Assembly (NCBI GenBank): GCA_030390025.1
Contig: CM059431.1
Coordinates: forward strand, 98,272,001-98,336,000
Direction: 5' to 3'
Length of the DNA stretch: 64,000 bases
DNA from: Squalus acanthias
Lineage: Eukaryota
The notes below the pieces were generated by a model. That model was not told the origin of the DNA. It searched no databases and saw nothing but the letters and a program-made list of their open reading frames with translations. Of this stretch, positions 1-64,000 are shown piece after piece. Each line of letters starts with the position of its first letter. The stretch's first letter is position 1. The position numbers were made by a program, and so were the translations under genes.

Positions 1-3000
1 GGAGTCAGTAACTGGGATCGTCAGCGGGAGTCAGTAACTAGATTCTTCAGTGGGAGTCAGTACTAGAATCGTCAGTGGGAGTCCGTAACTAGGATTGTCA
101 GTGGGAGTCAGTAACTAGGATCGTCATTGGGAGTCAGTAACTGGAATCGTCAGTGGGAGTCAGTAACTAGGATCGTCAGTGGGAGTCAGTAACTAGGATC
201 GTCAGTGCGAATCAGTAACTAGGATCGTCAGTGGGAGTCAGTAACTAGGATCGTCAGTGGGAGTCAGTAACTAGATTCTTCAGTGGGAGTCAGTGACTAG
301 ATTCGTCAGTGGGAGTCAGTAACTAGAATCGTCAGTGGGAGTCAGTAACTAGATTCTTCAGTGGGAGTCAGTAACTAGAATCGTCAGTGGGAGTCAGTAA
401 CTAGAATCGTCAGTGGGAGTCAGTAACTAGAATCGTCAGTGGGAGTCAGTAACTAGAGTCTTCAGTGAGAGTCAGTAACTAGGATCGTCAGTGGGAGTCA
501 GTAACTAGAATAGTCAGTGGGAGTCAGTAACTAGGATCGTCAGTGGGAGTCAGTAACAAGGATCGTCAGTGGGAGTCAGTAACTAGGATCGTCAGTGGGA
601 GTCAGTAACTAGATTCTTCAGTGGGAGTCAGTAACTAGATTCTTCAGTGGGAGTCAGTAACTAGATTCTTCAATGAGAGTCAGTAACTTGGATCATCAGT
701 GGGAGTCAGTAACTAGAATCACTAGTGGGAGTCAGTAACTAGAGTCGTCAGTGGGAGTCAGTAACTAGATTCTTCAGTGGGAGTCAGTAACTAGGATCGT
801 CAGTGGGAGTCAGTAACTAGGATCGTCAGTGGGAGTCAGTAACAAGGATCGTCAGTGGGAGTCAGTAACTAGGATCGTCAGTGGGAGTCAGTAACTAGAA
901 TCACTAGTGGGAGTCAGTAACTAGAGTCGTCAGTGGGAGTCAGTAACTAGATTCTTCAGTGGGAGTCAGTAACTAGAGTCGTCAGTGAGAGTCAGTAACT
1001 AGATTCTTCAGTAGGAGTCAGTAACTAGAATCGTCAGTGGGAGTCAGTAACTAGATTCTTCAGTCGGAGTCAGTAACTTGAATCCTCAGTGGGAGTCAGT
1101 AACTAGATTCTTCAGTGGGAGTCAGTAACTAGGATCGTCAGTGGGAGTCAGTAACTAGGATCGTCAGTGGGAGTCAGTAACTAGGATCGTCAGTGGGAGT
1201 CAGTAACTAGATTCTTCAGTGGGAGTCAGTAACTAGAATCGTCAGAGGGAGTCAGTGACTAGGATCGTCAGTGGAAGTCAGTAACTAGAGTCGTCAGTGA
1301 GAGTCAGTAACTAGGATCGTCAGTGGGAGTCAGTAACTAGGATCGTCAGTGGGAGTCAGTAACTTGAGTCGTCAGTGAGAGTCAGTAACTAGATTCTTCA
1401 GTGGGAGTCAGTAACTAGGATCATCAGTGGGAGTCAGTAACTAGATTCTTCAGTGGGAGTCAGTAACTAGAATCGTCAGTGGGAGTCAGTAACTAGGATC
1501 GTCAGTGGGAGTCAGTAACTAGGATCGTCAGTGGGAGTCAGTAACTAGGATCGTCAGTGGGAGTCAGTAACTAGAATCGTCAGTGGGAGTCAGTAACTAG
1601 ATTCTTCAGTGGGAGTCAGTAACTAGGATCGTCAGTGGGAGTCAGTAACTAGAATCATCAGTGGGAGTCAGTAACTAGGAACTTCAGTGGGAGTCAGTAA
1701 CTAGAATCGTCAGTGGGAGTCAGTAACTAGATTCTTCAGTGGGAGTCAGTAACTAGATTCTTCAGTGGGAGTCAGTAACTAGATTCTTCAGTGGGAGTCA
1801 GTCACTAGATTCTTCAGTGGGAGTCAATAACTAGATTCTTCGGTGGGAGTCAGTAACTAGATTATTCAGTGGGAGTCAGTAACTAGATTCTTCAGTGGGA
1901 GTCAGTAACTAGGATCGTCAGTGGGAGTCAGTAACTAGAATCGTCAGTGGGAGTCAGTAACTAGATTCTTCAGTGGGAGTCAGTAACTAGATTCTTCGGT
2001 GGGAGTCAGTAACTAGATTATTCAGTGGGAGTCAGTAACTAGATTCTTCAGTGGGAGTCAGTAACTAGAATCGTCAGTGGGAGTCAGTAACTAGGATCGT
2101 CAGTGGGAGTCAGTAACTAGATTCTTCAGTGGCAGTCAGTAACCAGAATCGTCAGTGGGAGTCAGTAACTAGGATCGTCAGTGGGAGTCAGTAACTAGAT
2201 TCTTCAGTGGGAGTCAGTAACTAGATTCTTCGGTGGGAGTCAGTAACTAGATTATTCAGTGGGAGTCAGTAACTAGATTCTTCAGTGGGAGTCAGTAACT
2301 AGAATTGTCAGTGGGAGTCAGTAACTAGGATCGTCAGTGGGAGTCAGTAACTAGATTCTTCAGTGGCAGTCAGTAACCAGAATCGTCAGTGGGAGTCAGT
2401 AACTAGGATCGTCAGTGCGAATCAGTAACTAGGATCGTCAGTGGGAGTCAGTAACTAGAATCGTCAGTGGGAGTCAGTAACTAGAATCGTCAGAGGGAGA
2501 CAGTAACTAGAATCGTCAGTGGGAGTCAGTAACTAGAATCGTCAGTGGGAGTCAGTAAATAGATTCTTCAGTGGGAGTCAGTAACTAGAATCGTCAGTGG
2601 GAGTCAGTAACTAGAATCTTCAGTGGGAGTCAGTAACTAGGATCGTCAGTGGGAGTCAGTAACTAGATTCTTCAGTGGGAGTCAGTGACTAGATTCGTCA
2701 GTGGGAGTCAGTAACTAGAATCGTCAGTGGGAGTCAGTAACTAGATTCTTCAGTGGGAGTCAGTAACTAGAATCGTCAGTGGGAGTCAGTAACTAGAATC
2801 GTCAGTGGGAGTCAGTAACTAGAATCGTCAGTGGGAGTCAGTAACTAGAGTCTTCAGTGAGAGTCAGTAACTAGGATCGTCAGTGGGAGTCAGTAACTAG
2901 AATAGTCAGTGGGAGTCAGTAACTAGGATCGTCAGTGGGAGTCAGTAACAAGGATCGTCAGTGGGAGTCAGTAACTAGGATCGTCAGTGGGAGTCAGTAA

Positions 3001-6000
3001 CTAGATTCTTCAGTGGGAGTCAGTAACTAGATTCTTCAGTGGGAGTCAGTAACTAGATTCTTCAATGAGAGTCAGTAACTTGGATCATCAGTGGGAGTCA
3101 GTAACTAGAATCACTAGTGGGAGTCAGTAACTAGAGTCGTCAGTGGGAGTCAGTAACTAGATTCTTCAGTGGGAGTCAGTAACTAGGATCGTCAGTGGGA
3201 GTCAGTAACTAGGATCGTCAGTGGGAGTCAGTAACAAGGATCGTCAGTGGGAGTCAGTAACTAGGATCGTCAGTGGGAGTCAGTAACTAGAATCACTAGT
3301 GGGAGTCAGTAACTAGAGTCGTCAGTGGGAGTCAGTAACTAGATTCTTCAGTGGGAGTCAGTAACTAGAGTCGTCAGTGAGAGTCAGTAACTAGATTCTT
3401 CAGTAGGAGTCAGTAACTAGAATCGTCAGTGGGAGTCAGTAACTAGATTCTTCAGTCGGAGTCAGTAACTAGAATCCTCAGTGGGAGTCAGTAACTAGAT
3501 TCTTCAGTGGGAGTCAGTAACTAGGATCGTCAGTGGGAGTCAGTAACTAGGATCGTCAGTGGGAGTCAGTAACTAGGATCGTCAGTGGGAGTCAGTAACT
3601 AGATTCTTCAGTGGGAGTCAGTAACTAGAATCGTCAGAGGGAGTCAGTGACTAGGATCGTCAGTGGAAGTCAGTAACTAGAGTCGTCAGTGAGAGTCAGT
3701 AACTAGGATCGTCAGTGGGAGTCAGTAACTAGGATCGTCAGTGGGAGTCAGTAACTTGAGTCGTCAGTGAGAGTCAGTAACTAGATTCTTCAGTGGGAGT
3801 CAGTAACTAGGATCATCAGTGGGAGTCAGTAACTAGATTCTTCAGTGGGAGTCAGTAACTAGAATCGTCAGTGGGAGTCAGTAACTAGGATCGTCAGTGG
3901 GAGTCAGTAACTAGGATCGTCAGTGGGAGTCAGTAACTAGGATCGTCAGTGGGAGTCAGTAACTAGAATCGTCAGTGGGAGTCAGTAACTAGATTCTTCA
4001 GTGGGAGTCAGTAACTAGGATCGTCAGTGGGAGTCAGTAACTAGAATCATCAGTGGGAGTCAGTAACTAGGAACTTCAGTGGGAGTCAGTAACTAGAATC
4101 GTCAGTGGGAGTCAGTAACTAGATTCTTCAGTGGGAGTCAGTAACTAGATTCTTCAGTGGGAGTCAGTAACTAGATTCTTCAGTGGGAGTCAGTCACTAG
4201 ATTCTTCAGTGGGAGTCAATAACTAGATTCTTCGGTGGGAGTCAGTAACTAGATTATTCAGTGGGAGTCAGTAACTAGATTCTTCAGTGGGAGTCAGTAA
4301 CTAGGATCGTCAGTGGGAGTCAGTAACTAGAATCGTCAGTGGGAGTCAGTAACTAGATTCTTCAGTGGGAGTCAGTAACTAGATTCTTCGGTGGGAGTCA
4401 GTAACTAGATTATTCAGTGGGAGTCAGTAACTAGATTCTTCAGTGGGAGTCAGTAACTAGAATCGTCAGTGGGAGTCAGTAACTAGGATCGTCAGTGGGA
4501 GTCAGTAACTAGATTCTTCAGTGGCAGTCAGTAACCAGAATCGTCAGTGGGAGTCAGTAACTAGGATCGTCAGTGGGAGTCAGTAACTAGATTCTTCAGT
4601 GGGAGTCAGTAACTAGAATCGTCAGTGGGAGTCAGTAACTGGAATCGTCAGTGGGAGTCAGTAACTAGATTTTTCAGTGGGAGTCAGTAACTAGGATCGT
4701 CAGTGGGAGTCAGTAACTAGAATCGTCAGTGGGAGTCAGTAACTAGATTCTTCAGTGAGAGTCAGTAACTAGGAACGTCAGTGGGAGTCAGTAACTAGAA
4801 TCGTCAGTGGGAGTCAGTAACTAGGATCGTCAGTGGGATTCAGTAACAAGGATCGTCAGTGGGAGTCAGTAACTAGGATCGTCAGTGGAGTCAGTAACTA
4901 GATTATTCAGTGGGAGTCAGTAACTAGATTCTTCAGTGGGAGTCAGTAACTAGATTCTTCAGTGGGAGTCAGTAACTAGATTCTTCAATGGGAGTCAGTA
5001 ACTTGGATCGTCAGTGAGAGTCAGTAACTAGGATCGTCAGTGGGAGTCAGTAACTAGGATCGTCAGTGGGAGTCAGTAACTAGATTCTTCAGTGGGAGTC
5101 AGTAACTAGGATCGTCAGTGGGAGTCAGTAACTAGATTCTTCAGTGGGAGTCAGTAACTAGAATCGTCAGTGGGAGTCAGTAACTGGAATCGTCAGTGGG
5201 AGTCAGTAACTAGATTCTTCAGTGGGAGTCAGTAACTAGGATCGTCAGTGGGAGTCAGTAACTAGAATCGTCAGTGGGAGTCAGTAACTAGATTCTTCAG
5301 TGAGAGTCAGTAACTAGGATCGTCAGTGGGAGTCAGTAACTAGAATAGTCAGTGGGAGTCAGTAACTAGGATCGTCAGTGGGAGTCAGTAACAAGGATCG
5401 TCAGTGGGAGTCAGTAACTAGGATCGTCAGTGGGAGTCAGTAACTAGATTCTTCAGTGGGAGTCAGTAACTAGATTCTTCAATGAGAGTCAGTAACTTGG
5501 ATCATCAGTGGGAGTCAGTAACTAGAATCACTAGTGGGAGTCAGTAACTAGAGTCGTCAGTGGGAGTCAGTAACTAGATTCTTCAGTGGGAGTCAGTAAC
5601 TAGGATCGTCAGTGGGAGTCAGTAACTAGGATCGTCAGTGGGAGTCAGTAACAAGGATCGTCAGTGGGAGTCAGTAACTAGGATCGTCAGTGGGAGTCAG
5701 TAACTAGAATCACTAGTGGGAGTCAGTAACTAGAGTCGTCAGTGGGAGTCAGTAACTAGATTCTTCAGTGGGAGTCAGTAACTAGAGTCGTCAGTGAGAG
5801 TCAGTAACTAGATTCGTCAGCGGGAGTCAGTAACTAGGATCGTCAGTGGGAGTCAGTAACTAGAATCATCAGTGGCAGTCAGTAACTAGAGTCGTCAGTG
5901 GGAGTCAGTAACTAGATTCTTCAGTGAGAGTCAGTAACTAGAGTCGTCAGTGGGAGTCAGTAACTAGAATCGTCAGTGGGAGTCAGTAACTTGGATCGTC

Positions 6001-9000
6001 AGTGGGAGTCAGTAACTAGAATCGTCAGAGGGAGTCAGTAACTAGGATCGTCAGTGGGACTCCGTAACTAGGATCGTCAGTGGGAGTCAGTAACTAGAGT
6101 CGTCAGTGAGAGTCAGTAACTAGATTCTTCAGTGGGATTCAGTAACTAGGATCATCAGTGGGAGTCAGTATTAGAATCATCAGTGGGAGTCTGTAACTAG
6201 AGTCGTCATTGGGAGTCAGTAACTAGATTCTTCAGTGGGAGTCAGTAACTAGGATCGTCAGTGGGAGTCAGTAACTAGGATCGTCAGTGGGAGTCAGTAA
6301 CTAGGATCGTCAGTGGGAGTCAGTAACTAGAATCGTCAGTGGGAGTCAGTAACTAGGATCGTCAGTGGGAGTCAGTAACTAGAATCGTCAGTGGGAGTCA
6401 GTAACTAGATTCTTCAGTGGGAGTCAGTAACTAGGATCGTCAGTGGGAGTCAGTAACTAGAGTCGTCAGTGGGAGTCAGTAACTAGATTCTTCAGTGGTA
6501 GTCAGTAACTAGATTCTTCAGTGGGAGTCAATAACTAGGATCGTCAGTGAGAGTCAGTAACTAGAATCGTCAGTGGAAGTCAGTAACTAGATTCGTCAGT
6601 TGGAGTCAGTAACTAGAATCGTCAGTGGGAGTCAGTAACTAGGATCGTCAGTGGGAGTCAGTAACTAGGATCGTCAGTCGAAGTCAGTAACTAGGATCGT
6701 CAGTGGGAGTCAGTAACTAGAATCGTCAGTGGCAGTCAGTAACTAGGATCGTCAGTGGGAGTCAGTAACTGGGATCGTCAGCGGGAGTCAGCAACTAGAT
6801 TCTTCAGTGGTAGTCAGTACTAGAATCGTCAGTGGGAGTCAGTAACTAGGATCGTCAGTGGGAGTCCGTAACTAGGATTGTCAGTGGGAGTCAGTAACTA
6901 GGATCGTCATTGGGAGTCAGTAACTGGAATCGTCAGTGGGAGTCAGTAACTAGGATCGTCAGTGGGAGTCAGTAACTAGGATCGTCAGTGCGAATCAGTA
7001 ACTAGGATCGTCAGTGGGAGTCAGTAACTAGAATCGTCAGTGGGAGTCAGTAACTAGAATCGTCAGAGGGAGACAGTAACTAGAATCGTCAGTGGGAGTC
7101 AGTAACTAGAATCGTCAGTGGGAGTCAGTCACTAGATTCTTCAGTGGGAGTCAGTAACTAGAATCGTCAGTGGGAGTCAGTAACTAGAATCTTCAGTGGG
7201 AGTCAGTAACTAGGATCGTCAGTGGGAGTCAGTAACTAGATTCTTCAGTGGGAGTCAGTGACTAGATTCATCAGTGGGAGTCAGTAACTAGAATCGTCAG
7301 TGGGAGTCAGTAACTAGATTCTTCAGTGGGAGTCAGTAACTAGAATCGTCAGTGGGAGTCAGTAACTAGAATCGTCAGTGGGAGTCAGTAACTAGAATCG
7401 TCAGTGGGAGTCAGTAACTAGATTCTTCAGTGAGAGTCAGTAACTAGGATCGTCAGTGGGAGTCCGTAACTAGAATAGTCAGTGGGAGTCAGTAACTAGG
7501 ATCGTCAGTGGAAGTCAGTAACAAGGATCGTCAGTGGGAGTCAGTAACTAGGATCGTCAGTGGGAGTCAGTAACTAGATTCTTCAGTGGGAGTCAGCAAC
7601 TAGATTCTTCAGTGGGAGTCAGTAACTAGATTCTTCAATGAGAGTCAGTAACTTGGATCATCAGTGGGAGTCAGTAACTAGAATCACTAGTGGGAGTCAG
7701 TAACTAGAGTCGTCAGTGGGAGTCAGCAAATAGATTCTTCAGTGGGAGTCAGTAACTAGGATCGTCAGTGGGAGTCAGTAACTAGGATCGTCAGTGGGAG
7801 TCAGTAACAAGGATCGTCAGTGGGAGTCAGTAACTAGGATCGTCAGTGGGAGTCAGTAACTAGATTCTTCAGTGGGAGTCAGCAACTAGATTCTTCAGTG
7901 GGAGTCAGTAACTAGATTCTTCAATGGGAGTCAGTAACTTGGATCATCAGTGGGAGTCAGTAACTAGAATCACCAGTGGGAGTCAGTAACTAGGATCGTC
8001 AGTGGGAGTCAGTAACTAGATTCTTCAGTGGGAGTCAGTAACTAGATTCTTCAATGGGAGTCAGTAACTAGGATCGTCAGTGGGAGTCAGTAACTAGGAT
8101 CGTCAGTGAGAGTCAGTAACTAGGATCGTCAGTGAGAGTCAGTAACTGGGATCGTCAGTGGGAGTCAGTAACTAGGATCGTCAGTGGGAGTCAGTAACTA
8201 GGATCGTCAGTGAGAGTCAGTAACTGGGATCGTCAGTGGGAGTCAGTAACTAGAATCGTCAGTGGGAGTCAGTAACTGGGATCGTCAGTGGGAGTCAGTA
8301 ACTAGGATCGTCAGTGGGAGTCAGTAACTAGGATCGTCAGTGGGAGTCAGTAACTAGGATCGTCAGTGGGAGTCAGTAACTAGATTCTTCGTGGGAGTCA
8401 GTAACTAGGATCGTCAGTGGGAGTCAGTAACTAAATTCTTCAGTGGGAGTCAGTAACTAGATTCTTCAGTGGTAGTCAGTAACTAGATTCTTCAGTGGGA
8501 GTCAATAACTAGGATCGTCAGTGGGAGTCAGTAACTAGAATCGTCAGTGGGAGTCAGTAACTAGAGTCGTCAGTGGGAGCTATAACTAGAATCGTCAATG
8601 GGAGTCAGTAACTAGGATCGTCAGTGGGAGTCAGTAACTAGGATCGTCAGTGGGAGTCAGTAACTAGATTCTTCGTGGGAGTCAGTAACTAGGATCGTCA
8701 GTGGGAGTCAGTAACTAAATTCTTCAGTGGGAGTCAGTAACTAGATTCTTCAGTGGTAGTCAGTAACTAGATTCTTCAGTGGGAGTCAGTAACTAGAATC
8801 GTCAGAGGGAGTCAGTAACTAGGATCGTCAGTGGGACTCCGTAACTAGGATCGTCAGTGGGAGTCAGTAACTAGAGTCGTCAGTGAGAGTCAGTAACTAG
8901 ATTCTTCAGTGGGATTCAGTAACTAGGATCATCAGTGGGAGTCAGTATTAGAATCATCAGTGGGAGTCTGTAACTAGAGTCGTCATTGGGAGTCAGTAAC

Positions 9001-12000
9001 TAGATTCTTCAGTGGGAGTCAGTAACTAGGATCGTCAGTGGGAGTCAGTAACTAGGATCGTCAGTGGGAGTCAGTAACTAGGATCGTCAGTGGGAGTCAG
9101 TAACTAGAATCGTCAGTGGGAGTCAGTAACTAGGATCGTCAGTGGGAGTCAGTAACTAGAATCGTCAGTGGGAGTCAGTAACTAGATTCTTCAGTGGGAG
9201 TCAGTAACTAGGATCGTCAGTGGGAGTCAGTAACTAGAGTCGTCAGTGGGAGTCAGTAACTAGATTCTTCAGTGGTAGTCAGTAACTAGATTCTTCAGTG
9301 GGAGTCAATAACTAGGATCGTCAGTGAGAGTCAGTAACTAGAATCGTCAGTGGAAGTCAGTAACTAGATTCGTCAGTTGGAGTCAGTAACTAGAATCGTC
9401 AGTGGGAGTCAGTAACTAGGATCGTCAGTGGGAGTCAGTAACTAGGATCGTCAGTCGAAGTCAGTAACTAGGATCGTCAGTGGGAGTCAGTAACTAGAAT
9501 CGTCAGTGGCAGTCAGTAACTAGGATCGTCAGTGGGAGTCAGTAACTGGGATCGTCAGCGGGAGTCAGCAACTAGATTCTTCAGTGGTAGTCAGTACTAG
9601 AATCGTCAGTGGGAGTCAGTAACTAGGATCGTCAGTGGGAGTCCGTAACTAGGATTGTCAGTGGGAGTCAGTAACTAGGATCGTCATTGGGAGTCAGTAA
9701 CTGGAATCGTCAGTGGGAGTCAGTAACTAGGATCGTCAGTGGGAGTCAGTAACTAGGATCGTCAGTGCGAATCAGTAACTAGGATCGTCAGTGGGAGTCA
9801 GTAACTAGAATCGTCAGTGGGAGTCAGTAACTAGAATCGTCAGAGGGAGACAGTAACTAGAATCGTCAGTGGGAGTCAGTAACTAGAATCGTCAGTGGGA
9901 GTCAGTCACTAGATTCTTCAGTGGGAGTCAGTAACTAGAATCGTCAGTGGGAGTCAGTAACTAGAATCTTCAGTGGGAGTCAGTAACTAGGATCGTCAGT
10001 GGGAGTCAGTAACTAGATTCTTCAGTGGGAGTCAGTGACTAGATTCATCAGTGGGAGTCAGTAACTAGAATCGTCAGTGGGAGTCAGTAACTAGATTCTT
10101 CAGTGGGAGTCAGTAACTAGAATCGTCAGTGGGAGTCAGTAACTAGAATCGTCAGTGGGAGTCAGTAACTAGAATCGTCAGTGGGAGTCAGTAACTAGAT
10201 TCTTCAGTGAGAGTCAGTAACTAGGATCGTCAGTGGGAGTCCGTAACTAGAATAGTCAGTGGGAGTCAGTAACTAGGATCGTCAGTGGAAGTCAGTAACA
10301 AGGATCGTCAGTGGGAGTCAGTAACTAGGATCGTCAGTGGGAGTCAGTAACTAGATTCTTCAGTGGGAGTCAGCAACTAGATTCTTCAGTGGGAGTCAGT
10401 AACTAGATTCTTCAATGAGAGTCAGTAACTTGGATCATCAGTGGGAGTCAGTAACTAGAATCACTAGTGGGAGTCAGTAACTAGAGTCGTCAGTGGGAGT
10501 CAGCAAATAGATTCTTCAGTGGGAGTCAGTAACTAGGATCGTCAGTGGGAGTCAGTAACTAGGATCGTCAGTGGGAGTCAGTAACAAGGATCGTCAGTGG
10601 GAGTCAGTAACTAGGATCGTCAGTGGGAGTCAGTAACTAGATTCTTCAGTGGGAGTCAGCAACTAGATTCTTCAGTGGGAGTCAGTAACTAGATTCTTCA
10701 ATGGGAGTCAGTAACTTGGATCATCAGTGGGAGTCAGTAACTAGAATCACCAGTGGGAGTCAGTAACTAGGATCGTCAGTGGGAGTCAGTAACTAGATTC
10801 TTCAGTGGGAGTCAGTAACTAGATTCTTCAATGGGAGTCAGTAACTAGGATCGTCAGTGGGAGTCAGTAACTAGGATCGTCAGTGAGAGTCAGTAACTAG
10901 GATCGTCAGTGAGAGTCAGTAACTGGGATCGTCAGTGGGAGTCAGTAACTAGGATCGTCAGTGGGAGTCAGTAACTAGGATCGTCAGTGAGAGTCAGTAA
11001 CTGGGATCGTCAGTGGGAGTCAGTAACTAGAATCGTCAGTGGGAGTCAGTAACTGGGATCGTCAGTGGGAGTCAGTAACTAGGATCGTCAGTGGGAGTCA
11101 GTAACTAGGATCGTCAGTGGGAGTCAGTAACTAGGATCGTCAGTGGGAGTCAGTAACTAGATTCTTCGTGGGAGTCAGTAACTAGGATCGTCAGTGGGAG
11201 TCAGTAACTAAATTCTTCAGTGGGAGTCAGTAACTAGATTCTTCAGTGGTAGTCAGTAACTAGATTCTTCAGTGGGAGTCAATAACTAGGATCGTCAGTG
11301 GGAGTCAGTAACTAGAATCGTCAGTGGGAGTCAGTAACTAGAGTCGTCAGTGGGAGCTATAACTAGAATCGTCAATGGGAGTCAGTAACTAGAATCGTCA
11401 GTGGGAGTCAGTAACTAGAATCGTCAGTGGGAGTCAGTAACTAGGATCGTCAGTGGGAGTCAGTAACTAGAATCGTCAGAGGGAGTCAGTAACTAGAATC
11501 TTCACTTGGAGTCAGTAACTAGAATCGTCAGTGGGAGTCAGTAACTAGAGTCGTCAATGGGAGTCAGTAACTAGAGTCGTCAGTGGGAGTCAGTAACTAG
11601 AATCGTCAGTGGGAGTCAGTAACTAGAATCGTCAGTGGGAGTCAGTAACTAGAGTCGTCAGTGGGAGTCAGTAACTAGAATCGTCAGTGGGAGTCAGTAA
11701 CTAGAATCGTCAGTGGGAGTCAGTAACTAGAATCGTCAGTGAGAGTCAGTAACTAGAATCTTCAGTGGGAGTCAGTAACTAGCATCGTCTGTGGGAGTCA
11801 GTAACAAGAATCGTCAGTGGGAGTCAGTAACTAGAATCTTCACTGGGAGTCAGTAACTAGATTCTTCAGTGGGAGTCAGGAACTAGGATCGTCAGTGGGA
11901 GTCAGTAACTAGGATCATCAGTGGGAGTCAGTAACTAGAATCTTCAGTGGGAGTCAGTAACTAGAATCGTCAGTGGGAGTCAGTAACTAGGATCGTCAGT

Positions 12001-15000
12001 GGGAGTCAGTAACTAGAGTCATCAGTGGGAGTCAGTAACTAGGATCGTCAGTGAGAGTCAGTAACTAGAATCGTCAGTGGGAGTCAGTAACTAGGATCGT
12101 CAGTGGGAGTCAGTAACTAGAATCGTCAGTGGGAGTCAGTAACTAGAATCATCAGTGGGAGTCAGTAACTAGAATCGTCAGTGGGAGTCAGTAGGTAGAA
12201 TCTTCAGTGGGAGTCAGTAACTAGGATCGTCAGCGGGAGTCAGTAACTAGGATCGTCAGTGGGAGTCAGTAGGTAGAATCTTCAGTGGGAGTCAGTAACT
12301 AGGATCGTCAGTGGGAGTCAGTAGGTAGAATCTTCAGTGGGAGTCAGTAACTAGGATCGTCAGTGCGAGTCAGTAACTACGATCGTCAGTGGGAGTCAGT
12401 AAGTAGAATCGTCAGTGGGAGTCAGTAACTAGATTCTTCAGTAGGAGTCAGTAACTAGAATCGTCAGTGGGAGTCAGTAACTAGATTCTTCAGTCGGAGT
12501 CAGTAACTAGAATCCTCAGTGGGAGTCAGTAACTAGATTCTTCAGTGGGAGTCAGTAACTAGAATCGTCAGAGGGAGTCAGTGACTAGGATCGTCAGTGG
12601 AAGTCAGTAACTAGAGTCGCCAGTGAGAGTCAGTAACTAGGATCGTCAGTGGGAGTCAGTAACTAGGATCGTCAGTGGGAGTCAGTAACTAGAGTCGTCA
12701 GTGGGAGTCAGTAACTAGAATCGTCAGTGGGAGTCAGTAACTAGGAACTTCAGTGGGAGTCAGTAACTAGATTCTTCAGTGGGAGTCAGTAACTAGGATC
12801 ATCAGTGGGAGTCAGTAACTAGAATCATCAGTGGGAGTCAGTAACCAGAGTCGTCAGTGGGAGTCAGTAACTAGATTCTTCAGTGGGAGTCAGTAACTAG
12901 AATCGTCAGTGGGAGACAGTAACTAGGATCGTCAGTGGGAGTCAGTAACTAGGATCGTCAGTGGGAGTCAGTAACTAGGATCGTCAGTGGGAGTCAGTAA
13001 CTAGATTCTTCAGTGGGAGTCAGTAACTAGAATCGTCAGTGGGAGTCAGTAACTAGGAACTTCAGTGGGAGTCAGTAACTAGAATCGTCAGTGGGAGTCA
13101 GTAACTAGATTCTTCAGTGGGAGTCAGTAACTAGATTCTTCAGTGGGAGTCAGTCACTAGATTCTTCAGTGGGAGTCAGTCACTAGATTCTTCAGTGGGA
13201 GTCAATAACTAGAATCGTCAGTGGGAGTCAGTAACTAGAATCGTCAGTGGGAGTCAGTAACTAGATTCTTCAGTGGGAGTCAGTAACTAGATTCTTCGGT
13301 GGGAGTCAGTAACTAGATTATTCAGTGGGAGTCAGTAACTAGATTCTTCAGTGGGAGTCAGTAACTAGAATCGTCAGTGGGAGTCAGTAACTAGGATCGT
13401 CAGTGAGAGTCAGTAACTGGGATCGTCAGTGGGAGTCAGTAACTAGGATCGTCAGTGGGAGTCAGTAACTAGGATCGTCAGTGGGAGTCAGTAACTAGGA
13501 TCGTCAGTGGGAGTCAGTAACTAGATTCTTCAGTGGGAGTCAGTAACTAGGATCGTCAGTGGGAGTCAGTAACTAAATTCTTCAGTGGGAGTCAGTAACT
13601 AGACTCGTCAGTGGGAGTCAGTAACTAGGATCGTCAGTGGGAGTCAGTAACTAGAGTCGTCAGTGGGAGTCAGTAACTAGAATCGTCAGTGGGAGTCAGT
13701 AACTAGAGTCGTCAGTGGGAGCTATAACTAGAATCGTCAATGGGAGTCAGTAACTAGAATCGTCAGTGGGAGTCAGTAACTAGAATCGTCAGTGGGAGTC
13801 AGTAACTAGGATCGTCAGTGGGAGTCAGTAACTAGAATCGTCAGAGGGAGTCAGTAACTAGAATCTTCACTTGGAGTCAGTAACTAGAATCGTCAGTGGG
13901 AGTCAGTAACTAGAGTCGTCAATGGGAGTCAGTAACTAGAGTCGTCAGTGGGAGTCAGTAACTAGAATCGTCAGTGGGAATCAGTAACTAGAGTCGTCAG
14001 TGGGAGTCAGTAACTAGAATCGTCAGTGGGAGTCAGTAACTAGAATCGTCAGTGGGAGTCAGTAACTAGAATCGTCAGTGAGAGTCAGTAACTAGAATCT
14101 TCAGTGGGAGTCAGTAACTAGGATCGTCAGTGGGAGTCAGTAACAAGAATCGTCAGTGGGAGTCAGTAACTAGAATCTTCACTGGGAGTCAGTAACTAGA
14201 TTCTTCAGTGGGAGTCAGTAACTAGGATCGTCAGTGGGAGTCAGTAACTAGGATCGTCAGTGGGAGTCAGTAACTAGAATCTTCAGTGGGAGTCAGTAAC
14301 TAGAATCGTCAGTGGGAGTCAGTAACTAGGATCGTCAGTGGGAGTCAGTAACTAGAGTCATCAGTGGGAGTCAGTAACTAGGATCGTCAGTGAGAGTCAG
14401 TAACTAGAATCGTCAGTGGGAGTCAGTAACTAGGATCGTCAGTGGGAGTCAGTAACTAGAATCGTCAGTGGGAGTCAGTAACTAGAATCATCAGTGGGTG
14501 TCAGTACCTAGAATCGTCAGTGGGAGTCAGTAGGTAGAATCTTCAGTGGGAGTCAGTAACTAGGATCGTCAGCGGGAGTCACTAACTAGGATCGTCAGTG
14601 CGAGTCAGTAACTACGATCGTCAGTGGGAGTCAGTAAGTAGAATCGTCAGTGGGAGTCAGTAACTAGATTCTTCAGTAGGAGTCAGTAACTAGAATCGTC
14701 AGTGGGAGTCAGTAACTAGATTCTTCAGTCGGAGTCAGTACCTAGAATCCTCAGTGGGAGTCAGTAACTAGATTCTTCAGTGGGAGTCAGTATCTAGGAT
14801 CGTCAGTGGGAGTCAGTAACTAGGATCGTCAGTGGGAGTCAGTAACTAGGATCGTCAGTGGGAGTCAGTAACTAGATTCTTCAGTGGGAGTCAGTAACTA
14901 GAATCGTCAGAGGGAGTCAGTGACTAGGATCGTCAGTGGAAGTCAGTAACTAGGATCGTCAGTGGGAGTCAGTAACTAGGATCGTCAGTGGGAGTCAGTA

Positions 15001-18000
15001 ACGAGAATCGTCAGTGAGAGTCAGTAACTAGATTCTTCAGTGGGAGTCAGTAACTAGGATCATCAGTGGGAGTCAGTAACTAGGATCGTCAGTGGGAGTC
15101 AGTAACTTGAGTCGTCAGTGAGAGTCAGTAACTAGATTCTTCAGTGGGAGTCAGTAACTAGGATCATCAGTGGGAGTCAGTAACTAGAATCATCAGTGGG
15201 AGTCAGTAACCAGAGTCGTCAGTGGGAGTCAGTAACTAGATTCTTCAGTGGGAGTCAGTAACTAGAATCGTCAGTGGGAGTCAGTAACTAGGATCGTCAG
15301 TGGGAGTCAGTAACTAGGATCGTCAGTGTGATTCAGTAACTAGGATCGTCAGTGGGAGTCAGTAACTAGATTCTTCAGTGGGAGTCAGTAACTAGAATCG
15401 TCAGTGGGAGTCAGTAACTAGGAACTTCAGTGGGAGTCAGTAACTAGAGTCGTCAGTGGGAGTCAGTAACTAGACTCGTCAGTGGGAGTCAGTAACTAGG
15501 ATCGTCAGTGGGAGTCAGTAACTAGAGTCGTCAGTGGGAGTCAGTAACTAGAATCGTCAGTGGGAGTCAGTAACTAGAGTCGTCAGTGGGAGCTATAACT
15601 AGAATCGTCAATGGGAGTCAGTAACTAGAATCGTCAGTGGGAGTCAGTAACTAGAATCGTCAGTGGGAGTCAGTAACTAGGATCGTCAGTGGGAGTCAGT
15701 AACTAGAATCGTCAGAGGGAGTCAGTAACTAGAATCTTCACTTGGAGTCAGTAACTAGAATCGTCAGTGGGAGTCAGTAACTAGAGTCGTCAATGGGAGT
15801 CAGTAACTAGAGTCGTCAGTGGGAGTCAGTAACTAGAATCGTCAGTGGGAATCAGTAACTAGAGTCGTCAGTGGGAGTCAGTAACTAGAATCGTCAGTGG
15901 GAGTCAGTAACTAGAATCGTCAGTGGGAGTCAGTAACTAGAATCGTCAGTGAGAGTCAGTAACTAGAATCTTCAGTGGGAGTCAGTAACTAGGATCGTCA
16001 GTGGGAGTCAGTAACAAGAATCGTCAGTGGGAGTCAGTAACTAGAATCTTCACTGGGAGTCAGTAACTAGATTCTTCAGTGGGAGTCAGTAACTAGGATC
16101 GTCAGTGGGAGTCAGTAACTAGGATCGTCAGTGGGAGTCAGTAACTAGAATCTTCAGTGGGAGTCAGTAACTAGAATCGTCAGTGGGAGTCAGTAACTAG
16201 GATCGTCAGTGGGAGTCAGTAACTAGAGTCATCAGTGGGAGTCAGTAACTAGGATCGTCAGTGAGAGTCAGTAACTAGAATCGTCAGTGGGAGTCAGTAA
16301 CTAGGATCGTCAGTGGGAGTCAGTAACTAGAATCGTCAGTGGGAGTCAGTAACTAGAATCATCAGTGGGTGTCAGTACCTAGAATCGTCAGTGGGAGTCA
16401 GTAGGTAGAATCTTCAGTGGGAGTCAGTAACTAGGATCGTCAGCGGGAGTCACTAACTAGGATCGTCAGTGCGAGTCAGTAACTACGATCGTCAGTGGGA
16501 GTCAGTAAGTAGAATCGTCAGTGGGAGTCAGTAACTAGATTCTTCAGTAGGAGTCAGTAACTAGAATCGTCAGTGGGAGTCAGTAACTAGATTCTTCAGT
16601 CGGAGTCAGTACCTAGAATCCTCAGTGGGAGTCAGTAACTAGATTCTTCAGTGGGAGTCAGTATCTAGGATCGTCAGTGGGAGTCAGTAACTAGGATCGT
16701 CAGTGGGAGTCAGTAACTAGGATCGTCAGTGGGAGTCAGTAACTAGATTCTTCAGTGGGAGTCAGTAACTAGAATCGTCAGAGGGAGTCAGTGACTAGGA
16801 TCGTCAGTGGAAGTCAGTAACTAGGATCGTCAGTGGGAGTCAGTAACTAGGATCGTCAGTGGGAGTCAGTAACTTGAGTCGTCAGTGAGAGTCAGTAACT
16901 AGATTCTTCAGTGGGAGTCAGTAACTAGGATCATCAGTGGGAGTCAGTAACTAGAATCATCAGTGGGAGTCAGTAACCAGAGTCGTCAGTGGGAGTCAGT
17001 AACTAGATTCTTCAGTGGGAGTCAGTAACTAGAATCGTCAGTGGGAGTCAGTAACTAGAATCGTCAGTGGGAGTCAGTAACTAGGATCGTCAGTGGGATT
17101 CAGTAACAAGGATCGTCAGTGGGAGTCAGTAACTAGGATCGTCAGTGGGAGTCAGTAACTAGATTATTCAGTGGGAGTCAGTAACTAGATTCTTCAGTGG
17201 GAGTCAGTAACTAGATTCTTCAGTGGGAGTCAGAAACTAGATTCTTCAATGGGAGTCAGTAACTTGGATCGTCAGTGAGAGTCAGTAACTAGGATCGTCA
17301 GTGGGAGTCAGTAACTAGGATCGTCAGTGGGAGTCAGTAACTAGATTCTTCAGTGGGAGTCAGTAACTAGGATCGTCAGTGGGAGTCAGTAACTAGATTC
17401 TTCAGTGGGAGTCAGTAACTAGAATCGTCAGTGGGAGTCAGTAACTGGAATCGTCAGTGGGAGTCAGTAACTAGATTCTTCAGTGGGAGTCAGTAACTAG
17501 GATCGTCAGTGGGAGTCAGTAACTAGAATCGTCAGTGGGAGTCAGTAACTAGATTCTTCAGTGAGAGTCAGTAACTAGGATCGTCAGTGGGAGTCAGTAA
17601 CTAGAATAGTCAGTGGGAGTCAGTAACTAGGATCGTCAGTGGGAGTCAGTAACAAGGATCGTCAGTGGGAGTCAGTAACTAGGATCGTCAGTGGGAGTCA
17701 GTAACTAGATTCTTCAGTGGGAGTCAGTAACTAGATTCTTCAATGAGAGTCAGTAACTTGGATCATCAGTGGGAGTCAGTAACTAGAATCACTAGTGGGA
17801 GTCAGTAACTAGAGTCGTCAGTGGGAGTCAGTAACTAGATTCTTCAGTGGGAGTCAGTAACTAGGATCGTCAGTGGGAGTCAGTAACTAGGATCGTCAGT
17901 GGGAGTCAGTAACAAGGATCGTCAGTGGGAGTCAGTAACAAGGATCGTCAGTGGGAGTCAGTAACTAGGATCGTCAGTGGGAGTCAGTAACTAGAATCAC

Positions 18001-21000
18001 TAGTGGGAGTCAGTAACTAGAGTCGTCAGTGGGAGTCAGTAACTAGATTCTTCAGTGGGAGTCAGTAACTAGAGTCGTCAGTGAGAGTCAGTAACTAGAT
18101 TCGTCAGCGGGAGTCAGTAACTAGGATCGTCAGTGGGAGTCAGTAACTAGAATCATCAGTGGCAGTCAGTAACTAGAGTCGTCAGTGGGAGTCAGTAACT
18201 AGATTCTTCAGTGAGAGTCAGTAACTAGAGTCGTCAGTGGGAGTCAGTAACTAGAATCGTCAGTGGGAGTCAGTAACTTGGATCGTCAGTGGGAGTCAGT
18301 AACTAGAATCGTCAGAGGGAGTCAGTAACTAGGATCGTCAGTGGGACTCCGTAACTAGGATCGTCAGTGGGAGTCAGTAACTAGAGTCGTCAGTGAGAGT
18401 CAGTAACTAGATTCTTCAGTGGGATTCAGTAACTAGGATCATCAGTGGGAGTCAGTATTAGAATCATCAGTGGGAGTCTGTAACTAGAGTCGTCATTGGG
18501 AGTCAGTAACTAGATTCTTCAGTGGGAGTCAGTAACTAGGATCGTCAGTGGGAGTCAGTAACTAGGATCGTCAGTGGGAGTCAGTAACTAGGATCGTCAG
18601 TGGGAGTCAGTAACTAGAATCGTCAGTGGGAGTCAGTAACTAGGATCGTCAGTGGGAGTCAGTAACTAGAATCGTCAGTGGGAGTCAGTAACTAGATTCT
18701 TCAGTGGGAGTCAGTAACTAGGATCGTCAGTGGGAGTCAGTAACTAGAGTCGTCAGTGGGAGTCAGTAACTAGATTCTTCAGTGGTAGTCAGTAACTAGA
18801 TTCTTCAGTGGGAGTCAATAACTAGGATCGTCAGTGAGAGTCAGTAACTAGAATCGTCAGTGGAAGTCAGTAACTAGATTCGTCAGTTGGAGTCAGTAAC
18901 TAGAATCGTCAGTGGGAGTCAGTAACTAGGATCGTCAGTGGGAGTCAGTAACTAGGATCGTCAGTCGAAGTCAGTAACTAGGATCGTCAGTGGGAGTCAG
19001 TAACTAGAATCGTCAGTGGCAGTCAGTAACTAGGATCGTCAGTGGGAGTCAGTAACTGGGATCGTCAGCGGGAGTCAGCAACTAGATTCTTCAGTGGTAG
19101 TCAGTACTAGAATCGTCAGTGGGAGTCAGTAACTAGGATCGTCAGTGGGAGTCCGTAACTAGGATTGTCAGTGGGAGTCAGTAACTAGGATCGTCATTGG
19201 GAGTCAGTAACTGGAATCGTCAGTGGGAGTCAGTAACTAGGATCGTCAGTGGGAGTCAGTAACTAGGATCGTCAGTGCGAATCAGTAACTAGGATCGTCA
19301 GTGGGAGTCAGTAACTAGAATCGTCAGTGGGAGTCAGTAACTAGAATCGTCAGAGGGAGACAGTAACTAGAATCGTCAGTGGGAGTCAGTAACTAGAATC
19401 GTCAGTGGGAGTCAGTCACTAGATTCTTCAGTGGGAGTCAGTAACTAGAATCGTCAGTGGGAGTCAGTAACTAGAATCTTCAGTGGGAGTCAGTAACTAG
19501 GATCGTCAGTGGGAGTCAGTAACTAGATTCTTCAGTGGGAGTCAGTGACTAGATTCATCAGTGGGAGTCAGTAACTAGAATCGTCAGTGGGAGTCAGTAA
19601 CTAGATTCTTCAGTGGGAGTCAGTAACTAGAATCGTCAGTGGGAGTCAGTAACTAGAATCGTCAGTGGGAGTCAGTAACTAGAATCGTCAGTGGGAGTCA
19701 GTAACTAGATTCTTCAGTGAGAGTCAGTAACTAGGATCGTCAGTGGGAGTCCGTAACTAGAATAGTCAGTGGGAGTCAGTAACTAGGATCGTCAGTGGAA
19801 GTCAGTAACAAGGATCGTCAGTGGGAGTCAGTAACTAGGATCGTCAGTGGGAGTCAGTAACTAGATTCTTCAGTGGGAGTCAGCAACTAGATTCTTCAGT
19901 GGGAGTCAGTAACTAGATTCTTCAATGAGAGTCAGTAACTTGGATCATCAGTGGGAGTCAGTAACTAGAATCACTAGTGGGAGTCAGTAACTAGAGTCGT
20001 CAGTGGGAGTCAGCAAATAGATTCTTCAGTGGGAGTCAGTAACTAGGATCGTCAGTGGGAGTCAGTAACTAGGATCGTCAGTGGGAGTCAGTAACAAGGA
20101 TCGTCAGTGGGAGTCAGTAACTAGGATCGTCAGTGGGAGTCAGTAACTAGATTCTTCAGTGGGAGTCAGCAACTAGATTCTTCAGTGGGAGTCAGTAACT
20201 AGATTCTTCAATGGGAGTCAGTAACTTGGATCATCAGTGGGAGTCAGTAACTAGAATCACCAGTGGGAGTCAGTAACTAGGATCGTCAGTGGGAGTCAGT
20301 AACTAGATTCTTCAGTGGGAGTCAGTAACTAGATTCTTCAATGGGAGTCAGTAACTAGGATCGTCAGTGGGAGTCAGTAACTAGGATCGTCAGTGAGAGT
20401 CAGTAACTAGGATCGTCAGTGAGAGTCAGTAACTGGGATCGTCAGTGTGAGTCAGTAACTAGGATCGTCAGTGGGAGTCAGTAACTAGGATCGTCAGTGA
20501 GAGTCAGTAACTGGGATCGTCAGTGGGAGTCAGTAACTAGAATCGTCAGTGGGAGTCAGTAACTGGGATCGTCAGTGGGAGTCAGTAACTAGGATCGTCA
20601 GTGGGAGTCAGTAACTAGGATCGTCAGTGGGAGTCAGTAACTAGGATCGTCAGTGGGAGTCAGTAACTAGATTCTTCGTGGGAGTCAGTAACTAGGATCG
20701 TCAGTGGGAGTCAGTAACTAAATTCTTCAGTGGGAGTCAGTAACTAGATTCTTCAGTGGTAGTCAGTAACTAGATTCTTCAGTGGGAGTCAATAACTAGG
20801 ATCGTCAGTGGGAGTCAGTAACTAGAATCGTCAGTGGGAGTCAGTAACTAGAGTCGTCAGTGGGAGCTATAACTAGAATCGTCAATGGGAGTCAGTAACT
20901 AGAATCGTCAGTGGGAGTCAGTAACTAGAATCGTCAGTGGGAGTCAGTAACTAGGATCGTCAGTGGGAGTCAGTAACTAGAATCGTCAGAGGGAGTCAGT

Positions 21001-24000
21001 AACTAGAATCTTCACTTGGAGTCAGTAACTAGAATCGTCAGTGGGAGTCAGTAACTAGAGTCGTCAATGGGAGTCAGTAACTAGAGTCGTCAGTGGGAGT
21101 CAGTAACTAGAATCGTCAGTGGGAGTCAGTAACTAGAATCGTCAGTGGGAGTCAGTAACTAGAGTCGTCAGTGGGAGTCAGTAACTAGAATCGTCAGTGG
21201 GAGTCAGTAACTAGAATCGTCAGTGGGAGTCAGTAACTAGAATCGTCAGTGAGAGTCAGTAACTAGAATCTTCAGTGGGAGTCAGTAACTAGCATCGTCT
21301 GTGGGAGTCAGTAACAAGAATCGTCAGTGGGAGTCAGTAACTAGAATCTTCACTGGGAGTCAGTAACTAGATTCTTCAGTGGGAGTCAGGAACTAGGATC
21401 GTCAGTGGGAGTCAGTAACTAGGATCATCAGTGGGAGTCAGTAACTAGAATCTTCAGTGGGAGTCAGTAACTAGAATCGTCAGTGGGAGTCAGTAACTAG
21501 GATCGTCAGTGGGAGTCAGTAACTAGAGTCATCAGTGGGAGTCAGTAACTAGGATCGTCAGTGAGAGTCAGTAACTAGAATCGTCAGTGGGAGTCAGTAA
21601 CTAGGATCGTCAGTGGGAGTCAGTAACTAGAATCGTCAGTGGGAGTCAGTAACTAGAATCATCAGTGGGAGTCAGTAACTAGAATCGTCAGTGGGAGTCA
21701 GTAGGTAGAATCTTCAGTGGGAGTCAGTAACTAGGATCGTCAGCGGGAGTCAGTAACTAGGATCGTCAGTGCGAGTCAGTAACTACGATCGTCAGTGGGA
21801 GTCAGTAAGTAGAATCGTCAGTGGGAGTCAGTAACTAGATTCTTCAGTAGGAGTCAGTAACTAGAATCGTCAGTGGGAGTCAGTAACTAGATTCTTCAGT
21901 CGGAGTCAGTAACTAGAATCCTCAGTGGGAGTCAGTAACTAGATTCTTCAGTGGGAGTCAGTAACTAGAATCGTCAGAGGGAGTCAGTGACTAGGATCGT
22001 CAGTGGAAGTCAGTAACTAGAGTCGCCAGTGAGAGTCAGTAACTAGGATCGTCAGTGGGAGTCAGTAACTAGGATCGTCAGTGGGAGTCAGTAACTAGAG
22101 TCGTCAGTGGGAGTCAGTAACTAGAATCGTCAGTGGGAGTCAGTAACTAGGAACTTCAGTGGGAGTCAGTAACTAGATTCTTCAGTGGGAGTCAGTAACT
22201 AGGATCATCAGTGGGAGTCAGTAACTAGAATCATCAGTGGGAGTCAGTAACCAGAGTCGTCAGTGGGAGTCAGTAACTAGATTCTTCAGTGGGAGTCAGT
22301 AACTAGAATCGTCAGTGGGAGACAGTAACTAGGATCGTCAGTGGGAGTCAGTAACTAGGATCGTCAGTGGGAGTCAGTAACTAGGATCGTCAGTGGGAGT
22401 CAGTAACTAGATTCTTCAGTGGGAGTCAGTAACTAGAATCGTCAGTGGGAGTCAGTAACTAGGAACTTCAGTGGGAGTCAGTAACTAGAATCGTCAGTGG
22501 GAGTCAGTAACTAGATTCTTCAGTGGGAGTCAGTAACTAGATTCTTCAGTGGGAGTCAGTCACTAGATTCTTCAGTGGGAGTCAGTCACTAGATTCTTCA
22601 GTGGGAGTCAATAACTAGAATCGTCAGTGGGAGTCAGTAACTAGAATCGTCAGTGGGAGTCAGTAACTAGATTCTTCAGTGGGAGTCAGTAACTAGATTC
22701 TTCGGTGGGAGTCAGTAACTAGATTATTCAGTGGGAGTCAGTAACTAGATTCTTCAGTGGGAGTCAGTAACTAGAATCGTCAGTGGGAGTCAGTAACTAG
22801 GATCGTCAGTGAGAGTCAGTAACTGGGATCGTCAGTGGGAGTCAGTAACTAGGATCGTCAGTGGGAGTCAGTAACTAGGATCGTCAGTGGGAGTCAGTAA
22901 CTAGGATCGTCAGTGGGAGTCAGTAACTAGATTCTTCAGTGGGAGTCAGTAACTAGGATCGTCAGTGGGAGTCAGTAACTAAATTCTTCAGTGGGAGTCA
23001 GTAACTAGACTCGTCAGTGGGAGTCAGTAACTAGGATCGTCAGTGGGAGTCAGTAACGAGAGTCGTCAGTGGGAGTCAGTAACTAGAATCGTCAGTGGGA
23101 GTCAGTAACTAGAGTCGTCAGTGGGAGCTATAACTAGAATCGTCAATGGGAGTCAGTAACTAGAATCGTCAGTGGGAGTCAGTAACTAGAATCGTCAGTG
23201 GGAGTCAGTAACTAGGATCGTCAGTGGGAGTCAGTAACTAGAATCGTCAGAGGGAGTCAGTAACTAGAATCTTCACTTGGAGTCAGTAACTAGAATCGTC
23301 AGTGGGAGTCAGTAACTAGAGTCGTCAATGGGAGTCAGTAACTAGAGTCGTCAGTGGGAGTCAGTAACTAGAATCGTCAGTGGGAATCAGTAACTAGAGT
23401 CGTCAGTGGGAGTCAGTAACTAGAATCGTCAGTGGGAGTCAGTAACTAGAATCGTCAGTGAGAGTCAGTAACTAGAATCTTCAGTGGGAGTCAGTAACTA
23501 GGATCGTCAGTGGGAGTCAGTAACAAGAATCGTCAGTGGGAGTCAGTAACTAGAATCTTCACTGGGAGTCAGTAACTAGATTCTTCAGTGGGAGTCAGTA
23601 ACTAGGATCGTCAGTGGGAGTCAGTAACTAGGATCGTCAGTGGGAGTCAGTAACTAGAATCTTCAGTGGGAGTCAGTAACTAGAATCGTCAGTGGGAGTC
23701 AGTAACTAGGATCGTCAGTGGGAGTCAGTAACTAGAGTCATCAGTGGGAGTCAGTAACTAGGATCGTCAGTGAGAGTCAGTAACTAGAATCGTCAGTGGG
23801 AGTCAGTAACTAGGATCGTCAGTGGGAGTCAGTAACTAGAATCGTCAGTGGGAGTCAGTAACTAGAATCATCAGTGGGTGTCAGTACCTAGAATCGTCAG
23901 TGGGAGTCAGTAGGTAGAATCTTCAGTGGGAGTCAGTAACTAGGATCGTCAGCGGGAGTCACTAACTAGGATCGTCAGTGCGAGTCAGTAACTACGATCG

Positions 24001-27000
24001 TCAGTGGGAGTCAGTAAGTAGAATCGTCAGTGGGAGTCAGTAACTAGATTCTTCAGTAGGAGTCAGTAACTAGAATCGTCAGTGGGAGTCAGTAACTAGA
24101 TTCTTCAGTCGGAGTCAGTACCTAGAATCCTCAGTGGGAGTCAGTAACTAGATTCTTCAGTGGGAGTCAGTATCTAGGATCGTCAGTGGGAGTCAGTAAC
24201 TAGGATCGTCAGTGGGAGTCAGTAACTAGGATCGTCAGTGGGAGTCAGTAACTAGATTCTTCAGTGGGAGTCAGTAACTAGAATCGTCAGAGGGAGTCAG
24301 TGACTAGGATCGTCAGTGGGAGTCAGTAACTAGGATCGTCAGTGGGAGTCAGTAACTTGAGTCGTCAGTGAGAGTCAGTAACTAGATTCTTCAGTGGGAG
24401 TCAGTAACTAGGATCATCAGTGGGAGTCAGTAACTAGAATCATCAGTGGGAGTCAGTAACCAGAGTCGTCAGTGGGAGTCAGTAACTAGATTCTTCAGTG
24501 GGAGTCAGTAACTAGAATCGTCAGTGGGAGTCAGTAACTAGGATCGTCAGTGGGAGTCAGTAACTAGGATCGTCAGTGTGATTCAGTAACTAGGATCGTC
24601 AGTGGGAGTCAGTAACTAGATTCTTCAGTGGGAGTCAGTAACTAGAATCGTCAGTGGGAGTCAGTAACTAGGAACTTCAGTGGGAGTCAGTAACTAGAGT
24701 CGTCAGTGGGAGTCAGTAACTAGACTCGTCAGTGGGAGTCAGTAACTAGGATCGTCAGTGGGAGTCAGTAACTAGAGTCGTCAGTGGGAGTCAGTAACTA
24801 GAATCGTCAGTGGGAGTCAGTAACTAGAGTCGTCAGTGGGAGCTATAACTAGAATCGTCAATGGGAGTCAGTAACTAGAATCGTCAGTGGGAGTCAGTAA
24901 CTAGAATCGTCAGTGGGAGTCAGTAACTAGGATCGTCAGTGGGAGTCAGTAACTAGAATCGTCAGAGGGAGTCAGTAACTAGAATCTTCACTTGGAGTCA
25001 GTAACTAGAATCGTCAGTGGGAGTCAGTAACTAGAGTCGTCAATGGGAGTCAGTAACTAGAGTCGTCAGTGGGAGTCAGTAACTAGAATCGTCAGTGGGA
25101 ATCAGTAACTAGAGTCGTCAGTGGGAGTCAGTAACTAGAATCGTCAGTGGGAGTCAGTAACTAGAATCGTCAGTGGGAGTCAGTAACTAGAATCGTCAGT
25201 GAGAGTCAGTAACTAGAATCTTCAGTGGGAGTCAGTAACTAGGATCGTCAGTGGGAGTCAGTAACAAGAATCGTCAGTGGGAGTCAGTAACTAGAATCTT
25301 CACTGGGAGTCAGTAACTAGATTCTTCAGTGGGAGTCAGTAACTAGGATCGTCAGTGGGAGTCAGTAACTAGGATCGTCAGTGGGAGTCAGTAACTAGAA
25401 TCTTCAGTGGGAGTCAGTAACTAGAATCGTCAGTGGGAGTCAGTAACTAGGATCGTCAGTGGGAGTCAGTAACTAGAGTCATCAGTGGGAGTCAGTAACT
25501 AGGATCGTCAGTGAGAGTCAGTAACTAGAATCGTCAGTGGGAGTCAGTAACTAGGATCGTCAGTGGGAGTCAGTAACTAGAATCGTCAGTGGGAGTCAGT
25601 AACTAGAATCATCAGTGGGTGTCAGTACCTAGAATCGTCAGTGGGAGTCAGTAGGTAGAATCTTCAGTGGGAGTCAGTAACTAGGATCGTCAGCGGGAGT
25701 CACTAACTAGGATCGTCAGTGCGAGTCAGTAACTACGATCGTCAGTGGGAGTCAGTAAGTAGAATCGTCAGTGGGAGTCAGTAACTAGATTCTTCAGTAG
25801 GAGTCAGTAACTAGAATCGTCAGTGGGAGTCAGTAACTAGATTCTTCAGTCGGAGTCAGTACCTAGAATCCTCAGTGGGAGTCAGTAACTAGATTCTTCA
25901 GTGGGAGTCAGTATCTAGGATCGTCAGTGGGAGTCAGTAACTAGGATCGTCAGTGGGAGTCAGTAACTAGGATCGTCAGTGGGAGTCAGTAACTAGATTC
26001 TTCAGTGGGAGTCAGTAACTAGAATCGTCAGAGGGAGTCAGTGACTAGGATCGTCAGTGGAAGTCAGTAACTAGGATCGTCAGTGGGAGTCAGTAACTAG
26101 GATCGTCAGTGGGAGTCAGTAACTTGAGTCGTCAGTGAGAGTCAGTAACTAGATTCTTCAGTGGGAGTCAGTAACTAGGATCATCAGTGGGAGTCAGTAA
26201 CTAGAATCATCAGTGGGAGTCAGTAACCAGAGTCGTCAGTGGGAGTCAGTAACTAGATTCTTCAGTGGGAGTCAGTAACTAGAATCGTCAGTGGGAGTCA
26301 GTAACTAGGATCGTCAGTGGGAGTCAGTAACTAGGATCGTCAGTGTGATTCAGTAACTAGGATCGTCAGTGGGAGTCAGTAACTAGATTCTTCAGTGGGA
26401 GTCAGTAACTAGAATCGTCAGTGGGAGTCAGTAACTAGGAACTTCAGTGGGAGTCAGTAACTAGAATCGTCAGTGGGAGTCAGTAACTAGATTCTTCAGT
26501 GGGAGTCAGTAACTAGATTCTTCAGTGGGAGTCAGTCACTAGATTCTTCAGTGGGAGTCAGTCACTAGATTCTTCAGTGGGAGTCAATAACTAGAATCGT
26601 CAGTGGGAGTCAGTAACTAGAATCGTCAGTGGGAGTCAGTAACTAGATTCTTCAGTGGGAGTCAGTAACTAGATTATTCAGTGGGAGTCAGTAACTAGAT
26701 TCTTCAGTGGGAGTCAGTAACTAGAATCGTCAGTGGGAGTCAGTAACTAGGATCGTCAGTGGGAGTCAGTAACTAGATTCTTCAGTGGGAGTCAGTAACC
26801 AGAATCGTCAGTGGGAGTCAGTAACTAGGATCGTCAGTGGGAGTCAGTAACTAGATTCTTCAGTGGGAGTCAGTAACTAGAATCGTCAGTGGGAGTCAGT
26901 AACTGGAATCGTCAGTGGGAGTCAGTAACTAGATTCTTCAGTGGGAGTCAGTAACTAGGATCGTCAGTGGGAGTCAGTAACTAGAATCGTCAGTGGGAGT

Positions 27001-30000
27001 CAGTAACTAGATTCTTCAGTGAGAGTCAGTAACTAGGAACGTCAGTGGGAGTCAGTAACTAGAATCGTCAGTGGGAGTCAGTAACTAGGATCGTCAGTGG
27101 GAGTCAGTAACAAGGATCGTCAGTGGGAGTCAGTAACTAGGATCGTCAGTGGGAGTCAGTAACTAGATTATTCAGTGGGAGTCAGTAACTAGATTCTTCA
27201 GTGGGAGTCAGTAACTAGATTCTTCAGTGGGAGTCAGTAACTAGATTCTTCAATGGGAGTCAGTAACTTGGATCATCAGTGAGAGTCAGTAACTAGGATC
27301 GTCAGTGGGAGTCAGTAACTAGGATCGTCAGTGGGAGTCAGTAACTAGATTCTTCAGTGGGAGTCAGTAACTAGGATTGTCAGTGGGAGTCAGTAACTAG
27401 GATCGTCAGTGGGAGTCAGTAACTAGAATCGTCAGTGGGAGTCAGTAACTAGGATCGTCAGTGGGAGTCAGTAACTAGATTCTTCAGTGGGAGTCAGTAA
27501 CTAGATTCTTCAGTGGGATTCAGTAACTAGGATCGTCAGTGGGAGTCAGTAACTAGAATCGTCAGTGGGAGTCAGTAACTAGGATCGTCAGTGGGAGTCA
27601 GTAACTAGATTCTTCAGTGAGAGTCAGTAACTAGATTCTTCAGTGGGAGTCAGTGACTAGATTCTTCAGTGGGAGTCAGTAACTAGATTCTTCAGTGGGA
27701 GTCAGTAACTAGATTCTTCAGTGGGATTCAGTAACTAGGATCGTCAGTGGGAGTCAGTAACTAGATTCTTCAGTGGGAGTCAGTAACTAGATTCTTCAGT
27801 GGTAGTCAGTAACGAGATTCTTCAGTGGGAGTCAATAACTAGGATCGTCAGTGGGAGTCAGTAACTAGAATCGTCAGTGGGAGTCAGTAACTGGAATCTT
27901 CAGTGGGAGTCAGTAACTAGGATCGTCAGTGGGAGCCATAACTAGAATCGTCAGTGGGAGTCAGTAACTAGGATCGTCAGTGAGAGTCAGTAACTAGAAT
28001 CGTCAGTGGGAGTCAGTAACTAGGATCGTCAGTGGGAGTCAGTAACTAGAATCGTCAGTGGGAGTCAGGAACTAGAATCATCAGTGGGAGTCAGTAACTA
28101 GAATCGTCAGTGGGAGTCAGTAGGTAGAATCTTCAGTGGGAGTCAGTAACTAGGATCGTCAGCGGGAGTCAGTAACTAGGATCGTCAGTGCGAGTCAGTA
28201 ACTACGATCGTCAGTGGGAGTCAGTAAGTAGAATCGTCAGTGGGAGTCAGTAACTAGATTCTTCAGTAGGAGTCAGTAACTAGAATCGTCAGTGGGAGTC
28301 AGTAACTAGATTCTTCAGTCGGAGTCAGTAACTAGAATCCTCAGTGGGAGTCAGTAACTAGATTCTTCAGTGGGAGTCAGTAACTAGGATCGTCAGTGGG
28401 AGTCAGTAACTAGAATAGTCAGTGGGAGTCAGTAACTAGGATCGTCAGTGGGAGTCAGTAACTAGATTCTTCAGTGGGAGTCAGTAACTAGAATCGTCAG
28501 AGGGAGTCAGTGACTAGGATCGTCAGTGGAAGTCAGTAACTAGAGTCGCCAGTGAGAGTCAGTAACTAGGATCGTCAGTGGGAGTCAGTAACTTGAGTCG
28601 TCAGTGAGAGTCAGTAACTAGATTCTTCAGTGGGAGTCAGTAACTAGGATCATCAGTGGGAGTCAGTAACTAGAATAATCAGTGGGAGTCAGTAACCAGA
28701 GTCGTCAGTGGGAGTCAGTAACTAGATTCTTCAGTGGGAGTCAGTAACTAGAATCGTCAGTGGGAGTCAGTAACTAGGATCGTCAGTGGGAGTCAGTAAC
28801 TAGGATCGTCAGTGGGAGTCAGTAACTAGGATCGTCAGTGGGAGTCAGTAACTAGATTCTTCAGTGGGAGTCAGTAACTAGAATCGTCAGTGGGAGTCAG
28901 TAACTAGGAACTTCAGTGGGAGTCAGTAACTAGAATCGTCAGTGGGAGTCAGTAACTAGATTCTTCAGTGGGAGTCAGTAACTAGATTCTTCAGTGGGAG
29001 TCAGTCACTAGATTCTTCAGTGGGAGTCAGTCACTAGATTCTTCAGTGGGAGTCAATAACTAGAATCGTCAGTGGGAGTCAGTAACTAGAATCGTCAGTG
29101 GGAGTCAGTAACTAGATTCTTCAGTGGGAGTCAGTAACTAGTTTCTTCGGTGGGAGTCAGTAACTAGATTATTCAGTGGGAGTCAGTAACTAGATTCTTC
29201 AGTGGGAGTCAGTAACTAGGATCGTCAGTGGGAGTCAGTAACTAGATTCTTCAGTGGGAGTCAGTAACCAGAATCGTCAGTGGGAGTCAGTAACTAGGAT
29301 CGTCAGTGGGAGTCAGTAACTAGATTCTTCAGTGGGAGTCAGTAACTAGAATCGTCAGTGGGAGTCAGTAACTGGAATCGTCAGTGGGAGTCAGTAACTA
29401 GATTCTTCAGTGGGAGTCAGTAACTAGGATCGTCAGTGGGATTCAGTAACTAGAATCGTCAGTGGGAGTCAGTAACTAGATTCTTCAGTGAGAGTCAGTA
29501 ACTAGGAACGTCAGTGGGAGTCAGTAACTAGAATCGTCAGTGGGAGTCAGTAACTAGGATCGTCAGTGGGAGTCAGTAACAAGGATCGTCAGTGGGAGTC
29601 AGTAACTAGGATCGTCAGTGGGAGTCAGTAACTAGATTATTCAGTGGGAGTCAGTAACTAGATTCTTCAGTGGGAGTCAGTAACTAGATTCTTCAGTGGG
29701 AGTCAGTAACTAGATTCTTCAATGGGAGTCAGTAACTTGGATCATCAGTGAGAGTCAGTAACTAGGATCGTCAGTGGGAGTCAGTAACTAGGATCGTCAG
29801 TGGGAGTCAGTAACTAGATTCTTCAGTGGGAGTCAGTAACTAGGATCGTCAGTGGGAGTCAGTAACTAGGATCGTCAGTGGGAGTCAGTAACTAGAATCG
29901 TCAGTGGGAGTCAGTAACTAGGATCGTCAGTGGGAGTCAGTAACTAGATTCTTCAGTGGGAGTCAGTAACTAGATTCTGCAGTGGGATTCAGTAACTAGG

Positions 30001-33000
30001 ATCGTCAGTGGGAGTCAGTAACTAGAATCGTCAGTGGAGTCAGTAACTAGGATCGTCAGTGGGAGTCAGTAACTAGATTCTTCAGTGAGAGTCAGTAACT
30101 AGATTCTTCAGTGGGAGTCAGTGACTAGATTCTTCAGTGGGAGTCAGTAACTAGATTCTTCAGTGGGAGTCAGTAACTAGATTCTTCAGTGGGATTCAGT
30201 AACTAGGATCGTCAGTGGGAGTCAGTAACTAGATTCTTCAGTGGGAGTCAGTAACTAGATTCTTCAGTGGTAGTCAGTAACGAGATTCTTCAGTGGGAGT
30301 CAATAACTAGGATCGTCAGTGGGAGTCAGTAACTAGAATCGTCAGTGGGAGTCAGTAACTGGAATCTTCAGTGGGAGTCAGTAACTAGGATCGTCAGTGG
30401 GAGCCATAACTAGAATCGTCAGTGGGAGTCAGTAACTAGGATCGTCAGTGGGAGTCATTAACTAGATTCTTCAGTGGGAGTCAATAACTAGATTCTTCAG
30501 TGGTAGTCAGTAACGAGCTTCTTCATTGGGAGTCAATAACTAGGATCGTCAGTGGGAGTCAGTAACTAGAATCGTCAGTGGCAGTCAGTAACTGGAATCT
30601 TCAGTGGGAGTCAGTAACTAGGATCGTCAGTGGGAGCCATAACTAGAATCGTCAGTGGGAGTCAGTAACTGGGATCGTCAGTGGGATTCTGTAACTAGAA
30701 TCGTCAGTGGGAGTCAGTAACTAGAGTCGTCAGTGGGAGCCATAACTAGAATCGTCAGTGGGAGTCAGTAACTAGAGTCGTCAATGGGAGCCATAACTAG
30801 AATCGTCAGTGGGAGTCAGTAACTAGAATCGTCAGTGGGAGTCAGTAACTAGAATCGTGAGTGGGAGTCAGTAACTAGAGTCGTCAGTGGGAGCCATAAC
30901 TAGAATCGTCAGTGGGAGTCAGTAACTGGAGTCGTCAGTGGGAGCCATAACTAGAATCATCAGTGGGAGTCAGTAACTAGAGTCGTCAGTGGGAGCCATA
31001 ACTAGAATCGTCAGTGGGAGTCAGTAACTAGGATCGTCAGTGGGAGTCAGTAACTAGAATCGTCAGTGGGAGTCAGTAACTAGAATCGTCAGTGGGAGTC
31101 AGTAACTAGGATCGTCAGTGGGAGTCAGTAACTAGAATCGTCAGTGGGAGCCATAACTAGAATCTTCAGTGGGAGTCAGTAACTAGGATCGTCAGTGGGA
31201 GTCAGTAACTAGGATCGTCAGTGGGAGTCAGTAACTAGAATCGTCAGTGGGAGTAAGTAACTGGATTCTTCAGTAGGAATCAGGAGCTAGAATCGTCAGT
31301 GGGAGTCAGTAACTAGATTCTTCAGTAGGAGTCAGTAACTAGAATCGTCAGTGGGAGTCAGTAACTAGATTCTTCAGTGGGAGTCAGTAACTACATTCTT
31401 CAGTAGGAGTCAGTAACTAGAATCGTCAGTGGGAGTCAGTAACTAGATTCTTCAGTAGGAGTCAGTAACTAGAATCGTCAGTGGGAGTCAGTAACTAGAT
31501 TCTTCAGTAGGAGTAAGTAACTAGAATCGTCAGTGGGAGTCAGTAACTAGATTCTTCAGTAGGAGTCAGTAACTAGAATCGTCAGTGGGAGTCAGTAACT
31601 AGATTCTTCAGTAGGAGTCAGTAACTAGACTCGTCAGTGGGAGTCAGTAACTAGATTCTTCAGTAGGAGTCAGTAACTAGGATCGTCAGTGGGAGTCAGT
31701 AACTAGGATCGTCAGTGGGAATCAGTAACTAGGATCGTCAGTGGAAGTCAGTAACGAGAATCGTCTGTGGTTTTCAGTAACTAGAATCGTCAGTGGGAGT
31801 CAGTAACTAGATTCTTCAGTGGGAGTCAGTAACTAGGATCGTCAGTGGGAGTCAGTAACTAGGATCGTCAGTGGGAGTCAGTAACTAGATTCTTCAGTGG
31901 GAGTCAGTAACTAGGATCGTCAGTGGGAGTCAGTAACTAGATTCTTCAGTGGGAGTCAGTAACTAGGATCGTCAGTGGGTGTCAGTAACTAGAGTCGTCA
32001 GTGGGAGTCAGTAACTAGAATCGTCAGTGGGAGTCAGTAACTAGGATCGTCAGTGGGAGTCAGTAACTAGGATCGTCAGTGGGAGTCAGTAACTAGAATC
32101 GTCAGTGGGAGTCAGTAACTAGTATCGTCAGTGGGAGTCAGTAACTAGAATCGTCAGTGGGAGTCAGTAACTAGAGTCGTCAGTGGGAGTCAGTAACTAG
32201 TATCGTCAGTGGGAGTCAGTAACTAGAATCGTCAGTGGGATTCAGTAACTAGTATCGTCAGTGGGAGTCAGTAACTAGAGTCGTCAGTGGGAGTCAGTAA
32301 CTAGTATCGTCAGTGGGAGTCAGTAACTAGGATCGTCAGTGGGAGTCAGTAACTAGATTCTTCAGTGGGATTCAGTAACTAGTATCGTCAGTGGGAGTCA
32401 GTAACTAGAATCGTCAGTGGGAGTCAGTAACTAGTATCGTCAGTGGGAGTCAGTAACTAGAATCGTCAGTGGGAGTCAGTAACTAGATTCTTCAGTGGGA
32501 GTCAGTAACTAGTATCGTCAGTGGGAGTCAGTAACTGGAATCGTCAGTGGGAGTCAGTAACTAGAATCGTCAGTGGGAGTCAGTAACTAGAATCGTCAGT
32601 GGGAGTCAGTAACTAGAATCATCAGTGGGAGTCAGTCACTAGAGTCGTCAGTGGGAGTCAGTAACTAGATTCTTCAGTGGGAGTCAGTAACTAGGATCGT
32701 CAGTGGGAGTCAGTAACTAGGATCGTCAGTGGGAGTCAGTAACTAGGATCGTCAGTGGGAGTCAGTTACTAGAGTCGTCAGTGGGAGCCATAACTAGAAT
32801 CATCAGTGGGAGTCAGTAACTAGAGTCGTCAGTGAGAGTTAGTAACTAGATTCGTCAGCGGGAGTCAGTAACTAGGATCGTCAGTGGGAGTCAGTAACTA
32901 GAATCATCAGTGGCAGTCAGTAACTAGAGTCGTCAGTGGGAGTCAGTAACTAGATTCTTCAGTGAGAGTCAGTAACTAGAGTCGTCAGTGGGAGTCAGAA

Positions 33001-36000
33001 ACTAGAATCGTCAGTGGGAGTCAGTAACTAGGTTCGTCAGTGGGAGTCAGTAACTAGAATCATCAGAGGGAGTCAGTAACTAGGATCGTCAGTGGGAGTC
33101 AGTAACTAGGATCGTCAGTGGGAGTCAGTAACTAGAATCGTCAGAGGGAGTCAGTAACTAGGATCGTCAGTGGGAGTCAGTAACTAGGATCGTCAGTGGG
33201 AGTCAGTAACTAGAGTCGTCAGTGAGAGTCAGTAACTAGATTCTTCAGTGGGAGTCAGTAACTAGGATCATCAGTGGGAGTCAGTATTAGAATCATCAGT
33301 GGGAGTCAGTAACTAGAATCGTCAGTGGGAGTCAGTAACTAGTATCGTCAGTGGGAGTCAGTAACTAGATTCTTCAGTGGGAGTCAGTAACTAGAATCGT
33401 CAGTGGGAGTCAGTAACTAGAATCTTCAGTGGGAGTCAGTAACTAGGATCGTCAGTGGGAGTCAGTAACTAGATTCTTCAGTGGGAGTCAGTGACTAGAT
33501 TCGTCAGTGGGAGTCAGTAACTAGAATCGTCAGTGGGAGTCAGTAACTAGATTCTTCAGTGGGAGTCAGTAACTAGAATCGTCAGTGGGAGTCAGTAACT
33601 AGAATCGTCAGTGGGAGTCAGTAACTAGAATCGTCAGTGGGAGTCAGTAACTAGATTCTTCAGTGAGAGTCAGTAACTAGGATCGTCAGTGGGAGTCAGT
33701 AACTAGAATAGTCAGTGGGAGTCAGTAACTAGGATCGTCAGTGGAAGTCAGTAACAAGGATCGTCAGTGGGAGTCAGTAACTAGATTCTTCAGTGGGAGT
33801 CAGTAACTAGAATCGTCAGTGGGAGTCAGTAACTGGAATCGTCAGTGGGAGTCAGTAACTAGATTCTTCAGTGGGAGTCAGTAACTAGGATCGTCAGTGG
33901 GAGTCAGTAACTAGAATCGTCAGTGGGAGTCAGTAACTAGATTCTTCAGTGAGAGTCAGTAACTAGGAACGTCAGTGGGAGTCAGTAACTAGAATCGTCA
34001 GTGGGAGTCAGTAACTAGGATCGTCAGTGGGAGTCAGTAACAAGGATCGTCAGTGGGAGTCAGTAAATCGGATCGTCAGTGGGAGTCAGTAACTGGATTA
34101 TTCAGTGGGAGTCAGTAACTAGATTCTTCAGTGGGAGTCAGTAACTAGATTCTTCAGTGGGAGTCAGTAACTAGATTCTTCAGTGGGAGTCAGTAACTAG
34201 ATTCTTCAATGGGAGTCAGTAACTTGGATCATCAGTGAGAGTCAGTAACTAGGATCGTCAGTGGGAGTCAGTAACTAGGATCGTCAGTGGGAGTCAGTAA
34301 CTAGATTCTTCAGTGGGAGTCAGTAACTAGGATTGTCAGTGGGAGTCAGTAACTAGGATCGTCAGTGGGAGTCAGTAACTAGAATCGTCAGTGGGAGTCA
34401 GTAACTAGGATCGTCAGTGGGAGTCAGTAACTAGATTCTTCAGTGGGAGTCAGTAACGAGATTCTTCAGTGGGATTCAGTAACTAGGATCGTCAGTGGGA
34501 GTCAGTAACTAGAATCGTCAGTGGGAGTCAGTAACTAGGATCGTCAGTGGGAGTCAGTAACTAGATTCTTCAGTGAGAGTCAGTAACTAGATTCTTCAGT
34601 GGGAGTCAGTGACTAGATTCTTCAGTGGGAGTCAGTAACTAGAATCGTCAGAGGGAATCAGTAACTAGGATCGTCAGTGGGAGTCAGTAACTAGGATCGT
34701 CAGTGGGAGTCAGTAACTAGAGTCGTCAGTGAGAGTCAGTAACTAGATTCTTCAGTGGGAGTCAGTAACTAGGATCATCAGTGGGAGTCAGTATTAGAAT
34801 CATCAGTGGGAGTCAGTAACTAGAATCGTCAGTGGGAGTCAGTAACTAGTATCGTCAGTGGGAGTCAGTAACTAGATTCTTCAGTGGGAGTCAGTAACTA
34901 GAATCGTCAGTGGGAGTCAGTAACTAGAATCTTCAGTGGGAGTCAGTAACTAGGATCGTCAGTGGGAGTCAGTAACTAGATTCTTCAGTGGGAGTCAGTG
35001 ACTAGATTCGTCAGTGGGAGTCAGTAACTAGAATCGTCAGTGGGAGTCAGTAACTAGATTCTTCAGTGGGAGTCAGTAACTAGAATCGTCAGTGGGAGTC
35101 AGTAACTAGAATCGTCAGTGGGAGTCAGTAACTAGAATCGTCAGTGGGAGTCAGTAACTAGATTCTTCAGTGAGAGTCAGTAACTAGGATCGTCAGTGGG
35201 AGTCAGTAACTAGAATAGTCAGTGGGAGTCAGTAACTAGGATCGTCAGTGGAAGTCAGTAACAAGGATCGTCAGTGGGAGTCAGTAACTAGATTCTTCAG
35301 TGGGAGTCAGTAACTAGAATCGTCAGTGGGAGTCAGTAACTGGAATCGTCAGTGGGAGTCAGTAACTAGATTCTTCAGTGGGAGTCAGTAACTAGGATCG
35401 TCAGTGGGAGTCAGTAACTAGAATCGTCAGTGGGAGTCAGTAACTAGATTCTTCAGTGAGAGTCAGTAACTAGGAACGTCAGTGGGAGTCAGTAACTAGA
35501 ATCGTCAGTGGGAGTCAGTAACTAGGATCGTCAGTGGGAGTCAGTAACAAGGATCGTCAGTGGGAGTCAGTAAATCGGATCGTCAGTGGGAGTCAGTAAC
35601 TGGATTATTCAGTGGGAGTCAGTAACTAGATTCTTCAGTGGGAGTCAGTAACTAGATTCTTCAGTGGGAGTCAGTAACTAGATTCTTCAATGGGAGTCAG
35701 TAACTTGGATCATCAGTGAGAGTCAGTAACTAGGATCGTCAGTGGGAGTCAGTAACTAGGATCGTCAGTGGGAGTCAGTAACTAGATTCTTCAGTGGGAG
35801 TCAGTAACTAGGATTGTCAGTGGGAGTCAGTAACTAGGATCGTCAGTGGGAGTCAGTAACTAGAATCGTCAGTGGGAGTCAGTAACTAGGATCGTCAGTG
35901 GGAGTCAGTAACTAGATTCTTCAGTGGGAGTCAGTAACTAGATTCTTCAGTGGGATTCAGTAACTAGGATCGTCAGTGGGAGTCAGTAACTAGAATCGTC

Positions 36001-39000
36001 AGTGGGAGTCAGTAACTAGGATCGTCAGTGGGAGTCAGTAACTAGATTCTTCAGTGAGAGTCAGTAACTAGATTCTTCAGTGGGAGTCAGTGACTAGATT
36101 CTTCAGTGGGAGTCAGTAACTAGATTCTTCAGTGGGAGTCAGTAACTAGATTCTTCAGTGGGATTCAGTAACTAGGATCGTCAGTGGGAGTCAGTAACTA
36201 GATTCTTCAGTGGGAGTCAGTAACTAGATTCTTCAGTGGTAGTCAGTAACGAGATTCTTCAGTGGGAGTCAATAACTAGGATCGTCAGTGGGAGTCAGTA
36301 ACTAGAATCGTCAGTGGGAGTCAGTAACTGGAATCTTCAGTGGGAGTCAGTAACTAGGATCGTCAGTGGGAGCCATAACTAGAATCGTCAGTGGGAGTCA
36401 GTAACTAGGATCGTCAGTGAGAGTCAGTAACTAGAATCGTCAGTGGGAGTCAGTAACTAGGATCGTCAGTGGGAGTCAGTAACTAGAATCGTCAGTGGGA
36501 GTCAGGAACTAGAATCATCAGTGGGAGTCAGTAACTAGAATCGTCAGTGGGAGTCAGTAGGTAGAATCTTCAGTTGGAGTCAGTAACTAGGATCGTCAGC
36601 GGGAGTCAGTAACTAGGATCGTCAGTGCGAGTCAGTAACTACGATCGTCAGTGGGAGTCAGTAAGTAGAATCGTCAGTGGGAGTCAGTAACTAGATTCTT
36701 CAGTAGGAGTCAGTAACTAGAATCGTCAGTGGGAGTCAGTAACTAGATTCTTCAGTCGGAGTCAGTAACTAGAATCCTCAGTGGGAGTCAGTAACTAGAT
36801 TCTTCAGTGGGAGTCAGTAACTAGGATCGTCAGTGGGAGTCAGTAACTAGGATCGTCAGTGGGAGTCAGTAACTAGAATAGTCAGTGGGAGTCAGTAACT
36901 AGGATCGTCAGTGGGAGTCAGTAACTAGATTCTTCAGTGGGAGTCAGTAACTAGAATCGTCAGAGGGAGTCAGTGACTAGGATCGTCAGTGGAAGTCAGT
37001 AACTAGAGTCGCCAGTGAAAGTCAGTAACTAGGATCGTCAGTGGGAGTCAGTAACTTGAGTCGTCAGTGAGAGTCAGTAACTAGATTCTTCAGTGGGAGT
37101 CAGTAACTAGGATCATCAGTGGGAGTCAGTAACTAGAATCATCAGTGGGAGTCAGTAACCAGAGTCGTCAGTGGGAGTCAGTAACTAGATTCTTCAGTGG
37201 GAGTCAGTAACTAGAATCGTCAGTGGGAGTCAGTAACTAGGATCGTCAGTGGGAGTCAGTAACTAGGATCGTCAGTGGGAGTCAGTAACTAGGATCGTCA
37301 GTGGGAGTCAGTAACTAGATTCTTCAGTGGGAATCAGTAACTAGAATCGTCAGTGGGAGTCAGTAACTAGGAACTTCAGTGGGAGTCAGTAACTAGAATC
37401 GTCAGTGGGAGTCAGTAACTAGATTCTTCAGTGGGAGTCAGTAACTAGATTCTTCAGTGGGAGTCAGTCACTAGATTCTTCAGTGGGTGTCAGTCACTAG
37501 ATTCTTCAGTGGGAGTCAATAACTAGAATCGTCAGTGGGAGTCAGTAACTAGAATCGTCAGTGGGAGTCAGTAACTAGATTCTTCAGTGGGAGTCAGTAA
37601 CTAGTTTCTTCGGTGGGAGTCAGTAACTAGATTATTCAGTGGGAGTCAGTAACTAGATTCTTCAGTGGGAGTCAGTAACTAGGATCGTCAGTGGGAGTCA
37701 GTAACTAGATTCTTCAGTGGGAGTCAGTAACCAGAATCGTCAGTGGGAGTCAGTAACTAGGATCGTCAGTGGGAGTCAGTAACTAGATTCTTCAGTGGGA
37801 GTCAGTAACTAGAATCGTCAGTGGGAGTCAGTAACTGGAATCGTCAGTGGGAGTCAGTAACTAGATTCTTCAGTGGGAGTCAGTAACTAGGATCGTCAGT
37901 GGGAGTCAGTAACTAGGATCGTCAGTGGGAGTCAGTAACTAGATTCTTCAGTGAGAGTCAGTAACTAGATTCTTCAGTGGGAGTCAGTGACTAGATTCTT
38001 CAGTGGGAGTCAGTAACTAGAATCGTCAGAGGGAATCAGTAACTAGGATCGTCAGTGGGAGTCAGTAACTAGGATCGTCAGTGGGAGTCAGTAACTAGAG
38101 TCGTCAGTGAGAGTCAGTAACTAGATTCTTCAGTGGGAGTCAGTAACTAGGATCATCAGTGGGAGTCAGTATTAGAATCATCAGTGGGAGTCAGTAACTA
38201 GAATCGTCAGTGGGAGTCAGTAACTAGTATCGTCAGTGGGAGTCAGTAACTAGATTCTTCAGTGGGAGTCAGTAACTAGAATCGTCAGTGGGAGTCAGTA
38301 ACTAGAATCTTCAGTGGGAGTCAGTAACTAGGATCGTCAGTGGGAGTCAGTAACTAGATTCTTCAGTGGGAGTCAGTGACTAGATTCGTCAGTGGGAGTC
38401 AGTAACTAGAATCGTCAGTGGGAGTCAGTAACTAGATTCTTCAGTGGGAGTCAGTAACTAGAATCGTCAGTGGGAGTCAGTAACTAGAATCGTCAGTGGG
38501 AGTCAGTAACTAGAATCGTCAGTGGGAGTCAGTAACTAGATTCTTCAGTGAGAGTCAGTAACTAGGATCGTCAGTGGGAGTCAGTAACTAGAATAGTCAG
38601 TGGGAGTCAGTAACTAGGATCGTCAGTGGAAGTCAGTAACAAGGATCGTCAGTGGGAGTCAGTAACTAGATTCTTCAGTGGGAGTCAGTAACTAGAATCG
38701 TCAGTGGGAGTCAGTAACTGGAATCGTCAGTGGGAGTCAGTAACTAGATTCTTCAGTGGGAGTCAGTAACTAGGATCGTCAGTGGGAGTCAGTAACTAGA
38801 ATCGTCAGTGGGAGTCAGTAACTAGATTCTTCAGTGAGAGTCAGTAACTAGGAACGTCAGTGGGAGTCAGTAACTAGAATCGTCAGTGGGAGTCAGTAAC
38901 AAGGATCGTCAGTGGGAGTCAGTAACAAGGATCGTCAGTGGGAGTCAGTAAATCGGATCGTCAGTGGGAGTCAGTAACTGGATTATTCAGTGGGAGTCAG

Positions 39001-42000
39001 TAACTAGATTCTTCAGTGGGAGTCAGTAACTAGATTCTTCAGTGGGAGTCAGTAACTAGATTCTTCAATGGGAGTCAGTAACTTGGATCATCAGTGAGAG
39101 TCAGTAACTAGGATCGTCAGTGGGAGTCAGTAACTAGGATCGTCAGTGGGAGTCAGTAACTAGATTCTTCAGTGGGAGTCAGTAACTAGGATTGTCAGTG
39201 GGAGTCAGTAACTAGGATCGTCAGTGGGAGTCAGTAACTAGAATCGTCAGTGGGAGTCAGTAACTAGGATCGTCAGTGGGAGTCAGTAACTAGATTCTTC
39301 AGTGGGAGTCAGTAACTAGATTCTTCAGTGGGATTCAGTAACTAGGATCGTCAGTGGGAGTCAGTAACTAGAATCGTCAGTGGGAGTCAGTAACTAGGAT
39401 CGTCAGTGGGAGTCAGTAACTAGATTCTTCAGTGAGAGTCAGTAACTAGATTCTTCAGTGGGAGTCAGTGACTAGATTCTTCAGTGGGAGTCAGTAACTA
39501 GATTCTTCAGTGGGAGTCAGTAACTAGATTCTTCAGTGGGATTCAGTAACTAGGATCGTCAGTGGGAGTCAGTAACTAGATTCTTCAGTGGGAGTCAGTA
39601 ACTAGATTCTTCAGTGGTAGTCAGTAACGAGATTCTTCAGTGGGAGTCAATAACTAGGATCGTCAGTGGGAGTCAGTAACTAGAATCGTCAGTGGGAGTC
39701 AGTAACTGGAATCTTCAGTGGGAGTCAGTAACTAGGATCGTCAGTGGGAGCCATAACTAGAATCGTCAGTGGGAGTCAGTAACTAGGATCGTCAGTGAGA
39801 GTCAGTAACTAGAATCGTCAGTGGGAGTCAGTAACTAGGATCGTCAGTGGGAGTCAGTAACTAGAATCGTCAGTGGGAGTCAGGAACTAGAATCATCAGT
39901 GGGAGTCAGTAACTAGAATCGTCAGTGGGAGTCAGTAGGTAGAATCTTCAGTTGGAGTCAGTAACTAGGATCGTCAGCGGGAGTCAGTAACTAGGATCGT
40001 CAGTGCGAGTCAGTAACTACGATCGTCAGTGGGAGTCAGTAAGTAGAATCGTCAGTGGGAGTCAGTAACTAGATTCTTCAGTAGGAGTCAGTAACTAGAA
40101 TCGTCAGTGGGAGTCAGTAACTAGATTCTTCAGTCGGAGTCAGTAACTAGAATCCTCAGTGGGAGTCAGTAACTAGATTCTTCAGTGGGAGTCAGTAACT
40201 AGGATCGTCAGTGGGAGTCAGTAACTAGGATCGTCAGTGGGAGTCAGTAACTAGAATAGTCAGTGGGAGTCAGTAACTAGGATCGTCAGTGGGAGTCAGT
40301 AACTAGATTCTTCAGTGGGAGTCAGTAACTAGAATCGTCAGAGGGAGTCAGTGACTAGGATCGTCAGTGGAAGTCAGTAACTAGAGTCGCCAGTGAGAGT
40401 CAGTAACTAGGATCGTCAGTGGGAGTCAGTAACTTGAGTCGTCAGTGAGAGTCAGTAACTAGATTCTTCAGTGGGAGTCAGTAACTAGGATCATCAGTGG
40501 GAGTCAGTAACTAGAATCATCAGTGGGAGTCAGTAACCAGAGTCGTCAGTGGGAGTCAGTAACTAGATTCTTCAGTGGGAGTCAGTAACTAGAATCGTCA
40601 GTGGGAGTCAGTAACTAGGATCGTCAGTGGGAGTCAGTAACTAGGATCGTCAGTGGGAGTCAGTAACTAGGATCGTCAGTGGGAGTCAGTAACTAGATTC
40701 TTCAGTGGGAATCAGTAACTAGAATCGTCAGTGGGAGTCAGTAACTAGGAACTTCAGTGGGAGTCAGTAACTAGAATCGTCAGTGGGAGTCAGTAACTAG
40801 ATTCTTCAGTGGGAGTCAGTAACTAGATTCTTCAGTGGGAGTCAGTCACTAGATTCTTCAGTGGGTGTCAGTCACTAGATTCTTCAGTGGGAGTCAATAA
40901 CTAGAATCGTCAGTGGGAGTCAGTAACTAGAATCGTCAGTGGGAGTCAGTAACTAGATTCTTCAGTGGGAGTCAGTAACTAGTTTCTTCGGTGGGAGTCA
41001 GTAACTAGATTATTCAGTGGGAGTCAGTAACTAGATTCTTCAGTGGGAGTCAGTAACTAGGATCGTCAGTGGGAGTCAGTAACTAGATTCTTCAGTGGGA
41101 GTCAGTAACCAGAATCGTCAGTGGGAGTCAGTAACTAGGATCGTCAGTGGGAGTCAGTAACTAGATTCTTCAGTGGGAGTCAGTAACTAGAATCGTCAGT
41201 GGGAGTCAGTAACTGGAATCGTCAGTGGGAGTCAGTAACTAGATTCTTCAGTGGGAGTCAGTAACTAGGATCGTCAGTGGGATTCAGTAACTAGAATCGT
41301 CAGTGGGAGTCAGTAACTAGATTCTTCAGTGAGAGTCAGTAACTAGGAACGTCAGTGGGAGTCAGTAACTAGAATCGTCAGTGGGAGTCAGTAACTAGGA
41401 TCGTCAGTGGGAGTCAGTAACAAGGATCGTCAGTGGGAGTCAGTAACTAGGATCGTCAGTGGGAGTCAGTAACTAGATTATTCAGTGGGAGTCAGTAACT
41501 AGATTCTTCAGTGGGAGTCAGTAACTAGATTCTTCAGTGGGAGTCAGTAACTAGATTCTTCAATGGGAGTCAGTAACTTGGATCATCAGTGAGAGTCAGT
41601 AACTAGGATCGTCAGTGGGAGTCAGTAACTAGGATCGTCAGTGGGAGTCAGTAACTAGATTCTTCAGTGGGAGTCAGTAACTAGGATCGTCAGTGGGAGT
41701 CAGTAACTAGGATCGTCAGTGGGAGTCAGTAACTAGAATCGTCAGTGGGAGTCAGTAACTAGGATCGTCAGTGGGAGTCAGTAACTAGATTCTTCAGTGG
41801 GAGTCAGTAACTAGATTCTTCAGTGGGATTCAGTAACTAGGATCGTCAGTGGGAGTCAGTAACTAGAATCGTCAGTGGGAGTCAGTAACTAGGATCGTCA
41901 GTGGGAGTCAGTAACTAGATTCTTCAGTGAGAGTCAGTAACTAGATTCTTCAGTGGGAGTCAGTGACTAGATTCTTCAGTGGGAGTCAGTAACTAGATTC

Positions 42001-45000
42001 TTCAGTGGGAGTCAGTAACTAGATTCTTCAGTGGGATTCAGTAACTAGGATCGTCAGTGGGAGTCAGTAACTAGATTCTTCAGTGGGAGTCAGTAACTAG
42101 ATTCTTCAGTGGTAGTCAGTAACGAGATTCTTCAGTGGGAGTCAATAACTAGGATCGTCAGTGGGAGTCAGTAACTAGAATCGTCAGTGGGAGTCAGTCA
42201 CTGGAATCTTCAGTGGGAGTCAGTAACTAGGATCGTCAGTGGGAGCCATAACTAGAATCGTCAGTGGGAGTCAGTAACTAGGATCGTCAGTGGGAGTCAT
42301 TAACTAGATTCTTCAGTGGGAGTCAATAACTAGATTCTTCAGTGGTAGTCAGTAACGAGCTTCTTCATTGGGAGTCAATAACTAGGATCGTCAGTGGGAG
42401 TCAGTAACTAGAATCGTCAGTGGCAGTCAGTAACTGGAATCTTCAGTGGGAGTCAGTAACTAGGATCGTCAGTGGGAGCCATAACTAGAATCGTCAGTGG
42501 GAGTCAGTAACTGGGATCGTCAGTGGGATTCTGTAACTAGAATCGTCAGTGGGAGTCAGTAACTAGAGTCGTCAGTGGGAGCCATAACTAGAATCGTCAG
42601 TGGGAGTCAGTAACTAGAGTCGTCAATGGGAGCCATAACTAGAATCGTCAGTGGGAGTCAGTAACTAGAATCGTCAGTGGGAGTCAGTAACTAGAATCGT
42701 GAGTGGGAGTCAGTAACTAGAGTCGTCAGTGGGAGCCATAACTAGAATCGTCAGTGGGAGTCAGTAACTGGAGTCGTCAGTGGGAGCCATAACTAGAATC
42801 ATCAGTGGGAGTCAGTAACTAGAGTCGTCAGTGGGAGCCATAACTAGAATCGTCAGTGGGAGTCAGTAACTAGGATCGTCAGTGGGAGTCAGTAACTAGA
42901 ATCGTCAGTGGGAGTCAGTAACTAGAATCGTCAGTGGGAGTCAGTAACTAGGATCGTCAGTGGGAGTCAGTAACTAGAATCGTCAGTGGGAGCCATAACT
43001 AGAATCTTCAGTGGGAGTCAGTAACTAGGATCGTCAGTGGGAGTCAGTAACTAGGATCGTCAGTGGGAGTCAGTAACTAGAATCGTCAGTGGGAGTAAGT
43101 AACTGGATTCTTCAGTAGGAATCAGGAGCTAGAATCGTCAGTGGGAGTCAGTAACTAGATTCTTCAGTAGGAGTCAGTAACTAGAATCGTCAGTGGGAGT
43201 CAGTAACTAGATTCTTCAGTGGGAGTCAGTAACTAGATTCTTCAGTAGGAGTCAGTAACTAGAATCGTCAGTGGGAGTCAGTAACTAGATTCTTCAGTAG
43301 GAGTCAGTAACTAGAATCGTCAGTGGGAGTCAGTAACTAGATTCTTCAGTAGGAGTAAGTAACTAGAATCGTCAGTGGGAGTCAGTAACTAGATTCTTCA
43401 GTAGGAGTCAGTAACTAGAATCGTCAGTGGGAGTCAGTAACTAGATTCTTCAGTAGGAGTCAGTAACTAGACTCGTCAGTGGGAGTCAGTAACTAGATTC
43501 TTCAGTAGGAGTCAGTAACTAGGATCGTCAGTGGGAGTCAGTAACTAGGATCGTCAGTGGGAGTCAGTAACTAGGATCGTCAGTGGAAGTCAGTAACGAG
43601 AATCGTCTGTGGTTTTCAGTAACTAGAATCGTCAGTGGGAGTCAGTAACTAGATTCTTCAGTGGGAGTCAGTAACTAGGATCGTCAGTGGGAGTCAGTAA
43701 CTAGGATCGTCAGTGGGAGTCAGTAACTAGATTCTTCAGTGGGAGTCAGTAACTAGGATCGTCAGTGGGAGTCAGTAACTAGATTCTTCAGTGGGAGTCA
43801 GTAACTAGGATCGTCAGTGGGTGTCAGTAACTAGAGTCGTCAGTGGGAGTCAGTAACTAGAATCGTCAGTGGGAGTCAGTAACTAGATTATTCAGTGGGA
43901 GTCAGTAACTAGATTCTTCAGTGGGAGTCAGTAACTAGATTCTTCAGTGGGAGTCAGTAACTAGATTCTTCAATGGGAGTCAGTAACTTGGATCATCAGT
44001 GAGAGTCAGTAACTAGGATCGTCAGTGGGAGTCAGTAACTAGGATCGTCAGTGGGAGTCAGTAACTAGATTCTTCAGTGGGAGTCAGTAACTAGGATCGT
44101 CAGTGGGAGTCAGTAACTAGGATCGTCAGTGGGAGTCAGTAACTAGAATCGTCAGTGGGAGTCAGTAACTAGGATCGTCAGTGGGAGTCAGTAACTAGAT
44201 TCTTCAGTGGGAGTCAGTAACTAGATTCTTCAGTGGGATTCAGTAACTAGGATCGTCAGTGGGAGTCAGTAACTAGAATCGTCAGTGGGAGTCAGTAACT
44301 AGGATCGTCAGTGGGAGTCAGTAACTAGATTCTTCAGTGAGAGTCAGTAACTAGATTCTTCAGTGGGAGTCAGTGACTAGATTCTTCAGTGGGAGTCAGT
44401 AACTAGATTCTTCAGTGGGAGTCAGTAACTAGATTCTTCAGTGGGATTCAGTAACTAGGATCGTCAGTGGGAGTCAGTAACTAGATTCTTCAGTGGGAGT
44501 CAGTAACTAGATTCTTCAGTGGTAGTCAGTAACGAGATTCTTCAGTGGGAGTCAATAACTAGGATCGTCAGTGGGAGTCAGTAACTAGAATCGTCAGTGG
44601 GAGTCAGTCACTGGAATCTTCAGTGGGAGTCAGTAACTAGGATCGTCAGTGGGAGCCATAACTAGAATCGTCAGTGGGAGTCAGTAACTAGGATCGTCAG
44701 TGGGAGTCATTAACTAGATTCTTCAGTGGGAGTCAATAACTAGATTCTTCAGTGGTAGTCAGTAACGAGCTTCTTCATTGGGAGTCAATAACTAGGATCG
44801 TCAGTGGGAGTCAGTAACTAGAATCGTCAGTGGCAGTCAGTAACTGGAATCTTCAGTGGGAGTCAGTAACTAGGATCGTCAGTGGGAGCCATAACTAGAA
44901 TCGTCAGTGGGAGTCAGTAACTGGGATCGTCAGTGGGATTCTGTAACTAGAATCGTCAGTGGGAGTCAGTAACTAGAGTCGTCAGTGGGAGCCATAACTA

Positions 45001-48000
45001 GAATCGTCAGTGGGAGTCAGTAACTAGAGTCGTCAATGGGAGCCATAACTAGAATCGTCAGTGGGAGTCAGTAACTAGAATCGTCAGTGGGAGTCAGTAA
45101 CTAGAATCGTGAGTGGGAGTCAGTAACTAGAGTCGTCAGTGGGAGCCATAACTAGAATCGTCAGTGGGAGTCAGTAACTGGAGTCGTCAGTGGGAGCCAT
45201 AACTAGCATCATCAGTGGGAGTCAGTAACTAGAGTCGTCAGTGGGAGCCATAACTAGAATCGTCAGTGGGAGTCAGTAACTAGGATCGTCAGTGGGAGTC
45301 AGTAACTAGAATCGTCAGTGGGAGTCAGTAACTAGAATCGTCAGTGGGAGTCAGTAACTAGGATCGTCAGTGGGAGTCAGTAACTAGAATCGTCAGTGGG
45401 AGCCATAACTAGAATCTTCAGTGGGAGTCAGTAACTAGGATCGTCAGTGGGAGTCAGTAACTAGGATCGTCAGTGGGAGTCAGTAACTAGAATCGTCAGT
45501 GGGAGTAAGTAACTGGATTCTTCAGTAGGAATCAGGAGCTAGAATCGTCAGTGGGAGTCAGTAACTAGATTCTTCAGTAGGAGTCAGTAACTAGAATCGT
45601 CAGTGGGAGTCAGTAACTAGATTCTTCAGTGGGAGTCAGTAACTAGATTCTTCAGTAGGAGTCAGTAACTAGAATCGTCAGTGGGAGTCAGTAACTAGAT
45701 TCTTCAGTAGGAGTCAGTAACTAGAATCGTCAGTGGGAGTCAGTAACTAGATTCTTCAGTAGGAGTAAGTAACTAGAATCGTCAGTGGGAGTCAGTAACT
45801 AGATTCTTCAGTAGGAGTCAGTAACTAGAATCGTCAGTGGGAGTCAGTAACTAGATTCTTCAGTAGGAGTCAGTAACTAGACTCGTCAGTGGGAGTCAGT
45901 AACTAGATTCTTCAGTAGGAGTCAGTAACTAGGATCGTCAGTGGGAGTCAGTAACTAGGATCGTCAGTGGGAGTCAGTAACTAGGATCGTCAGTGGAAGT
46001 CAGTAACGAGAATCGTCTGTGGTTTTCAGTAACTAGAATCGTCAGTGGGAGTCAGTAACTAGATTCTTCAGTGGGAGTCAGTAACTAGGATCGTCAGTGG
46101 GAGTCAGTAACTAGGATCGTCAGTGGGAGTCAGTAACTAGATTCTTCAGTGGGAGTCAGTAACTAGGATCGTCAGTGGGAGTCAGTAACTAGATTCTTCA
46201 GTGGGAGTCAGTAACTAGGATCGTCAGTGGGTGTCAGTAACTAGAGTCGTCAGTGGGAGTCAGTAACTAGAATCGTCAGTGGGAGTCAGTAACTAGGATC
46301 GTCAGTGGGAGTCAGTAACTAGGATCGTCAGTGGGAGTCAGTAACTAGAATCGTCAGTGGGAGTCAGTAACTAGTATCGTCAGTGGGAGTCAGTAACTAG
46401 AATCGTCAGTGGGAGTCAGTAACTAGAGTCGTCAGTGGGAGTCAGTAACTAGTATCGTCAGTGGGAGTCAGTAACTAGAATCGTCAGTGGGATTCAGTAA
46501 CTAGTATCGTCAGTGGGAGTCAGTAACTAGAGTCGTCAGTGGGAGTCAGTAACTAGTATCATCAGTGGGAGTCAGTAACTAGGATCGTCAGTGGGAGTCA
46601 GTAACTAGATTCTTCAGTGGGATTCAGTAACTAGTATCGTCAGTGGGAGTCAGTAACTAGAATCGTCAGTGGGAGTCAGTAACTAGTATCGTCAGTGGGA
46701 GTCAGTAACTAGAATCGTCAGTGGGAGTCAGTAACTAGATTCTTCAGTGGGAGTCAGTAACTAGTATCGTCAGTGGGAGTCAGTAACTGGAATCGTCAGT
46801 GGGAGTCAGTAACTAGAATCGTCAGTGGGAGTCAGTAACTAGAATCGTCAGTGGGAGTCAGTAACTAGGATCATCAGTGGGAGTCAGTAACTAGAATCAT
46901 CAGTGGGAGTCAGTAACTAGAGTCGTCAGTGGGAGTCAGTAACTAGATTCTTCAGTGGGAGTCAGTAACTAGGATCGTCAGTGGGAGTCAGTAACTAGGA
47001 TCGTCAGTGGGAGTCAGTAACTAGGATCGTCAGTGGGAGTCAGTTACTAGAGTCGTCAGTGGGAGCCATAACTAGAATCATCAGTGGGAGTCAGTAACTA
47101 GAGTTGTCAGTGAGAGTTAGTAACTAGATTCGTCAGCGGGAGTCAGTAACTAGGATCGTCAGTGGGAGTCAGTAACTAGAATCATCAGTGGCAGTCAGTA
47201 ACTAGAGTCGTCAGTGGGAGTCAGTAACTAGATTCTTCAGTGAGAGTCAGTAACTAGAGTCGTCAGTGGGAGTCAGTAACTAGAATCGTCAGTGGGAGTC
47301 AGTAACTAGGATCGTCAGTGGGAGTCAGTAACTAGAATCATCAGAGGGAGTCAGTAACTAGGATCGTCAGTGGGAGTCAGTAACTAGGATCGTCAGTGGG
47401 AGTCAGTAACTAGAATCGTCAGAGGGAGTCAGTAACTAGGATCGTCAGTGGGAGTCAGTAACTAGGATCGTCAGTGGGAGTCAGTAACTAGAGTCGTCAG
47501 TGAGAGTCAGTAACTAGATTCTTCAGTGGGAGTCAGTAACTAGGATCATCAGTGGGAGTCAGTATTAGAATCATCAGTGGGAGTCAGTAACTAGAATCGT
47601 CAGTGGGAGTCAGTAACTGGTATCGTCAGTGGGAGTCAGTAACTAGATTCTTCAGTGGGAGTCAGTAACTAGAATCGTCAGTGGGAGTCAGTAACTAGAA
47701 TCTTCAGTGGGAGTCAGTAACTAGGATCGTCAGTGGGAGTCAGTAACTAGATTCTTCAGTGGGAGTCAGTGACTAGATTCGTCAGTGGGAGTCAGTAACT
47801 AGAATCGTCAGTGGGAGTCAGTAACTAGATTCTTCAGTGGGAGTCAGTAACTAGAATCGTCAGTGGGAGTCAGTAACTAGAATCGTCAGTGGGAGTCAGT
47901 AACTAGAATCGTCAGTGGGAGTCAGTAACTAGATTCTTCAGTGAGAGTCAGTAACTAGGATCGTCAGTGGGAGTCAGTAACTAGAATAGTCAGTGGGAGT

Positions 48001-51000
48001 CAGTAACTAGGATCGTCAGTGGAAGTCAGTAACAAGGATCGTCAGTGGGAGTCAGTAACTAGGATCGTCAGTGGGAGTCAGTAACAAGGATCGTCAGTGG
48101 GAGTCAGTAACTAGGATAGTCAGTGGGAGTCAGTAACTAGATTCTTCAGTGGGAGTCAGCAACTAGATTCTTCAGTGGGAGTCAGTAACTAGATTCTTCA
48201 GTGGGAGTCAGCAACTAGATTCTTCAGTGGGAGTCAGTAACTAGATTCTTCAATGAGAGTCAGTAACTTGGATCATCAGTGGGAGTCAGTAACTAGAATC
48301 ACTAGTGGGAGTCAGTAACGAGAGTCGTCAGTGGGAGTCAGTTACTAGATTCTTCAGTGGGAGTCAGTAACTAGGATCGTCAGTGGGAGTCAGTAACTAG
48401 GATCGTCAGTGGGAGTCAGTAACAAGGATCGTCAGTGGGAGTCAGTAACTAGGATCGTCAGTGGGAGTCATTAACTAGATTTTTCAGTGGGAGTCGGTAA
48501 CTAGATTCTTCAGTGGGAGTCAGTAACTAGATTCTTCAATGGGAGTCAGTAACTTGGATCATCAGTGGTAGTCAGTAACAAGAATCACCAGTGGGAGTCA
48601 GTAACAAGAGTCATCAGTGGGAGTCAGTAACTAGATTCTTCAGTGGGAGTCAGTAACTAGGATCGTCAGTGGGAGTCAGTAACTAGAATCGTCAGTGGGA
48701 GTCAGTAACTAGGATCGTCAGTGGGAGTCAGTAACTAGGATCGTCAGTGAGAGTCAGTAACTGGGATCGTCAGTGGGAGTCAGTAACTAGGATCGTCAGT
48801 GGGAGTCACTAACTAGGATCGTCAGTGGGAGTCAGTAACTAGGATCGTCAGTGGGAGTCAGTAACTAGATTCTTCAGTGGGAGTCAGTAACTAGGATCGT
48901 CAGTGGGAGTCAGTCACTAAATTCTTCAGTGGGAGTCAGTAACTAGATTCTTCAGTGGTAGTCAGTAACTAGAGTCGTCAGTGGGAGTCAGTAACTAGAA
49001 TCGTCAGTGGGAGTCAGTAACTAGGATCGTCAGTGGGAGTCAGTAACTAGAATCATCAGAGGGAGTCAGTAACTAGGATCGTCAGTGGGAGTCAGTAACT
49101 AGGATCGTCAGTGGGAGTCAGTAACTAGAATCGTCAGAGGGAGTCAGTAACTAGGATCGTCAGTGGGAGTCAGTAACTAGGATCGTCAGTGGGAGTCAGT
49201 AACTAGAGTCGTCAGTGAGAGTCAGTAACTAGATTCTTCAGTGGGAGTCAGTAACTAGGATCATCAGTGGGAGTCAGTATTAGAATCATCAGTGGGAGTC
49301 AGTAACTAGAATCGTCAGTGGGAGTCAGTAACTGGTATCGTCAGTGGGAGTCAGTAACTAGATTCTTCAGTGGGAGTCAGTAACTAGAATCGTCAGTGGG
49401 AGTCAGTAACTAGAATCTTCAGTGGGAGTCAGTAACTAGGATCGTCAGTGGGAGTCAGTAACTAGATTCTTCAGTGGGAGTCAGTGACTAGATTCGTCAG
49501 TGGGAGTCAGTAACTAGAATCGTCAGTGGGAGTCAGTAACTAGATTCTTCAGTGGGAGTCAGTAACTAGAATCGTCAGTGGGAGTCAGTAACTAGAATCG
49601 TCAGTGGGAGTCAGTAACTAGAATCGTCAGTGGGAGTCAGTAACTAGATTCTTCAGTGAGAGTCAGTAACTAGGATCGTCAGTGGGAGTCAGTAACTAGA
49701 ATAGTCAGTGGGAGTCAGTAACTAGGATCGTCAGTGGAAGTCAGTAACAAGGATCGTCAGTGGGAGTCAGTAACTGGGATCGTCAGTGGGAGTCAGTAAC
49801 AAGGATCGTCAGTGGGAGTCAGTAACTAGGATAGTCAGTGGGAGTCAGTAACTAGATTCTTCAGTGGGAGTCAGCAACTAGATTCTTCAGTGGGAGTCAG
49901 TAACTAGATTCTTCAATGAGAGTCAGTAACTTGGATCATCAGTGGGAGTCAGTAACTAGAATCACTAGTGGGAGTCAGTAACGAGAGTCGTCAGTGGGAG
50001 TCAGTTACTAGATTCTTCAGTGGGAGTCAGTAACTAGGATCGTCAGTGGGAGTCAGTAACTAGGATCGTCAGTGGGAGTCAGTAACAAGGATCGTCAGTG
50101 GGAGTCAGTAACTAGGATCGTCAGTGGGAGTCATTAACTAGATTTTTCAGTGGGAGTCAGTAACTAGATTCTTCAGTGGGAGTCAGTAACTAGATTCTTC
50201 AATGGGAGTCAGTAACTTGGATCATCAGTGGTAGTCAGTAACAAGAATCACCAGTGGGAGTCAGTAACAAGAGTCGTCAGTGGGAGTCAGTAACTAGATT
50301 CTTCAGTGGGAGTCAGTAACTAGGATCGTCAGTGGGAGTCAGTAACTAGAATCGTCAGTGGGAGTCAGTAACTAGGATCGTCAGTGGGAGTCAGTAACTA
50401 GGATCGTCAGTGAGAGTCAGTAACTGGGATCGTCAGTGGGAGTCAGTAACTAGGATCGTCAGTGGGAGTCAGTAACTAGGATCGTCAGTGGGAGTCAGTA
50501 ACTAGGATCGTCAGTGGGAGTCAGTAACTAGATTCTTCAGTGGGAGTCAGTAACTAGATTCTTCAGTGGTAGTCAGTAACTAGATTCTTCAGTGGGAGTC
50601 AATAACTAGGATCGTCAGTGGGAGTCAGTAACTAGGATCGTCAGTGGGAGTCAGTAACTAGAGTCGTCAGTGGGAGTCAGTAACTAGAATCGTCAGTGGG
50701 AGTCAGTAACTAGAGTCGTCAGTGGGAGCTATAACTAGAATCGTCAATGGGAGTCAGTAACTAGAATCGTCAGTGGGAGTCAGTAACTAGAATCGTCAGT
50801 GGGAGTCAGTAACTAGGATCGTCAGTGGGAGTCAGTAACTAGAATCGTCAGAGGGAGTCAGTAACTAGAATCTTCACTTGGAGTCAGTAACTAGAATCGT
50901 CAGTGGGAGTCAGTAACTAGAGTCGTCAGTGGGAGTCAGTAACTAGAGTCGTCAGTGGGAGTCAGTAACTAGAATCGTCAGTGGGAATCAGTAACTAGAG

Positions 51001-54000
51001 TCGTCAGTGGGAGTCAGTAACTAGAATCGTCAGTGGGAGTCAGTAACTAGAATCGTCAGTGGGAGTCAGTAACTAGAATCGTCAGTGAGAGTCAGTAACT
51101 AGAATCTTCAGTGGGAGTCAGTAACTAGGATCGTCAGTGGGAGTCAGTAACTAGAATCGTCAGTGGGAGTCAGTAACTAGAATCTTCACTGGGAGTCAGT
51201 AACTAGATTCTTCAGTGGGAGTCAGTAACTAGGATCGTCAGTGGGAGTCAGTAACTAGGATCGTCAGTGGGAGTCAGTAACTAGAATCTTCAGTGGGAGT
51301 CAGTAACTAGAATCGTCAGTGGGAGTCAGTAACTAGGATCGTCAGTGGGAGTCAGTAACTAGAGTCGTCAGTGGGAGTCAGTAACTAGGATCGTCAGTGA
51401 GAGTCAGTAACTAGAATCGTCAGTGGGAGTCAGTAACTAGGATCGTCAGTGGGAGTCAGTAACTAGAATCGACAGTGGGAGTCAGTAACTAGAATCATCA
51501 GTGGGAGTCAGTAACTAGAATCGTCAGTGGGAGTCAGTAGGTAGAATCTTCAGTGGGAGTCAGTAACTAGAATCATCAGTGGGAGTCAGTAACTAGAATC
51601 GTCAGTGGGAGTCAGGAGGTAGAATCTTCAGTGGGAGTCAGTAACTAGGATCGTCAGCGGGAGTCAGTAACTAGGATCGTCAGTGCGAGTCAGTAACTAC
51701 GATCGTCAGTGGGAGTCAGTAAGTAGAATCGTCAGTGGGAGTCAGTAACTAGATTCTTCAGTAGGAGTCAGTAACTAGAATCGTCAGTGGGAGTCAGTAA
51801 CTAGATTCTTCAGTCGGAGTCAGTAACTAGAATCCTCAGTGGGAGTCAGTAACTAGATTCTTCAGTGGGAGTCAGTAACTAGGATCGTCAGTGGGAGTCA
51901 GTAACTAGGATCGTCAGTGGGAGTCAGTAACTAGGATCGTCAGTGGGAGTCAGTAACTAGATTCTTCAGTGGGAGTCAGTAACTAGAATCGTCAGAGGGA
52001 GTCAGTGACTAGGATCGTCAGTGGAAGTCAGTAACTAGAGTCGTCAGTGCGAGTCAGTAACTAGGATCATCAGTGGGAGTCAGTAACTAGAATCATCAGT
52101 GGGAGTCAGTAACCAGAGTCGTCAGTGGGAGTCAGTAACTAGATTCTTCAGTGGGAGTCAGTAACTAGAATCATCAGTGGGAGTCAGTAACTAGGATCGT
52201 CAGTGGGAGTCAGTAACTAGGATCGTCAGTGGGAGTCAGTAACTAGGATCGTCAGTGAGAGTCAGTAACTGGGATCGTCAGTGGGAGTCAGTAACTAGGA
52301 TCGTCAGTGGGAGTCAGTAACTAGGATCGTCAGTGGGAGTCAGTAACTAGGATCGTCAGTGGGAGTCAGTAACTAGATTCTTCAGTGGGAGTCAGTAACT
52401 AGGATCGTCAGTGAGAGTCAGTAACTAAATTCTTCAGTGGGAGTCAGTAACTAGAATCGTCAGTGGGAGTCAGTAACTATAGTCGTCAGTGGGAGCTATA
52501 ACTAGAATCGTCAATGGGAGTCAGTAACTAGAATCGTCAGTGGGAGGCAGTAACTAGAATCGTCAGTGGGAGTCAGTAACTAGGATCGTCAGTGGGAGTC
52601 AGTAACTAGAATCGTCAGAGGGAGTCAGTAACTAGAATCTTCACTTGGAGTCAGTAACTAGAATCGTCAGTGGGAGTCAGTAACTAGAGTCGTCAGTGGG
52701 AGTCAGTAACTAGAGTCGTCAGTGGGAATCAGTAACTAGAGTCGTCAGTGGGAGTCAGTAACTAGAATCGTCAGTGGGAGTCAGTAACTAGAATCGTCAG
52801 TGGGAGTCAGTAACTAGAATCGTCAGTGAGAGTCAGTAACTAGAATCTTCAGTGGGAGTCAGTAACTAGGATCGTCAGTGGGAGTCAGTAACTAGAATCG
52901 TCAGTGGGAGTCAGTAACTAGAATCGTCACTGGGAGTCAGTAACTAGATTCTTCAGTGGGAGTCAGTAACTAGGATCGTCAGTGGGAGTCAGTAACTAGG
53001 ATCGTCAGTGGGAGTCAGTAACTAGAATCTTCAGTGGGAGTCAGTAACTAGAATCGTCAGTGGGAGTCAGTAACTAGGATCGTCAGTGGGAGTCAGTAAC
53101 TAGAGTCGTCAGTGGGAGTCAGTAACTAGGATCGTCAGTGAGAGTCAGTAACTAGAATCGTCAGTGGGAGTCAGTAACTAGGATCGTCAGTGGGAGTCAG
53201 TAACTAGAATCGTCAGTGGGAGTCAGTAACTAGAATCATCAGTGGGAGTCAGTAACTAGAATCGTCAGTGGGAGTCAGTAGGTAGAATCTTCAGTGGGAG
53301 TCAGTAACTAGGATCGTCAGCGGGAGTCAGTAACTAGGATCGTCAGTGCGAGTCAGTAACTACGATCGTCAGTGGGAGTCAGTAAGTAGAATCGTCAGTG
53401 GGAGTCAGTAACTAGATTCTTCAGTAGGAGTCAGTAACTAGAATCGTCAGTGGGAGTCAGTAACTAGATTCTTCAGTCGGAGTCAGTAACTAGAATCCTC
53501 AGTGGGAGTCAGTAACTAGATTCTTCAGTGGGAGTCAGTAACTAGGATCGTCAGTGGGAGTCAGTAACTAGGATCGTCAGTGGGAGTCAGTAACTAGGAT
53601 CGTCAGTGGGAGTCAGTAACTAGATTCTTCAGTGGGAGTCAGTAACTAGAATCGTCAGAGGGAGTCAGTGACTAGGATCGTCAGTGGAAGTCAGTAACTA
53701 GAGTCGTCAGTGAGAGTCAGTAACTAGGATCGTCAGTGGGAGTCAGTAACTAGGATCGTCAGTGGGAGTCAGTAACTTGAGTCGTCAGTGAGAGTCAGTA
53801 ACTAGATTCTTCAGTGGGAGTCAGTAACTAGGATCATCAGTGGGAGTCAGTAACTAGAATCATCAGTGGGAGTCAGTAACCAGAGTCGTCAGTGGGAGTC
53901 AGTAACTAGATTCTTCAGTGGGAGTCAGTAACTAGAATCGTCAGTGGGAGTCAGTAACTAGGATCGTCAGTGGGAGTCAGTAACTAGGATCGTCAGTGGG

Positions 54001-57000
54001 AGTCAGTAACTAGGATCGTCAGTGGGAGTCAGTAACTAGAATCGTCAGTGGGAGTCAGTAACTAGATTCTTCAGTGGGAGTCAGTAACTAGAATCGTCAG
54101 TGGGAGTCAGTAACTAGGAACTTCAGTGGGAGTCAGTAACTAGAATCGTCAGTGGGAGTCAGTAACTAGATTCTTCAGTGGGAGTCAGTAACTAGATTCT
54201 TCAGTGGGAGTCAGTAACTAGATTCTTCAGTGGGAGTCAGTAACTAGATTCTTCAGTGGGAGTCAATAACTAGAATCGTCAGTGGGAGTCAGGAACTAGA
54301 ATCGTCAGTGGGAGTCAGTAACTAGAATCGTCAGTGGGAGTCAGTAACTAGATTCTTCAGTGGGAGTCAGTAACTAGATTCTTCGGTGGGAGTCAGTAAC
54401 TAGATTCTTCGGTGGGAGTCAGTAACTAGATTATTCAGTGGGAGTCAGTAACTAGATTCTTCAGTGGGAGTCAGTAACTAGAATCGTCAGTGGGAGTCAG
54501 TAACTAGGATCGTCAGTGGGAGTCAGTAACTAGGATCGTCAGTGGGAGTCAGTAACTAGATTCTTCAGTGGGAGTCAGTAACTAGATTCTTCGGTGGGAG
54601 TCAGTAACTAGATTATTCAGTGGGAGTCAGTAACTAGATTCTTCAGTGGGAGTCAGTAACTAGAATCGTCAGTGGGAGTCAGTAACTAGGATCGTCAGTG
54701 GGAGTCAGTAACTAGATTCTTCAGTGGGAGTCAGTAACTAGAATCGTCAGTGGGAGTCAGTAACTGGAATCGTCAGTGGGAGTCAGTAACTAGATTCTTC
54801 AGTGGGAGTCAGTAACTAGGATCGTCAGTGGGAGTCAGTAACTAGAATCGTCAGTGGGAGTCAGTAACTAGATTCTTCAGTGAGAGTCAGTAACTAGGAA
54901 CGTCAGTGGGAGTCAGTAACTAGAATCGTCAGTGGGAGTCAGTAACTAGGATCGTCAGTGGGAGTCAGTAACAAGGATCGTCAGTGGGAGTCAGTAACTA
55001 GGATCGTCAGTGGGAGTCAGTAACTAGATTATTCAGTGGGAGTCAGTAACTAGATTCTTCAGTGGGAGTCAGTAACTAGATTCTTCAGTGGGAGTCAGTC
55101 ACTAGATTCTTCAATGGGAGTCAGTAACTTGGATCATCAGTGAGAGTCAGTAACTAGGATCGTCAGTGGGAGTCAGTAACTAGATTCTTCAGTGGGAGTC
55201 AGTAACTTGGATCGTCAGTGGGAGTCAGTAACTAGGATCGTCAGTGGGAGTCAGTAACTAGAATCGTCAGTGGGAGTCAGTAACTAGGATCGTCAGTGGG
55301 AGTCAGTAACTAGATTCTTCAGTGGGAGTCAGTGACTAGATTCTTCAGTGGGAGTCAGTAACTAGATTCTTCAGTGGGAGTCAGTAACTAGATTCTTCAG
55401 TGGGAGTCAGTAACTAGGATCGTCAGTGGGAGTCAGTAACTAGATTCTTCAGTGGGAGTCAGTAACTAGATTCTTCAGTGGTAGTCAGTAACGAGATTCT
55501 TCAGTGGGAGTCAATAACTAGGATCGTCAGTGGGAGTCAGTAACTAGAATCGTCAGTGGGAGTCAGTAACTGGAATCTTCAGTGGGAGTCAGTAACTAGG
55601 ATCGTCAGTGGGAGCCATAACTAGAATCGTCAGTGGGATTCAGTAACTAGGATCGTCAGTGGGAGTCATTAACTAGATTCTTCAGTGGGAGTCAATAACT
55701 AGATTCTTCAGTGGTAGTCAGTAACGAGCTTCTTCATTGGGAGTCAATAACTAGGATCGTCAGTGGGAGTCAGTAACTAGAATCGTCAGTGGCAGTCAGT
55801 AACTGGAATCTTCAGTGGGAGTCAGTAACTAGGATCGTCAGTGGGAGCCATAACTAGAATCGTCAGTGGGAGTCAGTAACTAGGATCGTCAGTGGGATTC
55901 TGTAACTAGAATCGTCAGTGGGAGTCAGTAACTAGAGTCGTCAATGGGAGCCATAACTAGAATCGTCAGTGGGAGTCAGTAACTAGATTCTTCAGTAGGA
56001 ATCAGGAGCTAGAATCGTCAGTGGGAGTCAGTAACTAGATTCTTCAGTAGGAGTCAGTAACTAGAATCATCAGTGGGAGTCAGTAACTAGATTCTTCAGT
56101 GGGAGTCAGTAACTAGATTCTTCAGTAGGAGTCAGTAACTAGAATCGTCAGTGGGAGTCAGTAACTAGATTCTTCAGTAGGAGTAAGTAACTAGAATCGT
56201 CAGTGGGAGTCAGTAACTAGATTCTTCAGTAGGAGTCAGTAACTAGAATCGTCAGTGGGAGTCAGTAACTAGATTCTTCAGTAGGAGTCAGTAACTAGAC
56301 TCGTCAGTGGGAGTCAGTAACTAGATTCTTCAGTAGGAGTCAGTAACTAGGATCGTCAGTGGGAGTCAGTAACTGGGATCGTCAGTGGGAGTCAGTAACT
56401 AGGATCGTCAGTGGAAGTCAGTAACTAGAATCGTCTGTGGTTTTCAGTAACTAGAATCGTCAGTGGGAGTCAGTAACTAGATTCTTCAGTGGGAGTCAGT
56501 AACTAGGATCGTCAGTAGGCGTCTGTAACTAGAATCGTCAGTGGGAGTCAGTAACAGGATCGTCAGTGGGAGTCAGTAACTAGATTCTTCAGTGGGAGTC
56601 AGTAACTTGGATCGTCAGTGGGAGTCAGTAACTAGATTCTTCAGTGGGAGTCAGTAACTAGGATCGTCAGTGGGTGTCAGTAACTAGAGTCGTCAGTGGG
56701 AGTCAGTAACTAGAATCGTCAGTGGGAGTCAGTAACTAGGATCGTCAGTGGGAGTCAGTAACTAGGATCGTCAGTGGGAGTCAGTAACTAGAATCGTCAG
56801 TGGGAGTCAGTAACTAGTATCGTCAGTGGGAGTCAGTAACTAGAATCGTCAGTGGGAGTCAGTAACTAGAGTCGTCAGTGGGAGTCAGTAACTAGTATCG
56901 TCAGTGGGAGTCAGTAACTAGAATCGTCAGTGGGATTCAGTAACTAGTGTCGTCAGTGGGAGTCAGTAACTAGAGTCGTCAGTGGGAGTCAGTAACTAGT

Positions 57001-60000
57001 ATCGTCAGTGGGAGTCAGTAACTAGGATCGTCAGTGGGAGTCAGTAACTAGATTCTTCAGTGGGATTCAGTAACTAGTATCGTCAGTGGGAGTCAGTAAC
57101 TAGAATCGTCAGTGGGAGTCAGTAACTAGTATCGTCAGTGGGAGTCAGTAACGAGAATCGTCAGTGGGAGTCAGTAACTAGATTCTTCAGTGGGAGTCAG
57201 TAACTAGTATCGTCAGTGGGAGTCAGTAACTGGAATCGTCAGTGGGAGTCAGTAACTAGAATCGTCAGTGGGAGTCAGTAACTAGAATCGTCAGTGGGAG
57301 TCAGTAACTAGGATCATCAGTGGGAGTCAGTAACTAGAATCATCAGTGGGAGTCAGTAACTAGAGTCGTCAGTGGGAGTCAGTAACTAGATTCTTCAGTG
57401 GGAGTCAGTAACTAGGATCGTCAGTGGGAGTCAGTAACTAGGATCGTCAGTGGGAGTCAGTAACTAGAGTCGTCAGTGGGAGCCATAACTAGAATCATCA
57501 GTGGGAGTCAGTAACTAGAGTCGTCAGTGAGAGTCAGTAACTAGATTCGTCAGCGGGAGTCAGTAACTAGGATCGTCAGTGGGAGTCAGTAACTAGAATC
57601 ATCAGTGGCAGTCAGTAACTAGAGTCGTCAGTGGGAGTCAGTAACTAGATTCTTCAGTGAGAGTCAGTAACTAGAGTCGTCAGTGGGAGTCAGTAACTAG
57701 AATCGTCAGTGGGAGTCAGTAACTAGGATCGTCAGTGGGAGTCAGTAACTAGAATCATCAGAGGGAGTCAGTAACTAGGATCGTCAGTGGGAGTCAGTAA
57801 CTAGGATCGTCAGTGGGAGTCAGTAACTAGAATCGTCAGAGGGAGTCAGTAACTAGGATCGTCAGTGGGAGTCAGTAACTAGGATCGTCAGTGGGAGTCA
57901 GTAACTAGAGTCGTCAGTGAGAGTCAGTAACTAGATTCTTCAGTGGGAGTCAGTAACTCGGATCATCAGTGGGAGTCAGTATTAGAATCATCAGTGGGAG
58001 TCAGTAACTAGAATCGTCAGTGGGAGTCAGTAACTAGTATCGTCAGTGGGAGTCAGTAACTAGAATCGTCAGTGGGAGTCAGTAACTAGATTCTTCAGTG
58101 GGAGTCGGTAACTAGTATCGTCAGTGGGAGTCAGTAACTGGAATCGTCAGTGGGAGTCAATAACTAGAATCGTCAGTGGGAGTCAGTAACTAGAATCGTC
58201 AGTGGGAGTCAGTAACTAGGATCATCAGTGGGAGTCAGTACCTAGAATCATCAGTGGGAGTCAGTAACTAGAGTCGTCAGTGGGAGTCAGTAACTAGATT
58301 CTTCAGTGGGAGTCAGTAACTAGAGTCGTCAGTGAGAGTCAGTAACTAGATTCGTCAGCGTGAGTCAGTAACTAGGATCGTCAGTGGGAGTCAGTAACTA
58401 GAGTCGTCAGTGGGAGTCAGTAACTAGATTCTTCAGTGAGAGTCAGTACCTAGAGTCGTCAGTGGGAGTCAGTAACTAGAATCGTCAGTGGGAGTCAGTA
58501 ACTAGGATCGTCAGTGGGAGTCAGTAACTAGAATCGTCAGAGGGAGTCAGTAACTAGGATCGTCAGTGGGAGTCAGTAACTAGGATCGTCAGTGGGAGTC
58601 AGTAACTAGAATCGTCAGAGGGAGTCAGTAACTAGGATCGTCAGTGGGAGTCAGTAACTAGGATCATCAGTGGGAGTCAGTAACTAGGATCGTCAGTGAG
58701 AGTCAGTAACTAGATTCTTCAGTGGGATTCAGTAACTAGGATCATCAGTGGGAGTCAGTATTAGAATCATCAGTGGGAGTCAGTAACTAGAGTCGTCATT
58801 GGGAGTCAGTAACTAGATTCTTCAGTGGGAGTCAGTAACTAGGATCGTCAGTGGGAGTCAGTAACTAGGATCGTCAGTGGGAGTCAGTAACTAGGATCGT
58901 CAGTGGGAGTCAGTAACTAGAATCGTCAGTGGGAGTCAGTAACTAGGATCGTCAGTGGGAGTCAGTAACTAGAATCGTCAGTGGGAGTCAGTAACTAGAT
59001 TCTTCAGTGGGAGTCAGTAACTAGGATCGTCAGTGGGAGTCAGTAACTAGAGTCGTCAGTGGGAGTCAGTAACTAGATTCTTCAGTGGTCGTCAGTGACT
59101 AGATTCTTCAGTGGGAGTCAATAACTAGGATCGTCAGTGGGAGTCAGTAACTAGAATCGTCAGTGGGAGTCAGTAACTAGAATCGTCAGTGGGAGTCAGT
59201 AACTAGGATCATCAGTGGGAGTCAGTAACTAGGATCGTCAGTGGAAGTCAGTAACTAGAATCGTCTGTGGTTTTCAGTAACTAGAATCGTCAGTGGGAGT
59301 CAGTAACTAGAATCGTCAGTGGGAGTCAGTAACTAGGATCGTCAGTGAGAGTCAGTAACTAGGATCGTCAGTGGGAGTCAGTAACTAGAATCGTCAGTGG
59401 GAGTCAGTAACTAGAATCGTCAGTGGGAGTCAGTAACTAGGATCGTCAGTAGGAGTCAGTAACTAGAATCGTCAGTGAGAGTCAGTAACTAGGATCGTCA
59501 GTGGGAGTCAGTAACTAGAATCGTCAGTGGGAGTCAGTAACTAGGATCGTCAGTGGGAGTCAGTAACTGGGATCGTCAGTGGGAGTCAGTAACTAGGATC
59601 GTCATTGGGAGTCAGTAACTGGAATCGTCAGTGGGAGTCAGTAACTAGGATCGTCAGTGGGAGTCAGTAACTAGGATCGTCAGTGCGAATCAGTAACTAG
59701 GATCGTCAGTGGGAGTCAGTAACTAGAATCGTCAGTGGGAGTCAGTAACTAGGATCGTCAGTGGGAGTCAGTAACTAGAATCGTCAGTGGGAGTCAGTAA
59801 CTAGGATCGTCAGTGGGAGTCAGTAACTAGAATCGTCAGTGGGAGTCAGTAACTAGAATCGTCAGTGGGAGTCAGTAACTAGAATCGTCAGTGGGAGTCA
59901 GTAACTATAATCGTCAGTGGGAGTCAGTAACTAGGATCCTCAGTGGGAGTCAGTAACCAGGATCCTCAGTGGGAGTCAGTAACTAGGATCGTCAGTGGGA

Positions 60001-60104
60001 GTCAGTAACTAGAATCGTCAGTGGGAGTCAGTAACTAGGATCCTCAGTGAGAGTCAGTAACTAGGATCCTCAGTGGGTGTCAGTAACCAGGATCCTCAGT
60101 GGGA
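1..60104. repeat. 26-bp tandem satellite array, ~2,300 copies, open at the left edge of the window
   Basis: Unit CAGTGGGAGTCAGTAACTAG+(AATCGT|GATCGT|ATTCTT|AGTCGT|AATCTT|TATCGT). CAGTGGG recurs every 26 nt (e.g. 151, 177), with occasional 25-nt units. All units I read have the same orientation. The array ends at ...GGATCCTCAGTGGGA (60104). TAA/TAG on + and TAG/TGA on -, with a period not divisible by 3, close all frames, matching the empty ORF track. Confidence 0.99.
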
Positions 60105-60188
60105 TGGCCTCTCCTTATCCTCATTTCCCTGCACGATGGAGACACCATCGGCCTGAAACCAACCAGCTGACAATAGGCATCTTTATTT

Positions 60189-62806
60189 GTGGGGAGCTTT
60201 GTTGGTAAAGGATGGGATCAGTGCAGTGGTGAGAAGTGATATTGGCTCTGAAGATCAAGATGTAGAATCGGTTTGGGTGGAGATAATAAATAATAAAGGG
60301 AAAAAGTCTCTGGTGGGCCTAGTCTACAGGCACCCGAACAGTAGCAATACTGTTGGACAGAGTATAAATCAACAAATAATGGAGGCCTGTAAAAAAGGTA
60401 CGGTAATAATCATGGGTGATTTTAATCTATATTGATTGGACAAATCAAATTGGCCATGGTAGTCTTGAGGAGGAGTTCATAGAGTGCATCCGGGATGGTT
60501 TCCTAGAACAGTATGTGATGGAACCAACCAGGGAGCAGGCTATCTTGGATCTGGTACTATGTAATGAGACAGAATTAATAAATGATCTCATAGTAAAGGA
60601 TCCTGTAGGAAAGAGTGATCATAGCATGGTTGGGTTTCAAATTCAGTTGGAGGGTGAGAAAGTTGTATCTCAAACCAGTGTCCTGATCTTAAACAAAGGC
60701 AATTACAGTGGCATGAGGGCAGAACTGGCTAAAGTGGACTGGAAAATTAAATAAATGGGTAAGACAGTTGAAATGCAGTGGTGGATATTTAAGGAGATAT
60801 TTCATAACTCTCAACAAAAATATATTCCAGTGAGAAAGAAAGATTTTAAGAGAAAGGAGCACCATCCGTGGCTAACTAAGGAAGTAAAGGATGGTATCAA
60901 ATTGAAAACGAAGGCATACAATGTTGCCAAGATTAGTGGGAGGCCAGAGGATTGGGAAATTTTTTAAACCAGCAAAGGATGACTAAAAAAATAATAAAGA
61001 GAGAGAAGATGAATTATGAGAGTAAACTGGCAAGAAACATTAAAACAGATAGTAAGAGCTTCTACAAGTATATAAAAAGGAAGAGGGTAGCTAAAGTAAA
61101 TGTTGGTCCCTTAGAGGATGAGACTGGGGAATTAATAATGGGGAACGGGGAAATGGCAGAAACTCTGAACAAATATTTTGTATCTGCCTTCACGGTAGAA
61201 GACACTAACAACATCCCAATAATGGATAATCAAGGGGCCACAGGGAGGGGGGAACTAAAGATAATCACTATCACTAAGGAAATAGTACTTGGTAAAATAA
61301 TGGGACTAAAAGATGACAAGTCCCCTGGACCAGATGGCCTGCATCCCAGGGTCTTAAAAGAAGTGGCTGCAGAGATAGTGGATGCATTGGTTGTAATCTG
61401 CCAAAATTCCCTGGGCTCTGGAGATGTCCCAGCAGATTGGAAAACTGCAAATGTAACACCCCTTTTTAAGAAAGGAGGGAGACAGAAAGCAGGAAACTAT
61501 AGACCAGTTAGCCTAACATCTGTCGTTGGGAAAATGCTGGAGTCCTTCATTACGGAAGCAGTAGCACGGCATTTGGAAAATCATAATGCAGTCAAGCAGA
61601 GTCAGCATGGTTTTATGAAAGGGAAATCATGTTTAACAAACTTGCTGGAGTTCTTGGAGGAGGTAACGAGCAGGGTGGACAAAGGTGAGCCAGTGGATGT
61701 GGTGTATTTGGATTTCCAGAAGGCATTCGATAAGGTGTCACATAAAAGGTTACTGCATAAGATAAGAGCTCACGGAATTGGCGGTAATATATTAGCATGG
61801 ATAGAGAGTTGGCTAACTAACAGAAAGCAGAGAGTCGGGATAAATGGGTCATTTTCCGGTTGGCAAACGGTAACTAGTGGGGTGCCACAGGGATCGGTGC
61901 TGGGGCCCCAACTATTTACAATCTACATTAATGACTTGGATGAAGGGACCGAGTGTAATGTAGCCAAGTTTGCGGATGATACAAAGATGGGTGGGAAAAC
62001 AAGCTGTGCAGAGGACTCAAAGAACCTGCAAAGGGATATAGACAAGCTAAGTGAATGGGCAAACATTTGGCAGATGGAGTATAATGTGGGAAAGTGCGAG
62101 GTTATACACTTTGGCCGGAAAAATAAAAAAGCAAATTATTATTTAAATGGAGAGAGATTACAAAATGCTACAGTTCAGAGGGACCTGGGGGTCCTTGTGC
62201 ATGAAACACAAAAAGTTAGCATGCAGGTACAGCAAGTAATCAAAAAGGCAAATGGAATGTTGGCCTTTATTTCAAAGGGGTTGGAGTATAAAAGCAGGGA
62301 AGTCCTGCTACAACTGTACAGGGTATTGGTGAGACCACACCTTGAGTACTGCGTACAGTTTTGGTCTCCTTATTTAAGGAGGGATATACTTGCATTGGAG
62401 GCAGTTCAGAGATGATTCACTAGGCTAATTCCAAAGATGAGGGGTTTGACTTATGAGGTAAGGTTGAGCAGGCTGGGCCTATACTCATTGGAATTTAGAA
62501 GAATGAGAGGTGATCGTATTGAAACATATAAGATACTGAGGGGGCACGACAAGGTAGATGCAGAGAGGATGTTTCCCCTCATGGGGAAATCTAGAACGCG
62601 GGGGCACAGTTTTAGAATAAAGGGTCGCCCTTTTAGAACTGAGATGAGGGGGAGTATCTTCTCTCAGAGGGTCGTAAATCTGTGGAATTCTCTGCCCCAG
62701 AGCTGTGGAGGCTGGGTCATTAAATACATTTAAGGTGGAGATAGACAAATTTTTGCAAGATAAGGGAATGAAGGGTTATGGGGAGCGGGCAGGGAAGTAG
62801 CTTTGA
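60189..62806 (+). pseudogene. Disrupted CR1 ORF2 (endonuclease-reverse transcriptase)
   Basis: ORF-track pieces 60187-60435, 60416-60754, 60755-60967, 60952-62415 and 62437-62733 join into one protein. Lesions: frameshift near 60430 (FNL/IDW), in-frame TAA 60752-60754, frameshift at the T6 run 60960-60965, in-frame TGA 62413-62415 (QR*FTRLIP), and frameshift near 62701. After the last, another frame reads AVEAGSLNTFKVEIDKFLQDKGMKGYGERAGK to TAG 62798-62800, with TGA at 62804-62806. Confidence 0.93.
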
Positions 62807-62838
62807 GCCCTAGATCAGCCATGATCTTATTGAATGGC

Positions 62839-62877
62839 GGAGCAGGCTCGAGGGGCCAAGTGGCCTATTCCTGCTCC
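62839..62877 (+). other. CR1 3'-UTR stem-loop
   Basis: GGAGCAGG (62839-62846) pairs with CCTGCTCC (62870-62877), enclosing an inner GGCC-AAGT-GGCC hairpin (62854-62865). It lies just before the tail repeats. Confidence 0.8.
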
Positions 62878-62880
62878 TAT

Positions 62881-62903
62881 TTCTTATGTTCTTATGTTCT
62901 TAT
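62881..62903 (+). repeat. CR1 3' terminal microsatellite (TTCTTATG)x~3
   Basis: TTCTTATG TTCTTATG TTCTTAT read directly. Confidence 0.92.
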
Positions 62904-62956
62904 TTCTCCACCAGCCCCAATTGCACAGTCAGTTTGGTTGCTTCGCTAACATCAAA

Positions 62957-63120
62957 GACATAAAAGATCCCACGACACTATTGAAGGAAGAGAAGGGAGC
63001 TCTCCCCGGTGTCCTGGGGCCAATAATGAGCCAATGACCAATTTCATTAAAACCGATTACCTGGTCATTTATCACATTGCTGTTTGTGACACTTTGGGAC
63101 AGTTTAGAAATGTGTCTTTC
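62957..63120 (+). mobile_element. Decayed DeuSINE-like fragment (Deu domain; SacSINE1/AmnSINE1-related)
   Basis: Blocks GACATAAAAGATCCCA..CACTATT, CTCCCCGGTGTCCTGG..CCAATA and GATTACCTGGTCATTTATCACATTGCTGTTTGTG resemble the Deu-domain consensus as I recall it, followed by tail-like remnants CTTTGGGAC and AAATG..TCTTTC. Recognised from memory, not aligned. No tRNA-derived head is seen. Confidence 0.72.
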
Positions 63121-63209
63121 ATTTTGTTTGTGAGGCCAGCAGGGACACAAATGTTCCTCCTGGCCCCACAAAAATCTTGTGGCCCAATTTTGTGCTCCCT
63201 CCATCACTG

Positions 63210-63232
63210 CCCCCCCGCCCCCCCCCACCCCC
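63210..63232. repeat. Low-complexity poly-C tract (C7-G-C9-A-C5)
   Basis: Read directly; G-rich on the minus strand. Confidence 0.85.
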
Positions 63233-63540
63233 TGCTCCTTTTACACATACTTCGTTCTTCAGCTCTGCTGGATTCCCCAACCCCTCCCCTTCTTTTCAGA
63301 CTTAGTAAACATGGGAAATCTTCTGCCTGTGTTTACTATGGGGTAAATGTTCTAACCCCGTGCTCCTGGCATAGAGTTATCCCCGGGGAGCGCACATTGG
63401 GAAATAGTGGGCTGCATGTGTAAGGGGTCCCAATGTGTACTGTCAACGAACAAGGCTCTGCATCTGGAACACACAGCAGGAAAGTTTACCCCTACACTGT
63501 TAACCCATAGTGATCAGAGGGAGTCTTCCTTCTACACTTA

Positions 63541-64000
63541 GAGCACTGTGCACAGTTCTGGTCTCCATATACCTTGGTTAGACCCTCCTTGGAGCACTGT
63601 GCACAGTCCTGGTCTCCATATACCTTGGTTAGACCCTCCTTGGAGCACTGTGCACAGTCCTGGTCTCCATATACCTTGGTTAGACCCTCCTTGGAGCACT
63701 GTGCACAGTCCTGGTCTCCATATACCTTGGTTAGACCCTCCTTGGAGCACTGTGCACAGTCCTGGTCTCCATATACCTTGGTTAGACCCTCCTTGGAGCA
63801 CTGTGCACAGTCCTGGTCTCCATATACCTTGGTTAGACCCTCCTTGGAGCACTGTGCACAGTCCTGGTCTCCATATACCTTGGTTAGACCCTCCTTGGAG
63901 CACTGTGCACAGTCCTGGTCTCCATATACCTTGGTTAGACCCTCCTTGGAGCACTGTGCACAGTCCTGGTCTCCATATACCTTGGTTAGACCCTCCTTGG
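63541..64000. repeat. 51-bp minisatellite, 9 copies in the window, open at the right edge; unit homologous to CR1 ORF2
   Basis: Unit GAGCACTGTGCACAGTCCTGGTCTCCATATACCTTGGTTAGACCCTCCTTG starts at 63541, 63592 and so on. Copies 2-9 appear identical and copy 1 has TTCTGG for TCCTGG. The + strand reads LVRPSLEHCAQSWSPYT. Confidence 0.98.

What the first reader, a model, noticed from the sequence alone, without database searches (positions are those of the whole stretch)
63535..64000. 51-bp minisatellite is an amplified 17-codon slice of CR1 ORF2
Seen: the unit phased as TTG GTT AGA CCC TCC TTG GAG CAC TGT GCA CAG TCC TGG TCT CCA TAT (ACC) aligns without gaps to the LINE at 62326-62373 (TTG GTG AGA CCA CAC CTT GAG TAC TGC GTA CAG TTT TGG TCT CCT TAT). 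By hand count this is 36/48 nt and 12/16 aa (LVRPSLEHCAQSWSPY vs LVRPHLEYCVQFWSPY), in the same orientation. Inference: 25% divergence, several differences synonymous, points to a different CR1 subfamily as donor rather than the neighbouring copy. This looks like a tandem repeat born from LINE coding sequence. The ORF track misses this frame and shows only the antisense one.
Basis: partly seen in the sequence, partly recalled or inferred. Interest (0 to 1): 0.7.

Follow-up and report, generated by a model that had tools for sequence, protein, structure and literature searches.

The report
Minisatellite cut from shark CR1 LINE
A 51-base tandem repeat is a copied slice of the reverse-transcriptase gene of a very common jumping gene of sharks and their kin; similar repeats of the same slice occur elsewhere in this and related species, so it is a clear but ordinary case of a jumping gene giving rise to repeat DNA.

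Summary
Observation confirmed. Eight identical 51-bp units plus partial ends match the neighbouring LINE at 36/48 nt and 12/16 aa; the best of 200 shuffles reaches 30/48.

The donor is a different, very abundant CR1-type family. In public contigs of 4 of 4 runs (three organisms), the slice continues on both sides as in-frame ORF2, and the unit matches that family at 47/51 (counted by hand). The partial first unit keeps the ancestral letters, so the eight identical units were amplified later from one mutated unit.

The duplication is not unique to this locus. 16 of 32 listed contig pieces bridge the same 51-bp junction with other variants, and a 38-bp unit with the same 3' breakpoint occurs in all four runs. 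The 17-codon frame looks like chance.

Transposon-derived minisatellites, including CR1 ORF2 ones, are known. This scan noted two other LINE-born arrays in this genome (e1-7790172, e1-7857509). Still open: the right end of the array, whether the family arose once or repeatedly, and why the 3' breakpoint looks fixed.

The parts
63571..63978 (+). Eight identical 51-bp units; each is a slice of LINE ORF2 downstream of the RT core with 4 derived substitutions against the donor family (unit 1: 63585-63587, 63608)
   Evidence: donor letters tables 3 and 7
63979..64000 (+). Ninth unit, cut by the window end
63534..63570 (+). Partial first unit, the 5' tip of the LINE-derived sequence; keeps the ancestral His and Phe codons and has one private change (63540)
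   Evidence: depth rises from about 9 to over 1e6 here, and loose ends on both sides read as ORF2
63570..63571 (+). Tandem junction: 3' breakpoint after the Pro-Tyr codons, jump back 51 nt. The same 3' breakpoint is used by a 38-bp unit elsewhere
   Evidence: tables 5, 5c, 8
63545..63556 (.). 12-bp perfect palindrome, present once per unit (9 copies)
   Evidence: 67 of 5000 shuffled units have one this long or longer
63100..63533 (.). Mostly single-copy spacer (a mid-copy patch at about 63125-63250); orthologous in a second organism
   Evidence: table 2 and table 8 records 1, 11, 19
62950..63099 (.). High-copy interspersed repeat fragments between the LINE and the spacer; SINE-like (label recalled, not tested)
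   Evidence: depth 1e4-9e5 in most bins and loose ends at 63049 and 63088
62323..62373 (+). Homologous slice in the neighbouring LINE (a paralogue, not the parent)
60157..62903 (+). Neighbouring 5'-truncated CR1-type LINE: endonuclease remnant, RT, C-terminal ORF2, 3' UTR, 2.9 copies of an octamer at 62881-62903; ORF2 broken into several frames; 5' boundary approximate
   Evidence: (PF00078 E 1e-32; PF14529 below its cut-off)
1..60104 (.). 26-bp satellite (context only; not derived from the neighbouring LINE)
   Evidence: best 16/26, reached or exceeded by 198 of 200 shuffles

Best explanation
The array is a non-coding minisatellite whose unit is 51 nt of ORF2 from a very abundant cartilaginous-fish CR1-type family other than the neighbouring copy (shown). 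A piece of that family, 5'-truncated at 63534, inserted here (inferred). It either already carried the 51-nt duplication or acquired it at a duplication-prone site, because the same junction occurs in other copies in three organisms (junction shown; single versus repeated origin open). After insertion one unit picked up 4 substitutions and was copied to at least 8 identical units by DNA-level slippage, unequal exchange or conversion, while the edge unit kept the old letters (pattern shown; mechanism inferred from general minisatellite behaviour). The 12-bp palindrome may help neighbouring units mispair (weak). No function is indicated.
For: 4 of 4 runs: loose ends before 63534 (249-402 contigs per run) and behind 63570 (102-150 per run) translate in frame to ORF2 residues that line up with bird, turtle and cartilaginous-fish RT proteins. 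At 63585-63587, 89-99% of the depth carries the ancestral letters. Unit versus this family 47/51 by hand, versus neighbour 36/48. Depth at 63567 is 1.1e6-4.6e6 against 8.6-15.7 on the single-copy flank (order of magnitude only). 16 of the 32 pieces listed (32,693 not shown) have at least 31 letters on both sides of the junction: X17 6, X3 4, X5 1, X8 5. Fifteen are ungapped, and each has 9-16 other letters, so they are not this array. Control: the non-tandem neighbour scores 11/52 past the junction. X8 has no depth on most of the unique flank yet holds the junction at depth up to 697. The edge unit differs from the full units at 5 of 37 sites, 4 of them ancestral.
Against: The right end of the array is outside the window and no genome is held, so no downstream CR1 remainder, 3' tail or target-site duplication was seen. 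The donor is known only from 30-letter loose-end consensuses of moderate agreement (0.56-0.75 for the ends cited); that both ends belong to the same elements is inferred. None of the 126 proteins held matches the donor's slice exactly; nearly all have Tyr where it has His. The joints have no shared letters on both sides ('both' = 0 in 14 of the 15 rows shown), which does not fit simple slippage at a short direct repeat as the first step. A single unit folds no better than shuffles (z +0.3 to -0.8).
Confidence: 0.75

Rival explanations
1. The tandem units are made during insertion. The CR1 reverse transcriptase, near the point where it falls off, jumps back repeatedly onto one fixed RNA position or RNA 3' end (just after the Pro-Tyr codons). 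This gives arrays with a constant 3' breakpoint and variable unit length (51, about 50, 38) at the 5' tips of truncated copies. Later DNA turnover homogenises them.
For: The array sits at the 5' tip of the LINE-derived piece. Both main unit classes share the 3' breakpoint 63570 and show no microhomology (tables 5, 5c). R2 proteins make longer products by template jumping, and head-to-tail tandem junctions were seen in cells (PMC11371274, passages). CR1 reverse transcription is described as having low processivity (PMC4316615, passage).
Against: The four substitutions shared by all eight full units and absent from the edge unit need post-insertion DNA amplification anyway. The view is narrow: only joints with both sides inside about 90 nt are visible, and 24 joint rows were not shown. 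The 38-bp unit could be a deletion derivative of the 51-bp one. I found no report of template jumping for CR1 (one search lists mostly R2 work).
Confidence: 0.12
2. A purely local event: an ordinary donor-family fragment at this locus duplicated 51 nt once by replication slippage (for example a 54-nt slip at a 3-nt TAT microhomology followed by a 3-nt loss), unrelated to other arrays.
For: The unit's four derived substitutions are rare in the runs (at most 1-2% of depth at 63586-63587), so this variant of the array is locus-specific or nearly so. The donor ends show TAT on both sides of the slice (table 7). This is the Haber and Louis model as described in PMC6947457 (passage).
Against: The same 51-nt register recurs in at least 16 other contig pieces of three organisms. 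An identical slip plus identical deletion arising independently many times is unlikely. No 54-bp unit was seen, but the 5% share filter could hide it.
Confidence: 0.08
3. The unit was copied from the neighbouring LINE at 62323-62373 and then diverged.
For: Same strand, 1.2 kb apart, 36/48 nt.
Against: A far better donor exists (47/51). The edge unit matches that family at 36 of 37 and the neighbour at 30 of 37.
Confidence: 0.01
4. The array is a coding repeat: an exapted LINE slice translated as a 17-residue repeat protein.
For: The unit length is a multiple of 3 and the ORF2 frame stays open from 63514 to the window end.
Against: There is no Met in the frame. Four open frames occur in 276 of 2000 shuffles. 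Three of the four derived substitutions fall in codons that change residue (His to Ser, Phe to Ser). 38-bp relatives break the frame. No protein with this repeat was found at meaningful identity: 6 weak hits among 8000 candidates scored, none of 2 candidates, and 54 hits at 21-55% identity, mostly unrelated repeats of similar period. RNA was not examined.
Confidence: 0.03

Closest known systems
Transposon-derived human mini/satellites (Ahmed and Liang 2012, PMC3389668; abstract, outline and sections 3.3-3.4 read)
   Same: A slice of a TE copy expanded locally in tandem. The paper reports 7,276 such arrays (23% of minisatellites/satellites), hotspot regions in AluS and LTR12, dispersal of a pre-existing repeat by transposition, and that only 6% fit known initiation models.
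   Different: Here the TE is a cartilaginous-fish CR1-type LINE and the slice is ORF2 coding sequence. One 3' breakpoint seems shared by units of different length.
Chicken HinfI (SCR1) repeat and CR1-C-related centromeric repeats; PROsat and Pvc20 from LINE-1 ORF2 (seen only as entries in reviews PMC9659126 and PMC6947457, passages)
   Same: Tandem repeats that contain LINE ORF2 sequence, CR1 included.
   Different: In HinfI a CR1 piece (3' UTR plus part of ORF2) is embedded in the repeat unit. Here the whole unit is 51 nt of ORF2 and nothing else. The primary papers were not read.
Other LINE-born arrays noted by this scan in the same genome (e1-7790172, 49-bp unit at the CR1 ORF2 stop; e1-7857509, 28-bp unit from an L2 RT motif)
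   Same: Short slices of LINE coding sequence amplified in tandem in the same genome.
   Different: They come from different slices and are far longer (14 and 60 kb). They are AI notes that I did not check.

Membership tests
TE-derived minisatellite | Head-to-tail units of 10-100 bp | tested here: met
   Period 51, 9.1 copies, 99% matches
TE-derived minisatellite | Unit matches a TE family better than chance and better than other sources | tested here: met
   36/48 versus null maximum 30; 47/51 to the high-copy family; no Rfam match; no exact match in viral or metagenome contigs
TE-derived minisatellite | Array embedded in, or flanked by, the parent TE copy | tested here: inconclusive
   The left edge is a 37-nt parent-like piece that abuts unique DNA; the right edge is outside the window and no genome is held
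CR1 clade (neighbouring LINE) | ORF2 with endonuclease and RT domains | tested here: met
   PF00078 E 1e-32; PF14529 and PF03372 fragments below their curated cut-offs; feature as in PMC4316615
CR1 clade (neighbouring LINE) | 3' end with an octamer microsatellite, and 5' truncation | tested here: met
   2.9 octamer copies at 62881-62903; the element starts inside the endonuclease region. PMC4316615 states this feature for amniote CR1
CR1 clade (neighbouring LINE) | RT phylogeny inside the CR1 clade against L2 and other references | not tested
   No tree was built and no named CR1 or L2 references are held. Nearest named hits are chimaera, skate, ray and shark proteins (63-78%), then bird and turtle proteins (43-59%)
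CR1 clade (donor family) | In-frame ORF2 context like that of CR1 | tested here: met
   Thirty letters on each side read in frame and line up without gaps with the neighbour and with bird and turtle RT proteins
CR1 clade (donor family) | Match to a named Dfam or Repbase subfamily; full structure with 3' octamer tail | not testable with these tools
Haber-Louis type initiation | 5-10 bp direct repeats flanking the unit in the parent | tested here: not met
   'both' = 0 in 14 of the 15 joints shown (1 in the other); at most a 3-nt TAT that would give a 54-nt unit; model as described in PMC6947457

The most novel reading that the evidence does not exclude
One fixed position in ORF2 of an abundant shark CR1 family is a recurrent birthplace of minisatellites. 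The element's own reverse transcriptase jumps back again and again to the same RNA landing site without homology, and so seeds head-to-tail arrays of 51, about 50 and 38 bp at the 5' tips of insertions across several species. That would be a retrotransposition-coupled route to minisatellites, one candidate for the roughly 94% of TE-derived tandem repeats whose initiation is unexplained, and it can be tested by counting breakpoints in any shark assembly.
Probability: 0.12. Interest if true: 0.6.

Novelty: new member of a known kind. Interest (0 to 1): 0.22.

Why it matters
As it stands it is one more well-preserved example of a LINE giving rise to a tandem repeat, with the ancestral edge unit still attached; it also serves as a possible length-variable marker. 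It would matter more if the fixed 3' breakpoint holds genome-wide. Thousands of copies of one LINE family in several species would then form a natural experiment on how TE-derived minisatellites start, which PMC3389668 calls largely unexplained.

Tried and rejected
No whole genome was held, so the array could not be extended to the right and loci could not be counted.

Exact-pattern scans found 0 matches in metagenome contigs and viral contigs. Rfam gave 0 matches at E up to 1. Pfam hits on the array's frames had no significant single stretch in the sense frame and were treated as artefacts of repetition. The PDB sequence search with the ORF2 C-terminal part found 0.

Hairpin-driven origin is not supported for the single unit and weak for the doubled unit. 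The tool's z of -3.46 falls to 20 of 1000 with the fair control, shuffled units doubled. The neighbour's homologous slice ranks 244 and 71 of 2650 windows on the two strands.

Whether the orthologous locus in organism F already has the tandem junction is undecided: its contig ends 3 letters past the junction (record 1).

Of 19 runs listed, 4 were laid.

P0001 (period about 17, a similar short motif) is treated as chance from a repetitive query. P0155 and P0139 are unrelated LINE-like ORFs with tandem copies of the same ORF2 motif. They were picked out by a query made of that motif, so they are not evidence of a hotspot.

An origin of the 26-bp satellite from the neighbouring LINE was rejected.

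Earlier scan notes by sequence, by words, near and in relatives gave nothing.

Eight paper searches listed no paper on this shark repeat. The passages read in three elasmobranch genome papers (10.1101/443036, PMC10620051, 10.1101/2025.06.08.657570) do not describe it. No supplements were read; repeat libraries in them may hold it, and most subscription papers are outside the library.

Full report
Setting. The window is 60.1 kb of a 26-bp satellite, then a 5'-truncated LINE at about 60.2-62.9 kb, a short spacer, and the 51-bp array running off the right end. The LINE has endonuclease remnants and an RT domain (PF00078, E 1e-32) and ends in 2.9 copies of an octamer at 62881-62903. Those are the CR1 features given for amniotes in PMC4316615 (passages). 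Its nearest named relatives are proteins of chimaera, skates, rays and sharks at 63-78% identity, then birds and turtles. The host is therefore most likely a cartilaginous fish (inference). CR1-like LINEs are abundant in the whale shark (10.1101/443036, passages). No RT tree against named CR1 and L2 references was built.

Observation. Confirmed. Eight identical 51-bp units start at 63571, a ninth is cut at 64000, and a 37-nt partial unit lies at 63534-63570. The unit matches 62326-62373 at 36/48 nt and 12/16 aa with no gaps; 5 of the 9 differing codons are synonymous. The best of 200 shuffles reaches 30/48. The amino-acid match is not specific: among 126 proteins held, a distant LINE-like protein matches the unit at 13/17 and another fragment at 15/17, against 12/17 for the neighbour.

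Donor. I laid contigs of 4 of the 19 runs listed on 62900-63625: two samples of the window's organism (X3, X5) and two other organisms (X17, X8). Summed depth jumps from 9-16 on the single-copy flank to over a million on the slice. The tool warns that this is no copy number, so I use it only as an order of magnitude. In all four runs the loose ends before 63534 and behind 63570 read in frame as ORF2, differ from the neighbour, and line up with the CR1-like proteins. At 63585-63587, 89-99% of the depth carries other letters than the array, the same letters as the window's partial first unit. Counting by hand from tables 3 and 7, the unit matches this family at 47/51 and the partial unit at 36/37. 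Limits: the donor is seen only through 30-letter consensuses with agreement 0.56-0.75, and no protein that I fetched matches its slice exactly; nearly all have Tyr where it has His.

History at this locus. The edge unit differs from the full units at 5 of 37 sites. Four are ancestral letters that the full units lost, and one is private. All eight full units share the four derived changes, so one mutated unit was amplified or homogenised after insertion by a DNA-level process (mechanism inferred). The insertion point is shared with organism F: one 497-letter contig covers 63060-63573 with 24 other letters and 17 gap letters. It ends 3 letters past the junction, so whether F has the tandem is undecided. 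The X5 contig leaves the window at 63515 with 35 unplaced letters, so that sample has a different allele there (only about 55% of that run was read). The array itself was not confirmed in reads, because the contigs break in repeats.

The duplication is not unique. Of 32 pieces listed (32,693 not shown), 16 have at least 31 letters on both sides of the 63570|63571 junction: X17 6, X3 4, X5 1, X8 5. Fifteen are ungapped, and all carry 9-16 other letters, so they are other tandems of period 51. X8 lacks most of the unique flank but holds such pieces at depth up to 697. All four runs also show a jump from 63570 back to 63534 with one letter between, which is a 38-bp unit (7-14 contigs per run). 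Among the 15 joints shown (24 not shown), those that mark a true breakpoint end at the same 3' position, and 14 have no shared letters. This view is narrow, since both sides of a joint must lie within about 90 nt of the stretch laid, and the 38-bp unit may derive from the 51-bp one.

Mechanism. Best reading (0.75): a donor-family fragment that carried or acquired the 51-nt duplication inserted here, and the array then grew and homogenised by slippage, unequal exchange or conversion. The first step is not explained by the short-direct-repeat model as described in PMC6947457 (passage). A structural trigger is weak: a single unit folds no better than shuffles, and the doubled unit is matched or beaten by 20 of 1000 shuffled-and-doubled controls. 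That signal probably comes from a 12-bp palindrome, a length seen in 67 of 5000 shuffles. The boldest reading that the data allow (0.12) is repeated homology-free jumping of the reverse transcriptase to a fixed RNA position during insertion. Template jumping and head-to-tail products are reported for R2 proteins (PMC11371274 and PMC2718515, passages); I saw no such report for CR1. A coding role is unlikely. The frame has no Met, four open frames occur in 276 of 2000 shuffles, and no real homologue of the repeat peptide turned up. RNA was not examined.

Comparison with what is known. TE-derived tandem repeats are common: 23% of human mini/satellites, with hotspots in some elements, dispersal by transposition, and only 6% explained by existing initiation models (PMC3389668, abstract and sections 3.3-3.4). 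CR1- and LINE-1-ORF2-derived satellites are tabulated in two reviews (PMC9659126, PMC6947457, passages); I did not read the primary papers. This scan noted two other LINE-born arrays in the same genome (unchecked notes). Eight paper searches listed nothing on this particular repeat. The passages read in two further elasmobranch genome papers (PMC10620051; 10.1101/2025.06.08.657570) treat tandem repeats only in bulk. Supplements and repeat libraries were not seen and may hold it.

Verdict. Real, correctly read, and a new member of a known kind. Interest 0.22. The one open point of value is the apparently fixed 3' breakpoint shared by units of different length across species, which a genome-wide breakpoint count would settle.

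Noticed in passing
window 1-60104: The 26-bp satellite (2314 copies, 90% matches) has long exact internal repeats at spacings such as 2392, 2777, 3378 and 9510 bp. These are segmental duplications within the array, with no single higher-order period.
   Followed up: partly
window 63515-63533: A second sample of the same organism (X5) leaves the window's sequence at 63515, 19 bases before the LINE piece, with 35 unplaced letters; X3 and organism F follow the window. It is a probable structural polymorphism at the array's left edge.
   Followed up: no
window 62950-63099: High-copy repeat fragments with an internal rearrangement relative to the family (loose ends at 63049 and 63088, a joint 62992 to 63061). 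They look like a cartilaginous-fish Deu-type SINE piece; that label is recalled and not tested.
   Followed up: no
P0155 residues 85-139 and P0139 (unnamed ENA proteins): Two unrelated LINE-like ORFs carry tandem copies of the same ORF2 motif, with periods of 15 and 61 residues. They were selected by the query, so they hint at most that this motif is often duplicated.
   Followed up: partly
window 63543-63545 and homologous codon in each unit: The abundant donor family has His where nearly all ORF2 proteins fetched have Tyr. It may be a lineage trait, or a sign that the high-copy family is a derived, non-coding offshoot.
   Followed up: no
window 60105-60200: About 100 bp of unassigned sequence separates the satellite's end from the start of recognisable ORF2; the last satellite units carry a variant (60040-60104).
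   Followed up: no
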